Shown: positions 1-64,000 of the stretch, piece by piece
Numbering within the stretch: position 1 is the first letter of the stretch
Layout: each line of letters starts with the position of its first letter
Source of the DNA: Longimicrobiales bacterium
GTDB taxonomy: Bacteria > Gemmatimonadota > Gemmatimonadetes > Longimicrobiales > Gaopeijiaceae
DNA: 64,000 bases
Reading direction: 5' to 3'
Assembly: GCA_965203485.1 (NCBI GenBank)
Contig: OZ241892.1
Span: 288,001-352,000 of the forward strand
The notes under the pieces: generated by a model
Databases searched by the model: none
Told to the model about the DNA's origin: nothing
What the model saw: only the letters and a program-made list of their open reading frames with translations
Position numbers and translations under genes: made by a program

Positions 1-1308
1 GTCGGCCGGGTCGCCCCCCAGGTTCTCGACGCCGGGCTGGTGCAGGCACAAGGAGTCCCGCAGCTCCTTCCCCGTGGCACCCAGCTTCGAGTGTATGTCG
101 CCGGTCGTGAGCCTGTGGACCGAGAGCGCGTGTATGATCCGCAGCGCCATCGCCATGTACTGGGGCCGCGTGTACGCCTGCCGGATCCGCGCCTCCAGCA
201 CTTCGCTGCACTGAACGACGGCGCGGATGTCTGGCACGGCGCGGAATGCGGGGTTGTCGCGCAACGTGTTCCAGTAGCTGTCGTAGGTGACGAGTCCCGG
301 GTGATCCGCGGGAAGCTCTTGTTCGAGCATCTTGTGCATCGCTCGGGAGAGCGTCTTGAGGATCTCCCGCTTCTCGGCCTGGGCCACTTGGTCGAAGGTG
401 TCGATATAGGCGGGGTGCACGGGGAATAGATGCACGTACTCGTCCATGCCCTCGTTCATGCGCTCGTAGAACTTGGCAAAGGGCGCCAAGTGCTCGCGTA
501 TCTTGGCCTTCTGGTCCGCCGTCTTCTTCAGCAGGCGCTCGGCCACCACGAACTTCACGTCGCTCTTGGCGATGAGCACTTGCTCGAAGCGGTCCTTGAC
601 CCGCCGAAGCGCCTGGGCCGCGAACGCCAGCGAGGGAGCGCCGAAGATCGTTTCCTGCACGCCGGCCATGAAGCGGAAGCGCAAGTCGCGGCACACTTCG
701 CCCACTTCGCGCATGAAGTTCAGGTCGTACACCAGCTCCTGGTCCTTCCGCGACCGCAAGTAGTCCAGGAGCTCGTCCACCACCAGCAAGAGGCCGTGGT
801 CGGGGAAGACGCCGTGGAACGCCGTCATCATCTCCTCGAAGCAGTGCTTGTTGCTGCGCACTTCGTCGGCGGGCGGGAAGGCGTAGCGGACGCCCATGGC
901 GGCCGTTTCTTCCTCCAGCTCGTTCGCCACGATGTCCCGCAAGGGCATCTGCGACGCCCCGATCTCCACCCGGATCACCTTGAAGCGGCCCGCCACGGCC
1001 CTGGCTGCCTCGGCCAGCTTCGGATGCGTGAGGCGCTCGGCCAACTCCGCGTGCTCGGCGACCCCGGCCAGCACCGCCATCAGGTGCGACTTGCCCGTGC
1101 CGTAGTTGCCCACTACCAGAAGGCCCCGGTTGTCGGCCGCAGCGTCGTACTGAAGCTGGGGAATCACGACCGCCGACAGCTTCTCCGCCATCTCGTCGGA
1201 CACTACGTAGGACTCCACCAGCTTCCGAGCCTCGTCCGCCTTCGCCGCGTTGCGAAGCTGCACGACGGACTCGATGGGATCGAAGCGGATCAGGTCGCGG
1301 TACTTCAT
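1..1308 (-). CDS. brxC: BREX type 3 ATPase (DUF6079 / BrxC-like), runs off left edge
   Basis: Manual translation [18 protein letters not shown]...[15 protein letters not shown] (Walker A)...[12 protein letters not shown] (Walker B). ATG overlaps the brxF stop (ATGA). Absent from the ORF track because it has no stop in the window. Confidence 0.85.
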
Positions 1309-1907
1309 CGGCGGGGCTCCATGGCGTCGCGTCCTTGGGCGTCCACTACGATCGCATCGTCGGCCAAGTCCGCCATCGGGTAGCTTCGGTGCTCCGGGTG
1401 ACCGGGAGCCGCGTACGTCAGCCGCCCCTCGGCCACCGCCCCGGGCCACGCCGCGACGACCACCTGGTGGCGCGCCAGCCCTTGGAGCAGCTTGAGTGGG
1501 TTCTGCCGGAACGCCGGGTCGAAGGCGATCTCGATGTTGTCCAGCAGGACCATGCGGCCGGGCGACGGTTCGGCGGCCGGCTCCTGGCGCTGGGCGTGGG
1601 CGGCTTCCAGTATCATGCGGTCGGATGCCGACGCCGACGCCGCTTCAACGCGCTTCGCGTGGGCTTCGTCCACGATCTCGCCCAGCAGCCCGGCCAAGCG
1701 GAGCGCGCGCTGTCGTTCCGTGAGCTCCAGCATTCGGCTGGACAGCTCCAGGCCGACGTTCACGAGGGGCGCGCCGGTGCGGTCGCGGAGCGTCCGCAGG
1801 GCCGTCGTCTTGCCCGAGCCGGGCGGACCCGCGACGAGCACGAGTCGATGGCGGAGCGACGCGGCTTTCTGGGCGCAACGCTCGATCCGGTCGGCAAGGG
1901 ATTCCAT
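1305..1907 (-). CDS. brxF: BREX-3 P-loop protein BrxF
   Basis: [52 protein letters not shown]; lies directly upstream of DUF6079. Confidence 0.85.
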
Positions 1908-1914
1908 TCCGTAC

Positions 1915-1923
1915 AGTATATCA
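1915..1923 (-). promoter_or_regulatory. Extended -10 (TGaTATACT), probable leaderless promoter of the BREX operon
   Basis: TG-A-TATACT then 7 nt then ATG at 1907; no room for a Shine-Dalgarno. Confidence 0.6.
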
Positions 1924-2024
1924 CGCCCGGGGGACGGAGACGCCGGCGGCGCGGAGCCTGCCGGCGCTTCCGCCGCCGAGCTTGCCGCCGCCGATGCCGC
2001 GTCTGCCGGTTGCCGGGCCCGCCC

Positions 2025-3239
2025 CTACGAACCCCGTCGCAGCCGATGAACGCGCGGATGCTCGACTCCGAGCGTGTCCGTCCAGACGCCGGCCAGCGCC
2101 TCCCTCCCCACGCTCATGATCCGAAAGTTCTTCATCACGTCTACGCTTCCAAGCCATGTCCCGGCGGAGTCCACCACCTGCCAAGCCTCCGGTCTTCCCT
2201 GCTCGCTCTGGCCCAGGAACGGACGCAACCAAATCGCGCCCTCCGCATCCACCAGAATCTGCGAATATGCGGGACGGCTTTCCGGGTCCGGCAATCGATC
2301 CTCTATCTGGCGAACGATGGGGTGTGGATCGACGCCCAAACGTGCGGCGCGCTCGGCAGCGATTATGTCGGCCGTCAGATCCAAGGGATAGTCGACCAAA
2401 CGGAACACTTGCAACAGTTGGCCCGATGGAGACAACATTTCGATCTGCATCGAATTCGCGTTGCCGCGAAAAATCGTGTTGCCGCGGGTAGCTATGCGCG
2501 CAAACTTGCCGAACAGGGGCGCGGCTGACGCGAGATTGCCCTCCACGGCGAGCATGTATGCCTGGTGGCCGGCGGTTTGGCCGATGCTGTCGAGCCGCTC
2601 GCCAGCGATGTTGTAGCGCCAGAGCGCGTTGGGTTGCCGAATCATTCCCCCAGAGCCTTGATAACTGCTCATCGACGGATAGCCCACCGCCACGACGACC
2701 TCGGAGGCTCCCAGCGCGTGAATGGAGGTCACGTATTCCGCAAAGCGGACGACTCGCACCAAGGTTCCGTCGGCGTCGAGGACCGTCATGCGACGGTTGT
2801 AGTCAAACACGAGCAGAGTGTCCGACGTGGTCAGCGAAACGCTCCGAATGACCATGAACTCGCCAGGTCCTTCGCCTTCTCGGCCCGTGGCCGTGCGAAA
2901 CTCGCCCTCTGGAGAATAAAAGCGGATCTCGTGCGATCCGCCGTTCGCAATTGCGTAGGAGCCGTCCGCGAAACGAACCATTCCGCTCACCCGGTAGAAC
3001 AGGTGTTCGTCGCCCGTGCCAGACGCGAAATCGACAAGAGGAGCAGGATCGATGCGCCACCTGCTGGAATCTTCCCATGCAGGGCGATTCGCCTCCACGA
3101 TGCGAACGCCGACGCTGTCCCGCCGCTCGACCGCGGGCGCGGCGTCTTCCATGCGGCTGGAGCAGGACGAAAGGACCAAGCCGAACGGCAACGCCCAGAA
3201 AATCCGTAGAGCAGAGCACCGGGTCTGCTTCGTTGTCAT
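2025..3239 (-). CDS. 6-bladed beta-propeller lipoprotein
   Basis: Lipobox LSSC; RDSVGVRIVE, GREGEGPGEF, C-terminal GVWTDTLGVE; RBS gaggaatcc before ATG (alternative ATG at 3257). Confidence 0.7.
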   Translation of the reverse strand: MTTKQTRCSALRIFWALPFGLVLSSCSSRMEDAAPAVERRDSVGVRIVEANRPAWEDSSRWRIDPAPLVDFASGTGDEHLFYRVSGMVRFADGSYAIANGGSHEIRFYSPEGEFRTATGREGEGPGEFMVIRSVSLTTSDTLLVFDYNRRMTVLDADGTLVRVVRFAEYVTSIHALGASEVVVAVGYPSMSSYQGSGGMIRQPNALWRYNIAGERLDSIGQTAGHQAYMLAVEGNLASAAPLFGKFARIATRGNTIFRGNANSMQIEMLSPSGQLLQVFRLVDYPLDLTADIIAAERAARLGVDPHPIVRQIEDRLPDPESRPAYSQILVDAEGAIWLRPFLGQSEQGRPEAWQVVDSAGTWLGSVDVMKNFRIMSVGREALAGVWTDTLGVEHPRVHRLRRGS

Positions 3240-3266
3240 GGATTCCTCCGTTGTCATGGATTCCTC
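3231..3266. repeat. Perfect 18-bp tandem duplication (cgttgtcatggattcctc x2) copying RBS and start codon
   Basis: Direct reading. Confidence 0.9.
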
Positions 3267-3328
3267 GCGGACATGCCCGCGAAACCGGGGCATCCAAGCG
3301 TGTCCACGAATGAGGCAACCCCGCTGTC

Positions 3329-3378
3329 GAAGCTGCGTCAGCAAGAAGCTGCGTCAACAAAGGGGGGGGGGGGGGGGG
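3329..3378. repeat. 16-bp tandem repeat (gaagctgcgtca[g/a]caa x2) followed by G17 homopolymer (3362-3378)
   Basis: Direct reading; lies between divergent genes. Confidence 0.9.
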
Positions 3379-3738
3379 CGCAAGATGATGGGCGCAAGGT
3401 CGCGCCCATGGTCAGGCTGGTCCAGCGTCGGCCGGGGATCATCGACCACTGTCGGGCGCGAGCGGGGTGGGCCGTCGTCCGTCGCCAGGGTGGCCGCTTG
3501 GTAGTCCGTCCGTCCGTCGGACGGTTCCCGTGGCGGCCATGCGCGGACGGCTGCAGTACATGCTGGCGCGACCCGGTTGCGCCGACTTGCGGCTGTAGCC
3601 GTTGGGGCCTTGGAGCACTGCGGGGCCGGTGCGTGCATGGGTCGTGTACAGCGGCGCAGCAAGGAGAACGGCTTCTTGCGATTCGGCGGTCGCGATGCGA
3701 ACTTGCCATGACGCCTGCAACCCGAAGGGAAATCGCTC

Positions 3739-4000
3739 GTGTTCGCTCGCCCAGCGCCGATCCTCGTTTCCTGGTCGTCCGGCAAGGACTCGGCATGGGC
3801 GCTCCATGTGTTGCGCCGGCAACGGGAACGATGGAGCGTGCGGGGCGTCTTCACCTTCCTGCACGCCAGCGAGCAACGCGCTTGGCCTTCGGCGACCTCT
3901 TCCTGGAAGACGTCCGCGACTACCGTTGCAATCTGCTGGCCGACACGGGCTTCGCGGCGGTCTTTCCCCTCTGGGGTCTCCAGACCCGCGAGCTTGCGGA
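3739..4000 (+). pseudogene. Remnant of Dph6/PP-loop ATP pyrophosphatase (diphthamide synthase-like) gene
   Basis: ILVSWSSGKDSAWALHVL in one frame, then AFGDLFLEDVRDYR..L..TGF..VFPLWG in another; the intervening segment is missing. Confidence 0.7.
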
Positions 4001-5457
4001 GACGCCGCATCGCCGCTTTGGGGGCGCTCGCCTTTGCGGGCGCCTTCTTGTGCGCACCTGTCCCGTCCGCCGCATCGCCCGTCGGCGGCGCCGCCACGCC
4101 GAGCGTCGCGCAGGGACCGCCGCCGTCTGCTCGTTGCGTCGTGCCCCCGGGCCAACGGGGGGCCCCGTTCGACGAAGCCGGCCGAGCCGAGACGTACGCC
4201 ACCCACGGCGACGAACGCTTGGCGGCCCTGATCGAAGAGGGACTGGCGAACAACCCGCAGGTGCAAGCGGCGCGGTCGGCGTGGCACGCGTCGCGCCATC
4301 GCGTTCGGCAAGCGACCGCCCGACCCGATCCGGCATTCATGCTCACGCAACACGTCCGGCCGCCGGAGACGCGAGTGGGTCCCCAGATCGCCGTGCTGTC
4401 GGTGAGCCAGCGCTTGCCGGGCTTCGGCAAGTTGCGTCTGCGGGGGCAGGTGGCGACGGCGTCGTCGGTCGAGCAGGCGGAACTTCTTCAAGGCCGCCGC
4501 GCCGAGGTCGTCCGTTCGATCAAGCGGGCGTGGCACGACATGGCGTTCGTCGACCGGGCGCTGGCGATCAACCAGGAAAGCCAAGAGCTGCTCGAACGCT
4601 ACGAGGCTCTGACCCGCGCCCGATACGCGCAAGGATTCGGGCTGCAGGCCGACGTGGTGCGGATGCAGGCCGAGTACACCCGCGCCCTGGGCCGCCGGGA
4701 CGACCTGGAGCGCCGGCGCATCGACGCCGAAGCGACGCTCAATGCGTTGCTGGCTCGCCCCGTCGACGCAGCCCACGCGACCGTCGAGTCCGCAACCCTG
4801 CCCCCGGCGCCCGCCGACGCCGAAGTCCTTGCCGAGACCGGACGGCGCGCCCGTCCCGAAATCCGAGCGGCGGCACGACGCGTCGAGAGCCGGGAACACG
4901 CCGTGGCGCTGGCCCGACGGTCGCGCTGGCCCGACTTCAGCGTGGGCGTCGCGTGGGGAGCGCTGCTGGGCCGGGGCGACCCTGCCGGACGAGCCATGCC
5001 GCCGCCCGACAACGGCCGGGACGTCCTCAGTCTCACCGCGGGCTTCAATCTGCCGATCTTCGGACAGCGCCACGACGCAGGCGTCCGCGAAGCCGCCGAA
5101 TCGGTGGTGCAAGCGTGCGCCCTGTACGAGGGTGCGGTGCACGACATGGAGCGGGCGTTGCGTTCCATCCTGTCCAGCATACGCTCCACGCAACGCCAGC
5201 TCGCTCTCTTCGAGGACGCATTGCTGCCGCAGACCGAGCAGGCGATGTACTCCACGGAGGCCGCCTACGCCACGGGCACGGTCGGCGTTCTCGACCTTCT
5301 CGACGGAGAGCGCCGGCTTCTGGACGTCCGGCTGGGGCTCGCCGGCCTCCGCACCGACTACATGAAGGCGCTGGCCGACCTGGAGCGCGCCGTCGGATCG
5401 CCCGTCGAGTTTGCTGCCGCCCAAGGGGATCCGCCGCCAGGAGGCGACACGCCATGA
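3994..5457 (+). CDS. cusC: TolC-family outer membrane factor of heavy-metal RND system
   Basis: Signal-like LRRRRIAALGALAFAGA; L..LIEEGLANNP, AYATG..GVLDLLDGER; coupled to cusB; start uncertain. Confidence 0.8.
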   Translation: MRRRRIAALGALAFAGAFLCAPVPSAASPVGGAATPSVAQGPPPSARCVVPPGQRGAPFDEAGRAETYATHGDERLAALIEEGLANNPQVQAARSAWHASRHRVRQATARPDPAFMLTQHVRPPETRVGPQIAVLSVSQRLPGFGKLRLRGQVATASSVEQAELLQGRRAEVVRSIKRAWHDMAFVDRALAINQESQELLERYEALTRARYAQGFGLQADVVRMQAEYTRALGRRDDLERRRIDAEATLNALLARPVDAAHATVESATLPPAPADAEVLAETGRRARPEIRAAARRVESREHAVALARRSRWPDFSVGVAWGALLGRGDPAGRAMPPPDNGRDVLSLTAGFNLPIFGQRHDAGVREAAESVVQACALYEGAVHDMERALRSILSSIRSTQRQLALFEDALLPQTEQAMYSTEAAYATGTVGVLDLLDGERRLLDVRLGLAGLRTDYMKALADLERAVGSPVEFAAAQGDPPPGGDTP

Positions 5458-6800
5458 AGAACACGCGCCCGCGTTGGATCGCTGGGCTTCTGATCGTCGC
5501 GGTCCTCGTTGCCGCCGCGACCGTCTGGGACCCCATGGGCTGGACGGCCGACCCCGCCGACGAGGCGGAAGGCCACCTGCACACGTGCCCCATGCATCCC
5601 CATGTCCTGCAGCACGGTCCCGGCGTCTGCCCCATTTGCGGGATGGACTTGGTGCCGGTCGAGCAGGATCCGCCCGCCCACGAAGCGGGCATGGACTCCG
5701 GCGAAGACGCGGGGGCGGCCCACCACGGAGCCGGCCCGCCGGGCGAATCGGCGAGCGCCCCGGCGTCCGTGCGCGTCGACCCGGCGTTCCTCCAGAACTT
5801 CGGAGTGCGCACGGCGCGCGTCGAGGAAGGCTCGCTGGACCTCGAAATCCGCACGGTGGGCTACCTCGCCCACGACGACGAGGCCGTCTTCTCGGTCAAC
5901 ACCAAGTTCGGCGGCTGGATCGAAGAGGCCCACGTGGCCACGGTCGGCGAACGGGTGTCGAAGGGCGACGTGCTCTTCGAGATATACAGCCCCGAGCTCG
6001 TCGCGTCCCAGTGGGAGTACATCTCCGCGATCGAGTACGCGGAGCGGCTTCGGGAGGGAGGCGCCCACGAGGACGCCGTGCGCCAAGCCGAGTCGCTCAC
6101 GTCCGCGGCGCGGGAGCGACTGCGTTCCTGGGACATGACGCCTCGCCAGATCGCGGCGTTGGAGACGACGCGGGAGCCGACCCGAACCGTCGAGTTCGTG
6201 TCGCCGGTCTCGGGCTTCCTGGTCGCCAAGACGGGCGACTCGCTGGAAGGGTTGCGGCTTTCGCCGGGCATGACCGTGCTCAAGTTCGCGGACCACCGAA
6301 CCCTCTGGGTCGAAGTCGAGTTTCACGAGCACGACGTTCGCCATCTTCGGGAAGGCCAGAGCGTGCTCGTCACCATCGACGCCTTCCCGGAGCGGCGCTG
6401 GGACGGGACGATCCTCTTCTTCCGGCCTGCCCTGAACCCGGCCACTCGCACGCTGACGGCGTTCGTCAAGGTGGACAACCCGGACTTGCAGCTTCGCCCC
6501 AAGATGTTCGCCACCGTGGTCGCGCGGGCCCCGGGCGCCGCCGGCGCCGTGCTGGTTCCGTCCGACGCCGTGTTGCGCACGGGCGGACGCTCCGTGGTGA
6601 TCGTGGCCGAGGGCGGCGGGCGCTTCGCTCCCCGTGCGGTTCGCCTGGGCCTGTCGGCCGGAGGACGGCAGCAGGTTCTGGAGGGCTTGGCCGCAGGCGA
6701 AACGATCGTCACCACGTCCCAGTTCCTCTTCGATTCGGAAAGCAACCTGCGGGCCGCGATCGCCCGACTCGCCGCCGAAGCTCGCAACGGCGAATCGTGA
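5454..6800 (+). CDS. cusB: CusB-like periplasmic adaptor with heavy-metal-binding domain
   Basis: HTCPMHP..GPGVCPICGMDLVP, GWIEE, YSPELV, LRPKMFA, SQFLFDSES. Confidence 0.9.
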   Translation: MKNTRPRWIAGLLIVAVLVAAATVWDPMGWTADPADEAEGHLHTCPMHPHVLQHGPGVCPICGMDLVPVEQDPPAHEAGMDSGEDAGAAHHGAGPPGESASAPASVRVDPAFLQNFGVRTARVEEGSLDLEIRTVGYLAHDDEAVFSVNTKFGGWIEEAHVATVGERVSKGDVLFEIYSPELVASQWEYISAIEYAERLREGGAHEDAVRQAESLTSAARERLRSWDMTPRQIAALETTREPTRTVEFVSPVSGFLVAKTGDSLEGLRLSPGMTVLKFADHRTLWVEVEFHEHDVRHLREGQSVLVTIDAFPERRWDGTILFFRPALNPATRTLTAFVKVDNPDLQLRPKMFATVVARAPGAAGAVLVPSDAVLRTGGRSVVIVAEGGGRFAPRAVRLGLSAGGRQQVLEGLAAGETIVTTSQFLFDSESNLRAAIARLAAEARNGES

Positions 6801-6804
6801 AGTC

Positions 6805-9800
6805 TTGAGCCGGCTCGTCGACTGGTCGCTCGCCAACAGGTCCGTCGTCCTGCTGGGAGCGCTGGCGCTGGCCGTCTCCGGCGGCGTCTCGCTCTCGCGG
6901 CACTCGATGGACGCCATCCCCGACATGTCGGACGTGCAGGTCGTGGTCCTCACCGAGTACCCGGGCCAAGCGCCGCGGATCGTCGAGGACCAAGTCACCT
7001 ATCCCCTGACCACGCAGCTGCTCTCCGTCCCGGGAGCCCGCGACGTGCGTGGCTACTCCTTCTTCGGGCGCTCGCTGGTTTACATAGTCTTCGAAGACGG
7101 CGTAGACCTGTACTGGGCGCGAAGCCGGGTCCTGGAGTTGCTCAGCACGGCGGCGGCCGGCCTGCCGCCCGGGCTCTCGCCCGCCTTGGGTCCCGACGCG
7201 ACCGGCGTGGGGTGGGCCTTCATGTACGGGCTCAAGTCGGACCGCCACGACTTGGGCGAACTCCGCTCCCTCCAGGACTGGTTCCTCAAGTACGAGCTGG
7301 GCTCCGTGCCTGGAGTCGCGGAGGTGGCCAGCGTGGGCGGCTTCGTGCGCCAGTACCAGATCACCATGGACCCGAACCGGTTGCGAGCCTACGACGTGAC
7401 GCCGCAGCGGATAGCAGACGCCGTGCGCCGGAGCAACGCCGACGCGGGCGGACGCCTGCTGGAGATCGCCGGCAAGGAATTCATGATTCGGGGCCGCGGC
7501 TACCTGCGCGGGCCGGAGGAGATCGGCAAGATCGTGCTGGGCGTGAACCCGAACGGCACGCCCTTGCTGCTGGAGAACGTGGCCCGCGTCGGCGTCGGCC
7601 CCGACATCCGGCGGGGCGTGGCCGAGTGGGACGGAGAGGGGGAGATCGTCGGCGGCATCGTGGTGGTGCGCTTCGGCGCCGACACCCGTCAAGTCGTGCA
7701 GGCGGTCAAGGCGCGCCTCCGGGAACTCGAGCCGCAGCTGCCCGAAGGCGTGGAAGTCGTGGTGGGGTACGACCGCACCCATCTGATCGACGACGCCGTG
7801 GGGAATCTGCGCAACGCGTTGCTCCAGCAGTTCCTGATCATCGGCGTGGTGTGCTTGGCGTTCCTTCTTCACGCGGGCAGCGGGCTGGTGGCGGTGGCGT
7901 CCCTGCCCGCCGGCTTCTTCGTCGCCTGCATCTTCACCAACTGGATCGGCGTGCAGCTCAACATCATGTCGCTCGGCGGCGTGGCCGTCGCCATCGGCAC
8001 CATGGTGGACGCCGCCATCGTCATGGTGGAGAACGCTCACCGGCATTTGGCCCGCAAGCGCGACGGACAGACCCACTGGGAGGTCGTCGGCGCGGCCTGC
8101 CGAGAAGTGGGGCCTGCGCTCTTTGCGTCGTTGCTGGTGATCACGGTGTCGTTTCTGCCCGTCTTCATGCTGGACGAACAGCAGGGCCGCCTCTTTCGGC
8201 CGCTGGCGATCACGAAGACCACGTCGATGGCGGCCGCGGCGCTGTTGTCCGTCACGCTGGTTCCCGTGCTGGTGGGATGCTTCGTGCGGGGCCGGATTCG
8301 GTCCGAGCGCCGAAATCCCGCCCGCAGACTGCTGGCTCGCCTGTACCTTCCGGTGCTCCGGCGCGCGTTGCGCAGTCCTCTGCTGGCGCTCGGCGTCATG
8401 GCGGCGCTGCTGTCCGCGGCGGCGGCGGCGTACGACCGCCTCGGCTCCGAATTCATGCCGCCTCTCTGGGAAGGCGACCTGCTGTACATGCCCACGACGT
8501 TGCCCGGCATCTCCGTCACCGAGGCCCGGGACCTGTTGCAGCGCACCGACCGGATCATCAAGACCTTTCCCGAAGTGGACCACGTCTTCGGCAAGGTGGG
8601 ACGAGCGGAGACCGCCACGGACCCTGCGCCGCTCTCAATGATCGAGACCACGATCCAGCTCAAGCCGAGGGATCGATGGCGGGAAGGCATGACGCGGGAG
8701 CGCCTGGTGGCCGAACTGGAGCGCGCCGTGCAGGTTCCCGGCCTCACCAACGCCTGGACGATGCCCATCAAGACCCGCATCGACATGCTGTCCACGGGCA
8801 TCAAGACGCCGGTGGGCGTGAAGCTGGCGGGGCCGGACTTGGCGGTGCTCGAGCGACTGGGCCAAGAGGTCGAGCGGGCGGTGCGCGACCTGCCCGGCAC
8901 GTCCAGCGTCTACGCCGAGCGCGTCATGGGCGGCAACTACCTGGACATCGCGATCGACCGGGACGCCATCGCGCGCTACGGCCTGACGGTGGAGGACGTG
9001 CAGTGGACGATCGGCACGGCGATCGGCGGCATGCAGGTCACCACGACGGTGGAGGGTCTGCAGCGCTACCCCGTGAACCTGCGCTACGAAAGGGACTTCC
9101 GGGACGACCTGCAGGCGTTGCAGGGCGTGCTCGTGCCGACGCCGACCGGCGTGCAGGTTCCCTTGGCTCAGCTGGCGGCGATGGACTTCGTCGTCGGCCC
9201 GCCCGTCATCAAGAGCGAGAATGCGCGCCCCAACGCCTGGGTGTACATCGACATCGACACGTCGGACCTGGGAGGCTACGTGGAAGCGGCGCGCGAGGCC
9301 GTGGAGGCCGGCGTCGTCGTGCCGCCCGGCTATTCCATCGCCTGGAGCGGCCAGTACGAGTCGATGCAACGGGCCGAGCGGCGCCTGCGCTTCGTCGTCC
9401 CGCTGACGGTGATGGTGATCTTCGTCGTGATCAGCTTCAGCACCAAGTCCTTCGCCAAGGCGGGCGCGATCCTGCTGGGCGTCCCCTTCGCCCTGAGCGG
9501 CTCGTTCCTGCTGCTCCACTTGCTGGACTACAACTTGAGCGTCGCGGTGTGGGTGGGGCTGATCGCCGTGGCCGGGCTGTACGCCGAGACTGCCATCGTG
9601 TTCATGCTCTACCTGGACATCGCCTATTCCGAAGCGGTGGCCGAAGGCGGCATGAACGACCGAAGGGACTTGATGCAGGCCATCTGCAACGGCGCCGTCA
9701 ACCGCGTGCGCCCCATCGTCATGACCGTGGCCACCGACGTGATCGGGCTTGCCCCCATCATGCTCAGCGCCGGCACCGGCGCCGACATGATGAAGCGCAT

Positions 9801-9927
9801 CGCAACGCCCCTTTTCGGCGGCGTGGCCACCTCCGCGCTGGTGGTTCTGGTCGTTTTCCCCACATTGTTCTTCCTGTACAGAGGCCGCAATCTTCCCGGC
9901 GGCCCCGCAGACCTGCGGCGAAGTTGA
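6805..9927 (+). CDS. cusA: CusA/SilA heavy-metal RND permease
   Basis: DAIPDMSDVQV, EDQVTYPL, LGPDATGVGW, MVDAAIVMVEN; Met sites LYMPTT, PLSMIET, RIDMLSTG; TTG start inferred. Confidence 0.95.
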   Translation: MSRLVDWSLANRSVVLLGALALAVSGGVSLSRHSMDAIPDMSDVQVVVLTEYPGQAPRIVEDQVTYPLTTQLLSVPGARDVRGYSFFGRSLVYIVFEDGVDLYWARSRVLELLSTAAAGLPPGLSPALGPDATGVGWAFMYGLKSDRHDLGELRSLQDWFLKYELGSVPGVAEVASVGGFVRQYQITMDPNRLRAYDVTPQRIADAVRRSNADAGGRLLEIAGKEFMIRGRGYLRGPEEIGKIVLGVNPNGTPLLLENVARVGVGPDIRRGVAEWDGEGEIVGGIVVVRFGADTRQVVQAVKARLRELEPQLPEGVEVVVGYDRTHLIDDAVGNLRNALLQQFLIIGVVCLAFLLHAGSGLVAVASLPAGFFVACIFTNWIGVQLNIMSLGGVAVAIGTMVDAAIVMVENAHRHLARKRDGQTHWEVVGAACREVGPALFASLLVITVSFLPVFMLDEQQGRLFRPLAITKTTSMAAAALLSVTLVPVLVGCFVRGRIRSERRNPARRLLARLYLPVLRRALRSPLLALGVMAALLSAAAAAYDRLGSEFMPPLWEGDLLYMPTTLPGISVTEARDLLQRTDRIIKTFPEVDHVFGKVGRAETATDPAPLSMIETTIQLKPRDRWREGMTRERLVAELERAVQVPGLTNAWTMPIKTRIDMLSTGIKTPVGVKLAGPDLAVLERLGQEVERAVRDLPGTSSVYAERVMGGNYLDIAIDRDAIARYGLTVEDVQWTIGTAIGGMQVTTTVEGLQRYPVNLRYERDFRDDLQALQGVLVPTPTGVQVPLAQLAAMDFVVGPPVIKSENARPNAWVYIDIDTSDLGGYVEAAREAVEAGVVVPPGYSIAWSGQYESMQRAERRLRFVVPLTVMVIFVVISFSTKSFAKAGAILLGVPFALSGSFLLLHLLDYNLSVAVWVGLIAVAGLYAETAIVFMLYLDIAYSEAVAEGGMNDRRDLMQAICNGAVNRVRPIVMTVATDVIGLAPIMLSAGTGADMMKRIATPLFGGVATSALVVLVVFPTLFFLYRGRNLPGGPADLRRS

Positions 9928-9931
9928 CGCG

Positions 9932-11542
9932 ATGCGCTTCTTCAACACGACGGGACCCGTGAAGCCGGCGCGCCACTACCACATTCCGCCGCTGGACCGC
10001 CTCGACCTTGCCGAGTTCCGGCGGCTCGTGGACGAAGAGCGATACTTCGTGCTCCACGCGCCCCGTCAGACGGGAAAGACGTCGGTGCTGCTGGCGCTCC
10101 AGGAACTGTTGCACGGCGAAGGCCGCTACCGCTGCGTCTACGCGAACGTGGAGGCCGCCCAGGCGATGCGCGAAGACGTCGGGGCGGCGACCAAGGCGAT
10201 CCTGAGCCAGATGGCTCGCCAGGCGAGACGGGCGGGCGACCATTATCTGGCCAAGACGTGGTCCGGGATATTCGCCGAGCATGGCCCCGGCGCATTGGGC
10301 GAGGCGTTGTCGTCCTGGGCGGAGGCGGACGAGAAGCCGCTCGTGCTGCTGATCGACGAGATCGACGCGCTTGTGGGCGACACGCTCGTGTCCGTGTTGC
10401 GCCAGCTCCGGGCGGACCATCCCCACCGGCCGAAGAGGTTCCCCCAGAGCGTCGTCTTGTGCGGGGTGCGGGACGTGCGGGACTACCGCATCCACTCCAG
10501 TTCGGCCAACATGCTGGTGGCGGGCGGCAGCGCGTTCAACGTCAAGGCGGAATCGTTGCGCTTGGGCGACTTTTCGCGAGCGGACGTATGCGCCCTGCTG
10601 GGCCAGCATGCCGAGGAGACCGGCCAAGCGTTCGCCGCCGAAGCATTGGAGGCGGTCTGGACCCAGACGCGCGGCCAGCCGTGGCTGGTCAACGCGCTGG
10701 CCTACCAGACCTGCTTCAAGGGGGACAAGGCGGCGGATCGGACGCGGCGGATCGAGGAAGCCGACGTCATGGACGCCAGAGAGGCGCTGATCCTGCGCCG
10801 CGACACGCACCTGGACCAGCTGGCGGACAAGCTCCAGGAAGAGCGGGTGCGACGAGTGGTCGAGCCGTTGCTGGCGGGCGCGGACGAGACGGAGTTCTCG
10901 GGGCGCGATCTGGAGTACGCGCGGGACCTGGGTCTGGTCGCCCACGACAAGCCGCTCCGCATCGCCAACCCGATCTACGCCGAAGTGGTGCCCCGGGAGC
11001 TGACGTGGACGACGCAGGAGGGCCTTCCGCAGGACGTTGCTTGGTACGCGAGTCCGTCGGGCGGCCTGGAGATGGACAAGCTCTTCGGCGCGTTCCAAGA
11101 ATTCTTCCGAGAACATTCGGAGCACTGGGTGGAACGATTCCAATACAAGGAAGCGGGGCCGCAGTTGCTGCTGCAGGCCTTCCTGCAACGGATCGTGAAC
11201 AGCGGGGGCCGCATCGAGCGGGAGTACGGACTGGGACGCGGGCGAACGGACCTTCTGGTGCTCTGGCCGGAAAGCGAAGGCGCCGAGCGGAAAGGCGGAG
11301 CGGCTGGGCAAGGCGCTTCGACGCGCAAGTACGTGGTGGAGTGCAAGGTGTTGCACAAGGGCCTGGACCGCACGGTTGCCGAAGGCGTCGAGCAGACGGC
11401 CGGCTACATGGACCGATGCGGCGCCGAAGAGGGTCACTTGGTCGTGTTCGACCTGCGAAAGGGGCGAAGCTGGGAGGAGAAGCTGTTTCGCGAGGTCCGA
11501 ACGGCGCGGAGCGGGGCCGAGGTTCGCGTCTGGGGAAGTTGA
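9932..11542 (+). CDS. AAA-family ATPase with C-terminal PD-(D/E)XK-like domain
   Basis: MRFFNTTGP, HAPRQTGKTS, LLIDEID, REYGLGRGRTDL...VVECK; paralogue at 35794-37377. Confidence 0.85.
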   Translation: MRFFNTTGPVKPARHYHIPPLDRLDLAEFRRLVDEERYFVLHAPRQTGKTSVLLALQELLHGEGRYRCVYANVEAAQAMREDVGAATKAILSQMARQARRAGDHYLAKTWSGIFAEHGPGALGEALSSWAEADEKPLVLLIDEIDALVGDTLVSVLRQLRADHPHRPKRFPQSVVLCGVRDVRDYRIHSSSANMLVAGGSAFNVKAESLRLGDFSRADVCALLGQHAEETGQAFAAEALEAVWTQTRGQPWLVNALAYQTCFKGDKAADRTRRIEEADVMDAREALILRRDTHLDQLADKLQEERVRRVVEPLLAGADETEFSGRDLEYARDLGLVAHDKPLRIANPIYAEVVPRELTWTTQEGLPQDVAWYASPSGGLEMDKLFGAFQEFFREHSEHWVERFQYKEAGPQLLLQAFLQRIVNSGGRIEREYGLGRGRTDLLVLWPESEGAERKGGAAGQGASTRKYVVECKVLHKGLDRTVAEGVEQTAGYMDRCGAEEGHLVVFDLRKGRSWEEKLFREVRTARSGAEVRVWGS

Positions 11543-12027
11543 GTCCGTCTTTCTGGGTTCTGTGCCAAAAAGCGGGACATTTCTCTGGACATTTTGGCGA
11601 ATCGAAATCCGTAGAAGCTGAAAATCTAGCAGTCTTTGATCTGCGCCAGCTCCAGCCGACCGCGACCGCCGACTGCCAACTTGTCGGCGAGGGCTCCTCA
11701 ATGGCCTGGGTTGACGAGGTCGGCGGCGTGGAGGAGTCCTGCTGGTAAAGGTACGGGCGGCTTGCCGCGGATTGGGGAGGGCGGACGGTGGCGTGTGGGT
11801 CGTTTGGCGGGCCAAGACCAGTGGCCGCGAGGATGGAGCCCTGCCCGAAACGCCTCGCGTCGCAACGGAAATTGACGAATTGCCTCCCCTTGGCAGAGCG
11901 GTTCGGCCCGGTCTGGATTTGCCATTCCCTGGCGCATCGTAATACCTTGCTCGACGAGTTCTCCGCGTTTGGCGAGTGCTGGAGAGCTCAGCCTGGGGGT
12001 TGGCGGTATGGAGACAAGGACTAGCCG

Positions 12028-13446
12028 TTGCTAAGGTTCGATGCCACCGTTCTGCTGTCGTTGGCGGCCGTCTGTCTGTCTTCGTTCTACGGCAGTGGCC
12101 CGCTCGAAGCGCAAGTCGTGGACAGCGCGGGAGTGGAGATCATATGGGCAGCCCCAGCGTCGGACGGGCCAGGAGCGGTGGGGCAGTGCGTGCTTGGAGA
12201 GGAGCCGTCGGCCGTCATTGGAGGGCCCGCAGGCGAAGAAGGCGCGTTGCACGAGGTCGAGAGCGTCGTTCAGTTGCCGGACGGAAGGATTGCGGTCGCG
12301 AACGCGGGTTCGGGGCAGATCAAGGTGTTTAGCGAGACGGGTGAGCATCTTTACTTGGTCGGCCAGCTCGGCGACGGGCCGGGCGATTTTCGGAGCTTGG
12401 CGATGTTGGGCGTCCACGGGAATCGCATCCTCGCATACGACTCGATGCCGTCGAGGATCACGATGCTGGATTTTGAGGGAAAGCTCGTGGATACGACGCA
12501 AGTGGAGTTTGGTTCTCGCTTGTACGACGAGACGGGCGGATGGGTTTCCGGCATTGAGGTGGCAAGGGGGATGCCCGCTGTCGGCTGGTTGGGCTCGGGC
12601 ATCTTGGTCCTGAAGGAAACGGAAAGCGCATGTCGCAACTGCGACGGGCTCGTATATGGCAAATCGGTTCAACAAATGGAATCCGTTGCCGACTTGATGT
12701 TGGTTGGTTTGGACGGGAGCTTGGTCGCGCGACTGGAGGACTTTCCGGGCGACGACTGGGCCGTGCTTAAGGAAGTCAGTGAGTTGAGCTCCGCCGAGCT
12801 TCCACAACGACTCCGCGATTCTTTCCCCGTTGCCGAGGGATTCTCCATCGTATGGGGGGACGGCGGGTTCCGCACTGAAAGCGAGTCCGTGACGACGCCG
12901 TACTCGAGGAGTTTCCAGGCGGCTGTCGGGAGAACCTTGGTCGTGGCGGGGCACACGGCCACGGCCGAAGTCCGCTACTTCGACGCGGACGGACGGCTGG
13001 TGCGGATTCTTCGTCGTTCGACTCCGCCGCGGAGGGTGGGCGGCACAACGAAGGAAGCGTGGATTCTGGAGCAGACGGAAGGACTTGATCCGCCGCAGCG
13101 CGAGCGCCGCAGAGCGGAGCTGGCATCCGTCGAGTTTCCCGAGTTCGCGCCGGCCTTCAAGTCGTTGGCGCTCGACGGCCGCGAGAGGCTGTGGGTGGAG
13201 GAATTCTCCGGTTCGGGCACGAGCGCTGCCGGTCGTTGGACGGTGTACGGCGAGGACGGGGCATCCTTCGGCGTGGTTGCGACGCCGCCGGGATTCCGTC
13301 CGGCCAGCTTCGGGGCCGACTATGTCCTGGGCGTGTGGGAGGACGATCTGGGCGTGGAATACGTGCAGAAGTACGATTTTGCTTGTACGACGCCGCCGGC
13401 GAACGGGGCAACGGTCGCAAGGTCCGACGGGGGACTGGAGCCATGA
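12028..13446 (+). CDS. 6-bladed beta-propeller secreted protein
   Basis: Signal peptide, DSAGVEII, GDGPGDF, GVWEDDLGVEYV. Confidence 0.75.
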   Translation: MLRFDATVLLSLAAVCLSSFYGSGPLEAQVVDSAGVEIIWAAPASDGPGAVGQCVLGEEPSAVIGGPAGEEGALHEVESVVQLPDGRIAVANAGSGQIKVFSETGEHLYLVGQLGDGPGDFRSLAMLGVHGNRILAYDSMPSRITMLDFEGKLVDTTQVEFGSRLYDETGGWVSGIEVARGMPAVGWLGSGILVLKETESACRNCDGLVYGKSVQQMESVADLMLVGLDGSLVARLEDFPGDDWAVLKEVSELSSAELPQRLRDSFPVAEGFSIVWGDGGFRTESESVTTPYSRSFQAAVGRTLVVAGHTATAEVRYFDADGRLVRILRRSTPPRRVGGTTKEAWILEQTEGLDPPQRERRRAELASVEFPEFAPAFKSLALDGRERLWVEEFSGSGTSAAGRWTVYGEDGASFGVVATPPGFRPASFGADYVLGVWEDDLGVEYVQKYDFACTTPPANGATVARSDGGLEP

Positions 13447-14768
13447 AGAGCAAGTGGAGAGTGGCGTGTCGGGACGGCCGGGTCGTTCTGGCGCTGGCGG
13501 GGGCCGGCCCGTTGGTCCTGCCGTGCGTCGGGTTCGGTGCTCTGCTCAATGCCCAAGCGGTGGACAGCGCCGGCGTGGAGATTGTTCAGGTGGGTCCGGC
13601 GGACGACGGCTGGGCGGTGTCGGGGCCGTGCGTGCTGGGAGACGAGCCGTCGGTGCAGATCGGGTCGCTGGCAGGCGAAGAGAGCGCATTGTTCCGGGTG
13701 GAGGCTGCCGTGCAGTTGCCGGACGGAAGGATTGCGGTCGCGAACGCCGGCTCGGGCGAGATCAAGGTGTTTGGCGAGGCCGGCGAGCACGTTTGGTCGG
13801 TCGGTCGGCTCGGGGACGGACCGGGCGATTTTCGCGATTTGGCGGCGCTGGGCGTCCACGACGATCGCATTCTCGCGTACGATTCGGAGCCGTCGCGGAT
13901 CACGGCGATCGATTTCGGCGGACAGATCATGGGGGCGACGCAGGTGGAGTTCGCTTCTCGACAGTACGAAAGGACGGGCGGCGTGGCCGGCGGCCTTGCA
14001 ATGGCAAGGGGAATGCCCGCGGTCGGCTGGTTGGGTCGGGGCGTTCTGATCTTGCACGAGGAGCGAAGCCAAAGTCGCGGACGGGTAGTGTTGGGAGAAA
14101 CCGTCGAGTTGCTGGAATCCACGGAAGACTTGGTGTTTGTCGGTTCGGACGGCAGTCTGGTCGCACGGATCGAGGGCTTGCCGGGCGACGAATCGGTGAG
14201 GCGCCGGAACATCACGCCGAGTTCTCAAGGGATGGCCATAACGCTCACGCGGATGACGACGCCGTACTCCAAGACGTTCCAGGCGGCGGTTGGGCAAAGC
14301 CGCATCGTGGCGGGACACACGGCCACCGACGAGGTCCGCTTCTTTGACGCGAATGGCCAGCTGGTGCGCATTCTTCGCCGTCTGAACCGGCCGCGCCGGG
14401 TGGGCGACGGGGCGAAGGACGCGTGGATTCGGGCGCAAACCGAGAGATTTGATCCGCCACAGCGCCGCAGTTTCAGGGAACGACTGTCGGCCGTGGAGTT
14501 TCCAGAGTACATGCCGGCCTTCGAATCGCTGGCCCTTGACGCTCGCGACCGGTTGTGGGTGCAGGAGTTCGTCGGTCCGGAAGCCGTCGGCGGCAGTCGT
14601 TGGACGGTGTACGACGCAGGGGGCGCGCCCGCCGGCATGGTTGCCATGCCGCCTCGGTTCCGTCCGGCCAGTTTCGGGCCGGACCACGTCCTGGGCGTGT
14701 GGGAGGACGACCTGGACGTGGAGTACGTGCAGAGATACGATCTCTCCGAGGGATGCAAGACGCTCTGA
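13443..14768 (+). CDS. 6-bladed beta-propeller secreted protein (tandem paralogue)
   Basis: Closely similar to the preceding gene; ATGA overlap. Confidence 0.75.
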   Translation: MKSKWRVACRDGRVVLALAGAGPLVLPCVGFGALLNAQAVDSAGVEIVQVGPADDGWAVSGPCVLGDEPSVQIGSLAGEESALFRVEAAVQLPDGRIAVANAGSGEIKVFGEAGEHVWSVGRLGDGPGDFRDLAALGVHDDRILAYDSEPSRITAIDFGGQIMGATQVEFASRQYERTGGVAGGLAMARGMPAVGWLGRGVLILHEERSQSRGRVVLGETVELLESTEDLVFVGSDGSLVARIEGLPGDESVRRRNITPSSQGMAITLTRMTTPYSKTFQAAVGQSRIVAGHTATDEVRFFDANGQLVRILRRLNRPRRVGDGAKDAWIRAQTERFDPPQRRSFRERLSAVEFPEYMPAFESLALDARDRLWVQEFVGPEAVGGSRWTVYDAGGAPAGMVAMPPRFRPASFGPDHVLGVWEDDLDVEYVQRYDLSEGCKTL

Positions 14769-15006
14769 CCTGCCAGAACGGCGAGGCCGCGACCGGCGAG
14801 ACGGCGGCGGGTGCACCGACTGCCGCCCAACAGATTATGGAGGTGGACACGAACGCCGGCCCGCGGACGTTGTTGAACGCGCCGATCCGGTCCCTTTTCC
14901 GAGGTGTCCAGGCCGCTCGGCCGACGTCAGCCGGGGTTGAGGCCCCGGCCTTCGTTGAGCGCTGATGCATGTCTACACGGGCTCCGTGCCGATCGAGCAC
15001 TGACGA

Positions 15007-16047
15007 TCACGCCACCGTGTATTGACGGAGCCTGGTGTGCGTCGATAACTGTTCAATCTGGGACAACGTGAAAACCAATCCGCGCGTAGCCAGCAACAAC
15101 GACTTCATGTCGCTCTTTCGCACGCCGAAGCCTCGGCCTGCAATGCACGCAATGACGTCGAATCCGGGTTGTCCTTGTCGTTCGCGGCTGTTCCTCATTT
15201 CGGTCAAGCGCAGGACCCGAGCTGCTTTGTCCCTGGCGGTACCGTCGTCCTGAGTCATCTTCGCTTCGATCACAGCGATGGGCGCCGTCGGACTCGGGCA
15301 GAAGAAATCTGGATTCTGTTCCCATCCCGCCAGCGCTTCTGCTCGCTTCGTCCGAAAGAACGGAATCCCTGATGCAACCAACTGCCGCTCGATCCTGTCT
15401 TCAAGTGCACCACCCACAATTTCACTGACGGAATCGCGATGCGAAGCGAAAGGCCGTCCGAGAAACCGTTCGTACAGTAGTGCAGGGTACTCCACGCCTC
15501 TTGATGCTACCGCCACGAGGCTTTCCTGGCCTTGAACGGAATCTATCTTGTCCAAGCGATGGATGCGGCCCGCGCCCGCCTTCGGAGCCGGTTTCTCCAG
15601 CATTCCACAAGCGGCCTGCACGAGGGCGCGAACCCGTTCTTCTTGAAGAGGCGTATGGCCAATTTCAGCTTCGGGATTCTTTCTGATCGCACGATCCAAG
15701 GTTCGTGCAAAGCCTTGGCCAATTCTGACGCCGGTTGTCAAGGTCGCGACATCGGACCACTCGGGGGGAGACAAGCCAAGGACGGCTCGGAGAACTACAA
15801 GGCCCATGGGGACGCGGCGAATGGCCTGGAATAGGCGATCGGCGTCCATTCGCTTGAACCCCTCGGTTGCGTTGTGGATCGCCCGATATCCCTCGGCAAA
15901 GGAATCGAACGCGACAAAGCCCACGCCAAGAGGCATGACGAGGAAGTCGCTTTCCAAGGCCGTGAACACTCGCTCGACGTACTCGTCGATTCCAGTTTCC
16001 AAGCAATCGAACGAGACTTCAAACGGAAGCGGGCCGTCAGACGCCAC
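15007..16047 (-). CDS. Putative type II restriction endonuclease (PD-(D/E)XK)
   Basis: NPDFFCP...VIEAK(MTQDDGTARDK); overlaps the methylase stop. Confidence 0.6.
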   Translation of the reverse strand: MASDGPLPFEVSFDCLETGIDEYVERVFTALESDFLVMPLGVGFVAFDSFAEGYRAIHNATEGFKRMDADRLFQAIRRVPMGLVVLRAVLGLSPPEWSDVATLTTGVRIGQGFARTLDRAIRKNPEAEIGHTPLQEERVRALVQAACGMLEKPAPKAGAGRIHRLDKIDSVQGQESLVAVASRGVEYPALLYERFLGRPFASHRDSVSEIVGGALEDRIERQLVASGIPFFRTKRAEALAGWEQNPDFFCPSPTAPIAVIEAKMTQDDGTARDKAARVLRLTEMRNSRERQGQPGFDVIACIAGRGFGVRKSDMKSLLLATRGLVFTLSQIEQLSTHTRLRQYTVA

Positions 16048-18226
16048 TGATGTCTTCCAAGAAATCGCCCTGCACCTCCGTGCCCGGAGTGACGCTGGTG
16101 GACTGCAGGACTTCCATGATTCCCTCGACGCTGGCCAAGTCGTCCGTCGCGTTGCGCACTTCGTGGAGTTTGGTTGTCGTTGCCCATTTCCGGTTCCATG
16201 CGGGCCGGAGCGTCCATGCCGTCATGCGGACGAGATGACCAAGGGCGATGCAACGAGTGTCGCCTGCGCTGGGTCGGACACCACCGGCTCGAAGCTGAGC
16301 CAAGTCGAATGCCACCAAACGAGCGAAGTCCTCGGGGCCGAACGCTAGGTCGTCGTCGGGGACGGCGGCGTCCTTCCGACAAACGAACACCGTGTCCACG
16401 ATCGACGAGCGGGTGCCGTTGATGTGAATCGACCCACTCATCTCGGCGGGGCAGGGCAATGTCGCGGTGGCCACCAGTCCAGCGTCTAGGATCGCCACGG
16501 CCACGGGGTGGTACGCGCTTTGTTGGTTGTGGTGATAGGTAAACACGAAGGGCGCCCCGGGCCTCAAGGCATCTGCCATGCGCACGTAAACCTGCGCCAG
16601 GCCTTCGGTAAAGTGCTCGATGCCTCGCCGTTCGGTTCGATTGCCCGTCAGTTCGCCCGGAGTTCGTGTCGAGGGTGGATTGAAGACGCCGTTGGTCCGC
16701 GCCAAGCGTCGAAGCCATACGTAGCAAAAATCCATAAGCTCGGCATACTGAACGCTGTCGTAGTACGGCGGATCTGTAAGGACAGCGTCAAGAGAATTGG
16801 GCGCAAGGGATGCCGTCGTAGCGCTGCCGCAGATGAGCATCACGTTGCGACCGTTGGCACGGACCGGAACGCCGTCGTGGGTCGCATCTCCGCGATTGGC
16901 GCCGATTCGTTCTCCTGTCGTGTACACGCGAGTTCGCACTCCGGGCGGCACTTCGAAGGGCCGATCGCAGTAGTCCTTGGCGACTTTGTACTTGTGAAGG
17001 ATGTTGACCCAGCCTCCGCTACCGACGGGCTTGCCGCGGTCCCGTATGCCAAGCAAGTTGACTTCGCATCGCACGAGCCCCGTGGGAAAGCCGTGCACAG
17101 AGAAGAGGTCGAGCGCCTTCAGCGTGCTTGTGTCGTAGCGAACGAGCAAGTTGTTGTAGCGCAGCAAGTCCGACAGGTTCGTGGCGAGCGCGCGGTTGAC
17201 GACCGGATCGGACTGTGTGGCCACTAGATGGCAACTCAGTTCCAATCCCAGAAGTTGCCGGTCGTTGAACATTTGCCGGTAGCGGCTGTATCCCCAACGG
17301 TGAAGCCGGGTCGATTCGTCACCGGGCGGGATGGGATCGTCGGGAACGTACCGTGTAGGGGCGAGTTCCCCTAATCGGCGCGCGGCGGCGGCGTACTTGG
17401 CAAGATCTTCGTCGGTCGGGCTCTTGAAGAACCGGCCTCGGTGGGTTCGTCGACATCTGCGGCAGTGGTACTCGATAGCGAACATTCGGTGGGGTAGTGG
17501 CCCATCTGCGGTCGCCGGGTACCGGTTCGGAGTCGTGCAATGGGGGCATGGAACCAGGCCGCGCCGGGCTGGCCCTTCGCTACGCAAGGCCGCGGCACAC
17601 TGGGAACAAGCTCCGGGCGACTTTCGGTCGGACACTTCGGCAAGATTGCCGCACGCGGCGCACACCAGGACGTTCTTTGCGTGTCTGGCATTCGTCGCTA
17701 CCAAATAGCCGGGAAAGAGGTCGATCCGCCGCCGACATGCCGTGCACGCCTGCGTCTTCACCCACAGAAAGCATTTGACGGGGGCCGACTCGCCGCACCG
17801 TGTGCACGAAGTCTCGTATAGAACGCCGATCTGGCGTCGCAATTCCCGAATCAGAGTTTTCCCGGCTTCCTCGTAGACCGCGACGTCCAAGTCTTCCAGT
17901 TCGCGCCCGACGATCCACCAAGCCATCGGGTTGACGTCCCATCCCGCAATCCCTGCGCCCAGCCGGTTTGCCTCGATAAGCGGCGTGCCCCCTCCCATGA
18001 AGGGATCGGCAACCCTCTTGCCTTGAAGCGTGTTGGACCGGAAGTAGCTGTCCTGCAACGCAGCATCGACGAATTCGGAAAGAAGAAGGCCGCGAAACAG
18101 CGCCCCGGGGCGTCGGGCGAACCACTTGTGCACGGCAATTACGGGTCGATAGTTCTGCTGAATCGACTTTTCGCGCAAAGCCAGGGCCGAAATGAACGGC
18201 ACGTCGAAGCGACGCTCGATGCTCAT
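16037..18226 (-). CDS. DUF1156-type amino-DNA methyltransferase with Zn-ribbon inserts
   Basis: HKWFARRP, DPFMGGGT, TDPPYYD, six CxxC pairs; ATG 18226 overlaps the upstream stop. Confidence 0.85.
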   Translation of the reverse strand: MSIERRFDVPFISALALREKSIQQNYRPVIAVHKWFARRPGALFRGLLLSEFVDAALQDSYFRSNTLQGKRVADPFMGGGTPLIEANRLGAGIAGWDVNPMAWWIVGRELEDLDVAVYEEAGKTLIRELRRQIGVLYETSCTRCGESAPVKCFLWVKTQACTACRRRIDLFPGYLVATNARHAKNVLVCAACGNLAEVSDRKSPGACSQCAAALRSEGPARRGLVPCPHCTTPNRYPATADGPLPHRMFAIEYHCRRCRRTHRGRFFKSPTDEDLAKYAAAARRLGELAPTRYVPDDPIPPGDESTRLHRWGYSRYRQMFNDRQLLGLELSCHLVATQSDPVVNRALATNLSDLLRYNNLLVRYDTSTLKALDLFSVHGFPTGLVRCEVNLLGIRDRGKPVGSGGWVNILHKYKVAKDYCDRPFEVPPGVRTRVYTTGERIGANRGDATHDGVPVRANGRNVMLICGSATTASLAPNSLDAVLTDPPYYDSVQYAELMDFCYVWLRRLARTNGVFNPPSTRTPGELTGNRTERRGIEHFTEGLAQVYVRMADALRPGAPFVFTYHHNQQSAYHPVAVAILDAGLVATATLPCPAEMSGSIHINGTRSSIVDTVFVCRKDAAVPDDDLAFGPEDFARLVAFDLAQLRAGGVRPSAGDTRCIALGHLVRMTAWTLRPAWNRKWATTTKLHEVRNATDDLASVEGIMEVLQSTSVTPGTEVQGDFLEDISGV

Positions 18227-18996
18227 GACGTGGCGCACCGCTTCGGCGCCGCCACCAACACCTCTTCGTCGCAAACCAGCGAGGCGCAACCTGCCGCCGA
18301 CATGCGATCGACCGTGTTCGGCGACGGCTTGACCGCGACGACTCGCCCCCCCGGCGCGAGGACTCGAACCGACTCGCGCCACCGATCCGCATCGTCGGCA
18401 TCCGCAATGACGGTGCCGCGTGCGGCCCGGTCGGCAAACGGCAACGCAGGCCCCACCGCCATCGCGCTAACGCCCTGCCAAGCAAAGTCGCGCGCTCCCC
18501 AGCCCGTCGCCACGACCTCGACGCTGGGCGCCATCTTGGACAGGCCGATCACGACCTCCGCTCGCCCGTCCCAGACGATCACGATCCCGGGCCCGTCGGC
18601 CACGCCTAGGGCGGCGGCCAGTCGCAACGCGGCGCTCGGCTCACCGCGCAGCCCATGTCCAGCCTCCTGCGCGCTCGAGACGGCAAGCTCGCTCGCGCGA
18701 CCGTGCGGACCCGGAGACCGTTGTCGCCCGGGCGTCTCCCCGGAACCCGCGAAGTCGGAGTCGCGCCCCGCCGCCGATCCCGCATCCGGCCGGCGCTCCC
18801 GCGGCGGCGCTGGGCTTCTCGGTTGCGGCCGCATGTCGGCGAATCCGTCCTCCACGGGGAAGCTGTCGCGGCAGTTGGCGCAACCGAACTCGCCTTGCCG
18901 GACGCGGCGGTCGACGACTTCGCGCGCCACGAGGACCAGCCCGAACGGCGGGCCGCAGCGCGGGCAGACCATGTGGTCCGTCAGGAGGACGTTCAC
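18223..18996 (-). CDS. Trm112-like Zn-finger protein with degenerate methyltransferase-like C-terminus
   Basis: CPRCG...GEFGCANCRDSFPVEDG; LPFAD...RVLAPGGRVV; GTG overlaps the queD stop. Confidence 0.6.
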   Translation of the reverse strand: MNVLLTDHMVCPRCGPPFGLVLVAREVVDRRVRQGEFGCANCRDSFPVEDGFADMRPQPRSPAPPRERRPDAGSAAGRDSDFAGSGETPGRQRSPGPHGRASELAVSSAQEAGHGLRGEPSAALRLAAALGVADGPGIVIVWDGRAEVVIGLSKMAPSVEVVATGWGARDFAWQGVSAMAVGPALPFADRAARGTVIADADDADRWRESVRVLAPGGRVVAVKPSPNTVDRMSAAGCASLVCDEEVLVAAPKRCATS

Positions 18997-19415
18997 CGGT
19001 CCGGTCCGGCGTACTCCACCCAGTGACGCGGGGTCTCCCAAAGCACCAGCTTGTCGAGGACGGCGGGGGGCGGGACATGCGGGGCAAGCCGGTCCCAGAT
19101 GCGCATCACCAGGTTCTCGGTGGACGGCAGGACGCCGTCGAGCCAGGGAACGTCCAAGTTCAGGTTGCGGTGATCGAGGTCGGCGACGACTTCGCGCTGG
19201 ACGAGCTCCTTGAGGTCCTTCAGGTCCATCACGTAGCCCGAGGCGGGGTCGGGCGGGCCGGCCACGGTGACGTCGAGCTCGTAGTTGTGGCCGTGCCAGT
19301 TGGGGTTGGCGCATGCGCCGAACGCGCGCTCGTTGCGCTCGTCGCTCCACTCGGGACGGGCGAGGCGGTGCGCGGCGGAGAAGTGCAGCCGGCGCGTGAT
19401 CTTCACGATGGGCAT
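18993..19415 (-). CDS. queD: 6-carboxytetrahydropterin synthase / PTPS
   Basis: FSAAHRL, GACANPNWHGHNY, LDHRNLN, PSTENL, LWETP. Confidence 0.9.
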   Translation of the reverse strand: MPIVKITRRLHFSAAHRLARPEWSDERNERAFGACANPNWHGHNYELDVTVAGPPDPASGYVMDLKDLKELVQREVVADLDHRNLNLDVPWLDGVLPSTENLVMRIWDRLAPHVPPPAVLDKLVLWETPRHWVEYAGPDR

Positions 19416-19421
19416 GGCCCC

Positions 19422-19462
19422 AAAAGGTAAGAGCCGACACCCCCGAGGGGGCGCCGACTCTT
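19422..19462 (-). terminator. Intrinsic terminator-like hairpin downstream of 6S RNA
   Basis: AAGAGUCGGCGCCCC-CUCG-GGGGUGUCGGCUCUU-ACCUUUU; fully paired (with G-U) only on the minus strand. Confidence 0.7.
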
Positions 19463-19463
19463 G

Positions 19464-19614
19464 TTGTGCCGAGAGGCGTGTTTGAAGCCCGGGTTCAACT
19501 TCTGGTGACGCCACCGCGGTCTTCGCCGTCCCCCCGGAAGGGGCATGACGTCCGCCGCGATAGACGATCCCGGCTCTTCCAGTGTTGGCTCAAATAGCGA
19601 TCCTCCCGACACTC
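19464..19614 (-). ncRNA. ssrS: Probable 6S RNA
   Basis: Terminal stem GUGUCGGGAGG/CCUCUCGGCAC, then UUUGAGCC/GGCUUCAAA and CUGG/CCAG; 3' UUGAACCCGGG motif; upstream CATATT -10-like hexamer; downstream terminator. Confidence 0.7.
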
Positions 19615-19787
19615 CGTTCAATATGGGGACCGGACCGGCGCATGGCAAGCAAGCCGTCGCGGGGAGGCCGACGGAGCGCGGGCGCGGACGGCCGCGAGAG
19701 CGCCGACTGCCCGGCACCGCTGCAGCGCTGTCGCTGGAGGCGTCCGAAGCGCGGGCGCAGACGGCCGCTTGGAGGTACCTTGGCCGG

Positions 19788-20711
19788 ATGGCCCGTCCGT
19801 CCGCCGCCGCCGTGGTCCGCCAAGCGCTCAAGCGCGCCCTCCTGCCTCGCCACGTGGCCCGCTGGATGCGCCGTCGTCGCGAGCCCGGCCTGCCCACCGC
19901 CGCCGCCAACGCGCAGTTGCGGCTCTACAGCCGGATGTTGCCGGGCGACTTCCTCCACTACGGCTACTTCGACGATCCCGAGACGCCGGCCGAGGCCGTG
20001 AGCTTCGCCGACCTCCACGAGGCGCAGCTCCGCTACGCGCGCCTGCTCGTCGGCATGGTCGGACGCCCGCGCGGTCCCGTGCTGGACGCGGGCTCCGGCA
20101 TGGGCGGAATGCTGGCCCTTCTGCGCGAGGCGGGGCACGATCCGACCGGACTCACGCCCGACCGCTTTCAGGTGGACCACATCCGGCGGGCCTATCCGGG
20201 CGTTCCCGTGCTCCATTGCCGCTTCGAGGACTTGCCGGCTCGCGAGCGCCGGGGCCGCTTCGGCGCTGTCGTGCACTCCGAGTCCCTTCAGTACATGGAC
20301 CCGTCCCGGGCCCTCGCCGTAGTCGAGGAGGCGCTGGCTCCCGGCGGCAAGTGGATCGTCGCCGACTACTTCCGCGTGGCGGACGGCGGAGAGCGCTCCG
20401 GCTGGCCCGCGGAGGCGTTTCGGGAGCGGGTCGCCGGGGCGGGATTTCGGATCGCGAGCGAACGGGACGTGACCCCCAACGTCGTGCCGACGTTGCGGTT
20501 CGCGCAGATGCTGGGCGAGCGGCTGGGCCTGCCGTTGCTGGACTTTGCGCGCGACAAGCTTCGGGCGAAGAATCCCGTCGTCCATTACGTTCTCGAGGAC
20601 GCCGCGGGGCAGGTTCGGAACGCGGCGGCCGACGCGCTGGCCGCGCTGGACCCGGAGGACTTCGCGGCGCGGAAGCGATACTTGCTCCTGGAGATGCGCC
20701 GAAGGGACTAG
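19788..20711 (+). CDS. Class I SAM-dependent methyltransferase
   Basis: FLHYGYF, VLDAGSGMGG, SESLQY, LAPGG; RBS ggagg upstream; start uncertain. Confidence 0.8.
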   Translation: MARPSAAAVVRQALKRALLPRHVARWMRRRREPGLPTAAANAQLRLYSRMLPGDFLHYGYFDDPETPAEAVSFADLHEAQLRYARLLVGMVGRPRGPVLDAGSGMGGMLALLREAGHDPTGLTPDRFQVDHIRRAYPGVPVLHCRFEDLPARERRGRFGAVVHSESLQYMDPSRALAVVEEALAPGGKWIVADYFRVADGGERSGWPAEAFRERVAGAGFRIASERDVTPNVVPTLRFAQMLGERLGLPLLDFARDKLRAKNPVVHYVLEDAAGQVRNAAADALAALDPEDFAARKRYLLLEMRRRD

Positions 20712-20802
20712 GAGTTGGGAGATGGGCGGGCGGTGCCAGCAGATGCCGACGGGGCTGGCCGGTCTCGTCCAGGGCGTGGCCTGGTGAACGACCGAAAGGA
20801 CG

Positions 20803-21975
20803 GTGGCAACGATGTTGCAGGCACGGAAGGGTGCAGCGGGCGTGGCCATGGCGTGCGTGGTGGACGCGGCGATCGGCCTCCTGGTCGGTTGGCCGGCGGG
20901 ACCCGCCGATTGCGGTTGGGGTGCGTTGGGCGCCGCGCCGGCGCGGGCCCAGGAGATGACCGTCGAGGAGTACGAGCCGAGAACGACGCTGGTCGTGCCG
21001 GGAAACCCGCTGACGCGGGCGCGCTTTCCGTTCGTGGACGTCCACGGGCATCAGCGCGCGGCCCGGATGTCCGCCGCCGACGTGGACCGCTTGGTGGCGG
21101 ACATGGACGAACTCAACATGGCGGTCATGGTGAACTTGTCGGGCGGCAACGGCGCGGCGCTGGCCGACGGCTTGGCCAAGATGGCCGGACGCCACCCCGG
21201 CCGGTTCGTCTTCTTCGCCAATACGGACTTTCGCGGCGTGGGCGACCCCGGATGGGGCGAACGAGCGGCGGCTCAGCTGGCGGACGACGTGGCCCGCGGC
21301 GCCGTCGGCCTCAAGATCTTCAAGGGCCTTGGAATGTCCTACCGGGACACCGACGGCCAGCGCATCGCCGTCGACGACCCCCGGCTGGCGCCGCTCTGGG
21401 ACAAGGCCGGCGAGCTGGGCGTCCCCGTGCTCATCCACACGGCGGACCCGGCCGAGTTCTGGCAGGCCCACGACCGCTTCAACGAACGCTGGCTGGAACT
21501 CAAGCTGCGCCCGCGCCGCATCCGCCCGCCCGGCGAGCATCCGTCCTTCGAAGAGCTCATCGCCGAGCAGCACGACCTCTTCCGCGCCCATCCGGGCACC
21601 AACTTCATCTCGGCGCACCTGGGCTGGCTGGGCCACGACCTCGCCCGCCTGGGCCGCCTGCTCGACGAGCTGCCCAACATGTACGTCGGCCTGGGCGCCG
21701 TCCTCTACGAAATCGGGCGGCAGCCCCGCTTCGCCCGCGATTGGCTGATCGAATACCAGGACCGCGTCCTCATGGGCAAGGACTCCTACAACAAGGAGGA
21801 GTTCCACACCTACTTCCGCGTCTTCGAGACCACGGACGACTACTTCGACTACTACCGGCGCTATCACGCCTTCTGGAAGATGTACGGCCTGGGCCTGCCC
21901 GACGAAGTCCTGCGCAAGATCTACTACGAGAACGCGCTGAAGATCGTCCCTGGCATCGACCGGTCGCTGTTCTAG
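20803..21975 (+). CDS. Amidohydrolase_2 family protein, secreted
   Basis: VDVHGH, GLKIFK, VLIHTADP, ISAHLG, MGKD. Confidence 0.85.
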   Translation: MATMLQARKGAAGVAMACVVDAAIGLLVGWPAGPADCGWGALGAAPARAQEMTVEEYEPRTTLVVPGNPLTRARFPFVDVHGHQRAARMSAADVDRLVADMDELNMAVMVNLSGGNGAALADGLAKMAGRHPGRFVFFANTDFRGVGDPGWGERAAAQLADDVARGAVGLKIFKGLGMSYRDTDGQRIAVDDPRLAPLWDKAGELGVPVLIHTADPAEFWQAHDRFNERWLELKLRPRRIRPPGEHPSFEELIAEQHDLFRAHPGTNFISAHLGWLGHDLARLGRLLDELPNMYVGLGAVLYEIGRQPRFARDWLIEYQDRVLMGKDSYNKEEFHTYFRVFETTDDYFDYYRRYHAFWKMYGLGLPDEVLRKIYYENALKIVPGIDRSLF

Positions 21976-22040
21976 GGAGCGGGGACAACGCTTCGTCCCG
22001 CCATGGCGCGGTCCGTCCAAGGTCCACGAAAGGGAGAGCC

Positions 22041-23102
22041 ATGAAGATTCTTGCCACGGCGGCGTTGTCTTGCGTGGCGGGTCTGGCGGCGGCCGGGAGA
22101 CCGGCCGCCGCCGTCCAGCACGCGTCGTCGCATCCGTTGGAGGTCGAGGTCCGCGAGGTGTGGAGCACGTACGGAGACCCGGGCTTCGGATATCCGCAGG
22201 GCATGTTCCAGTGGCCTGACGGCACGGTCTGGATTGGCGACGACCAGGCGTCGGAGGTATGGGAACTCTCGGCTGACGGAACGGAGTCGAAACGGGTTCT
22301 CCGCGAGGGCGAGGGCCCGGGCGAACTCGCTCGCGTGTTTCGAATCGTGCCGTACCGGGACGGCGGAGTTGTCGTGCAAGACAATCGGGGCTTCCTGTTC
22401 TTCGGCGCGGACAAACGGTTCGTTCGACAGATGAAGTGGGGCGGCCCGATTTGGTCGGACGACGTGATGGCGGCTCCGAACGGCGACTTGATCGTCATCG
22501 GCGGCTTCGCTTACGAAGATCACGAGCTGGCGCGCTACGCCGTTCACCGAATCGACAGGAGGCGCGGATGGCCCGTGAAGAGCTGGCACCCGGCCGCCGC
22601 CCACCGGCGGTGGCAGACCGTTCGCGAGACCACGGGCGGATCGGTTGCCCTCCCCAGGGACGGAGGGCTCCTGGTGTCCGACGCGGCGCCGTTCAGGATC
22701 ACCCGCTATGCCGACCTGATGGGCAGCGGCGCGCAACTCGTGATCGAAGACGAGGACGTGGTGTCCGCGTCGGAGCTGGACCGTGCGGTGACGTACCTGC
22801 CCGACGGCGGCTTCCGAACCACGACGGCCTGGACGCGGTCGGTCTTCGTCCACGAGCTGGAGGACGGCAACATTCTGAACGTCGTGATGGTGAACCCCCC
22901 GGAACCCGCGGACGCCAAGACGAGCACCGAATGGCTGGTCGTTTCGCCGGACGGACGCATCTTGGCCCGGGTGCCCGTCGCGAAGGGATACAAGGTCTGG
23001 AGCGCGACGCCCGACGGCCACTATTTGGCGACGTGCTGGGACTACGACTCCTTGCAGTTCGCGGTGGTGAAGCTGGAAGCGGTGGTGTCGCCAAGCCCGT
23101 GA
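22041..23102 (+). CDS. Secreted beta-propeller-like protein
   Basis: RBS agggagag, signal peptide MKILATAALSC, GEGPGEL motif. Confidence 0.65.
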   Translation: MKILATAALSCVAGLAAAGRPAAAVQHASSHPLEVEVREVWSTYGDPGFGYPQGMFQWPDGTVWIGDDQASEVWELSADGTESKRVLREGEGPGELARVFRIVPYRDGGVVVQDNRGFLFFGADKRFVRQMKWGGPIWSDDVMAAPNGDLIVIGGFAYEDHELARYAVHRIDRRRGWPVKSWHPAAAHRRWQTVRETTGGSVALPRDGGLLVSDAAPFRITRYADLMGSGAQLVIEDEDVVSASELDRAVTYLPDGGFRTTTAWTRSVFVHELEDGNILNVVMVNPPEPADAKTSTEWLVVSPDGRILARVPVAKGYKVWSATPDGHYLATCWDYDSLQFAVVKLEAVVSPSP

Positions 23103-23174
23103 GCCGAAACGCGCGCCTTTCGTCGCGAGACCGAACGGGACTGCGTTGTTCTGGCCAAGGGACGGAGGCGGGCC

Positions 23175-24350
23175 CTACCGGCCGCCCGGCCGCGTGATTC
23201 GGTACACGTCCACATAGTCGAGGTCGAGGCTGTCGCGCCGGATCGTCACGACGTGCTCCGCGCCGAACGCCGGAACGCCGATCCTGGCGGGGGCCTGGAC
23301 ACGGGCCAGCGGCCGTCCGTCCGGGTCGAAGACGTCCCAGCGGTCTCCGCCGGCCGCCGCAACTTCGATCCACACGCGACCGTCCGGAGCGACGAACAGC
23401 GCCTTGAGGATGGGCTTCGCCGACGGCTTGCCCGGCAGGTCCGGCTCGCACGCGCCTGGATTCTCCGCCTTCGCGGACCGGATCGGCTCGGTTCTCCTCT
23501 CCCACTCGGCGTCGGTCACGGGGGCCGCGTCCGCTTGGCCTTCGATGACGCGCACGGTGTCTGCGCCTTGGGTCGCGACGATTCTGTAGGCGCCGGTCAT
23601 GGCCGAGTACAACAGGCCGCCGGGCCCCGGATGCTGAATCAGCCTGGGCGCGAACGGAATCTGGTAGAACGCCATGACTTCGCCCCGGTCGCACACGATG
23701 TGGGAGCTCGGTCCCTCCGGTTGAGGCGACACAGGGATCGCAACGCCCGTCGGGCCGACGGGACCGTGGCCGGCGTAGACGTGACGCCAGTCGTCTTCGG
23801 CGTCGAAGTCGTCCACGTAAGCTTCGGTCGCCCCGACGCTGTACAGCCGCAGTCCCGACCCCGAGATGCCGCTGGCCGTCTCGCGCTGGCCCAGGTGATC
23901 GCCCGCCGCGGAGAACTCGCTGATGCGCCTGTTGCCGTAGTCGAGCGCAAACAGCCGGTCCCCGACCCACGCGATCGAATAGAGGGACTCGAACTCGCCC
24001 GGTCCTTCGCCCCGGCGCCCGAAGCTGCGGCGATGCGAGCCGTCCAGTCCGAAGACGCGCACTTCGAAGTTCAGGCCGTCGGCGACGAACACTTCGCCGT
24101 CCGGTCCTAGAGCGACGCCCGACACCCGGCCGAATTCCTCCGGGCCCGGCTCGTCCGAGAGAGCCCCCGCGCCAATGCTTGCAACGAGCGTCAAGTCCCA
24201 TTCGGCCGGGGCCGCGAACTCACCGGCATCGCCGCCGCCGGTTTCACAAGCCGTTGCGAGCAGGGCGGCGACCAACCAACCGGCGGTCTTGGGGATCGGT
24301 CGCCCGGTTGCGGTCCGTGCTGTCGAGTTCTTGCGGCTGGGCTTGGTCAT
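23175..24350 (-). CDS. 6-bladed beta-propeller lipoprotein
   Basis: LATAC lipobox, FGRRGEGPGEF, RDSLDLDYV. Confidence 0.8.
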   Translation of the reverse strand: MTKPSRKNSTARTATGRPIPKTAGWLVAALLATACETGGGDAGEFAAPAEWDLTLVASIGAGALSDEPGPEEFGRVSGVALGPDGEVFVADGLNFEVRVFGLDGSHRRSFGRRGEGPGEFESLYSIAWVGDRLFALDYGNRRISEFSAAGDHLGQRETASGISGSGLRLYSVGATEAYVDDFDAEDDWRHVYAGHGPVGPTGVAIPVSPQPEGPSSHIVCDRGEVMAFYQIPFAPRLIQHPGPGGLLYSAMTGAYRIVATQGADTVRVIEGQADAAPVTDAEWERRTEPIRSAKAENPGACEPDLPGKPSAKPILKALFVAPDGRVWIEVAAAGGDRWDVFDPDGRPLARVQAPARIGVPAFGAEHVVTIRRDSLDLDYVDVYRITRPGGR

Positions 24351-24417
24351 TTGCAGGGGTCCCGTCGTTGTGGGCTACGCAGTGGCGGGTCGAAGATCCA
24401 ATCAATCAATCAGGAAT

Positions 24418-25599
24418 CTAATGACGTTCGATGGCGCCGAAGTCGATTGCGACGACCAGCGTGTCGGCCGCCGGGTCGTGCTCGAAGCGGATGAATCCGA
24501 ACTTGTCCAAGCGTTCGAGTTCCCGCACGAAGGTGCGGCGCGTGACGTGGCGGTAGACCTCCATCACGAACGGCGACTGCAAGAGTTCCGCCAGCCGGAC
24601 CTGCCGCGAGGGTTCGGCCGCGAAGGGGTCCTCCGGCTCCGTCTCTTCCAGCAGATAAAGGAGCAGGCTGTATTCCCGGCGGTTGAGGAGCTTGCGGCGC
24701 TTCCCGACTCTCTCGCTGGTCGCTCTCGTCATCATGTCGCGGTAGACCACGCGGTTCAGCTTCGTCTGGATGAAGTTGTTGATGCCGTGAAGTTCGTGGG
24801 CGAAGCCTTCGAGGCCGAACTCCACGAACGGCCCGAGGTCGAACGGTTGCCGGCAACGGCATTCCTGCAGCAGCATCTTGTACTTGTCGCCGTGGACGTA
24901 GAAGAAGTTGGAGAGGCCGTAGAAGCCGTGCACGTTGTAGCCGCCCTGGTAGAGCACGGCGGCCTCCACGAGGCGCGACACGCGGCCGTTTCCGTCGCCG
25001 AACGGATGGATGGTGACCAGAAAGAAGTGCGCGAGCAACGCGCGGACGACCGGATGTTCGGAGCGCATCCGGGGCGACCTGAGGAATTCCACGAACTCGG
25101 CCGTCAGCCGCTCGATCCGGGGATGAGGGGCGCCGCGATGGACCCCGCCCAAGGCCGTGGTTCCCACCTGCACGTCGTGGGTCCGAAGCCGGCCCGGGAG
25201 GTTGTTGATTTCGTCGGACTCGATCGTCATGCGCCGGTGCATGTGGAGGATGTCGTTCGTGGACAGCGGCGGGGCGCCGTGGCCGAACCGCGACCGCACC
25301 CACTCCTGGGCGTCCGCGGCGTTGCGCACCTGCTGCCGCTCCACCGTGCGAGCGGCCTCCCGGGCCTCGCCGTCCAGGACCCGGGCGACCTGCTGTTCGG
25401 AGAGCGGGTTGCCTTCGAGTCCGGTCGTGCCGCGGATCGCCCGGATGCGGTTGAGCCGGTCGAGCCGCTCCTTCCAAGCCGGCGGAAGGACGAGAACGCG
25501 CGCCGCCTCCCGGTACGCCTCGATCTGCACCAGCAAGCGTCGGAGCTTGGGGGCCGCCGTGTCGAGGCGGTAGTCGAACCGAAAGCAGTCCCAGTCCAT
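24418..25599 (-). CDS. Fic family protein
   Basis: TIHPFGDGNGRVSR canonical Fic motif; TTGLEGN; RBS gaaggag before ATG 25599. Confidence 0.9.
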   Translation of the reverse strand: MDWDCFRFDYRLDTAAPKLRRLLVQIEAYREAARVLVLPPAWKERLDRLNRIRAIRGTTGLEGNPLSEQQVARVLDGEAREAARTVERQQVRNAADAQEWVRSRFGHGAPPLSTNDILHMHRRMTIESDEINNLPGRLRTHDVQVGTTALGGVHRGAPHPRIERLTAEFVEFLRSPRMRSEHPVVRALLAHFFLVTIHPFGDGNGRVSRLVEAAVLYQGGYNVHGFYGLSNFFYVHGDKYKMLLQECRCRQPFDLGPFVEFGLEGFAHELHGINNFIQTKLNRVVYRDMMTRATSERVGKRRKLLNRREYSLLLYLLEETEPEDPFAAEPSRQVRLAELLQSPFVMEVYRHVTRRTFVRELERLDKFGFIRFEHDPAADTLVVAIDFGAIERH

Positions 25600-25656
25600 C
25601 GAGTGCTCCTTCTTTGACACGTTCTTTGGGATCGTAAGTCCTTATTGTAGCGCAAG

Positions 25657-28600
25657 TTACGATTCTACACCATCGATACGCGGCGTGTTTCTTGACCAGC
25701 TTCTTGCCCGCCGACCATCGGCCTCGGGCTCGATTCCCAGCCAGCAGATCAGCTCTACTTCGCTCGGCTCGATGACAGGCAGCAGCGGGGGCGGCCGCAG
25801 GGGCTCCAGTCCCGTGCTCAGGACTTGGTTGATCAAGCGCTGCGACAGTGCGGGCCCGCGAAGGTCCCTGCGTGAGCCGGATGCGGACGGGTCACCGTCT
25901 TCCGGCGGCTGATCGGCCGAGCCGAACCACTTTCGCAGCATCATCTCTTCCCGCCGTGGCCAGGGCGACTCCAGCACTTCGACGGCATGGCGCACGCGGT
26001 CGTCCGGCGCGTCGGGCGGCGGATTGTCCCGGATGAAGGCCGCGACCCGCCGGTTCAGAGGCCGAAGCCTGGGCTGGAGGTTGGCGGGGTCGGTCTCGCG
26101 CATCCACCGTTCCCAGATGTCCTGGCGGGCCAACTCCCAGAAGTCGAAGGCGCGTTCCTGGACTACCGGGGGGAACCAAGTCGGCGTGTCCTCTTCGCAC
26201 TCGACGAGACGAAGGCAGGCGCCAACCTCGGCTTCGACGGGAGCGGAGCGGTCGGGCGACCAGTCGGCGGTGGCCGGAACAAAGCGCAGATAGGTTCGCT
26301 CCAGCTTGGCGCCATGGCCGACGACGGCACAGAAGAAGATGCCCCGGCGCGCTCCCCTCGTCATCCCGGAGCCGGTCTTCCAAGGCATCTCCACGATGCG
26401 ACGGCGGTTGGTGTGGAGCGCCTTGCGCAACGTCTGGCGGTACTCTTCGCCAGTCTGGGCCGCCCCTGCCGTCCCGCCGCGCTCGAACAGCGAGGCGTCC
26501 TCTCGCAATAGCTTCTCGATTTCTTCCCGAGTCTCCGTGAAGACTTGGCCGCCGTGGGCCGCTCCTTCAATGGGAGCCGCCACGCCCACGCTGGCCGCCG
26601 CCATCGCAAGCTTCGCGAGGATGCGTTGCTCGAGGTTGAGCAACCGGTCGAGCCGATCCACGGGAAAGATCGTGCGGAGGAAGACGCGACGATGCGGGCT
26701 GCCGATCCGGTCGATGCGGCCGTGCCGCTGGACGAGACGCATCGGGTTCCACGGCATGTCGAAGTTGACTACGTGACGGCACTGCTGAAGGTTGACGCCC
26801 TCGGCCAGCACGTCGGTGGAGACCAGGATGTCGAAGCGGTCTGCATCGCTCCCGGCCGGGGCACCCATGGACAGAGGAGCGAACCCCTGGACCGCTTGCA
26901 GGCGGGACTCGGCTTCGTGGCTGGAGCCCGTTGCCGTCGCGACGCGGCCGCGGTAGGGCTCCAATCCGGGGTGCTCTTCTACGGCGTCCGCCAAGTAGCG
27001 GCGTATCCAGTCCACCGTGTCTGCGAAGGACGAGAACACCAGGACCTTGCGCTTCTGGCGCTCGTCGCCGGAGTGACTGGCCTCGGCCTCCGCCTGCGCG
27101 GCGATATCCGCCAAGGCGCCTGCCAGGGCCCTCAGCTTCGGGTCTTGCTCGATCGTGATCTTGGCCGCGTCGGCGACTAGCGCCCGGAGAAGACTGCGAT
27201 CCCGCTCCACTTGGCGCCGAAGTCGTGCAGCATCGTATAGGGCTGCGTCAGCGTAGAGTCGTTCGTCGGGGTCGCCGTCCGCCAACGCCAGCAACTCCTT
27301 GATGCCGGTCTCGTCGTCGGCCGAGAGTTCGCTGAGGAAGGTGGTGGTCACCACGTATCCGGCGTCCAACGCATCCAAGAACCTGTCGTGGGTGGCGGCC
27401 ATGCGCTCAGCGGTCGTTCTGAAGGCGTGCGCCGAGGACTCGAAGCGCTTCAGCAGGCCCGATCGCAGCAGTCCCACCACGGCGCGAGCGCGGGCGTTCT
27501 CTTCCGGGTCGCCGGTGTCCCGCAAGTATGCGGCAGGCGTGTAGCGTGCAAAGGCGATCGCTTTCCCGCCGTCGGGGTCCAGCGCCGCCTCCAAACGGTC
27601 GAAGAAGCCGGGCAGGCGCTTGTCCAGCGCATAGCGAACCGTGACCGCTCGGGGCGATGGAAACTCGATGTGGCGGGGCTGGCCGTCGGGTCCCGGTATC
27701 GTGTCGCCTGCGTAATGCTTGCGCACGAACTGGCGGGTGCGCTTGACGGTCGTGGCGTCGATGATCGGGTACAGGAGATCCGGACTCAAGTTGGACGGAT
27801 CCTCGCGCATGGCCGCCTCGAACCGGCCGCGAATCGAGAGAATCCCCCGATCCGCCAGATGCGCGTCTTGGCGAAGGAAGAAGCGGACCAGGTGGTACAG
27901 GTCCCAAAGTGAGTTGTTGACCGGCGTTGCCGTGAGCAACAGCAAGTCGCGTCGGCGTCCGAAGAGAAGACGCCTCAGCGTGGCGGCCCGCGTCGGCGCG
28001 TCCGGATTGCGGTAGTTGTGAGCTTCGTCCACGACGACGAGCTGGTACTCGTCCAACGGGCGCTGCAGATGTTGGCGGCCGGGGCGGTCGGCGTCCGGCG
28101 TCAACAGTTGCGCGTCGTTGGCCAGCTGCTCGTACGACAGGGACTCGGCGAAGAGCTGGTATTGGGACAGGAACTTCTTCCAGGTCGTGTCGCGCAACGC
28201 GGCAGGGCAGATCAAGAGCACGCGTTGCCGCCGGTCGCGGTAGAGCTGAAGGACCTCGCCTGCGATGAAGGTCTTGCCCAGCCCTACTTCGTCGGCGACG
28301 ATCGCCCCGCCCGTTGCATTGATCAAACGTAGCGCCCGCGCCACGCCGTGCTTCTGGAAGCTCGTCAGCGGCAGATTGTCGTCGGCCTCCGCGTCCTTGT
28401 CGACTTCGTCGCCGTACAGTTGCCAGAGCACGCGAAGGAACACGTCCCAAGGCGTGCGCGGCAACAAGAGTTCCTCGAAGAGGTCGACCAGGTCGTAGGG
28501 GTCGGCGTCGTCCCAGAGGTCGTCGAACCAGTGCTTGGCCTTTTCTACGGTGGCGGTGTCGTCGCGACCCAGGCTCAGTTCGCGGTTGGCGGTCAGGCCG

Positions 28601-29136
28601 GCGGCGGTCAGGTTGGAAGAACCGGCAAGGACGCCTCCCGTCAGGATGTACGCCTTGGCGTGAAGGAACGCCTTCTCGTACCGGCGAACCTCGACGTTGC
28701 CGGACTTCAGCGCCCCGACCAGCGTGGCCAAGCTGGCCCGTCCGGCGTAGGTGAACGGCAACCGGTCCCGCTCTCGCCGAAGTTCCGTCGTCATACGGGC
28801 AAGGCACTCGCCGACGCAACGCCGGTCGAAGACGGCCTTTGGTTCGCCTAGTTGTCGTCGGCAAGGGGGGCGGCCTTGCGCCGCCAAGTCGGCGCCGAGC
28901 AAGAGGCGTACCATAGGGACTGCGGCCAGCCCGTCCGCGATCTGCGCGAAGCCCGCCGGGCTGAAGTAGGCGGTGGCGATCCGCGCCTCGCTGGGCGCCG
29001 CGGTCTCCGGCGCGCTGGAGGACTCGGGAACAGGGGTTGCCACGCCCAACAACGCTCCGAGAGCGTGCGCGAGGGTGTTGCCGTCAAGGTTGTCGACGAA
29101 GGTCGGAAACTGTTCCGCCGACGCCGATGCCGTCAT
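25657..29136 (-). CDS. PLD-nuclease + SNF2-family helicase fusion
   Basis: FLHAKAY...GSSNLT (PLD); ADEVGLGKT, DEAH, TATP, LAEGVNLQ, QRHGRIDRIG. Confidence 0.9.
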   Translation of the reverse strand: MTASASAEQFPTFVDNLDGNTLAHALGALLGVATPVPESSSAPETAAPSEARIATAYFSPAGFAQIADGLAAVPMVRLLLGADLAAQGRPPCRRQLGEPKAVFDRRCVGECLARMTTELRRERDRLPFTYAGRASLATLVGALKSGNVEVRRYEKAFLHAKAYILTGGVLAGSSNLTAAGLTANRELSLGRDDTATVEKAKHWFDDLWDDADPYDLVDLFEELLLPRTPWDVFLRVLWQLYGDEVDKDAEADDNLPLTSFQKHGVARALRLINATGGAIVADEVGLGKTFIAGEVLQLYRDRRQRVLLICPAALRDTTWKKFLSQYQLFAESLSYEQLANDAQLLTPDADRPGRQHLQRPLDEYQLVVVDEAHNYRNPDAPTRAATLRRLLFGRRRDLLLLTATPVNNSLWDLYHLVRFFLRQDAHLADRGILSIRGRFEAAMREDPSNLSPDLLYPIIDATTVKRTRQFVRKHYAGDTIPGPDGQPRHIEFPSPRAVTVRYALDKRLPGFFDRLEAALDPDGGKAIAFARYTPAAYLRDTGDPEENARARAVVGLLRSGLLKRFESSAHAFRTTAERMAATHDRFLDALDAGYVVTTTFLSELSADDETGIKELLALADGDPDERLYADAALYDAARLRRQVERDRSLLRALVADAAKITIEQDPKLRALAGALADIAAQAEAEASHSGDERQKRKVLVFSSFADTVDWIRRYLADAVEEHPGLEPYRGRVATATGSSHEAESRLQAVQGFAPLSMGAPAGSDADRFDILVSTDVLAEGVNLQQCRHVVNFDMPWNPMRLVQRHGRIDRIGSPHRRVFLRTIFPVDRLDRLLNLEQRILAKLAMAAASVGVAAPIEGAAHGGQVFTETREEIEKLLREDASLFERGGTAGAAQTGEEYRQTLRKALHTNRRRIVEMPWKTGSGMTRGARRGIFFCAVVGHGAKLERTYLRFVPATADWSPDRSAPVEAEVGACLRLVECEEDTPTWFPPVVQERAFDFWELARQDIWERWMRETDPANLQPRLRPLNRRVAAFIRDNPPPDAPDDRVRHAVEVLESPWPRREEMMLRKWFGSADQPPEDGDPSASGSRRDLRGPALSQRLINQVLSTGLEPLRPPPLLPVIEPSEVELICWLGIEPEADGRRARSWSRNTPRIDGVES

Positions 29137-29630
29137 GATCCAGCCAGGACGAACCGGGCACCGGCGCGTTCCAACATGTCGAAGGGTCTGTACCACTCGA
29201 CGTTAAAGGCTTCGCACGCGTTGGGGATGGGGACGCGCCTCTTGGCCATCTTGGCAGGCTTCTCCATCGTGACGACGGCATGTCCGTGAGCCATTGCGTG
29301 AGCCACCAGGAGCGAGTCGGCCCCCGCCAGGAACGTACCTACCGCTTTGTCGAGGTACTGCTGACCTCCAGCCCATGCTCGGACTCGCGAGTGAGTTCGC
29401 TCAACCAACGGATCGGCATCCAAGAACATCTTCCTGCCCAATCGCTTGGCCCATTGCGCCAGCTGATCGTCCCCGATCGTGAGCTCCCCGAGCACGGCGC
29501 CGACGCTGTACACGAGTCCCTCGGCGTTGCCGTGCTCCAACCACTCCCAGAACCCCGGGCAGACGTTTGGTCGATAATAGTCGTTTGTAGCCGAAATGAA
29601 GACGCTTGTGTCAAGCAGATAACGCATCAA
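29133..29630 (-). CDS. DUF4411 PIN-like protein (putative toxin)
   Basis: YLLDTSVFI, PGFWEWL, ADSLLVAHA..VVTME, IPNACEAFNV. Confidence 0.85.
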   Translation of the reverse strand: MMRYLLDTSVFISATNDYYRPNVCPGFWEWLEHGNAEGLVYSVGAVLGELTIGDDQLAQWAKRLGRKMFLDADPLVERTHSRVRAWAGGQQYLDKAVGTFLAGADSLLVAHAMAHGHAVVTMEKPAKMAKRRVPIPNACEAFNVEWYRPFDMLERAGARFVLAGS

Positions 29631-30805
29631 CGCAGCCCAAGCTCGGTCTTGATCTTGTCGAACGTCTGCTGCTTCTTGATGGCCAGCAGTCGAAACGCCT
29701 CCGTATACAGCGTCCGCCCCGAAAGGGTGTCCGCAATCAGGTCGTACGCGAAACGCTCTCCAATCCGCGTCATCTGTGTTCGAAAGAAATTGCCTCCCGA
29801 ACTGGACCGTGCCTGGGCGTGCCTTCTCAATTCTCCAACGTAGGCTTCTCTAAAGATGTTGGCCGACAAGTATCCGGCATCGCGGAGACGCCGCAGAACG
29901 ACCAGCGAACTGACTTTGAAGTGGGTTGCGAGGCGTTGCAATTTTCGTTGCATCTCTTCGCTCTTCTCGTATTGCTGGCGCAAGGCGTCCAAGGGAACTA
30001 GCAGTTCCGCCGCTACCTGGTTGCACCATTTCTCGGTTCGATGGCTTGTAGCAGACTTTAGCGTAGTGTTCGATAGACCCGTGTTGCCCAGCCAGATGTG
30101 AGCCAGTTCGTGAGCGAGGGTGAACATCTGGGCCGCCTTGGCGTCGGCGCCGTTGACGAAGACGAGGGGCGCCAGTTCGTCGGATAGCGCGAAGCCCCGG
30201 AACTCGTCCACGTCCAGTGGCCGCGACGTGTTGTTTCCCACGACGCCGCTGATCATGACCAGCACGCCCTTGGCGTCGGCGCGGTCGGCGAAGCGACGGA
30301 CGGCCAAGGTCCAGTTGGCGACGTCGCGCCGGTCCTCTACGCGGAAGTCCAGCGTGGACGACATCTGCCGGGCGACCTCGGCGGGGTCGTCGTCCAAGCT
30401 GGCCGAGCCCACAAAATCGACGGGATCGTGTTCCTCTTCCAGGGCGTACTCGTGGTACCAGTCTTGCCTGTCTTGGCACAGGTGGATCGTGTCCAGCAGG
30501 TGCAGACTAGGCTTCCTGGGCTGCTTGCTGCCGACCGTGCGGAAGTCGGCGATGTCCAGCTCGTCCTTCAGGGGACCGCCGGAGAAGAGCGCTCCGAACG
30601 GCGTGTAGGTCGCCCTGGCGAAGCGCTCGAGCTGCCGGTACGTGGGCTTGAGCGTGCCGGCCTCCCACTCCCGGTACTTGGGAAAGCGCCGCTCGATCGT
30701 CTCCACGTCCTTCCCCGAGCGTTCCTGCGCCCATCGGAGCGTCGCCGGTTCTACCGAGACTCGGTAGGGACCGCGTTGCGGCGATTCGTTGATGGGCGTA
30801 GTCAT
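29627..30805 (-). CDS. XRE-HTH + ImmA/IrrE Zn-metallopeptidase
   Basis: WEAGTLKPTYRQLE, EFRGFAL, FTLAHELAH, EKWCNQVAAELL. Confidence 0.9.
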   Translation of the reverse strand: MTTPINESPQRGPYRVSVEPATLRWAQERSGKDVETIERRFPKYREWEAGTLKPTYRQLERFARATYTPFGALFSGGPLKDELDIADFRTVGSKQPRKPSLHLLDTIHLCQDRQDWYHEYALEEEHDPVDFVGSASLDDDPAEVARQMSSTLDFRVEDRRDVANWTLAVRRFADRADAKGVLVMISGVVGNNTSRPLDVDEFRGFALSDELAPLVFVNGADAKAAQMFTLAHELAHIWLGNTGLSNTTLKSATSHRTEKWCNQVAAELLVPLDALRQQYEKSEEMQRKLQRLATHFKVSSLVVLRRLRDAGYLSANIFREAYVGELRRHAQARSSSGGNFFRTQMTRIGERFAYDLIADTLSGRTLYTEAFRLLAIKKQQTFDKIKTELGLR

Positions 30806-30845
30806 CTTGGGCAGACTCTGGTGGACGGTTGGTTTGGGCGAGCCT

Positions 30846-33800
30846 TCAAGGTAACCGGCCGGGAGGGCGGAGAAAGTGCTTCAGGACGGCCTCCAGCCGG
30901 TCGTGGTAGTCCCAGCCCTCGTGGAAGGTCTCGAAGATGTGGACCAGCTGGCGCTCGGTCAGGCTGTAGCAGTGGGCGACGACAGCGTCGAGTTGGTGGA
31001 TCAGGTCCTGCTTCTCGTCCTCTGCGAGCGGTCCCCAGTCCACGCCGACCGCCTTGGCCCATTCGGCGAAGCGGTCGTCCGGGCAGGCGAGGCGGCCGGC
31101 GAGTTCGACAGTGCGCTTCCAAAGGGGGTCGTTCCGACCTGGACGGGGGATAGGGAAGGGGTTGATGACGAAGTAGGTGACGCCTGTCTCGACGAACCGG
31201 CGGGCGTACCAGTCGAGGGGGATGGAGCATAAGACGCCCAGCAGAAACGCTTGGTCCTTCTCGTCGCCGCGAGGCCAAAGGAAGTAGGGTGCCTTGTGCG
31301 CGACGAACACCTTGGGCGGAAGGAGGCAGGCGATGATGGTGCGTGGGTCCGTTGCACGCGCCACGTCTCGGAAGGCGATTCTCGGCCGGTAAACGGGCAG
31401 TGTTGATTGATCCCGAAGGTGGCCTATTGAAAATTCCTTATGCGCGCTGTCGCGTCGGTTCTTCGCGGCCCTAATCCGCTTCTTCTGCAACCAATCCAGA
31501 ACGGGAGTTGGCTTGGCCCAGGCGTAGGGCGCACCCTTGTCCGGGTCCCACAAGTCGAAGGACGCGCCCTTGTACACGGGCCAGTATTCCAACTCCAACT
31601 CGAAGCTCGTCATGTGCTTCTGTGCCGTCGCGTGGAGTTCCGTGATCGGTCGGGCACGCCATCGGACGGTTTCTCGAACACCATGAATGCCTTCTGGTTC
31701 GTGGCGTCCATCTCGCGGTCGGGACGAGCGCGCCAGCCTCTTGTGTCTGTCCCCCCTCCCCCCCCCCCCCCCCCCCCCCGCCTATAATCATGTCCTCGCG
31801 TGTGTCAAGACGCGGCGCTGCGGACATTTGGGCGAACACGCTCGCCGATTCGTCGGTCGGTAGCAGGGGCAGCGATGCAACATCGTTCCATTGCTCGATG
31901 TCGTGTCGATAGAACACTAGAGGCTCCCTGGCCACACCGGCTCTGAACGCGTGTAGGTCCGGATAAGGCCCGCTCATGCGCAACCGAGATTCTCCTTCAT
32001 CTCCACGTCGGGCTATTGCCACGAGCACAATCGTCCACTGGGGCGTGACACTCTCGAATACCCAGCCCGCACGGTTCTTGAGGGCGACCGCGTCCATAGT
32101 GCTCGCCTCGCCAAACACGGCCTTTCGAAACTCCTGCGATCCCTTGGCTTGCAACGCGCTCCTCGGCAACACGACGCCGATTCTTCCGTCATCCTCGGCT
32201 GTCAGTCGCCAGAATCGCCAGCAGAACGCCTTGTACACGTCGGCGTCGCCGGTTCCCATGCCGGGGAAGTCGCCTCCCAGCAGTGCCCTTCGCACGTCGG
32301 CGTTCTCCTTGACCTCGGCGTCCAATGCGGCGACCAAGTCGGGGCGTTCCCGGCGGAACCGCGCCTTCTCGGCCTCCTGGTCGCGCTGGGACATGCCGCG
32401 CAACCCGGGGAAATGTCGAGCCCAGAACCCATGTTCCTCCACCTTCGGCTTCTTCCACGGCGGATTGCCCAAAATCACGTCGAAGCCGGAGCGGTCGCGC
32501 AAGAAGACTTCCGGAAACGCCACCGGGAAATGCAACGCGACGAGGTCGGCCAGCTCTTGCGCCGCCACGGCCGCTTCGGGCACCGCTTCCAGGTTCTCGA
32601 TGCGATCCTCCAAGTCCTGGAACTGAAATCCCGTGATCATCTTCCTGTCCGAGATGGGCTGGGCGGTGATCAGGTCGCACAGCGCCTTGGCGGCCGCTAC
32701 CGCTTCGTTGGCCTCCTGCTGCGCCTCCCGTGCCTGGCGAACTTCGGCCACCGTGGCGTCGTTCAGGTTGGCGAGCCGGCGCAACGGCTTGGCGGCCTTG
32801 CCGAGCAACGACTCGGCGTCGCATGGAAACAGCGGAGTGTTTGTGGCGTCGAGCTTGGCCTTGATCTCGCCCACCGTTCCAATGCCGACGAGCGAGTTGC
32901 CGCGAACCAAATTGCGGTCGAGAAACGAGAGCGGGAGACCGGGCACGAACGTGTGAATCCAGACGGCCAAGCGCGCCAGCTGGACGGAAATGTTGTTCAG
33001 GTCCACGCCGTAAACGCACCGCCGGGCGATCAGGCGGCGCAACAGCTGGCCGTCTTCAATCAGTGACGCGCCCACCGCATCGTCGTCGTCCAATGCTGTT
33101 CGAGCGGCTTGGCGAAGCCCAGCCAGTTCGTTGCGCACGCCCGGCAGATCGCGACCGACTAGGAAGTCGGCCATGCCCTTCTCGATGCGGTCGATGGCAC
33201 CGACCAGGAAATGGCCCGATCCCATGGCGATGTCGGCGACCCGGAAGTCGAAGAAGCTCTCGGCGGCGGTGGCGTCGTCCATGGCGTCCAAGCGTCGGAA
33301 GTGGTCCTTCAGCGCGGGCGCCAGCGCCTTGTCCAGCAAGTGCTCCACGGCGAAGGACTTCGTGTAGTAGCTGCCCGTGAACTTGCGAACGCCGGAACGG
33401 TTGTGGAGGTAGGTCTCTCCCCTCTTGACAACGACTCGCGCATTCGGCTTGGCGGGCATGTAGGTGCCCTTGGCGTCCACCGTCAAGTCCGCGGTTGCAA
33501 CGGCCAGCTCGGATTCCAGCAAGCCCTCGTAAATCGTGCCGAACTCGCGCACGCCCAGAGATCTGAAGTCCACCGGACCTAGTCCGCCTTCGTGCGTCTC
33601 GATGATCAGGAGGTGACGCAAGGCGGGCTCGAAGGACTCGTTGGACAGCGAGACGCTGGCGAGTTCCGCGCCCACATCCGACACTTCGGGATCATTGGCG
33701 AAGAGTGCGCCGTCGTATTCGGGCACACCCCACTCGGGATTGCCGGCGGCCACTGCTTCGCACAAGCGGGCCACTTCCTGCCAATGAGCGTGGCCCGGAG

Positions 33801-35016
33801 CCACGGGCGTGTTGTCCCGCGCTTGCTTGGCCAGCTCCTGCGCCTTCTGCTTGAGCGACCGGCGACGGTAGGCGTCGTTGGTTCGATAGGGAAGCAGGTC
33901 GCAATCCTCCGCGTACGCGATGAAGAGAAGGCGAAACAGCACCGTCAGAGCCATGTCGTAGGTACGGGCCAGCTCCTGCGCCGTCGTGGAGCCGAGCGGC
34001 CTTGCGTCAGCGATGCCCCGGGCGAGCTTGGGCACCACTTGGTCGTAGATGCGTTCGCGCAACCGCTCGGCCAAGTCGCCGGCGAAGCGCCGAGACTCGT
34101 CGAGGATTTGGTCCAAGCTGCCGTTTGGCGCCAGCGCGTCGGCCGAGAAGATCAGCCACAAGTACGCCAAGTCGGAGTCGGCCAACAGCGGCGCTTGGCA
34201 CTCCACGTAGGTTTCGGTGCGGCCGCGCCTGCCGACGCCGCGGTCGGTGGCCGTCGAGTAGAGGCGCAAGCGGTTGCCTTGGACCATCACCACCCAGGAC
34301 AGGTCTTCGTCGTCGGCCTTCTTGAGCGCGTAGGTGACCGGCGACAGGCTGTTGAAGCGCGGATTGCCGGCCTCGGCCGATTCACGATCGCGCAAGAGGA
34401 CGGCCAAGGCCGTGCGTCGTCGGCCGTCGTCGCCGCTCGTAAGGAGGTGCGTCAGGTTGTCCAGCGGGACGACGTGGAAGCCCAGCGCGCCCAGCAGGCC
34501 GTGCGCGTGTGCGCCGACCGCCTTCTTGGCCTTCTTGCCGGCGGCGGCCCAGTCGGTTCGGTTGCGAACGCCGTGACGCAGGTTGTGGAGGGCCAGCAGG
34601 CCCTCGTTGTGGATGCCCGGCAGATCCGTCTCCAGCGACGGCAGGGCTTGCGAGAGGAAGCGCAGAGCCGAGTGACGGTCGGGTTGTGCCAGAGCTTCGC
34701 GGCAAATCCGCTCGACCCGTTCGGCGTCCAAGCGAAGTCGGACGGCGGGCTTCTCGCCGGACGGGCCGCAGAGGGCGGCGCCCTCGGGGTGAAGAACCAC
34801 CAGGAGCACGGGCGCGGCACGTCCCGCACGCCGGATCTTGTGAGCACCGGCGACGGCTGATCGGGACGGGATGGTGGGTGTGCGGGCGACCACCACTTCC
34901 AAGCCGTGGTCGCCCGGCCCGACGAATAGGCCGCCGAATCGAGAGCCGAGACGCGGGTCCGGCGACCAGGGACGCCGGACGAATTCAGGGAGGAAGTCCA
35001 AGGATGAGGCGTTCAC
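30846..35016 (-). CDS. Large N6-adenine DNA methyltransferase (Eco57I/type IIL-like), frameshifted at poly-G tract
   Basis: GSYYT, DIAMGSGHFL, GVDLN, ILGNPPW. The C-terminal part (ORF 30846-31613: AFRDVARATDPRT) joins in frame if the G22 tract loses one G. GTG start inferred. Confidence 0.85.
31751..31779. repeat. Homopolymer C6-T-C22 (G22-A-G6 on coding strand)
   Basis: Direct reading. Confidence 0.9.
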
Positions 35017-35042
35017 GGTGCCATCATCCGGTCTCTTCTGAA

Positions 35043-35693
35043 TTATTGTTGACAAGCCCCATCTCCTTCTTGGCCCATGAGGAGCAGCTGGCCGTCGTCC
35101 CGCCGCCGCGTCACGCCGATGAACGCGTTCAGCTTGGACGCGCTCGGAAACACCCACTTGCCGAGCCCCCACGATCCGCCCGCGTCTTGTCCCTTGGGCG
35201 AGATGCCGACGCTTCTGAACAAGCCCCAGAAGTGGTTGTTCTTGGCCCGCGGGTCGTTGGCGCGGACATCGCCTCGCAAGCCTATTGTGCCGAAGTCCTC
35301 CACGATCAGAAACGGCATGGCGCGGTCGAACAGCGACTTGCGCTCCTCAAGATCGCTATTGTCTCCGCGCGCGGTGCGCTGGGCATCCACCACTGCGCAG
35401 AGGTGCGGCTTCAGGCCCGTCAAGTAGCACGTTGCCCGACTGGGTTCCAGCGCGTCGTCCGAGCCGCTGATCACAAAGCGGACCCGCACGGGTCCGTCCC
35501 CAGCTCTGGCGTCCAGCGAATTCTGAATCGACTCCCTGACGAAGCGCTTGGGCAGGTCGGGACTGAAGAACTCGCCTTGCACGGGGTTCTCGTTGATCTC
35601 CGACGGCGACATGACGCGGAAGCGCCAATGGGGCGCGCGCTGGGCCTCGGACGGCTTACGACGATCGAGAGGCGCCCGGGACTGAGGCATCAT
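35043..35693 (-). pseudogene. Truncated GHKL (HATPase-like) protein, N-terminal domain only
   Basis: RESIQNSLDA, IVEDFGTIGL, GGSWGLGK; ends abruptly after LLLMGQ. Confidence 0.6.
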
Positions 35694-35793
35694 GTATCGG
35701 CGGTCGCGCATTCGGTCTTGTCTCCCATGCATTCGGCCGTTGGCAAGCGAGAGACGACCGGGTTCCACGGGCCGCATCTTCCCGGCGGCAAGA

Positions 35794-37377
35794 TCACATC
35801 CCCCAAACGGCAATCTCTGCGCCCGTCCGGGTGCTTCGCCGCTCGCGGAACACCTTGTCGTCCCAGTTGCGATCCTCGCTCCGGTCGAAGACGACCAAAT
35901 GGCCCCCCTCCGCACCGTAGCGGTCCATGTAGGCCGCCGTCTGCTCTACACCGTCGGCCACCGTGCGCTCCAAGCCCCGTCTCTCGTGGTGGACCTTGCA
36001 CTCCACCACGTACTTGCGCACCCGCTCGCCCTGCGGCCACGCGACCAGCACGTCGGTGCGCCCGCCGCCCAGCGCGTACTCGCGGTCGATCCGCCCGCCG
36101 CTGTTGACGACCCGCTGCAGGAACGCCTGCAAGAGCAACTGCGGTCCCGCCTCCCTGAACCCGTAGCGTTCCGTCCAGTGCTCGGAGTTCTCGCGGTAGA
36201 ACTCCTGGAACGCTCCCAACAACTTGTCCAAGCGCAGAGCGCCATCGGCGTCCACGTACCAAGCCGGGTCGTGCGGCAGATCGTCTTGGGCAAGCCACGT
36301 CAGCTCCCTGGGGACGACTTCGGCGTAGATCGGGTTCGCCATGCGGATCGGGGGATCGCGGGCGATCAGCCCCAGGTCCCGGACGTACTCCACGTCGCGC
36401 GCGGTGTAGCTGGACTCGGGGGCGCCGGCGAGGATCGGCTCGACCACTCGCCACACCCGGTCCTCCTGAAGCTTGTCCGTCAGCTGGTCCAGGTGAGTGT
36501 CGCGGCGCCGGATCAGCGCTTCGCGGGCGTCCATCACGTCGTCCTCGGCCACCGGCCGCGACCGGTCCGCCGCCAAGTCGCCGCGGAAGCAGGTCTCGTA
36601 GGCGAGCGCGTTGACCAGCCAGGGCTGGCCCTGGGTCTGCGTCCAAACCGCCTCCAGCGCGCCGTCGGCGAACGGTTGCCCCGTCTCGTCGGTGTGCTGA
36701 CCAAGGAGCTCGTGCACCTCGTCCCGAGAAAAGTCGCCCAGGCGCAGCGACTCCGCCTTGACGTTGAACGCGCTGCCGCCGGCCACCATGGTATTGGCGG
36801 AGGCAGAATGAATGCGGTAGTCCCGCACGTCCCGCACGCCGCACAGGACCACGCTCTGCGGGAAGCCTTGGGGACGCATGTCGTAGCCGGCCCGCAACTG
36901 CCGCAGCACGGCCAGCAGCGAGTCGCCCACCAGCGCGTCGATCTCGTCGATCAGCAGCACCAGCGGATCCGGCGCGGCGCGGGCCCAGCGGCCGAGCGCG
37001 TCGCGCAGGGCGCTGTGGCCGCCCGCCTTGGCCAGAACGGCCGGCCATGCCTCTTCCAGGTAGTCGTCCCCAAGCGTGTCCCGCGCCCGTCCGGCCAGCT
37101 CGTTGAGCACTGTGCGGATCGCTGCTTCGACGTCTTCGCGCGCCGTCTGCGCCCCCTCCACGTTGACGTATACGCAACGGCAACCGCCCTCCGCGTTCAG
37201 CAGGTCCTTGAGCGCGAGGAGAGCGGACGTCTTGCCTGTCTGCCGGGGCGCGTGAAGCACAAAGTACTGCTTGCGGTCGATCAGTTGCCGGAGTTCGGCG
37301 AGACCGAGCCTGGCCAGCGGCGGAATGCGGTAGTGGTCCTCCGCCACCACGGGGCCGGACGTGTTGAAGCGGCGCAT
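35794..37377 (-). CDS. AAA-family ATPase with PD-(D/E)XK-like C-terminus (paralogue of 9932-11542)
   Basis: MRRFNTSGP, HAPRQTGKTS, LLIDEID, VVECK. Confidence 0.85.
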   Translation of the reverse strand: MRRFNTSGPVVAEDHYRIPPLARLGLAELRQLIDRKQYFVLHAPRQTGKTSALLALKDLLNAEGGCRCVYVNVEGAQTAREDVEAAIRTVLNELAGRARDTLGDDYLEEAWPAVLAKAGGHSALRDALGRWARAAPDPLVLLIDEIDALVGDSLLAVLRQLRAGYDMRPQGFPQSVVLCGVRDVRDYRIHSASANTMVAGGSAFNVKAESLRLGDFSRDEVHELLGQHTDETGQPFADGALEAVWTQTQGQPWLVNALAYETCFRGDLAADRSRPVAEDDVMDAREALIRRRDTHLDQLTDKLQEDRVWRVVEPILAGAPESSYTARDVEYVRDLGLIARDPPIRMANPIYAEVVPRELTWLAQDDLPHDPAWYVDADGALRLDKLLGAFQEFYRENSEHWTERYGFREAGPQLLLQAFLQRVVNSGGRIDREYALGGGRTDVLVAWPQGERVRKYVVECKVHHERRGLERTVADGVEQTAAYMDRYGAEGGHLVVFDRSEDRNWDDKVFRERRSTRTGAEIAVWGM

Positions 37378-37446
37378 TCCCAACGATAACCCAGCGGCCC
37401 TGCTCGGCCCCGCTTCTGCTGGCGCTGGCGACGATCGAGGGAGGCG

Positions 37447-38736
37447 CTAGGCCGGGGCTCCGTTGCTCGCGCCCGCGCAGTGCGCTTGGTGGGCGGGCAG
37501 AACGACCGTGAAGTAAGTGCGCCCCTCGTCGAACTCGAAGCGGGGCGGGGGCGAGCCGTTGCGGGCCATGGCCTCGTGGATCTTGTCGAGGCCGGTCAGG
37601 CGGGCTTCCGCCAGCTCCAGGTCCTTCAGGAACTCGCCGACGCGCCGGTTGCGGGCGGGGATGTTTGGCTTGGGCGCTCCTGGCTCGAAGTGCTCCGGCT
37701 CGATGCCCGGCAACGGGCCCGGATAGCTGGTGACCGTCATGCGTTCGGGGTAGACGTAGACCTTGACGGGTTCCGGCGCATCGGCCTCGTAGCTGCGGTG
37801 GTAGACGGCGTTGACGAGGGCCTCGCGAACCGCCGCGGCCGGCCAGCGGGCGGTGCGCCCGGCGTAGGGCGTGTCGGCGCGCTTTTCCACGCGAACGTCC
37901 GACAGGCTCTCCAGGTGCGCGAGGCAGCGCCGCACTTGGTCGGCCAAGCCGCCGCGAAAGACGGTTTCGGCCAACGTGTCGCCGGCCGGGCCGTCGGGGA
38001 AGTGGGCCAGCTCGGTCGTCGCGCCGCGAAACCATCGCGAGGGGTCGTTCGAGAAGAAGAGAATTCCCACGTTGCGGGGCGTGTCGTGGTCGTTCGCGCG
38101 GGCGGCGATGCGCATTCGGCGGAAGATTTCGCGCGGGTCGGCCAGCTCTCGCAAGCCGCTCCCCACGTCCCGGAGGAACTCGCGCACCAGGGCTTCGCGG
38201 AGATCGTCCATGCTGGCGCCGAGCGCGCGGCGGTCGTCCCAGGGCGTTCTCGCGGTTTGGCGCATCAGGGCCGGCAGAAGACCGTTGGCCGCGGCGTCCA
38301 CCGTCTCGGCGCCCAGGCGAATCCAGAACTTCCGCCCGCGCTTTCGTCCGGCGGGCGCGCTGTGCGGCCGCGTCTCGCTCGCCGGCGCCCAAATCACGAG
38401 CACGTTGCGCCCGTCGGCCGTCTCGGGCGACACCACGGGCTGGTAGGCCGGGTCGATTCGGTTGCAGGCGCCTCGAATCCACTTGGCCGCCGCTTGCATC
38501 TCGCAGTCCGAGAGGCCGCGCGGGGGCAGCACGGCGCGTCCGCCCTGCTCGGCCACGCCCAGCACGAGGTAGCCGCCGTTCAGGTGAAGATGGTCGTTCG
38601 CAAAGGCGCAGATGGTGGCCAGCGCTTGCAGGCCCGTCGTCTCCGGGTCCCACCGCGCCTTCAGCTCGAGGCGGGCCGACTCGGTCCGGCGTCCGCCCAG
38701 CAGAGCGTGCAAGTTGGTGGGGAGAAGCGCGCTCAC
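37447..38736 (-). CDS. Schlafen/AlbA_2 + HATPase_c_4 domain protein
   Basis: ESARLELK..W, TICAFAN..GGYLVLGV, REALVNAVYHRSY, RNRRVGEFLKDL. Confidence 0.85.
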   Translation of the reverse strand: MSALLPTNLHALLGGRRTESARLELKARWDPETTGLQALATICAFANDHLHLNGGYLVLGVAEQGGRAVLPPRGLSDCEMQAAAKWIRGACNRIDPAYQPVVSPETADGRNVLVIWAPASETRPHSAPAGRKRGRKFWIRLGAETVDAAANGLLPALMRQTARTPWDDRRALGASMDDLREALVREFLRDVGSGLRELADPREIFRRMRIAARANDHDTPRNVGILFFSNDPSRWFRGATTELAHFPDGPAGDTLAETVFRGGLADQVRRCLAHLESLSDVRVEKRADTPYAGRTARWPAAAVREALVNAVYHRSYEADAPEPVKVYVYPERMTVTSYPGPLPGIEPEHFEPGAPKPNIPARNRRVGEFLKDLELAEARLTGLDKIHEAMARNGSPPPRFEFDEGRTYFTVVLPAHQAHCAGASNGAPA

Positions 38737-38950
38737 TTCGGCCGGCCGGCCCGGGCCACCTGGGCGGAACCGGTTGCCATGGCGGCCGGCCGCACGGCGC
38801 CGACGAGCAACACGGCGCCCAAGCTGGCGGCGAGCGGACGAAGTCCTGCTTCTCGGGGCATCTCGGGAGCCTTTGGTGCGCCACGGGCGGCGGGCCGGGG
38901 GTGGACGCGGCCTTCGGACGGACTGAACGGGGCGGCGGGACCCCCGAACG

Positions 38951-39961
38951 CTACTGCTCCGGATTGCCCGTTGCCAGACCGGCCAGCCGGCGCGCGATGT
39001 CGCGGACCCGGCGCCGCAAGTCCTCCGGCCCTTCCACGACGGCTTCTCCTCCGTAGCGAAGCACGTGGCGGGCCAGCCAATCGGGGTCTGCGACGCTGTG
39101 GCACACGGTTACGCTGCCGTCGCCGTTGTCTTCCATGGAAATGCTGCGGTACGACGCCCTCTCTCTGATCCAGCGACCGACGCGGGGCGAATAGCGCACG
39201 TAGGCCCGGCGGCTCACCGACGCGAAGAGCAGCTCGTCGAGCCCGCCGTCCAGGTATGGGCCGGGGTCGAAGTCGCTCGGGATGTCGAACGTCCCCTCGT
39301 CCAGCGACGCGTGAAGAATCCTGTCCATCCTGAAGATTCGCATGCCTTGCGATACGACGCAGTGGCCGACGACGTACCAAGTCTCGTCCGAGAAGACGAC
39401 CAGGTAAGGATGGACGACGCGGCGCGACTCCTCGCCGGCGGCCAGCTTCAGATAGCCCATGACGCATGGACGGCGAGCGTAGGCGGCGGCCACGACCGTC
39501 CTGTGCACCTCCGTGCGGCCCATGCGACGGTCGGAGAGCGTCAGGCCCGGAGCCGAGCCCAGAGCCTCGCCGGGGTCCCGGCCGCCGGCAACGAGAGACG
39601 GGCCGAGGCGAAGCAGGTCCTCCGCGTCCGGCGCCCGCGATCCTTGGGCGGGCTCGCCCCGCAAGGCCAGCGCGAGGCAAAGGTGTTCGTGCCCCGATAG
39701 GCGAAGGGGGCGGTCCAGAAAGCTGGTGTGCTCTACCCGGACGCGGTCGTTGTCGAGGAACACGAGAATGTCTCCCGGCCAGCCGCCGGGCCGGTAGTCT
39801 CCTCTCGTGGTGAGTTCCCGGAGGTCGTCGAGGACGCCCGCTTCGCAGGTCCCGAGGTTGCGGGCCAACGACGCGACCTCCGCGCCGCCCTCCCGGCTTG
39901 CCGCCGCGATGATGTGCGCCAGCCGCTCGAAGCGGGTGCGGGCGGAGGCGGCCTCAGCCAC
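38951..39961 (-). CDS. pafC: PafC-like WYL-domain transcriptional regulator
   Basis: HTH, LDRPLRLS..E...L, RVVHPY...WYVVGHC...RIFRMDRI, WCX (LRYGGEAVVEGP). Confidence 0.8.
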   Translation of the reverse strand: MAEAASARTRFERLAHIIAAASREGGAEVASLARNLGTCEAGVLDDLRELTTRGDYRPGGWPGDILVFLDNDRVRVEHTSFLDRPLRLSGHEHLCLALALRGEPAQGSRAPDAEDLLRLGPSLVAGGRDPGEALGSAPGLTLSDRRMGRTEVHRTVVAAAYARRPCVMGYLKLAAGEESRRVVHPYLVVFSDETWYVVGHCVVSQGMRIFRMDRILHASLDEGTFDIPSDFDPGPYLDGGLDELLFASVSRRAYVRYSPRVGRWIRERASYRSISMEDNGDGSVTVCHSVADPDWLARHVLRYGGEAVVEGPEDLRRRVRDIARRLAGLATGNPEQ

Positions 39962-41066
39962 TGCGGGAAGCGGAAGTTCCGCCGTGAGCTTCGGCGACGG
40001 CGGCGGCCATCTCTTGGAAGCGCCGCCGAAAGGGACCGGGCTTCTCGATTCGGGCCTGTCCCGCGAGACCCAGCGTCCAGCGCGCGAGCCGGTCGCGGTC
40101 CCGCACGCGAAACCGGCGCAGCGAAGAGCCGTCGTCGCGCTCCAGCACGAGTTCGCCGTGGCCGTTGCGGTCCGCCCACTCGGAGCACGGGAAGTCGAAG
40201 TGCACGATCGCTTCTTCTTCGGCCGCCTCGGGTCCCATCTCCCAGACCTGCCTGTTCGCGTAGCCGCTCAGGTCGAAGTCGGCGGGAAGCTCGAAGTCGG
40301 GCGCACCGGGCGATTTCTGGTTGGCGCGCACGGTGCTCATTCGGCCGACGCGAAACACGCGCACGTCGTCGCGGACTTCGTCGTGTCCCACCAAGTACCA
40401 ACGTCCGAGCTCGAAGAGGAGCCCGTAGGGCCGAACCCGCCGCTCGATCTCGCCGGCGCGCGTCATCGCCTTGTAGCTGAAGGACAGCTTCTTCTTGCGC
40501 GAAACCGCGTCGAAGAGACGAGCGAGCGCCCTCGATGCGCGTTCGGCTTCGGCCGATGCCGCATACCGCACCGGAGAGTCGCCCGATCCGCCGGGCATGA
40601 GGTCGAACGACAGCTTCCGAAAGGCCGACTCCGCATGGCTGGCCAGGGGAAAGCCGGGCAACGTCGCGAGTTCGCGAAGCCCGCCCAAGGCCTGGAACGC
40701 CTCGTCGGGCGACACCACGGCGGTTCCGGGCGCTCTGCAGGCCGGGTGGCCCCGCGGCTTGGGCCCGCGCTTGGCGACTCGCAGCCGGGGCAGGTAGAAG
40801 TCGCGGGCCAGCCGATAGCCGGCCGCGTCGCTCGATTCGCCGCGAACGGGACCGACGACCGTTTCGATGGCTATCCCCATGGCCCGCAACTCGTCCTTGT
40901 CCCGCTCGAACATGCGGCTCGCCGCGGCCCTTTCTTGCGGCGCTCCGTTCAGTCCACGCGAGTAGGCCGGGAGTTCCCGCCAAAGAACTTCCTTGCTCAC
41001 CGGAAATCTCCGGGAGGCGAGGAAGGCCACGAGATCGATCCAGCGCTGAAGCTTGGTTGGTTCCAT
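39954..41066 (-). CDS. pafB: PafB-like WYL-domain transcriptional regulator
   Basis: KLQRWIDLV, RMFERDKDELRAMGI, GRWYLVGHD..RDDVRVFRVGR. Confidence 0.85.
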   Translation of the reverse strand: MEPTKLQRWIDLVAFLASRRFPVSKEVLWRELPAYSRGLNGAPQERAAASRMFERDKDELRAMGIAIETVVGPVRGESSDAAGYRLARDFYLPRLRVAKRGPKPRGHPACRAPGTAVVSPDEAFQALGGLRELATLPGFPLASHAESAFRKLSFDLMPGGSGDSPVRYAASAEAERASRALARLFDAVSRKKKLSFSYKAMTRAGEIERRVRPYGLLFELGRWYLVGHDEVRDDVRVFRVGRMSTVRANQKSPGAPDFELPADFDLSGYANRQVWEMGPEAAEEEAIVHFDFPCSEWADRNGHGELVLERDDGSSLRRFRVRDRDRLARWTLGLAGQARIEKPGPFRRRFQEMAAAVAEAHGGTSASRSG

Positions 41067-41133
41067 GTGGGCGGTGCGTCTCGCGGAGGTGGTGCGCCTC
41101 CGGGCAAAGCCATTGCAGGCAGGGCAACCTTCA

Positions 41134-41155
41134 AAGATAAGGACCGCCTGTGACA
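41134..41155 (-). promoter_or_regulatory. PafBC/RecA-NDp-type promoter facing pafB-pafC
   Basis: TGTCA-cag-8nt(gcggtcct)-TATCTT. Confidence 0.6.
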
Positions 41156-41170
41156 CCCGTCCGGCGGACG

Positions 41171-41256
41171 CGGCCTCACGCAGGAGGAGGCGGGCCGGCG
41201 CCCGTGCAGCTCCCGGACGCAACTCGAGAACACGGCCTCACGCGGGAGGAGGCGGG
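41171..41256. repeat. 24-bp direct repeat x2 (cggcctcacgc[a/g]ggaggaggcggg), 62-bp period
   Basis: Copies at 41171-41194 and 41233-41256. Confidence 0.8.
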
Positions 41257-41571
41257 ACTGGTCCGTGTCCACGGTCCGCCGAGCCCGGCGTGCGTTGGCC
41301 GCTTCACGCGGAGACAGCCTTAAGGCGCGCAACCGCGTTGGACGGTCGAGACTCCGCTTCATGTAGGCGGGTGTCCCGTGCGCGACCAGCTTCACCGCCG
41401 CGTCGCCTCCGCTTCATGAGCGCGGGGATGCCGGACTCGGCCTCGCCGCGACCAACCCGGGCCGACCGCGGCTTCGCACGTGCGGGTCTCGCCCCGTCTC
41501 CGCGCCGCGCGTGCCAAGTGGCCGTGCCGGCCCGGCTCCTGGGCCCCGAGTCGTGCGGGACCAAGACCCGC

Positions 41572-41593
41572 TGTCATACCCCCCCGATACGTT
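41572..41593 (+). promoter_or_regulatory. PafBC/RecA-NDp-type promoter facing lipoprotein/M48 genes
   Basis: TGTCA-tac-8nt(ccccccga)-TACGTT. Confidence 0.6.
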
Positions 41594-41750
41594 GCCTGCC
41601 GCGTTTTCGCGACCGGTGCGCCTCCCGGCCCCGGTTCGCCTCGTTCGGTGTTGCGCAGCCGTTTGCGGAGGCCGAGCGGATGCGGGACCGCCGAGCGGAG
41701 CCCGGTCGCGAGCAACTCCATCCCAACACATCCCAAGGAGGGAAAGGGAA

Positions 41751-42098
41751 TTGAACAGGCTTGCTAGAATCAGAATCGTTTCCAGGATGTGCGCGCTGGG
41801 CGCCGCCGTGGCGCTGGCCGGATGCTGGGACGAAGCCGAAGTGCGGGGCCGGTGGACGGGAGCCGACGAGCGCCCCAACATCGGAGTCCGGGTCGTGGAC
41901 AGCGGGGAAGTGCACGAGATCAGATACGTCGACGACGAGGGCCGCTTCAGCTTCAAGATCGCGTGCCCGGGCCACTACTCGTTCGTGGTGCACACCAACC
42001 CGCCGATTGTCGCGTTCCTTTGGACCGAACGCACGTTCACGGGCTGCAAGGCCAACGGAGCCGAGAAGCTGAAGTCGCTGCCCGAGTCGGCCGGGTAG
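41751..42098 (+). CDS. Small hypothetical lipoprotein
   Basis: RBS aaggag/aaggga, TTG start, LAGC lipobox. Confidence 0.6.
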   Translation: MNRLARIRIVSRMCALGAAVALAGCWDEAEVRGRWTGADERPNIGVRVVDSGEVHEIRYVDDEGRFSFKIACPGHYSFVVHTNPPIVAFLWTERTFTGCKANGAEKLKSLPESAG

Positions 42099-42231
42099 GC
42101 CCCGTCGATCACGCCGTGCTTCTATCGGTTGCAGGTGCGGCGGCGCGATCTCGCCTTCCGGCAACCATGTCCGGGCGCGCCCTGGTCCAGACGTGGCAAC
42201 AGATCCCGACGGGGCACGAGGAGACGCAAAC

Positions 42232-43224
42232 ATGAAGGCAACTGGCAGGTCGGCCGGCTTGGCCGCCGCCGCGTTCCTTGCCGGGTGCGCTGGCGCGATG
42301 TACAAGCCAATGGCGGTGGCGGACAGGGCAATCGAGCAACGCATCCTGACCGAGCGCAACAGCGACTACTGGGCGATGCTGGCCCGTCTCGACGGCATTT
42401 CTTGGCAGGTGCGCCGCGCGAACCGCCATCTCTGCACCGGGAAGATCGCGCACGAAGTGGGCGTGCGCGTCGCCGACCTCGGCGGATACGTCCGCAACGA
42501 ACCCCTGTTGCACTTGCCACGCGACGAGCGGGGAACATACACGGTTCAATCCGTGACTCCCGGTTCTCCCGGCCACCGAGACGGCATCCAGCCCGGCGAT
42601 GTGCTCACGAAGGAGGAGCTGGAGGGCCATGCGCGCCAAGAAGTGTGCATGGGTAGCGTGCTCCTTCTCCGACCGCGGGATGTTGAAGCCGCCGGCTCGC
42701 TGGAAGCATACACGAACGGCCAGCAAGTCGCACTTACGACGGCTGTGGTGGAGTGGCTCGACACGGACGACAGAATCGCGGCGGTAGTGGCGCACGAGAC
42801 GGCTCACATTGCCATGAGGCACATCGACAAGCGCCGGAACAACGCGGCCGCCGGAGCCGTTCTGGGCGCGGTGACCGATGGGCTCTTGTGCGGAGCGCTG
42901 GGTGGTCTCTCGTGCTATACCGCGTCGAACGCTGGAGCTGGTGCGCGGGCCGGTGCGGCGGCGTACTCGGTGGACTTCGAACGCGAGGCGGACTACGTGG
43001 GGATGTACATGGCGTTCAACGCGGGCTTCGACACGTCGGTGTGGTCCGACCTTTTCTTGGACATTGGGGTGCGCTTCGGCCAGGGATTCGGCTCGACGCA
43101 CCCCTCCAACCCCGATCGGGCGGCGAGCATGGTGGTTTGGCATGAGAACATCCAGGCCGAACGCGAGGCCGCCGATGCTCGCGGGCTGGCGGAGGAACCA
43201 CTCTTTCCCAAGCCGAATCGGTGA
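42232..43224 (+). CDS. M48 family metallopeptidase with PDZ domain, lipoprotein
   Basis: LAGC; PGSPG..GIQPGDV; VAHETAH; EREADYVG; STHP. Confidence 0.85.
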   Translation: MKATGRSAGLAAAAFLAGCAGAMYKPMAVADRAIEQRILTERNSDYWAMLARLDGISWQVRRANRHLCTGKIAHEVGVRVADLGGYVRNEPLLHLPRDERGTYTVQSVTPGSPGHRDGIQPGDVLTKEELEGHARQEVCMGSVLLLRPRDVEAAGSLEAYTNGQQVALTTAVVEWLDTDDRIAAVVAHETAHIAMRHIDKRRNNAAAGAVLGAVTDGLLCGALGGLSCYTASNAGAGARAGAAAYSVDFEREADYVGMYMAFNAGFDTSVWSDLFLDIGVRFGQGFGSTHPSNPDRAASMVVWHENIQAEREAADARGLAEEPLFPKPNR

Positions 43225-43661
43225 GTGGTCGGCCGCCGGGCGCCGCGGCCCGGCGGCCGGTTCCCAGGGGCGTTTCGGCGCAGGGCGCACGCGGTGCCGG
43301 GCAGCCGAGCCAAGCGCGGCCGCGTCGAGAGGCCGCGTGGGAGCGCGCCGCTCCGGCGTCCGGGTGCGGTTCGCTGGGGCGCCCACTTGCGCGGCTCGGG
43401 CTTGTCGGCCACCTTAACGAAGCCGTCGTCGAGCCGGCGGGAGCGAGGCGCCACCTAAGCGGCGTCTCCACGCGCACGCTCTGCCGACGGCCACGCGCTT
43501 GGCTGGCGCAAGGATCGGCGACCGGGCGGGCGCACTGAATCGCCGCAATGCGGCCATGCTTCGAGACTGGCGTTGTGGCGAGGCGCGCCCCGGTCTCGGC
43601 GCATGACCCCGCCGGAGTGCGCATGGCCGCGCACACGAACCCTTTGAAGCGAGAACAGAAC

Positions 43662-44615
43662 ATGCCGACCCGACGCGAATGGATTCAGTCCGCCGCCGCC
43701 ACGAGCGCCCTGCTCGCGCTCGATCCGCGCTCGATCCGCGCTCTGGGACCGCAGGAACTCCTGATCAGACAGATCCCCGGCGCCGACGAGCACCTGCCGA
43801 TCATCGGCCTGGGGAGTTCCGCCTCGTTCCGCAGGATGGCGGCCGACGGCGACTTGAGCCGCCTGACCGAGGTCATCCGCGTCTTCGTCGAGAACGGCGC
43901 GCGAGTGTTCGACACGGCGCCCAGCTACGGGCCGTCGGAGGAAGCGGCGGGCGCCATCGCGGCCGACCTTGGGGTCTCCGAGGAGATCTTCTGGGCCACC
44001 AAGGTCAACGTCGCGGGTCGCAGGGGGGGCGCGGCCGATCCCGCCGCGGCGCGAGCGCAGATCGAGCGCTCCTTCGAGCGCTTGCAGGTTCCTGTCGTGG
44101 ACTTGATTCAAGTGCACAATCTCGGGGACCCGCCGACGCAGGTCGGCATTCTGCAGGAACTCAAGGCCGAGGGACGCGTCCGCTACATCGGCATCACGAG
44201 CACCAGCGCGCGGCAGTACGACGCGCTGGCCCAGGCCATGCGCGACTATCCCTTGGACTTCATAGGGATCGACTACGCGGTGGACGACCGGGCGTCGGCG
44301 GAGACGATTCTGCCCTTGGCGGCCGAGCGCGGCATCGGCGTCCTCGTCTACGTTCCGTTCGGGCGCACGCGGCTGTTCCAGCGGGTCGGCGACCGAGAGG
44401 TCCCCGACTGGGCGGCGGACTTCGGCGCGGACACGTGGGCGCGCTTCTTCCTCAAGTTCGCGGCGGCCCACCCGGCCGTCACGGTCGTGACGCCGGCGAC
44501 CAGCAACCCGGAGCACATGCTGGACAACATCGGCGCGGCGCACGGCCGGTTGCCGGACGAGGACGAGCAGGCGCGCATGATCGAGCTGGTGGACGGCCTG
44601 CCCCAAGCGGGCTGA
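43662..44615 (+). CDS. Aldo/keto reductase with Tat signal
   Basis: TRREWI; IGLG; FDTAPSYG.SE; ATK; DLIQVHN; GRVRYIG. Confidence 0.9.
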   Translation: MPTRREWIQSAAATSALLALDPRSIRALGPQELLIRQIPGADEHLPIIGLGSSASFRRMAADGDLSRLTEVIRVFVENGARVFDTAPSYGPSEEAAGAIAADLGVSEEIFWATKVNVAGRRGGAADPAAARAQIERSFERLQVPVVDLIQVHNLGDPPTQVGILQELKAEGRVRYIGITSTSARQYDALAQAMRDYPLDFIGIDYAVDDRASAETILPLAAERGIGVLVYVPFGRTRLFQRVGDREVPDWAADFGADTWARFFLKFAAAHPAVTVVTPATSNPEHMLDNIGAAHGRLPDEDEQARMIELVDGLPQAG

Positions 44616-44654
44616 CTGCAAGCGGCGCCTGGGACAACGGGGAGGCGGTCGAGC

Positions 44655-45116
44655 ATGATGAGGAAAATCGGTGGCGCGGCGCTGGGCTTCTGGAACTTGG
44701 CGACCTTCGCATGCTTCTCGCTCTTGTGGTTCGCGCTCGGGGCCGACGGGTCGTTCCAGCCGGGCAGCTGGGAAGTCTCTGGAGCGTGGGCGGCCGCGGC
44801 CCTTGCCGTCTACCTCCTTTCGGGCGGGTCGGCCGGATTCACGGCGGCCAAGGTAGGGCGGGGGCTCCTGGGGCCCGCCATCTTGCTCGTGCTCGTGGCG
44901 GCCATGGGCGTGTACGCGGCGGTCGTCGGAGGCGCGGGAGTCGACCCGCGCCCCGACGACGTGTCGATCTTCGATGCCGGCGGAGATGCGCGGTATCCCG
45001 CGTGGGCGGCTTGGCTCAACGCGTTCGTTGGGCCCTTGGGAGTTCTGTGCGGCGCGTGCAAGGCGCGGCGCCGAGCCGAGGCAGAAGGAGACGCATCCTA
45101 CAGCGGCGCCGAGTGA
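44655..45116 (+). CDS. Hypothetical 4-TM membrane protein
   Basis: Four hydrophobic segments; RBS ggagg. Confidence 0.65.
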   Translation: MMRKIGGAALGFWNLATFACFSLLWFALGADGSFQPGSWEVSGAWAAAALAVYLLSGGSAGFTAAKVGRGLLGPAILLVLVAAMGVYAAVVGGAGVDPRPDDVSIFDAGGDARYPAWAAWLNAFVGPLGVLCGACKARRRAEAEGDASYSGAE

Positions 45117-45331
45117 TGGGCGGCGAGGCGTTGGCTCTGGCCTACATGGGTCCGGGAGCTGGCATTGCCGCCGTCGGAGCGCTGATCGGCTTGGTGTGGG
45201 TCGTCGTCAACGTGATCGTCGGCTTGGTCTGGCATCCCGTTCGCCAGTTGCGGAGGTGGTGGAGAGAGCGCCGCTTCGCGGGACGGGGCGCCTCTTCCGC
45301 CGACAACGAGAGGACCGGGACGGCGAGTTAG
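45116..45331 (+). CDS. Small membrane protein (AYMGPG motif)
   Basis: MGGEALALAYMGPGAG...one TM...WHPVRQLRR; TGATG coupling. Confidence 0.6.
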   Translation: MGGEALALAYMGPGAGIAAVGALIGLVWVVVNVIVGLVWHPVRQLRRWWRERRFAGRGASSADNERTGTAS

Positions 45332-46353
45332 GGCGAAACGCAACGCCCTCGTACGCCTCGGCATCGAAGCTGACCGAGGGCGTTCTAGACCGAAGTTCCG
45401 GGCGGTGCGTAGGGCTCGTCATCCTTCTGCCTCCTTGCTCGGTGCCATTGGGCAGATCGGATGCGGCCATCGTTACCGTCCCAACACGCCACATGATTTC
45501 TTCCGAAATAGTGCCTTCCACAGGTAGCGCACCGGCGGAACGCTCCCTGCCTTGACAATGTCCACAAATCCACCATCGCCGCCGTCCTCGACCTGCCTCG
45601 ATACCGGCCCCGAGTAGAAATCTTCCGGAACCGTTCGCAGAACGCCCGACTCGTCCGGCACATCATCATATCCAATGGACAGAATGTTCACTTCATTCGA
45701 TCGCTCGGCTGCATACGCCTCCAAATCGAGACCGGTCGTAGTCGAAATGTAGTCGGCCAATAAGTCCTGCAAGATCCAAATAGTCTTCGCATTCCATGCC
45801 GTCGCAACCTGAGACTTCACAATCAGTTGGCTTGCCATGCGCGCCCACACCTGCCTATAGTTGATTCCGGGGCCTTCATGTCTCTCTCCTTTCAACAGTG
45901 CATCCTCAAAAGCCATGCTGATCCGCGTCCGTTTCCTTTTGTTGCCACCGGACGTCGATGACGACATCACTTCGACAATCACGAGCGGCACCGATGGCCA
46001 GTCGTCGATCCATACTTCGCCGTCACGTCTAACGATCTCGAGACCATTGCCTTGTGCTATGCGCAGACATCTGTCCTCTGACATATCCAACGCACTTGAT
46101 ATCCTTGACGCCGGCATCGCTGTCTTGTCCGCGAGGACATAATCGAAAGTATAGTTGAACAAATGCGTCTTTTCAGATCGATCAGTCATTGGCACTGTCA
46201 TCTTGACCTCCGACCATGCGCGATATGGAGTTGCCCCGGTATGGTGGACGGGCAAGGATCTTGGGTTCAGATGGTGCAATGTGAAACATGACTTTAGGAA
46301 GGACGGAGGCGCAAGGGCGCCGAACGGTCTCGTGTCGAGGGGGTCGGTGCACT

Positions 46354-47202
46354 TTACGCGACCGCACGCTTGCGCTCGAAGCCGGCGGGGGATTCGTAGC
46401 CGAGCGCCGAGTGTCGGCGCCGCGAGTTGTAGAAGCCTTCGATGAAGGCGAAGACGGCGCGCCGGGCTTCGGCCGGACTTGTGAACTGGCAACGGTCCAG
46501 CAACTCGCATTCCAACGTGGCGAAGAAGCTCTCGCACATCGCGTTGTCGTAGGCGTCGCCCACCGAGCCCGTCGAGCGACGCACGCCGGCCTTCCTGCAC
46601 CGCTCGCCGAACGCCCAGGACGTGTACTGCGACCCCTGGTCCGAGTGATGGATCACGGTCTCTGGACTGCGGTTCTCGACGGCCATGGCGAGCGCGCGCT
46701 CGACGAGTTCGCCGCGCAGGTGCGTCTCCATGGCCCAGCCGACGACGCGGCGGCTCCAGGCGTCGACGACGACCGCCAGGTAGAGCCATCCGGCCCCGGC
46801 CGGCACGTACGTGATGTCGGCGACCCAGAGCTGGTCGGGGCCTTCGGCGCTGAAGTCGCGCTCGACCAAGTCCGGAGCCGGGCGCGCGTGGGCGTCGCGC
46901 ACCGTCAGCGCCACCTTGCGGCGCCTGCGGCTCGCGCCTTCGATGCCCTCCTCGCGCATGAGGCGGGCGACGCGCTTCGGACCGACGCGCTCGCCCCAGG
47001 CCGCGAGATCGGCGTGGATGCGCGGTCGCCCGTACGTCCGCCGGCTCGCTTCCCAGCTGCGGCGCACCAAGACGCGCAACGCGTCGTCGCGCAACGCGCT
47101 CGCCGATCGGGGACGCTTCAGCCATGCATAGAAGCCGCTCGGGGAGAGACCGAGGACGCGGCACATCGCGCGCACGGGAAACACGGCCCGGTGCGCTTTC
47201 AC
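46354..47202 (-). CDS. IS3 transposase OrfB (DDE)
   Basis: WVADITY, HHSDQGSQY, ESFFATLECE, YN.RRRHSALG. Confidence 0.95.
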   Translation of the reverse strand: MKAHRAVFPVRAMCRVLGLSPSGFYAWLKRPRSASALRDDALRVLVRRSWEASRRTYGRPRIHADLAAWGERVGPKRVARLMREEGIEGASRRRRKVALTVRDAHARPAPDLVERDFSAEGPDQLWVADITYVPAGAGWLYLAVVVDAWSRRVVGWAMETHLRGELVERALAMAVENRSPETVIHHSDQGSQYTSWAFGERCRKAGVRRSTGSVGDAYDNAMCESFFATLECELLDRCQFTSPAEARRAVFAFIEGFYNSRRRHSALGYESPAGFERKRAVA

Positions 47203-47513
47203 GAACTCGAACCCTCTCCGGGAATCGAGCCGCTCTCCCGAGCGAACCAGGCCGCGGCTTTTTTTAGAATGTCGCGCTCGAGGCGCAACTGCTTGTTCTC
47301 CCGCTTCAGGCGGCGCAACTCGTCCCGCTCGCGCGTCGTCGTCCCGTCGTCGCGACGGCCCTCGTCGAGATCGGCCTGCTCGACCCAGTTGCGGATCGTC
47401 GGCGCCGACGGCTCGAACTCACGCGCCAGCGCCTCCGGCGACCGGCCCGAACGCGCCAGATCCACCATTCGCCGCCGGTACTCCAGCGGGTACTGCTTGC
47501 GTTTCTTCGGCAT
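47199..47513 (-). CDS. IS3 transposase OrfA; A7G -1 frameshift signal near 47258-47265
   Basis: HTH, ELRRLKRENKQL..ERDILKKAAAWFA; CTAAAAAAAG. Confidence 0.95.
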   Translation of the reverse strand: MPKKRKQYPLEYRRRMVDLARSGRSPEALAREFEPSAPTIRNWVEQADLDEGRRDDGTTTRERDELRRLKRENKQLRLERDILKKAAAWFARESGSIPGEGSSS

Positions 47514-47920
47514 CGTGGACTCCTCCTCGTCCCGAAAGATTGAACGTGTCCACCATGCCGGGGCAACTCCAATATTCCTTGGTCGGCGACAGACCGCCGT
47601 ATCGCACGATACGGTCTCTAACTGCCCCTTGCAGAGGCGACAGCTTCCTCCCGTGCAACGCCAATAGGCGTCGCGGGCACACGATCCACGGCTTCTGCCC
47701 TACCATGAGAGAACATACACCCGCTTGGACGGTTGGCTTCCTGAAGAAATATTCAAACAGCTCATCTCCTTCCTTCAAATGCAATGCCGATGCATGTCGA
47801 TTGCCACCGCCGTCGCACTCCGCGTTCATGAATGGACACCGTGCACGCCTTCTGCTTTCGTTTACATCTACTCCAGAAGCCTCAAGGGGATATCCTAGCA
47901 GTTCGTATATTTTGCTCATT

Positions 47921-49042
47921 TCAAGCCACCTGAGCCAAGCTGTCTCGAATTTTTTCGGCAATACCCATGGCAACCGGCGGAGGGACCGAATTGGCCACTT
48001 GCCTATGCTGGTCAAGGTTCTTCACCGATCCCGTTCTGCTTCGAATCGGCCCCTTTAGAACGTAGGAATCCGGGTAGCCATGAATTCTCATGTATTCCCG
48101 CGGCGTGAGATACCTATCTTCCGTCGGATGATAGAAAATCTCGCCGCATCGAAGAGTGTTCGCCGGCTTGCGCCGATGCAATCGCAAGAATTTGGTCGTG
48201 TCCTTCCTGGTCAATCCCCTTATCACACTTTCGCTCAAATGCGTCTGTGCGGCCAAGTAGGATCCTTCGGGCACTTGGGCAATGCGTTCTCGGTCTCTTT
48301 CCGGCGTCACGTCTACATGACTGTCTTCTCTGGGATGGAAGGTCGTCCCCTTTATTTTTGGTGCAGGCCTTCCCAAGTCGAAAATGACGTCCCCAACACC
48401 AGTATACGGTTTCATCGGAAAGAGATCATTGCAATCTCTTTTTGGGATGTGAGTGCGGCCAGGGAAAACAAAATTGCCGCCACTTCGTTCTGCAACGACA
48501 AACAGACGTTCTCGTAGCTGGGGTACGCCAAGGTCAGCAGCACAGACAACCTGCCACTTGACAACATAACCCGTTTCTTCAAGATCCGCCAGAAAGGCCG
48601 AGAACACTTCTCCTCGTTCTTGCCGTGGCCCCTTCGACGACAACAAGCCCTTCACCTGTTCAACGAGTACGACTCTAGGCTGGAATTCTCGTGCAAACCG
48701 CACGACCTGGAACAAGAGCAATCCGCGTTCGTCCCTTATGCCCAGTTGCTTTCCCGCCAGAGAGAACGATTGACACGGAGGTCCGCCAAAGAGCAGATCG
48801 AGATCGCCATTCGCTATCCCCAAAGTCTGGCGCAAGGTTTGTGCGTCGACGTGACGGATGTCTGCATTGACTATTCGAGTCGATCGAGTGTTTCGCTGCT
48901 TTGCCGCCCGTAGCGTACTGCAACAGTGTTCGTCGATCTCCAATTGTGCCAAGATATCGAAGCCTGCCGCTTCGACACCGATGTCCATCCCTCCAGCACC
49001 AGAGAAGAGGCTGAGTGCTTGCAAGTCGTTCTCGTCTTGCAT
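47921..49042 (-). CDS. DNA (cytosine-5)-methyltransferase
   Basis: SLFSGAGG, GGPPCQSFS, EQV, PQLRERLF, RQVANSVPP. Confidence 0.95.
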   Translation of the reverse strand: MQDENDLQALSLFSGAGGMDIGVEAAGFDILAQLEIDEHCCSTLRAAKQRNTRSTRIVNADIRHVDAQTLRQTLGIANGDLDLLFGGPPCQSFSLAGKQLGIRDERGLLLFQVVRFAREFQPRVVLVEQVKGLLSSKGPRQERGEVFSAFLADLEETGYVVKWQVVCAADLGVPQLRERLFVVAERSGGNFVFPGRTHIPKRDCNDLFPMKPYTGVGDVIFDLGRPAPKIKGTTFHPREDSHVDVTPERDRERIAQVPEGSYLAAQTHLSESVIRGLTRKDTTKFLRLHRRKPANTLRCGEIFYHPTEDRYLTPREYMRIHGYPDSYVLKGPIRSRTGSVKNLDQHRQVANSVPPPVAMGIAEKIRDSLAQVA

Positions 49043-49087
49043 TTCTATCCTCCAGGAGACGTTGGGCGATCAGATCGGGAATCTTCG

Positions 49088-49116
49088 AAGGTAGTGATGG
49101 AAGTGCACGCCGTCAA
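49088..49116 (-). promoter_or_regulatory. Sigma70-type promoter of the R-M operon
   Basis: TTGACG-17nt-TACCTT. Confidence 0.6.
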
Positions 49117-49293
49117 CGAGGCCCGACCATGTGCCCGGGGCTCGTCGGGCGGTGGTGCCGGATCGTCGTTTTTGCCGTGGCCAGCGTCCCCTCGGTGCCC
49201 CAGGTCGATCGGCTTCTTGGGCGGGAGCGACGTAACTCCTTGCCACGAAACAACTTGCGAGCCTCATGGCCGCAAATCCTTCGGAACTTCGGG

Positions 49294-49602
49294 CTAGACC
49301 GACTTCAAGACGCGCGCCAGGCCCGGTGCGTCGGGATTGTATCCCGGCGCGGGAGCCTCGAACGTCGCCGACGACACGACTACGGCCTCGATCTTGGCCA
49401 AGTTGAAGTTCCGCCAACCCGCGCTCCGCTTGGTTCCGGCCCCGTGTTGCCACGCCAGCAGCGTGGGATTGCCCCGGTCGCTGATGCCCAGCGCGTGCGG
49501 CCAGACGAGCCGCACGCTCACCGCGGAGCCGTAGACGAGCCTGACTTCGCGGCGGCAGTCGATGGCGCTGGCCAGCCTCGCTACGAGGTCATCGGGCTTC
49601 AT
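49294..49602 (-). CDS. Stand-alone WYL-domain-like protein (102 aa)
   Basis: AIDCRREVRLVY...RLVWPHALG...LLAWQ...GWRNFNLAKI...PGYNP. Confidence 0.7.
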   Translation of the reverse strand: MKPDDLVARLASAIDCRREVRLVYGSAVSVRLVWPHALGISDRGNPTLLAWQHGAGTKRSAGWRNFNLAKIEAVVVSSATFEAPAPGYNPDAPGLARVLKSV

Positions 49603-52600
49603 CGCTCCCCGGCCCGGGGTCCGCCACGCGCTCTTCGCCGTTCGTCGCGAGGTTGTCGTGGTGCATGAGGACGTTGAACAGAAGTGCGTAGGATCCGTGC
49701 GTGTGCGAGCGCCAGAACGGATTGAACGAGAAGAGGACCACGTGGCCGTCGCCCAGCGGCACATCCACCAGGGCGGGCGCGCCTGCAAGAGCGGCGCCGT
49801 TCTGCAATCCCCCGCTGACGAGCAGCTCCTCGGCCTTCGCCGCAAAGCGCATGACGATCCGAACGTGGTCCGTTCGCGGCGCGGCCGACGGCCCGCTGCT
49901 GTTCGGGGCCCCGGCCCCCTCCTCTCGGCGCGCCTCCCTGAACTCCGAGACGCCGGCCTGGCCCAGATCGCGGGCCCGCCCCTGGACGATGTCCTCCTCG
50001 TCGGCCCCGCCCCTGCCGGTTCGGCGCTCCGTCGTGTCGCCGGGCCCGCGCCCGCTTGTCGCGCCGCCCCCTCGTCTTCCACCGAAAGGGCCGCCTCCGC
50101 CGATCCCGAAGACGGGGCCGGTGTTGAACGCCACCCCGAGGTCGTCGTAGCCGTAGGCGATCGGGCTGCTCGCGTCCGTCACCCGCGTGGCGAACACGCC
50201 GCCGCGCGCCCACAGGCCGGGCGTGCTGCGGATCGAGACGCCCTCGGCCAAGCCGAAGTGGACGGGCAACCGCGACGCGCCCGCCATCGCCACGAACACC
50301 CCGCCCTCTTCGACGAACCGCTTCAGGTGCAGCACGCCCTCGATCCCCAGCCCGCCCCGCATGTCGTCCGTCGAGTCCTGCCGCCCTATGTTTGGCGTCA
50401 GCTCCGTCGCCTTCCAAGGAACCGGCTTGTCGCCGCGCAGGCCGCGAACCAGCGACATCGCGTCGCCCCGTTGCTGTCCCATCACCAGCACGTCGTAGTC
50501 GCGCCGCAGCTCGGGGTTGTCGCGAACCTCGTGCACGGAGACGTAGTCGTAGGGAATGCCGTACTCGTCCAGCCCCACGCGCAGCCAGCCTTCGTCCTGC
50601 GTGTTCGTCCAGGCGTGCACGACCGCGATCCTCGGCGTGCGCACGGCGTGCACGGGCGCGGACGGCTCTTCGCGAACGCGATGGGCAGTGAAGCCGAATT
50701 CCCGTCCAGCCTCCTCGAGGAGCGCGTGCAGGTCCATGCCGGGGTTGTCCGTCTCGCGAATCACGAACGATCCGGGGCCGAAGGACTGGTCCGCGACTGA
50801 GAACGCCGTCTCGGCGGCCATGACCGCCAGCGAGTCGTGCGCGAAGCGAAACGCCGCGAGCGCGTTGTCCGCATTGTACCCGACCACGTAAGCGCCGCCC
50901 GTTCGTCCTTCGACTCCGCCCGGCGCCGCGACCGCGCCGACCAGGGTCATCTTGGCGTCCAGGATGGCCGTGTCCTCAACGCGCGCGGTCTGCGCGTTGA
51001 ACAATGGACCCAGCGTCCAGCCCACGTCGTCGTAGGGACGCGGGTCGTTGGGATTGTAGTACTGCTTGTCGAGAAGCATGTCCGCGCCGCGCGAGAAGGG
51101 CTGGTCCATGCGGACGACGTAGCTGCCTCGCTCGAACTCGGCGTCGCCCAGCTTGACGTCTTCGTCGGTCCTGTGCACTTCGAACGCGTGCGCGGCCATG
51201 AGTTGCAGCAGCCGCGCCTGCTGGCCGGGCCGGGGGTCGCTTGCGGGCAGGACGTAGGCCGCGGGCCCCTCGTCGCGGGCCTTGGCGACCGAGCGCTGCG
51301 ACTTGCGATAGAAGTTGAGAAGGAACTCCTCGCGGTTCGTCGCCACCTCGTGCATTGCGATCAGCACTGCGCTTTGCTGAAGGTTGACGTTGTTGCGAAT
51401 GCTCCAGACGACTTCTCCGAGAGGCGTGCTGGGCCGGTGCCATTGGCGCTGAACGTTGGACCTCACGATGCGCGTGGACGCGTCGCCCGCGCCTTGCGTC
51501 TCGTAGAAGCGGCCGATGGAATTGCGCATGTGCGCCACCCACATCATGTAGTTCGCGCCCCAGCCGTCGTAGAAGTCGTAGGTGTAGACGCCGGGCACGC
51601 CGAAGGCGGTCATGTCCTGGACCTCCTTGTACGCCAACCGGTTCCATTCGTTTATCACGATGGGGTCGAGCCACGCGTTGTACGGTCCTCGGCCCGTGGA
51701 CGTGTAGAGGTGCGAAGCGGATTCGTGGTGGTCGTGGAAGACGGTCGGACGATGCTCCAGGTACGTGCGGGTCACGGCGCGAGACAGGGCCAGAGACAAG
51801 CCGATGTTGTCGCGGTTGTTGTCGTGGGCGACGTACTTGCCCCAGTACAGCGGCCGCGTGGGAAGGTTGGCGCCCGGGTCCTTGCGCTTGCCCATGTGCA
51901 GGTCCACGACCTTGGCGCGGCCGTCCACTTCCACGACCGGCGTGATCATGTAGATCAGTCCGTCGCGAATCTCCCTCAGGAAGTCGCTTTCGCCTACCGC
52001 GAGCCGGTACGCGAGCTCCATGAACATCTCGGGCGAGCCCGTTTCGGGCGAATGAATGGCGCCCACGGACCAGTAGGCCGCCTTCGCGGATCGGACGATT
52101 CTCTGCGCCTCCTCCGGTGCAGTCTCGCGCGGGTCCGCCAGGGCGCGCAGCGCCGCCTTGTTCGCCTCGAGTTCGGCGACGGACTCCTCCGAGCCCACCA
52201 CGACGAGAATCATCTCGCGCCCTTCTTCCGACTCGCCGATGGTGAACACCTCGACGCGAGGAGAAGCTGCGGCCAGGGCCCGCATGTAGGAGTGGACCTC
52301 CTCCGGATAGCTCAGCACGTCCGGCGCTCCCGCAATGCGCCCGAGATGGTCCAGCGGAGTCGGCGCCGTTTCGCTGGCCGGCAGATGATCCACCAGAGGC
52401 GTGGTGAAGAACGGTTCCGTCGTGGCTTCCGCGATGAGCGAGGTGTAGGTCGTGTCGATCGCCTGTTGCGCCGAAGCGGCTCCGTCGCCGGCGACCGCCG
52501 CCGCCAGTGCAATGCCGAGCGTCCGGCCTGCCGAAAGCGCTCGCCGCCGTTGGCCGTCCTGGGCCGGGCGGCCGAGAATCGTGCGAGGGGGCGCGGGCGG

Positions 52601-52639
52601 AACGGGCGCCCGCCGACTGGAGGACATCATTCTCTTCAT
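49589..52639 (-). CDS. M14 family zinc carboxypeptidase, secreted
   Basis: IGESEEGR, GAIHSPE, HDNNRD, HDHHE. Confidence 0.85.
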   Translation of the reverse strand: MKRMMSSSRRAPVPPAPPRTILGRPAQDGQRRRALSAGRTLGIALAAAVAGDGAASAQQAIDTTYTSLIAEATTEPFFTTPLVDHLPASETAPTPLDHLGRIAGAPDVLSYPEEVHSYMRALAAASPRVEVFTIGESEEGREMILVVVGSEESVAELEANKAALRALADPRETAPEEAQRIVRSAKAAYWSVGAIHSPETGSPEMFMELAYRLAVGESDFLREIRDGLIYMITPVVEVDGRAKVVDLHMGKRKDPGANLPTRPLYWGKYVAHDNNRDNIGLSLALSRAVTRTYLEHRPTVFHDHHESASHLYTSTGRGPYNAWLDPIVINEWNRLAYKEVQDMTAFGVPGVYTYDFYDGWGANYMMWVAHMRNSIGRFYETQGAGDASTRIVRSNVQRQWHRPSTPLGEVVWSIRNNVNLQQSAVLIAMHEVATNREEFLLNFYRKSQRSVAKARDEGPAAYVLPASDPRPGQQARLLQLMAAHAFEVHRTDEDVKLGDAEFERGSYVVRMDQPFSRGADMLLDKQYYNPNDPRPYDDVGWTLGPLFNAQTARVEDTAILDAKMTLVGAVAAPGGVEGRTGGAYVVGYNADNALAAFRFAHDSLAVMAAETAFSVADQSFGPGSFVIRETDNPGMDLHALLEEAGREFGFTAHRVREEPSAPVHAVRTPRIAVVHAWTNTQDEGWLRVGLDEYGIPYDYVSVHEVRDNPELRRDYDVLVMGQQRGDAMSLVRGLRGDKPVPWKATELTPNIGRQDSTDDMRGGLGIEGVLHLKRFVEEGGVFVAMAGASRLPVHFGLAEGVSIRSTPGLWARGGVFATRVTDASSPIAYGYDDLGVAFNTGPVFGIGGGGPFGGRRGGGATSGRGPGDTTERRTGRGGADEEDIVQGRARDLGQAGVSEFREARREEGAGAPNSSGPSAAPRTDHVRIVMRFAAKAEELLVSGGLQNGAALAGAPALVDVPLGDGHVVLFSFNPFWRSHTHGSYALLFNVLMHHDNLATNGEERVADPGPGSDEAR

Positions 52640-55600
52640 CTCCTTGAAGTGCGGACGACGCGCCCGGTCTCGTCCAGGACCAGCACGGGCGACCGGGCGA
52701 TGTCGTTCTTCATGTGCACAGCTTGGCCGCGCCGCACGGCGGCCATGGCGTCCGGCACCGCACCGGCCGTGAACGTCCAGGCGTCCGCCGCGGCCGCATT
52801 GACGGTGTAGCCCAGGTCGGCAAGCGATTCGAGCGTGACCGCGCTCAGAGGATTCGCGGCGTTGTAGTAGATGAAGGCGTTCATCAGTTCGTTGCCGAAC
52901 ACGCCTTGCCGCCAATGGACGTCGCTGGAGCCCGGGATGGCGCGATTGTCCACGGGCACCTTCGCACCTGCCGTGTACGCCGTGCCCCCAGCCGAATCGA
53001 ACGCCGCTCGTGCCCGCGCGCCGGTGAAGTGCGTGTCGGCGTGCGCGCCCGCCGACAGAGAAGGGTTGGCGATAAGGCCGTGCCACATATGGCTGCCGAT
53101 TCCCAGCACATGGCCGATTTCGTGCAAGGTCACGTCGTGCAGGACATCAGCCTGCACGCGATCCAGATCCGCGGAGTCGTAGTAGAAGTAGCCGAAGAGG
53201 GGCAACCCGGTGTCCTCCGGACGACGCACGGCGCACAAGTTGGCTTGAGCCAGCGTTCCGCCGGGCCCGTCGATGTCGCGAACGGTGACGAATGCGACCA
53301 AGTCGTCCAAGTCGGCGAAGACGCGAAAGCGTTGCAAGCAGGCGTCGAACACGAAATCGCTTCTCACCAGCTGGTTCGGGAGGTCGCTCGCGATCGCTTG
53401 CTCCCAGCGCGCGACGGCTTGGCCGAACGATGGGTTGGCGCTGATGCCCATTCCGGTGAAGTCGGCAATGTCTATGTCGTAGCCCGAATCGTCCGGTACG
53501 GCCAGCACGGTCGCCCAAAACGTCTGGGACGCGGTTGCGCCGTCGGCGTCGGATGCGCTGATCCGGATCCTGGCCGATCCCGTCGCCGCCGGATCGACGA
53601 CGATCGTGTCCCGCCGCACGGAAACCCGCGCGACCGTCTGATCGCTGGTTGCGCCCGAGAAGTCGAGCGCATCGCCCTCGGGATCGCTGAACAGGGAGTC
53701 GCCCGCAAGCGCAACCGACGTTCCGCCCACTTGGAGCAGCAGCGTGGGGACGGCCGCGTCCACGCTGGGCGGCTGGTTTACGACCGGCCTCTCGAACGCA
53801 GTCGCCGTGACTTGCACGGACGGGCCGTCGGCGGCGGTCGCGACGAGGCGCTGCTGGCCGAGCGGCTCGCCGAGTATCCAGCGTGTCTGCGCCCGCCCCT
53901 CGGCGCGGGTGCGGTCCGACCCGGGGAACGCCTGGCCGTGGCCGGGCGCCGCCGCGAACGAGACCCGGATGCCCGGGACCGGGCGGCGCGCCGCGTCGAG
54001 GACCACCACCACGACGGGGGCGGGGAGCGAGCCGCCGCGGGGGCCGCCCTGCCGGTCGCCGGACACCACTTCGACGGCGGCGACGGCTTGCTCGGGCGTG
54101 AGCGCGGTGGCGGCGGCGAGGGCGGAGGGGCCGTCGGCGCGGGCGACGGCGGCGGCGAGGGACTGTGGGCCGGGCTGGTCGCCGAGGGTCCAGGCGGTTC
54201 GGGCGATGCCGTCGGCGCCGGTGGCGGCGGAGTCGGGGTCGGCGGAGCCGTGGCCGTCGGCGGTCGCGAAGGCGACGCGGACGCCGGGGACGGGCAGGCC
54301 GGCGTCGTCGAGGACGCGGAAGGCGACGGACAGGGGGAGCGCGGTTCCTTGGCGAGCGCGTTGCTGGTTTCCGGAAGCGACTTCGACGGAGTCGGCGGTC
54401 TGCTCGGGCGTGAGCGCGGTGGCGGCGGCGAGGGCGGAGGGGCCGTCGGCGCGGGCGACGGCGGCGGCGAGGGACTGTGGGCCGGGCTGGTCGCCGAGGG
54501 TCCAGGCGGTTCGGGCGATGCCGTCGGCGCCGGTGGCGGCGGAGTCGGGGTCGGCGGAGCCGTGGCCGTCGGCGGTCGCGAAGGCGACGCGGGCGCCGGG
54601 GACGGGCAGGCCGGCGTCGTCGAGGACGCGGAAGGCGACGGGCAGGGGGAGCGCGGTTCCTTGGCGAGCGCGTTGCTGGTTTCCGGAAGCGACTTCGACG
54701 GAGTCGGCGGTCTGCTCGGGCGTGAGCGCGGTGGCGGCGGCGAGGGCGGAGGGGCCGTCGGCGCGGGCGACGGCGGCGGCGAGGGACTGTGGGCCGGGCT
54801 GGTCGCCGAGGGTCCAGGCGGTTCGGGCGATGCCGTCGGCGCCGGTGGCGGCGGAGTCGGGGTCGGCGGAGCCGTGGCCGTCGGCGGTCGCGAAGGCGAC
54901 GCGGGCGCCGGGGACGGGCAGGCCGGCGTCGTCGAGGACTCGGAAGGCGACGGGCAGGGGGAGCGCGGTTCCTTGGCGAGCGCGTTGCTGGTTTCCGGAA
55001 GCGACTTCGACGGAGTCGGCGGTCTGCTCGGGCGTGAGCGCGGTGGCGGCGGCGAGGGCGGAGGGGCCGTCGGCGCGGGCGACGGCGGCGGCGAGGGACT
55101 GTGGGCCGGGCTGGTCGCCGAGGGTCCAGGCGGTTCGGGCGATGCCGTCGGCGCCGGTGGCGGCGGAGTCGGGGTCGGCGGAGCCGTGGCCGTCGGCGGT
55201 CGCGAAGGCGACGCGGACGCCCTCGACCGGCGAGCCTCGGGCGTCGGCCACGCGCACGGCGACCGAATCGGGAAGCGTCGTGCCCTGGCGCGCCGACTGT
55301 CCGTCGCCCGACGCCACGTCCAGCGACGCGGCCACTTGCACGACCGCGACGGCCGCCGTGGCGGCCAAGCCCTGGAACGACGCCGTGAGAACCGCCGACC
55401 CGTTCCCGACGGCCGTGACCACGCCGCCCGCCGACACCGCGAAGACCGACGGGTCGCCGCTCGCCCACGCGGCCGAACCAGCAAAGGCCGCCCCGTACTG
55501 GTCCACGATCGTCGCGCGAAACACGGCCGTGTCGCCGATCGACGACAGGCTCGCCGTGGCGGGCTCGACGGCCAGCGACTCGGCGCGCGGAGGATCCGGC

Positions 55601-55851
55601 TCGGCGGCCCCGTCTCCGCACGACGCGAGGCCGGCCGGCGCCAGCGCCGCGGCCCAGCGGACACGGGCAAGCCGCCGGCGCCGCAAACAGCCGCATCGCG
55701 GAACTGAGCCCGCCATCGGTGAAGCCCGCCCGGCGCGGATGGCCCTTCCGCACCGAGACCAGCCGTTTCTGCTGCCGGGGGGCCGCCGTTGCTCGTGGAG
55801 CGCCTCCGTGCCGTCGTCGCCGTCGTCGCGGGTGCGGTTCGGCCGCGTCAT
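52636..55851 (-). CDS. Ig-like repeat lipoprotein with C-terminal leishmanolysin-like Zn-peptidase
   Basis: LASC lipobox; 104-aa repeats; LHEIGHVLGIG...HWR...ELM; ATG overlaps the upstream stop. Confidence 0.85.
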   Translation of the reverse strand: MTRPNRTRDDGDDGTEALHEQRRPPGSRNGWSRCGRAIRAGRASPMAGSVPRCGCLRRRRLARVRWAAALAPAGLASCGDGAAEPDPPRAESLAVEPATASLSSIGDTAVFRATIVDQYGAAFAGSAAWASGDPSVFAVSAGGVVTAVGNGSAVLTASFQGLAATAAVAVVQVAASLDVASGDGQSARQGTTLPDSVAVRVADARGSPVEGVRVAFATADGHGSADPDSAATGADGIARTAWTLGDQPGPQSLAAAVARADGPSALAAATALTPEQTADSVEVASGNQQRARQGTALPLPVAFRVLDDAGLPVPGARVAFATADGHGSADPDSAATGADGIARTAWTLGDQPGPQSLAAAVARADGPSALAAATALTPEQTADSVEVASGNQQRARQGTALPLPVAFRVLDDAGLPVPGARVAFATADGHGSADPDSAATGADGIARTAWTLGDQPGPQSLAAAVARADGPSALAAATALTPEQTADSVEVASGNQQRARQGTALPLSVAFRVLDDAGLPVPGVRVAFATADGHGSADPDSAATGADGIARTAWTLGDQPGPQSLAAAVARADGPSALAAATALTPEQAVAAVEVVSGDRQGGPRGGSLPAPVVVVVLDAARRPVPGIRVSFAAAPGHGQAFPGSDRTRAEGRAQTRWILGEPLGQQRLVATAADGPSVQVTATAFERPVVNQPPSVDAAVPTLLLQVGGTSVALAGDSLFSDPEGDALDFSGATSDQTVARVSVRRDTIVVDPAATGSARIRISASDADGATASQTFWATVLAVPDDSGYDIDIADFTGMGISANPSFGQAVARWEQAIASDLPNQLVRSDFVFDACLQRFRVFADLDDLVAFVTVRDIDGPGGTLAQANLCAVRRPEDTGLPLFGYFYYDSADLDRVQADVLHDVTLHEIGHVLGIGSHMWHGLIANPSLSAGAHADTHFTGARARAAFDSAGGTAYTAGAKVPVDNRAIPGSSDVHWRQGVFGNELMNAFIYYNAANPLSAVTLESLADLGYTVNAAAADAWTFTAGAVPDAMAAVRRGQAVHMKNDIARSPVLVLDETGRVVRTSRR
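54089..55221. repeat. About 3.6 near-identical 312-bp tandem repeats (104-aa Ig-like unit)
   Basis: Period 312 seen directly and in off-frame ORFs at 54165/54477/54789/55101. Confidence 0.95.
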
Positions 55852-58568
55852 TGCCGGACCAAGCGAACGATTCGGCCGGCGTCGTCCACGACCAAAATCG
55901 GCCCCGAAGCGATGTGGGCGCCCAGCGGGATCGCTTCGCCCCGGCGAATCGCCGCGGCCGCGTCGAAGGATCGGCCGGACCAAGTCCAGGAATCCGCTTG
56001 GCCGGCGTCCACGGGATACCCGAGGTCCGCAAGCGACTGGATTGTGACGGCGCTCAGCGGCTGCGCTCTGTTCGGGTAGAGGTAGGGACCCATCAACTCG
56101 CCACGAAACACAGAATCCCTCCAATGACTGTTTCTGCCTCCTCCCGCGCCGTTCTGCACAGGCACCTTGGCGCCGGCGTACGCCGTGCCTCCCGCGGCGT
56201 CGAAAGCGGCGCGCGCGGCCGGGCCGGTGAAGTGCGTGTCCGCGTTTGGATTGCTTTCGCTGGACGGATCGACCAAGAAGCCCTTGTAGGCCCACAGCGT
56301 CCCGATCCCCAGGACGTGGCCCAATTCGTGCAACGCCGTGGCATATAGGTCGTCGTGGTCGAGATCCGCCACGTCGAACTCCACCGAGCCAACCAGGGCC
56401 AGGCCGCCGTTGCTGCGTATCAGGCACGGCCCTGCGCGAGCCAGGACGTTCTGCGGCCCGTCGATGTCGCCGACGTAGACGAACACGGCCAAGTCGTCCA
56501 ACTCCGCAAAGACGGCAAAGCGTTGTCCGCAAGCGTCGTACGTCTGGTTCCACACGGCAACGTTCTGCAGATCCCTGGTTACGATCTGCTCCCACCGCCG
56601 ATTCGAGTCCAGCGCGACTTTCGGCAGGTTGCGAGCCGGACCCGAAAAGTCCAGAAAGTCGATGTCGTAGCCGGTGTTGTCCGGGGCCGGCAGCACGGCC
56701 ACCCAGAAGCTCTGCGACACGGCTTCTCCGCTGGGGTCGGAGGCCGACACGACGACCCGGACGGTGCCTCGAGACACAGGCCGAATTGCGATTTCGCTTC
56801 CTTGCACGGATGCGCGTGCGCGTGCCGGGTCGCTCGAGACCGCCGAGTAGCGAAGCACGTCGCCGTCCGCGTCGCTGAAGTGGGCGCTGCCCGCGAGTTC
56901 CACCGTCGCCGCCCCCGTCTGCAGAATCAGCGTCGGAATCTCTTCGCTGGCCACGGGCGGCGTGTTGACCGGCCGCCGAAGCGCGGTGGCCGTCGCATCG
57001 ACCGACGGGCCGCCGGCGACTGAAGCCGTCATGCGCTGCGTGCCCAGCGGTTCGCCGAGAGTCCAGGAGGTCTGAGCGCGGCCCTGGGCGTTGCTGGTAG
57101 CGGTGCGCGGGTCGGCGCGCCCGTGGCCCGAAGCCGTCGCGAAGGACACTTCGGCGTTCGCTGCCGGGTCGCCTGCGCTGTCGAGCAACTGGACCACCAC
57201 GGGCGCGGGAAGCGGCTCGCCCCGGATCGCGCGCTGTTGGTCGCCGGCCGCCACCGAAATGGTCGCCACGGTCTGTTCCGGCGTGAGGGCGGTGGCCGAG
57301 GCCGACGCGGATGGGCCGCCGGCAACGGCAACGGCCGCCGTCAGGCGTTGCGTGCCCGGGCGGTTGCCGAGCGTCCATGTGGTTTGGGCGCGGCCGTCCG
57401 CATCCGTGGTTGCGGTGTCGGGATCGGCGGCGCCGTCGCCTTGGGCCGGCGTGAATGCGACGCGGGCGCCCTCGACCGGTTCGCCGGCGTCGTCGAGCAC
57501 CAGCGCCGCGACGGGGTTCGCAAGCGCCCGCGCTTGCAGCCCGCTCTGCCGGTCGCCGGAGACGATTCGGAGCGCGGCGGCGACCTCTTCGGGAGCTAGC
57601 GCGGTCGCGGCAGCCTGGACCGAAGGGCCGTCGGCCACGACCACGGCGCCCGCGAGGCTTTGGGCGCCTGCGTGGTTGCCGAGCGTCCACATAGTCTGGG
57701 CACGCCCGTCGGCGTCCGTGGTTGCGGTGTCGGGATCGGCGGCGCCGTCGCCTTGGGCGGGCGTGAATGCGACGCGGGCGCCCTCGACCGGTTCGCCGGC
57801 GTCGTCGAGCACCAGCGCCACGACGGGGTTCGCAAGCGCCCGCCCTTGCAGCCCGCTCTGCCGGTCGCCGGAGACGATCCGCACGGAGTCCGCGGTCTCC
57901 TCCGGCGTCAAGGCGGTGGCGGCGACGCGGGCGGATGGCCGTCCGGCGCCTGCGACCGAGGCCGTGAGGCTCTGTGCGCCCGGACGGTCCCCGAGCGTCC
58001 ACGTGGTCCGGGCGCGGCCGCCGGAGTCCGTGGCCACGGAATCGGGATCGACCACCCCGTTCCCGGCGGCCGGAGCGAAGACCACCATCACGTCCTCGAC
58101 CGGAGTCCCTCCGGCGTCGGTCACCTCGACGACCACCGCTTCGGCCAGCGCGAGCCCCTGGCGCGCGGCCTGCCCGTCGCCCGACGCCACGTCCATCGCC
58201 GCCGGCTCCTGCGCCACCACGACGGCGGCCGTGGCACTCAGCCCGGCGAACGAGGCCGTCAGCGTTCCCTGTCCGTTCGCGACCGCCTTCACCACGCCGG
58301 CGCCCGTCGCCGTGAACACGGAAGGTCGGCTGGTCCGCCACTCGACCGCGCCCGCGAACGCGTCCCCGTACTGATCGGTGATGGTCGCCGTGAACACCGC
58401 CGTGTCGCCGATCGAAGCCAACGCGACCGACGACGGCGCGACCGCCAACGACATGGCCTCCGGCGCGGCGGGGCCGTCGTCGCAGGAACCCAGCGACATG
58501 GCCAGCAGAGGTGCCGCACAGCGCCGGGCGACCCGGCGGCGGCTCCCGATTCCACAGCAAGCGAGCAT
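55848..58568 (-). CDS. Ig-like repeat lipoprotein with leishmanolysin-like Zn-peptidase (paralogue)
   Basis: LGSC lipobox; HELGHVLGIG...SHWR...ELM. Confidence 0.85.
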   Translation of the reverse strand: MLACCGIGSRRRVARRCAAPLLAMSLGSCDDGPAAPEAMSLAVAPSSVALASIGDTAVFTATITDQYGDAFAGAVEWRTSRPSVFTATGAGVVKAVANGQGTLTASFAGLSATAAVVVAQEPAAMDVASGDGQAARQGLALAEAVVVEVTDAGGTPVEDVMVVFAPAAGNGVVDPDSVATDSGGRARTTWTLGDRPGAQSLTASVAGAGRPSARVAATALTPEETADSVRIVSGDRQSGLQGRALANPVVALVLDDAGEPVEGARVAFTPAQGDGAADPDTATTDADGRAQTMWTLGNHAGAQSLAGAVVVADGPSVQAAATALAPEEVAAALRIVSGDRQSGLQARALANPVAALVLDDAGEPVEGARVAFTPAQGDGAADPDTATTDADGRAQTTWTLGNRPGTQRLTAAVAVAGGPSASASATALTPEQTVATISVAAGDQQRAIRGEPLPAPVVVQLLDSAGDPAANAEVSFATASGHGRADPRTATSNAQGRAQTSWTLGEPLGTQRMTASVAGGPSVDATATALRRPVNTPPVASEEIPTLILQTGAATVELAGSAHFSDADGDVLRYSAVSSDPARARASVQGSEIAIRPVSRGTVRVVVSASDPSGEAVSQSFWVAVLPAPDNTGYDIDFLDFSGPARNLPKVALDSNRRWEQIVTRDLQNVAVWNQTYDACGQRFAVFAELDDLAVFVYVGDIDGPQNVLARAGPCLIRSNGGLALVGSVEFDVADLDHDDLYATALHELGHVLGIGTLWAYKGFLVDPSSESNPNADTHFTGPAARAAFDAAGGTAYAGAKVPVQNGAGGGRNSHWRDSVFRGELMGPYLYPNRAQPLSAVTIQSLADLGYPVDAGQADSWTWSGRSFDAAAAIRRGEAIPLGAHIASGPILVVDDAGRIVRLVRQ
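57362..57880. repeat. Two near-identical ~205-bp segments with 312-bp period
   Basis: ggttgccgagcgtcca at 57362 and 57674. Confidence 0.85.
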
Positions 58569-58660
58569 TCCGATATCTTATCCGCTGGCCCGTCGGCACG
58601 CGAGACGGCCGGTTTGCTCGAAGCGCCTCGGCGGCGAGTGTGGCAAAGGAGGGCGCGGCA

Positions 58661-59401
58661 ATGCAGCTTGCGATATGGCTGGGTTGCGTCGCGGTGATCG
58701 CCCTGGCGTCGTGCGAGGACGATCCCCCGCCCGCGGCCCAAGAGTCCGTGGTGCTGGTTCACGGCCTCGGGCGCACCGAACGCTCCATGGCCGTGCTCGC
58801 CCAACGCCTTCGCTGGGCCGGCTACGACGTCACCGCGTTCGGCTACGATTCGCGCATGGCCCCTGTCGCGCGCCAAGCCGAAGCCCTTGCGGAGACCGTC
58901 GCCCACTGTTGCCGGGAAGCCGGCCGCTTGCACTTCGTCGGACACTCGCTCGGCGGCATCGTCATTCGGACCTTTCTTGCCGCCAGCCCGCCGGAGTCGC
59001 TCGGCCGGGTCGTCCTCCTGGTGCCGCCCAGCCGAGGCAGCGAGCTGGCCGACTGGCTGCGCGACGTTCCGGTGGCCTCGCACGCGCTGGGCCCCGCCGG
59101 CCGCGCCTTGGGCACGGGAGAGTCCGACGTTCCGGCCACGTTGCCGCCCCCGGCCTACGAAATGGGCATCGTGGCAGGCGACCGAAGCGTCAACCCAATC
59201 GGCTCCGTCTTCATAGAGGGCCCCGACGACGGCATGGTCGCGCTCGACCGAACACGCGTGGACGGCGCGCCCATGATCGTCTTGCCCCGGTCGCACGCCT
59301 TCATCATGAACAGCCGCCATGCCGCGCGGGCCGTGGTCCAGTTTCTCCGGACGGGGGCGTTCGAGACCACACCCGTGACCGCGCCGCCCGACGACCTGTG
59401 A
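58661..59401 (+). CDS. Alpha/beta hydrolase lipoprotein
   Basis: LASC; VLVHGLG; GHSLGG; DDG.V; H. Confidence 0.85.
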   Translation: MQLAIWLGCVAVIALASCEDDPPPAAQESVVLVHGLGRTERSMAVLAQRLRWAGYDVTAFGYDSRMAPVARQAEALAETVAHCCREAGRLHFVGHSLGGIVIRTFLAASPPESLGRVVLLVPPSRGSELADWLRDVPVASHALGPAGRALGTGESDVPATLPPPAYEMGIVAGDRSVNPIGSVFIEGPDDGMVALDRTRVDGAPMIVLPRSHAFIMNSRHAARAVVQFLRTGAFETTPVTAPPDDL

Positions 59402-60054
59402 CCGCGGAGCGCCGCACGGTCCGGCTTCGTCCCATGACGCCGGAGGACTGGCCTTCGGTGGCCGCGATCTACGGCGAGGGCATCGCGACCGGCGACGCCA
59501 CGTTCGAGACGGAGGTTCCGGATTGGGCCGCATGGGACCGCGCGCGCCGCCGCGATTGCAGGATCGTGGCCGAGTTCGGCCGACTCGAAGCGCCGCAACC
59601 CAAGGCTTGGGCCACCAGAGGAGATTCGGGAGTGATGCCCGCTGCGGCGCCATCGAGCCGCGGTGCGGGAAAGGAGCCGGGAGCCGCGGGGCCGGAGAAG
59701 CGTCCAGCGCCCGGGTCGCCGCGAGTCCTCGTCGGCTTTGCGTGCCTGAGCCCGGTCTCGGAGCGGCCCGCGTACGCAGGGGTAGCGGAAGTCATGGTCT
59801 ACGTGACGGCTCTGTGCCGTAGACGGGGGATCGGCGGCAGCCTCCTTCGCGCTCTGGTTCGCGAGGCGGACGGCGCGGGCATATGGACGTTGCAGGCCCA
59901 CGTCTTCCCCGAGAACGAGGCGTCCGTCCGGCTGCACGAGCGCGCCGGCTTCCGCGTGGCGGGCGTTCGCGAGCGCATTGGCCGCGCTTCCGGCGGCCGT
60001 TGGCGGGACACGGTCCTTTTGGAGCGTCGCAGCGATGCGGTCGGCTCGGAGTGA
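59398..60054 (+). CDS. GNAT phosphinothricin-acetyltransferase-like protein with ~50-aa insert
   Basis: IYGEGIATGDATFET, RRRGIG, FPENEAS.RLH..AGFR, WRDTVLLERRS. Confidence 0.85.
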   Translation: MTAERRTVRLRPMTPEDWPSVAAIYGEGIATGDATFETEVPDWAAWDRARRRDCRIVAEFGRLEAPQPKAWATRGDSGVMPAAAPSSRGAGKEPGAAGPEKRPAPGSPRVLVGFACLSPVSERPAYAGVAEVMVYVTALCRRRGIGGSLLRALVREADGAGIWTLQAHVFPENEASVRLHERAGFRVAGVRERIGRASGGRWRDTVLLERRSDAVGSE

Positions 60055-60159
60055 AGTGACGCCTTGCGACGACAGTACTGGTGTCGGCTTGAGTTGGTTG
60101 CTTCGCTTCGACTGGGGCCATGGACTGGACTGAAGTACAGCGTGCTCGTGCGTTGTCCC

Positions 60160-62451
60160 GCGGGCTACTTGCTGGCCGAGAACGCTGCCGGCCCGCTCGC
60201 CGTCGGCGCCGTCGCCGCCGCCGACGAGGACGAGGGCGACGTGCTGTCGTACAGCCTCGTCTCGGGCGGCGGCGGCCTGTTCGAGCTGGACGCTGCGAGC
60301 GGCGCCGTGCGCTACGTCGGCACCGGCGAGGACTACGAGACGGGTCCGCGCGAGCACGCGCTCGTCGTCGCCGCGACGGACAGGGGCGGCCTGGCGGCGA
60401 CGGCGAACGCGACCGTCGTCGTGACCGACGTCAACGAGGCGCCCGAAGCGACCGCGCAGATCGCGGTGGCGGCGCTCGACGCGCACGGCGCGGCCGTGCA
60501 GGAGACGCTGGACGCGTACTTCCGGGACCCGGACGGCGACGCGCTCGCGTACGCCGCCGAGTCGTCGGACACGGCGGTGGCGGCGGCGAGCGTTGCGGGC
60601 GGCGTGCTGACCATCCGGCCGTTCGCGATCGGCACGGCGAGCGTGACGGTGACGGCGACCGATCCCGGCGGGCTGGCCGCCGAGCAGACCGTCGCCGTCG
60701 TCGTCGAGGCGTCGCGCTCCGAGCGAGCGCGCGTGCTCGAGGGCGCGCTGGCCGCGTTCGGGCGCTCGCTCGGCGCCGAGGCCGTCGACGTGATCGGCGG
60801 CCGGCTCGGGCTCGAGTCGGCCGGCGGACTCGGACGCTCGCACCTCCAGCTCGGCGGGCGCTCGATCGCCTGCGGCGACGGAGCGGGTGCAGGCGACGGG
60901 TGCGGCTGGCGGGCGCTGGCGCGCACGGCGTCCGGCCTGCTCGGCGTCCAAGTCGCGTTGCCGAGCGCCGGCGGCCTGGGTGGCGCGCCGTCCGCCGACG
61001 CGCTCAATCCGGCCGCGTTGCTGTTCGGCGGCCCGGGCGCGGGAGCAGGCGGATTCGGCGGCCCGGTCGGCGGCGCCGCTACCGGACTCGGCGTTGCCGG
61101 CGACTACCGGGGCCAGCAGGAGCCGGCGGCGGCCGCGCCGGGCGGCGTGACGTTCAATCCGCTGTCGGGCGGCGACCTGCTCGAGCGCAGCTCGTTCCAG
61201 CTCTCGCTCGGCGGCGGCGCGGCCAGCGACTCGGGCGCGTTCGGCGCGCAGGACGCCGCCGGCCTGCGTCCCGGCTGGACCGTCTGGGGCCGCGCGGGCA
61301 TGGGCGGCTACGAGGGCCGCCCGGCCGACGGCCTGCGCTTCGACGGCGGGCGCGCGCGCTCGGCGCACCTCGGCGCCGACTACCGCTTCGCGTCCGGCCT
61401 GCTCGTCGGCGTCGCCGGCGCGCGCAGCAGCTTCGAGACCGAGTTCGAGAGCGCCGTCAACGGCGCGGGCTCCGTCGCCGCGAGCTTGACCAGCGTGCAT
61501 CCCTACGTGCACTGGTCGCCCACCGGCGGGCTCGGCCTCTGGGCCCTCGCAGGCGCAGGAACCGGCGACGCGACGCTCGAGGAGACGGCCGGCGGCCGGT
61601 TCGGCGCCGACATCGCGATGCTGATGGGCGCGCTCGGCGCGCGCCGCGAGCTGGCGGGCGGCATCGCGCTCAAGGCCGACGCGTTCTCCGTGCGCGTCCG
61701 CTCCGACGACGCGGCCGACCTGGCCGGCGTGACCGCGCGCGCGCACCGCAGTCCGGCTCGCGCCCGAAGTCGCGAAGACCTGGGCGCTCGGCGGCGAAGC
61801 GTCGCTGCGCACGCTGCTCGCGCTCGGCGCGCGCCTCGACGCCGGCGACGCCGAGACTGGGCTGGGCGCCGAGGCGGGCGGCGAGGCGTCGTTCGACCAC
61901 GCGCCCACCGGCCTGTCCGTCGCGATGCGCGGGCGCGCGCTGCTCGCGCACCAGGCCAGGGGCTGCGCGAATGGGGCGCCGGCGTCTCGCTCCGGCTCCA
62001 GCCCGGCGGCGGCGCCGAGACCGGCCTGTCGCTCTCCGTCGAGCCGGCATGGGGCGCCGCCACCGACGCCACCGGCGAACTCTGGCGCCAAGGCCCCGGC
62101 ACGCTCGAACCCGCTGTGCAGACAGCGCAAACGGCGCCGACGACTGCGCCGTCCGGCTGGGCGCCCGGGCGCATGGCCATGGAACTCGGCTGGGGCGTCG
62201 CGCTCGACAACGGCGCCACGATCACGCCCTTCGGACGCTGGAGCCAAGACGCCGGCGCCGGCCAGCGCTTCAACGCCGGCGCGCGCTTCTCGCTGCTCGG
62301 CCAGTCCGCCCAGTCCGGCACGGGCGCGCACTCGCCCGCCGCCGAGAGCCCGCGCTTCATCCTCCACCTCTACGGCGAGCACGCCTCTTCGCCGCTCGAA
62401 CCTCCGCAACGCCGCCTCGGCCTAGCAGGCGCCATCCAGCTCAAGCAGTAG
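60160..62451 (+). pseudogene. 5'-truncated cadherin-domain autotransporter with two compensating frameshifts
   Basis: AENAAG..DEDEGD..DYE..VTDVNEAP cadherin; beta-barrel LGADYRF, VHPYVHW; no signal peptide. Confidence 0.7.
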
Positions 62452-62921
62452 CGCCCGAGGACGACCGCTTTCCTTGGACGCTCCGGGGGGCCGGCGCGCA
62501 ACAACCGCTACGCCGGCCCCCTTCGGCGCGTTTCCCTTTACATGCCGACAAGTCCTCCTGTGTGACCGTTTAAGGTGACGGCCAACGCTTCAGCCCGTAC
62601 TTTGGCCGCAGTCCGCTGTCCCCAAGCCCCAATCCCACGGAGAACAGCCTCGTGCGCACGCGCAACGACGCTCATCGGCGCCTGCCAACCTCGCGTCCTC
62701 GCCCAACGGCCTTCCCCGTCCCTCCCCGTCGGCAATTCATACGCCGAAGAACGACCGTGGACACGTCGCCAAGCACGGTCGTTGCGCCGCCGCCTGGCAA
62801 GTCGGGGCTCCTTGACACCTGCGGCGGCCGATCCCTCGCCCAGTTGCGTTCGCTCTTGCGTCCGCTCCTCCCGATCTTCGCCGACGGGTCGGCGGCGGCG
62901 TCCTGGGCGTGAGCTTGGGAC

Positions 62922-63321
62922 GCCGCGGCGCGGAAAGGGAGCCGGGAGCCGCGGAGCCAGAGAAGCGTCCAGCCCCCGGGTCGCCGCGAGTCCTCGTCGG
63001 CTTTGCGTGCCTGAGCCCGGTCTCGGAGCGGCCCGGCGTACGCAGGGGTGGCGGAAGTCATGGTCTATGTGACGGCTCTGTGCCGTAGACGGGGGATCGG
63101 TGGTCGCCTCCTTCGCGGCTCTGGTTCGCGAAACGGACGGCGCGGGCACATGGACGTTGCAGGCCCATGTTTTCCCGAGAACGAGGCGTCCGTCCGGGGT
63201 GCACCAGCGCGCGGCTCTCCGCGTGGCGGCGTTCGCGAGCGCATTGGCCGCGCTTCCGGCGGCCGCTGGCGGGACAAGGGTCCTTTTGGAGCGTCGCAGC
63301 GATACGGTCGGATTGGAGTGA
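62922..63321 (+). pseudogene. Degenerate second copy of the GNAT 3' half
   Basis: Aligns to ~59657-60054 with several substitutions and indels. Confidence 0.85.
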
Positions 63322-63530
63322 GGAAGCGGGCGAGCCTTGATCGATGCCTCCTCGTCCCGTGCTTGCTCGGCCTTTGAAGCGAGCACGAGGAGGAAACGCT
63401 GGTAGCGATCCATGAGATGGTCGAAGCTACTGGCCTCCTCGCCACTCGCCCTCCTTTACGCACGCTTCCGATGGATCAAGGACGGGTTGACTCCGCTGTC
63501 GCAAACGACCATTGTGACGACAGTGTTGGC

Positions 63531-63836
63531 GTGAGCTGGCTGCTCTGCTTCGAATGGAACCCAGCCAAGGCCGCCGCCAACCGCCGCAAGCACGGCATTG
63601 CGTTCGATCTGGCAGCTACCGTGTTCCAGGACCCCGGCGCCATGTCGATTCCCGACGACGACCACAGCGAACACGAGGAAAGGTGGGCGACCATGGGCCG
63701 GGCGCGAGACGGACAGGTGCTGATTGTGATCCACACCGAACGCGACTCCGGTCCTGACGAGACCACCTTGCGACTCATCTCCGCCCGCCGCTCCACGCGC
63801 TCCGAACGTCGGCAGTACGAGGGAGTCTCGACATGA
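63531..63836 (+). CDS. brnT: BrnT family toxin
   Basis: FEWNPAKAAANRRKHGIAF, EERW..G, RLISARR; start uncertain. Confidence 0.9.
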   Translation: MSWLLCFEWNPAKAAANRRKHGIAFDLAATVFQDPGAMSIPDDDHSEHEERWATMGRARDGQVLIVIHTERDSGPDETTLRLISARRSTRSERRQYEGVST

Positions 63837-64000
63837 AGTCGGAATACGACTTCTCCCGGGCGAGCATCGGGAAGTTCTACCGGGAGAGGGCCAGCGTTCG
63901 CCTGCCGGACGGGGGTCCCGACCAACGCCCGGATGACCGCCGGACCCCGCAGTTCGACAAGCTGATCGCCCTCCTGAAGGAACTATTCCAGCTAGACCGA
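63833..64000 (+). CDS. BrnA-like N-terminus continuing into a type III Mod-like N-terminus (partial)
   Basis: MKSEYDFSRA..GKFY then QFDKLIALLKELFQLD; runs off right edge. Confidence 0.55.
   Translation, partial: MKSEYDFSRASIGKFYRERASVRLPDGGPDQRPDDRRTPQFDKLIALLKELFQLDR

Follow-up and report, generated by a model that had tools for sequence, protein, structure and literature searches.

Can one restriction-modification gene hold two versions of the same recognition loop in different reading frames, and leave the choice between them to a simple repeat? The question is raised by a locus in a window of 64,000 nucleotides (contig OZ241892.1, positions 288,001 to 352,000, assembly GCA_965203485.1) from a Longimicrobiales bacterium. 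There, at the junction between the methyltransferase (MTase) part and the target-recognition domain (TRD) of a large N6-adenine methylase gene, a long G tract is followed by two diverged copies of a short cassette, here called A and B. The restriction-modification specificity switches known to us proceed by inversion, by domain movement or by gain and loss of whole recognition domains.

Layout of the tract and the twin cassettes

Read on the minus strand, segment A (from 31735) gives WRARPDREMDATNQKAFMVFEKPS and segment B (from 31661) gives WRARPITELHATAQKHMTSFELEL. The copies stand in tandem in different frames, at an offset of 74 nt (2 mod 3), and share 41 of 74 bases and 12 of 24 residues. 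When A was compared with the 7.1 million six-frame windows of 24 residues in the whole genome, its top match other than itself was B (BLOSUM62 score 52, against 44 for the runner-up). The homology, spacing and frame difference that a first, sequence-only reading had reported for these segments are confirmed.

The tract is G22 as assembled. In silico, a length of G21 or G24 brings B into frame and opens the full-length reading frame, G20 or G23 leads through A to a stop 41 codons later, and G22 reads neither cassette. These phases agree with the two that had been predicted from the sequence, namely B within a full-length protein at G21 and A followed by termination at G23. The A-frame stop overlaps an ATG that opens the last 255 residues of the gene, an overlap missed by the earlier reading. 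The features of the locus are collected in Table 1.

Table 1. Features of the methylase locus and its surroundings, in window coordinates.
Feature	Position	Strand	Basis
Fic protein	24418-25620	-	
PLD(HKD)-SNF2 helicase gene, usual downstream partner	25657..29196	-	Pfam PLDc_2, SNF2, Helicase_C
DUF4411 gene, cargo	29133..29630	-	Pfam
HTH + IrrE/ImmA-type peptidase gene, cargo between two core genes	29627..30805	-	Pfam Peptidase_M78
255-aa TRD remainder: fused in B phase, likely a separate chain in A phase	30846..31613	-	
ATGA: A-frame stop (31612-31610) overlapping the ATG (31613) of the C-terminal piece	31610..31613	-	sequence
Cassette B: T..H state, second copy, same frame as the TRD remainder	31588..31661	-	
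Cassette B, predicted reading residues	T 31643-31641, H 31634-31632	-	
Cassette A: predicted first TRD strand and base-reading loop, R..D state	31662..31735	-	pN/pS in own frame
Cassette A, predicted reading residues	R 31717-31715, D 31708-31706	-	
G22 tract (C22 at these positions), then a base A and G6 (to 31751): putative frame selector at the MTase-TRD junction	31758..31779	-	sequence; in silico phases
5' part of large gamma-class N6-adenine methyltransferase gene, encoding an N-terminal domain, a helical part and the MTase	31780..35016	-	
Partial PDC-M33A-like ORF	35046-35915	-	
AAA + PD-(D/E)XK protein	35794-37383	-	
Schlafen-AlbA protein	37447-38736	-	
Two adjacent ORFs (422 and 336 aa)	38951-41222	-	by eye

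Tract lengths were taken from assemblies and may include errors. Homopolymers are prone to error and contigs break at the tract, and the sequence-only reading had itself named an assembly chimera of two strains as one finding that would overturn it. Yet a single contig covers positions 31000-31741 with no difference in each of four runs (at most two samples of one study, possibly the source of the assembly), and no joint skipping 74 nt was found in the contigs of those runs. In a separate study, a sponge metagenome, both copies lie on one contig (run X1) from a relative, which is about 90% identical and differs by 21 substitutions but by no gap. Among seven different runs, five of which cover both copies (X2 and X5 do not), no joint collapsing A and B was seen. 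As the layout is also carried by at least 11 other genomes, the joining of alleles from two strains by the assembly is almost inconceivable as its origin.

The host methylase and its neighbourhood

The probable start of the methylase, inferred from homologue N-termini, is the GTG at 35016, within an ORF open from 35172. The protein carries GSGHF and NPPW motifs, matches Pfam Eco57I (E 1e-12) and is matched over both halves by the PADLOC model REase_MTase_IIG PDLC03620. In a scan of seven locus proteins, this Type IIG model scored E 6e-231 against 6e-67 for DISARM DrmMI, and the PLD-SNF2 partner matched HKD+Snf2 (2.5e-49) above DrmD (1.4e-40). With its gamma-class N6 MTase and, behind it in the same gene, a C-terminal TRD, the protein has the domain order of Type IIG/IIL enzymes. 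Pfam gave no TRD family for the C-terminal piece and no nuclease match in the methylase, and no D..(E/D)xK pattern was found among the columns at least 80% conserved in the first 330 residues. Since no conserved nuclease motif is seen in the N-terminal domain, restriction may fall to the PLD-SNF2 protein, whose gene lies downstream of the methylase in 31 of 41 loci, most of the misses having short flanks. This partner is the likely restriction component, and the host resembles a methylase with a PLD-SNF2 nuclease-helicase as its partner more than an established self-cutting Type IIG enzyme. The peptidase gene lying between the two core genes is present in 7 of the 41 loci.

The Fic, PDC-M33A-like, AAA + PD-(D/E)XK and Schlafen-AlbA neighbours suggest a defence island, and the methylase gene likely serves phage defence. 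The pair of ORFs beyond them, by eye, presumably resembles a WYL-domain regulator pair. The nearest relatives are from Longimicrobiales, two of them in the same genus.

Recurrence in other genomes

At the DNA level, repeat, A and B recur together in at least 5 of 23 genome loci (L001-L005), four of them from Longimicrobiales, with G8-G26 and a 74-nt offset, and one from Acidobacteriota, with (AGCC)n and an 83-nt offset. A paralogous subfamily, WRCF (about 35-40% identical), shows the tandem design in at least 6 of 20 fetched regions, which were chosen by hand, some for their short open frames, so that this ratio is not a frequency. The WRCF tandems have their copies 49 nt apart and the cassette types in reverse order, behind a repeat of (CCCA)n, (CCAG)n, C13 or G12 or behind a decayed run. 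Across the relatives, the position of the tract is occupied by G8-G26, C13, (AGCC)n, (CCAG)30 or (CCCA)7-16.

The layout is visible in 23 of 120 protein matches to the MTase half: 11 proteins end in the A phase, six are full-length in the B phase and six are in the third frame, the window's own protein being one of the latter. Nine further proteins stop at the G run. These phases were read by hand and some of the proteins duplicate the DNA loci, where the A phase is found in five, the B phase in four and the third in two, the window counted. The offsets of 74, 77 and 83 nt all leave a remainder of 2 when divided by 3, and two copies in frame with each other were found in none of 374 proteins. 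In 28 metagenome loci, three viral loci and 15 other WRARP/WRCF-type regions, there is a single cassette or the motif is not covered.

A quick tree (about 230 MTase columns; 70 rows, with eight skipped; 30 single-cassette matches sampled), in which origins within the WRARP group are not countable, separates the WRCF and WRARP groups with full support. Together with the different offset and the reversed order, this separation argues for at least two origins of the layout. Three single-cassette homologues (L059, L079 and L128) also have repeats just upstream of the TRD: a 12-nt repeat, (ACAG)11 and (CT)n. Repeats keep arising in this gene family.

The G000 genome (3.56 Mb) is rich in candidate phase-variable tracts, with 46 G/C runs of at least 10 bases (41 of at least 15) and no A/T run of 10. 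The window holds a second one, G17 at 3362-3378. A paralogous methylase of the WRCF subfamily (G000:C1:2028230-2032023, minus strand) has a single T/H-like cassette, AELH, and an in-frame G20 within its MTase domain, likely a plain on/off switch; a PLD-SNF2 homologue lies near it at 2034608-2037181. Further along (G000:C1:2327773-2332623), five G24-G27 tracts with shared flanks and a spacing of about 925 bp mark a repeated unit with its own tract in each copy, and the same region has two C20-C25 tracts on the other strand.

Selection on cassette A

If A were used only as a linker in the frame of B, changes would be favoured elsewhere than at the third positions of its own codons. In a small set of five kin genomes, the first 20 codons of A have 13 variable columns, of which 9 fall on third positions in the frame of A itself, and pN/pS is 0.16 in this frame as against 1.43 and 1.94 in the other two. 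The corresponding values are 0.16 for B and 0.36 for the downstream TRD, and in the WRCF subfamily 0.36 for A' and 0.15 for B'. A is thus most simply explained as selected as protein in its own frame within the tandem; by this codon pattern, it is under purifying selection. Against a functional A stands one locus (L003:5927-6001), which has a nonsense codon within A; it is in the A phase with a short G8 tract, possibly as a decaying switch.

What the loop is predicted to read

The sequence-only reading had assigned the region to the TRD, as probable, and had proposed to align homologues and to model the structure. The assignment is supported. In the alignment, positions 7 and 10 of the cassette carry R/D (31), a small residue (T, A, S or M) with H (53) or QG/N (25) in the 109 parsed of 120 single-cassette homologues, and mixed pairs do not occur. 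A and B carry two of these alternative covarying states, R..D and T..H, and tandem loci with both copies readable always have one copy of the D type and one of the H type, in opposite order in the two subfamilies.

The model of B with the C-terminal part has a pLDDT of 94. Sequence searches of solved structures returned no relative, so that the mapping of residues rests on fold comparison, where the best matches are M.BseCI (Z 14.9), CamA (14.1), PglX (13.7), BrxX (12.3) and MmeI (12.2), in agreement with a wide search. Residue 1 of the TRD model aligns to MmeI 636 (rmsd 4.3, 190 aligned), BrxX 675 (rmsd 3.4, 186 aligned) and CamA 340 (rmsd 3.4, 181 aligned). Counted on from this first aligned residue only, on the assumption that the ten residues contain no gap, residues 7 and 10 correspond to MmeI Tyr642/Lys645, BrxX Lys681/Asp684 and CamA Gln346/Ile349. 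The first pair is described as specifying position 2 of TCCRAC, which mutation changed (PMC4833311), the second as reading G2 and its partner C in GGTAAG (bioRxiv 2024.04.12.589305) and the third as contacting A3 of CAAAAA (PMC8187626). All three contacted positions are 3 bp upstream of the methylated adenine (-3). As three structures agree, a chance register is unlikely.

The modelling supports A and B as the first strand and loop of the TRD, with residues 7 and 10 predicted to contact DNA at position -3. Cassette A (R..D) is predicted to read G there, like BrxX Lys681/Asp684; the base that B (T..H) would read is less certain.

The proposed switch and its phases

We propose that the length of the G tract picks A, B or neither, and that it likely switches the methylase between two predicted targets differing at -3, or off. 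We give this reading a probability of about 0.6. It is founded on observed properties of the locus and its relatives: the layout and its conservation, own-frame selection on both copies, the covarying states and the fold.

In the B phase (G21, G24), the enzyme would be a single chain in which the tract and the out-of-frame A form a floppy loop of about 38 residues and B (T..H) provides the reading loop. The model of a relative naturally in this phase (L005, pLDDT 87) has the tract and out-of-frame A as a loop at 532-570, with pLDDT below 50, and B as an ordered strand. In the A phase (G20, G23), a first chain would end with A (R..D) and a 17-residue tail. The 255-residue TRD remainder, whose ATG overlaps the stop, would likely be made by translational coupling and assemble with this first chain; it begins just past the reading residues of B. 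The third phase (G22, as assembled) would have no loop and likely be inactive. Beyond contact with DNA, the proposal supposes slippage of the tract in vivo, coupling and assembly of the two chains, activity of the resulting enzyme and restriction by the PLD-SNF2 partner.

How the A state could be active had been left open by the sequence-only reading; the overlap of stop and ATG makes a two-chain enzyme likely. Natural and engineered two-chain methylases are on record (PMC3404938). Of 12 A-phase proteins, 11 stop at the ATGA and the remaining one a single codon further on. A start within 20 residues of the KGxSF anchor is shared by 86 of the top 120 short relatives. Among 90 stand-alone C-terminal pieces, at least 62 begin with ATGA, the codon that follows Met starting with A, compared with 1 of 108 full-length homologues. 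At the locus itself Thr has taken the place of the conserved Met, but ATG is the codon before it, so that a start still overlaps the stop. The overlap is also found in 26 of 48 single-cassette homologues, and other single-cassette loci have MT or MK as well. Since it is common without the tandem, the excess of ATGA in the C-terminal pieces may be a clade trait with an overstated P value, and with this control the overlap no longer counts as stand-alone evidence. The ATG is preceded by weak Shine-Dalgarno pairing, at -1.5 to -3.9 kcal/mol, where the median of 44 single-cassette loci is -1.05; two control positions that were not start codons were left out of this comparison. A GTG 5 nt before the stop, just ahead of the R..D of B, is the likeliest second start in the WRCF subfamily; the second chain would then carry the reading residues of B too, which speaks against the split model.

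The idea that A and B are alternative specificity determinants, chosen by slippage and/or recombination, had already been put forward from the sequence. Its first part gains from the covarying states and the own-frame selection. As to the second, own-frame selection on A makes slippage the likelier everyday switch, and recombination-like collapse is met only as rare A-only alleles.

Alternative explanations

The specificity switch could also operate with an A state made of one chain or of a mixed complex. Either a frameshift or hop near the stop would join A to the TRD remainder, or slippage of RNA polymerase would produce A-, B- and off-frame messages in one cell, so that A chains borrow the TRD from other products. 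Both forms would explain the selection on A equally well and need no reinitiation, and frameshifted repeat-bearing mod constructs are described as leaking expression (bioRxiv 10.64898/2026.04.01.715767). We nevertheless consider this version of the switch unlikely: inspection of the six DNA copies by eye showed no slippery sequence conserved around the stop or where A ends, and recoding would demand opposite shifts in the two subfamilies, since their offsets are 2 and 1 mod 3.

Two further explanations were considered. In one, A is kept as a stored allele: the tract simply turns B on or off, and A comes into use only once a 74-nt deletion between the copies has taken B out. Such collapse by deletion does seem to occur, as two apparent A-only alleles were met: in P0222, which falls into the same 90% cluster as the tandem B-phase protein P0245, a G run and A lead straight into the TRD remainder, and in the quick tree P0348, an allele with a single A-type cassette, branches among tandem loci. 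P0222 might, however, be an assembly collapse; the two copies share 55% of their bases, with perfect stretches of about 6 nt, and no collapsing joint was seen in the runs described above. Being one-way, the deletion cannot keep A under purifying selection within tandem lineages, and a stored allele is distinctly unlikely. In the other, the gene is a plain phase-variable on/off gene, where A is a leftover duplicate or the A-phase chain has another role, such as a non-methylating DNA binder or a decoy. The lack of 255 TRD residues in the A-phase chain, the stop in A of L003 and the repeats of single-cassette homologues (L059, L079, L128 and the G000 paralogue) would all fit. But the codon-periodic conservation of A equals that of B, A always carries the opposite reading state to B, and the layout arose at least twice, which makes a plain on/off gene very unlikely.

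Comparison with known systems

Repeat-driven switching of specificity is already known from Helicobacter pylori Hpy99XIV (PMC3936762) and from NgoAV (PMC7383803). Hpy99XIV (JHP1272) and HpyAXVI (HP1353-54), described by Krebes et al. (PMC3936762), are also single-gene gamma adenine methylases with a homopolymer frame change, in which a duplicated TRD piece substitutes for its twin and the motif changes. Here too, a simple repeat within the coding sequence selects the frame, and three phases are found across genomes. In the H. pylori enzymes, an extra domain is added behind a TRD that is already complete, each state consists of one chain and the change affects positions -1/-2. In the present locus, by contrast, two 24-residue copies of the first loop stand at the start of the TRD in mutually exclusive frames, with a predicted effect at position -3. 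The duplicate is the first TRD strand and loop, upstream of the remaining 255 residues, not an appended domain, and one state would lack these 255 residues if no second chain provided them. Repeat-containing Type I hsdS genes (NgoAV, with full, truncated and extended HsdS; Atack et al., PMC7383803) resemble the locus in that a mid-gene repeat gives two specificities and the short state works by chain assembly. They differ in dropping or adding whole TRDs and in the self-dimerisation of the truncated chain, and no out-of-frame loop duplicate is described for them.

The fold relatives MmeI, BrxX/PglX, CamA, M.BseCI, DrdV and M.TaqI also join an MTase to a TaqI-like TRD fold, and in MmeI, BrxX and CamA residues i and i+3 of the first TRD loop read -3; they differ in sequence (9-17% identity) and in having a single loop. 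The MmeI pair is described as altered by engineering (PMC4833311), whereas here both versions are encoded. M.AquI and M.EcoHK31I (PMC3404938) likewise obtain an active methylase from two polypeptides, AquI being split in the variable region, but they are C5 methylases, their split is constant and no repeat selects an alternative. Type-2 BREX-related systems also pair an N6 methylase with an HKD-SNF2 effector, but are described as needing DUF499, DUF3780 and a TRD nested in the MTase (PMC12839542). Membership of this group was rejected, as the TRD is C-terminal to the MTase and there is no DUF499 at the locus; matches to the DUF499 ATPase were found only at 1.11 Mb and 2.93 Mb of C1, and the window is at 0.29-0.35 Mb.

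The sequence-only reading did not recognise the layout as described, and in the literature searched we likewise found no description of it; most subscription journals and supplements were outside this search, and REBASE-type supplementary tables could hold motifs for the family.

Significance of the twin cassettes

On balance, we favour seeing in this gene a bacterial equivalent of mutually exclusive exons, in which the repeat picks a fused enzyme or a split one coupled by stop and start, reversibly among A, B and off, without a recombinase and with at least two evolutionary origins. If this is true, some 75 extra bases and a repeat are enough to swap one target base reversibly, and a population could hedge against phages methylated with one motif or depleted for it. 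Annotation would label such genes as broken, and second chains may account for many of the stand-alone 255-residue 'hypothetical proteins' that appear among the relatives. Each locus would then constitute a matched natural pair of specificities, making the recognition code of the TRD loop (R..D, T..H and QG..N at -3) directly testable.

Follow-up and report, generated by a model that had tools for sequence, protein, structure and literature searches.

Does the transcription activator PafBC operate outside Actinobacteria together with its own class of promoters and, if so, which genes does it serve? The question is raised by a locus of a Longimicrobiales bacterium (Gemmatimonadota), in a 64,000-nucleotide stretch of DNA referred to below as the window, where two overlapping genes resembling pafB and pafC lie beside an intergenic region with two divergent promoter-like motifs. 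To our knowledge, sigma adaptation has been demonstrated only in mycobacteria. PafBC is treated in the literature, as far as its accessible texts go, as actinobacterial and linked to the Pup-proteasome system. We consider it probable that the pair is a heterodimeric, ssDNA-activated sigma adaptor, that the motifs are its promoters, and that its targets in the phylum are weighted towards defence, with recA left mostly apart.

The gene pair is arranged as an earlier note on this DNA had described it. The first gene, pafB (39954..41066, minus strand), encodes a 370-aa wHTH-WYL-WCX protein with Pfam matches to WYL and WCX. The second, pafC (38951..39961, minus strand), overlaps the pafB stop and encodes a 336-aa HTH_PafC-WYL-WCX protein, in which WYL, WCX, and HTH_PafC (E 3.9e-13) are all detected. 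The best PDB match of the pafB product was M. smegmatis PafB (7p5x_AY, E 1.3e-20), and the pafC product matched A. aurescens PafBC (6sj9, E 4e-25) and M. smegmatis PafC (7p5x_AX, E 2e-17). The former is predicted to read the GTC (-26) element and to sense ssDNA, and the latter to be the sigma-contacting subunit. Across the loci collected, pafC adjoins pafB downstream in 91/106.

Functional residues were mapped through the PDB alignments from those named in the accessible parts of PMC8635444 and PMC11804915, namely K5, R8, R46, R50, K52, R56, and Y76, together with R181, Y196, R211, and R214, in PafB, and R201/R204 in PafC. R51 and R55 of the protein studied here correspond to the GTC-reading R46 and R50 and are kept in 86/87 and 87/87 aligned orthologues. 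The equivalents of the other DNA contacts (K5, R8, K52, R56, and Y76) are retained in 81–87 of the 87 (K5 86, R8 87, K57 87, R61 81, Y84 87). Among the ssDNA-binding residues of the PafB WYL domain, R209, Y224, and R242 are found in 87/87 orthologues, R239 in 83/87, R236 in 75/87, and R232 in 51/87; the equivalents of R181, Y196, R211, and R214 reach 83–87/87. PafC R211/R214, which correspond to R201/R204, are invariant (76/76). The polymerase contacts differ from those of the solved complex, as the wing tryptophan W70 of PafB is a tryptophan in just 2/87 orthologues and PafC D62 shows no conservation, its column being mostly hydrophobic or variable.

In a quick tree built from 50 selected rows, among them five B and four C rows from actinobacteria and none from other WYL families, the B and C copies separated, each side including actinobacterial ones. 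The Gemmatimonadota copies formed a single group within B and within C (support 99), and the copies of this genome, together with those of its family and order, sat among records labelled Longimicrobiales. Most of the 80 loci retained from 535 matches likewise have Gemmatimonadota titles. We accordingly place the host outside Actinobacteria, as the earlier note had supposed, and, going by the gene tree, probably within Longimicrobiales. PafB was found in 28/61 near relatives and in 57/201 genomes of a phylum sample. A heterodimer model of the two proteins scored 0.69, with 0.00 for the best of three controls, a comparison in which solved PafBC may be part of the model's memory. The mark for a heterodimer was reached by 116/157 solved and 2/215 mismatched pairs, the model runs agreed in at least 83% of contacts, and the partner pLDDT was at least 74. 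The model shows likeness only, since a similar complex has already been solved. Judged from their sequences, the two genes are true counterparts of PafB and PafC, forming a Gemmatimonadota pair. No match to the Pup ligase family was detected in this 95% complete genome, in keeping with the claim that no pup/pafA genes accompany the pair, and the single match to the proteasome family is a 172-aa protein that we read as HslV from its sequence.

The two motifs are also present as claimed. TGTCA-CAG-N8-TATCTT faces pafB (41155–41134, minus strand; -26 TGTCA, -10 TATCTT; predicted start ~41127), and TGTCA-TAC-N8-TACGTT faces the lipoprotein and M48 genes (41572–41593, plus strand; -26 TGTCA, -10 TACGTT; predicted start ~41600). 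We predict that both are -26/-10 promoters for PafBC. No other TGTCA-N11-TAnnnT occurs in the window, where 0.12 would be expected and 1/100 shuffles reached two. The genome-wide scan for TGTCR-N11-TAnnnT that had been proposed did not bear out an enrichment: 20 matches were obtained, compared with 10–27 at spacers 5–21. A position matrix was no more productive across the 3.56-Mb genome, with 272 sites above 9 bits versus 167–292 with shifted spacers and no excess beyond the top three sites. As the bare pattern is at background level in this genome, the significance of the motif rests on its conservation in relatives.

Such conservation was observed beside orthologous WYL pairs. From 109 loci, 106 had a pafB start, 102 remained after removing duplicates, and 94 after removing this genome and 7 loci with actinobacterial or planctomycete titles. 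The strict mycobacterial pattern, set in advance, occurs before pafB in 20/94 loci at spacer 11 and in 0–2 at spacers 6–19, and the relaxed YGTCR-N11-YAnnnT in 42/94 at spacer 11 and in 0–6 at other spacers. A de novo motif search upstream of pafB returned the asymmetric ctGTCacaCCcccg..tAtnT in ~58%. In-sample, a site above 14 bits was found within 450 nt in 54/94 loci, versus 2–8 with shifted spacers. When the matrix was trained without this genome, the plus-strand site scored 25.2 bits (rank 1 genome-wide) and the pafB-facing site 20.8 bits (rank 3). An ATG follows the hexamer by 6 nt in 18/229 sites, no other gap up to 37 nt being seen in more than 9, and this spacing would be the geometry of leaderless transcripts. 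The autoregulation proposed by the earlier note is likely, given these sites before pafB; the DNA-damage regulon of mycobacterial content that it implied found no support, as detailed below. No motif was found up to 3 kb before pafB in the few loci sampled from actinobacteria (six) and planctomycetes (one).

The motif also accompanies the regulator across genomes. A tighter pattern matched 100 times in 61 genomes, versus 27 times when the spacer was lengthened by one base. With a still tighter pattern in the 201-genome sample, there were 61 matches in the 57 PafB carriers (reversed control 5) and 44 in the 144 non-carriers (reversed control 31); motif sites thus track PafB across the 201 genomes, whose counts are not independent because the genomes are related. 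Six phylum-sample matches inside one conserved coding gene were set aside as chance. The 44 sites in genomes without PafB could also mean that PafBC is not needed to read this promoter class, which one of the four SigA-like or of the many ECF sigmas, for example, might recognise, with pafBC as just one member of the class. Strong sites do occur in genomes that are 94–99% complete and have no WYL match: a search of five genomes found no WYL gene, yet in relatives G018, G026, and G038 such sites precede cas3, addB, exonuclease, csb1, and ARPP-1 genes. This genome has 18 matches to sigma region 4, and its four best SigA-like proteins are short (284–324 aa) and diverge from solved SigA past the RERIRQ stretch. 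We nevertheless regard a PafBC-free class as quite unlikely. The 57 carriers exceed their control by 56 sites and the 144 others by 13, the GTC-reading arginines are nearly invariant, and the orphan sites are compatible with loss, transfer, or incomplete assembly. In addition, the spacing is that of the 22-nt PafBC motif (in the accessible text of PMC8635444), which cannot accommodate a -35 contact.

The gene facing the plus-strand promoter, which is likely its target, encodes a predicted 114-aa lipoprotein (41754..42098, plus strand; lipobox LAGC) with no Pfam match and a 59% identical orthologue in relative G001. A 14.4-bit counterpart of the plus-strand site precedes the orthologue in G001, and in relative G002 both site and lipoprotein gene are missing at the corresponding place. 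The protein is likely a CarboxypepD_reg/PEGA-like beta-sandwich: its Atlas features match PF13620 clusters at 0.93, with 154/256 features in common, which is a lead only. Given this likeness, and because CarboxypepD_reg and PEGA presumably belong to one clan, it would fit the class of exported-protein targets described below. It is followed, after a 134-nt gap in which no terminator was called, by an M48 peptidase gene with a PDZ-like insert (42232..43224, plus strand; Pfam M48 E 3.4e-16) that is possibly co-transcribed with it; this gene is absent from the corresponding place in G001. Between the two promoters lie degenerate repeat units ~55–62 nt apart (41168..41442), with similar stretches elsewhere in the genome. 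They are likely a later insertion, and in G001 the two promoter sites are separated by 42 nt only.

On the other side of the pair, 3' of pafC, a same-strand cluster (25657..38736, minus strand) encodes an AlbA_2-HATPase protein, an AAA ATPase, a PDC-M33A-like piece, an IrrE-like protein, a 164-aa protein, a SNF2 helicase, and a type IIG restriction-methylase in two frames. This cluster has no PafBC-type motif of its own. No terminator was called between pafC and its next gene, and G001 and G002 show the start of a similar gene order after pafC, so read-through from the pafBC promoter is possible. A defence cluster in this position is also what would be seen if PafBC instead repressed its own genes and the defence genes nearby, in the manner of BrxR or CapW, until released by ssDNA; in the available portions of PMC9122601 and PMC11662680, WYL repressors typically target themselves and lie close to defence genes. 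We find this highly improbable, as the site is bipartite, lacks symmetry, and keeps a fixed distance to the -10 element, the region 37000–44000 yielded no call of a sigma-70-type -35/-10 promoter, and the proteins are nearest to the activator PafBC. WYL repressors of the BrxR/CapW type are encoded by a single gene, act as homodimers, and recognise an inverted-repeat operator. These features are absent here, where a two-gene pair and an asymmetric de novo motif are found.

If the pair is an activator, which genes does it activate? In this genome, the regulon appears to be reduced to pafBC, the lipoprotein gene, and two or three weaker candidates. Only three intergenic sites exceed 17 bits (0–1 with shifted spacers): the locus pair and a site at C1:1153086, which precedes an apparent remnant of an exported-protein gene. 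A 15.7-bit site at C1:1960217 faces a secreted-protein gene. Two other high-scoring matches (C1:1811355 and C1:3431176) lie in or against genes and were taken as chance, and a weak site before brxF (window ~1939, 12.8 bits) was lost under the retrained matrix. ARPP-1, AddAB, TM0106, DUF2779, PEGA, RecC, and GmrS were not found here with one to three queries each, and relatives of vWA, DEDDh, and HsdM are present without a site. The suggested enrichment upstream of recA, uvr, and ssb was not seen: recA, uvrB, and both copies of lexA, ssb, and uvrA all score at most 5.4 bits, compared with 20.8 and 25.2 at the locus, and at most 5.8 bits when sbcD and nurA are included.

In relatives, additional sites near pafBC precede genes for vWA, ARPP-1, AddB-like, TM0106, DUF2779, DEDDh, HD, PEGA, Big_2, and outer-membrane barrel proteins. 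Sixty regions around matches to the tighter pattern, taken from 100 matches mostly for their strong appearance, add cas3, cas4-cas1, csb1, HsdM, an HsdR-like gene, and GmrSD. The carriers' 61 sites in the phylum sample were unselected and were tallied by hand, partly by likeness to scanned proteins. They precede pafB (6), vWA (5), ARPP-1 (3), ADP-ribosylglycohydrolase (1), nuclease or end-processing (6), cas4-cas1 (2), and exported-protein (9) genes, and 29 are in-gene, unclear, or of other kinds. The nuclease targets include AddB-like, RecC, TM0106, DEDDh, and HNH proteins. When three phage loci were compared with annotated phages, two had no match.

The link to CRISPR-Cas was examined separately with 34 cas operon leaders identified through family searches, each scored over the 300 nt upstream; this set left out five motif-found leaders, five solo cas1-like loci, and leaders lacking a retrieved upstream region. 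Sites above 11 bits were found in 6/14 leaders of PafB carriers and 1/20 of others, at 56–125 nt from the start; controls gave 2/56 and 2/80 with shifted spacers and 30/2696 for all genes of this genome. Above 18 bits, the numbers were 3/14 and 1/20. The Fisher value of 0.012 overstates the contrast, as the genomes are kin. Neither the two leaders of this genome nor both of those tested in G001 had a site.

These targets could still be those of an ordinary PafBC DNA-damage regulon, on whose promoter defence cassettes hitch-hike, with weaker sites of repair genes having been missed. AddB-like, RecC, and TM0106 genes are indeed preceded by sites, PafBC is known to control end resection (PMC8223512, accessible text), and sites precede recA in two relatives, G050 (20.0 bits) and G044, the latter located through the motif. 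We judge this explanation unlikely, because the site before recA was present in just 1/30 scored loci (the 30 of 62 recA matches recovered as loci) and 1/16 carriers, the repair genes of this genome score as low as stated above, and no recA, uvr, ssb, or ruv gene was recognised behind the 61 phylum-sample sites, with uvr and ssb upstream regions scored in this genome only. A different repeat, TTCG-N7-TTCG, precedes recA in 21/30 loci (0–2 at other spacers) and is also found before recA and the first lexA of this genome; it is a candidate LexA box. Part of the PafBC regulon would be ordinary repair, as AddAB/RecC are also mycobacterial PafBC targets in what is accessible of PMC8223512. Given that the promoter is found upstream of pafBC itself, of nuclease and exported-protein genes, and of a number of CRISPR and restriction operons, but seldom of recA, the PafBC alarm likely serves defence here more than classical DNA repair.

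The mechanism that we propose for this defence-weighted sigma adaptor draws on the mycobacterial analogy. Single-stranded DNA arising from chromosome damage or phage invasion would bind the WYL domains, the GTC triplet would be read by the PafB helix-turn-helix via R51/R55, PafC would bridge region 4 of a SigA-like sigma, and transcription would begin 6–7 nt past TAnnnT. One promoter would drive pafBC and the other the lipoprotein gene, with positive feedback on pafBC being likely, unlike in mycobacteria. In the phylum, the targets would mainly be vWA, ARPP-1, and ADP-ribosylglycohydrolase genes, genes for exported proteins and for DNA-end and other nucleases, and a number of cas and restriction operons, and recA would mostly be left to the different, probably LexA-bound, repeat. 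Tentatively, and with somewhat more doubt than conviction, we extend this to a general picture in which Gemmatimonadota use sigma adaptation as an inducible immune switch: a self-amplifying PafBC would sense phage ssDNA and induce CRISPR-Cas and restriction enzymes together with DNA-end nucleases, envelope lipoproteins, and the unstudied vWA/ARPP-1/ADP-ribosylhydrolase module, LexA would keep recA, and defence cassettes would carry the promoter into any PafBC-bearing host.

Comparison with a second phylum, in which the DNA code is the same, polymerase contacts and targets are different, and the system feeds back on itself, would show how much of the mechanism is general. The second phylum also provides a promoter-based list of unstudied genes, as vWA, ARPP-1, TM0106, and PEGA lipoprotein genes are probably induced together with CRISPR and restriction systems. 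We found no literature linking PafBC to Gemmatimonadota, most subscription papers being beyond reach, and no other literature on this regulon by title or abstract opening. PafBC-like architectures have been reported in several phyla, and the accessible text of that report does not mention such a regulon (PMC6789036).

The closest known systems are the PafBC of mycobacteria and Arthrobacter (PDB 7p5x, 9fnd, 6sj9; accessible text of PMC8635444 and PMC11804915). Overlapping adjacent genes, domain order, DNA-reading and ssDNA-binding residues, and a 22-nt GTC/TAnnnT promoter of identical spacing are all shared with the M. smegmatis and A. aurescens proteins. Those are actinobacterial, whereas the pair described here belongs to another phylum and no pafA was found with it. 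The promoter consensus is TGTCAcACC in Gemmatimonadota and tGTCgg in known PafBC, and the W70 and D62 contacts of the known complex are not kept. Mycobacterial PafBC controls more than 150 genes, including recA, uvrABC, recBCD, adnAB, and ruv (PMC8223512, accessible text), while far fewer sites were found in Gemmatimonadota and recA is mostly outside. A site precedes pafBC itself in Gemmatimonadota, and M. smegmatis PafBC gives no sign of self-induction in the available portion of PMC5656591, where pafA mRNA was unchanged in a pafBC deletion and PafBC levels did not rise. Defence genes may belong to the mycobacterial regulon too; CRISPR, phage, and restriction are unmentioned in the main text of PMC8682763, and mentions of CRISPR in the accessible text of PMC8151990 concern CRISPRi only.

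Other WYL proteins resemble the pair in part. DriD of Caulobacter, BrxR, and CapW are, in the sources available, likewise wHTH-WYL-WCX ssDNA sensors; they differ in being homodimers without a -26/-10 hybrid promoter, and BrxR and CapW repress. DdaA of Moraxellaceae (PMC12392091, accessible text) is also a WYL activator with a motif before CRISPR-Cas and restriction genes that links DNA damage to defence. It is a single protein whose site lies ~50 bp before the start, and it is stated to act without sigma adaptation, and it also runs core repair genes, unlike Gemmatimonadota PafBC. By descent and promoter type, the Gemmatimonadota pair is a PafBC, and its predicted targets are most like those of DdaA.

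PafBC-type motif copies were found at some CRISPR loci of relatives. In the type I-G loci, the interference module and the adaptation (cas4-cas1) module are each preceded by their own copy (L219:2684-2784; L348:2659 and 10656), and in one relative, G019, the two copies stand back to back. Among the defence genes of the window itself, brxF (1305-1939, minus strand), the first gene of a BREX-like operon, is preceded by a -10 hexamer located 7 nt from the ATG. At the distance typical of PafBC sites, this hexamer has a weak GTC element, and the match scored 12.8 bits in one matrix scan and less than 7 with the retrained matrix. The window also encodes a type IIG restriction-methylase split into two overlapping frames (30846-35172, minus strand) and preceded by a short PDC-M33A-like piece.

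Elsewhere in the host genome (coordinates C1), a nurA-herA-sbcD-sbcC-like run, in which nurA and herA were identified by eye, occupies 1956802-1964806. It is split by an opposite-strand gene for a secreted protein that has its own motif copy. A direct repeat, TTCG-N7-TTCG, lies upstream of recA in 21/30 relatives (L170-L199) and, in the host, upstream of both recA (C1:1323495-1323520) and the first lexA (C1:978444-978465). This repeat, which showed no genome-wide enrichment in the host genome, is a candidate LexA box of the host's group.

The host encodes four SigA-like sigma factors, all of them short at 284-324 aa (C1:49923-51859, 1691877-1692731, and 2739807-2740679), and two of these form a tandem pair; no long RpoD was found among the top matches of the sigma-factor search in this genome. 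Its third WYL match is a stand-alone WYL-domain protein of 102 aa that lacks an HTH (window 49294-49602, minus strand). Degenerate repeat units, similar to stretches present elsewhere in the genome, separate the two PafBC-type promoters (window 41168-41442). A two-gene insertion sequence (window 46354-47513 and 47921-49042), with a second copy at C1:1811523-1814990, adjoins a C5 DNA methylase.

Finally, at least 125 viral-contig stretches (L368-L492) carry TGTCACACCCC-N5-TAnnnT, versus 75 with a spacer one nucleotide longer, and the gap from hexamer to ATG is 6-7 nt in 20 of 109 of the viral cases. In Gordonia phage Yvonnetastic, one such copy lies upstream of a RecE-like exonuclease region. 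Phages may exploit the PafBC of their hosts.
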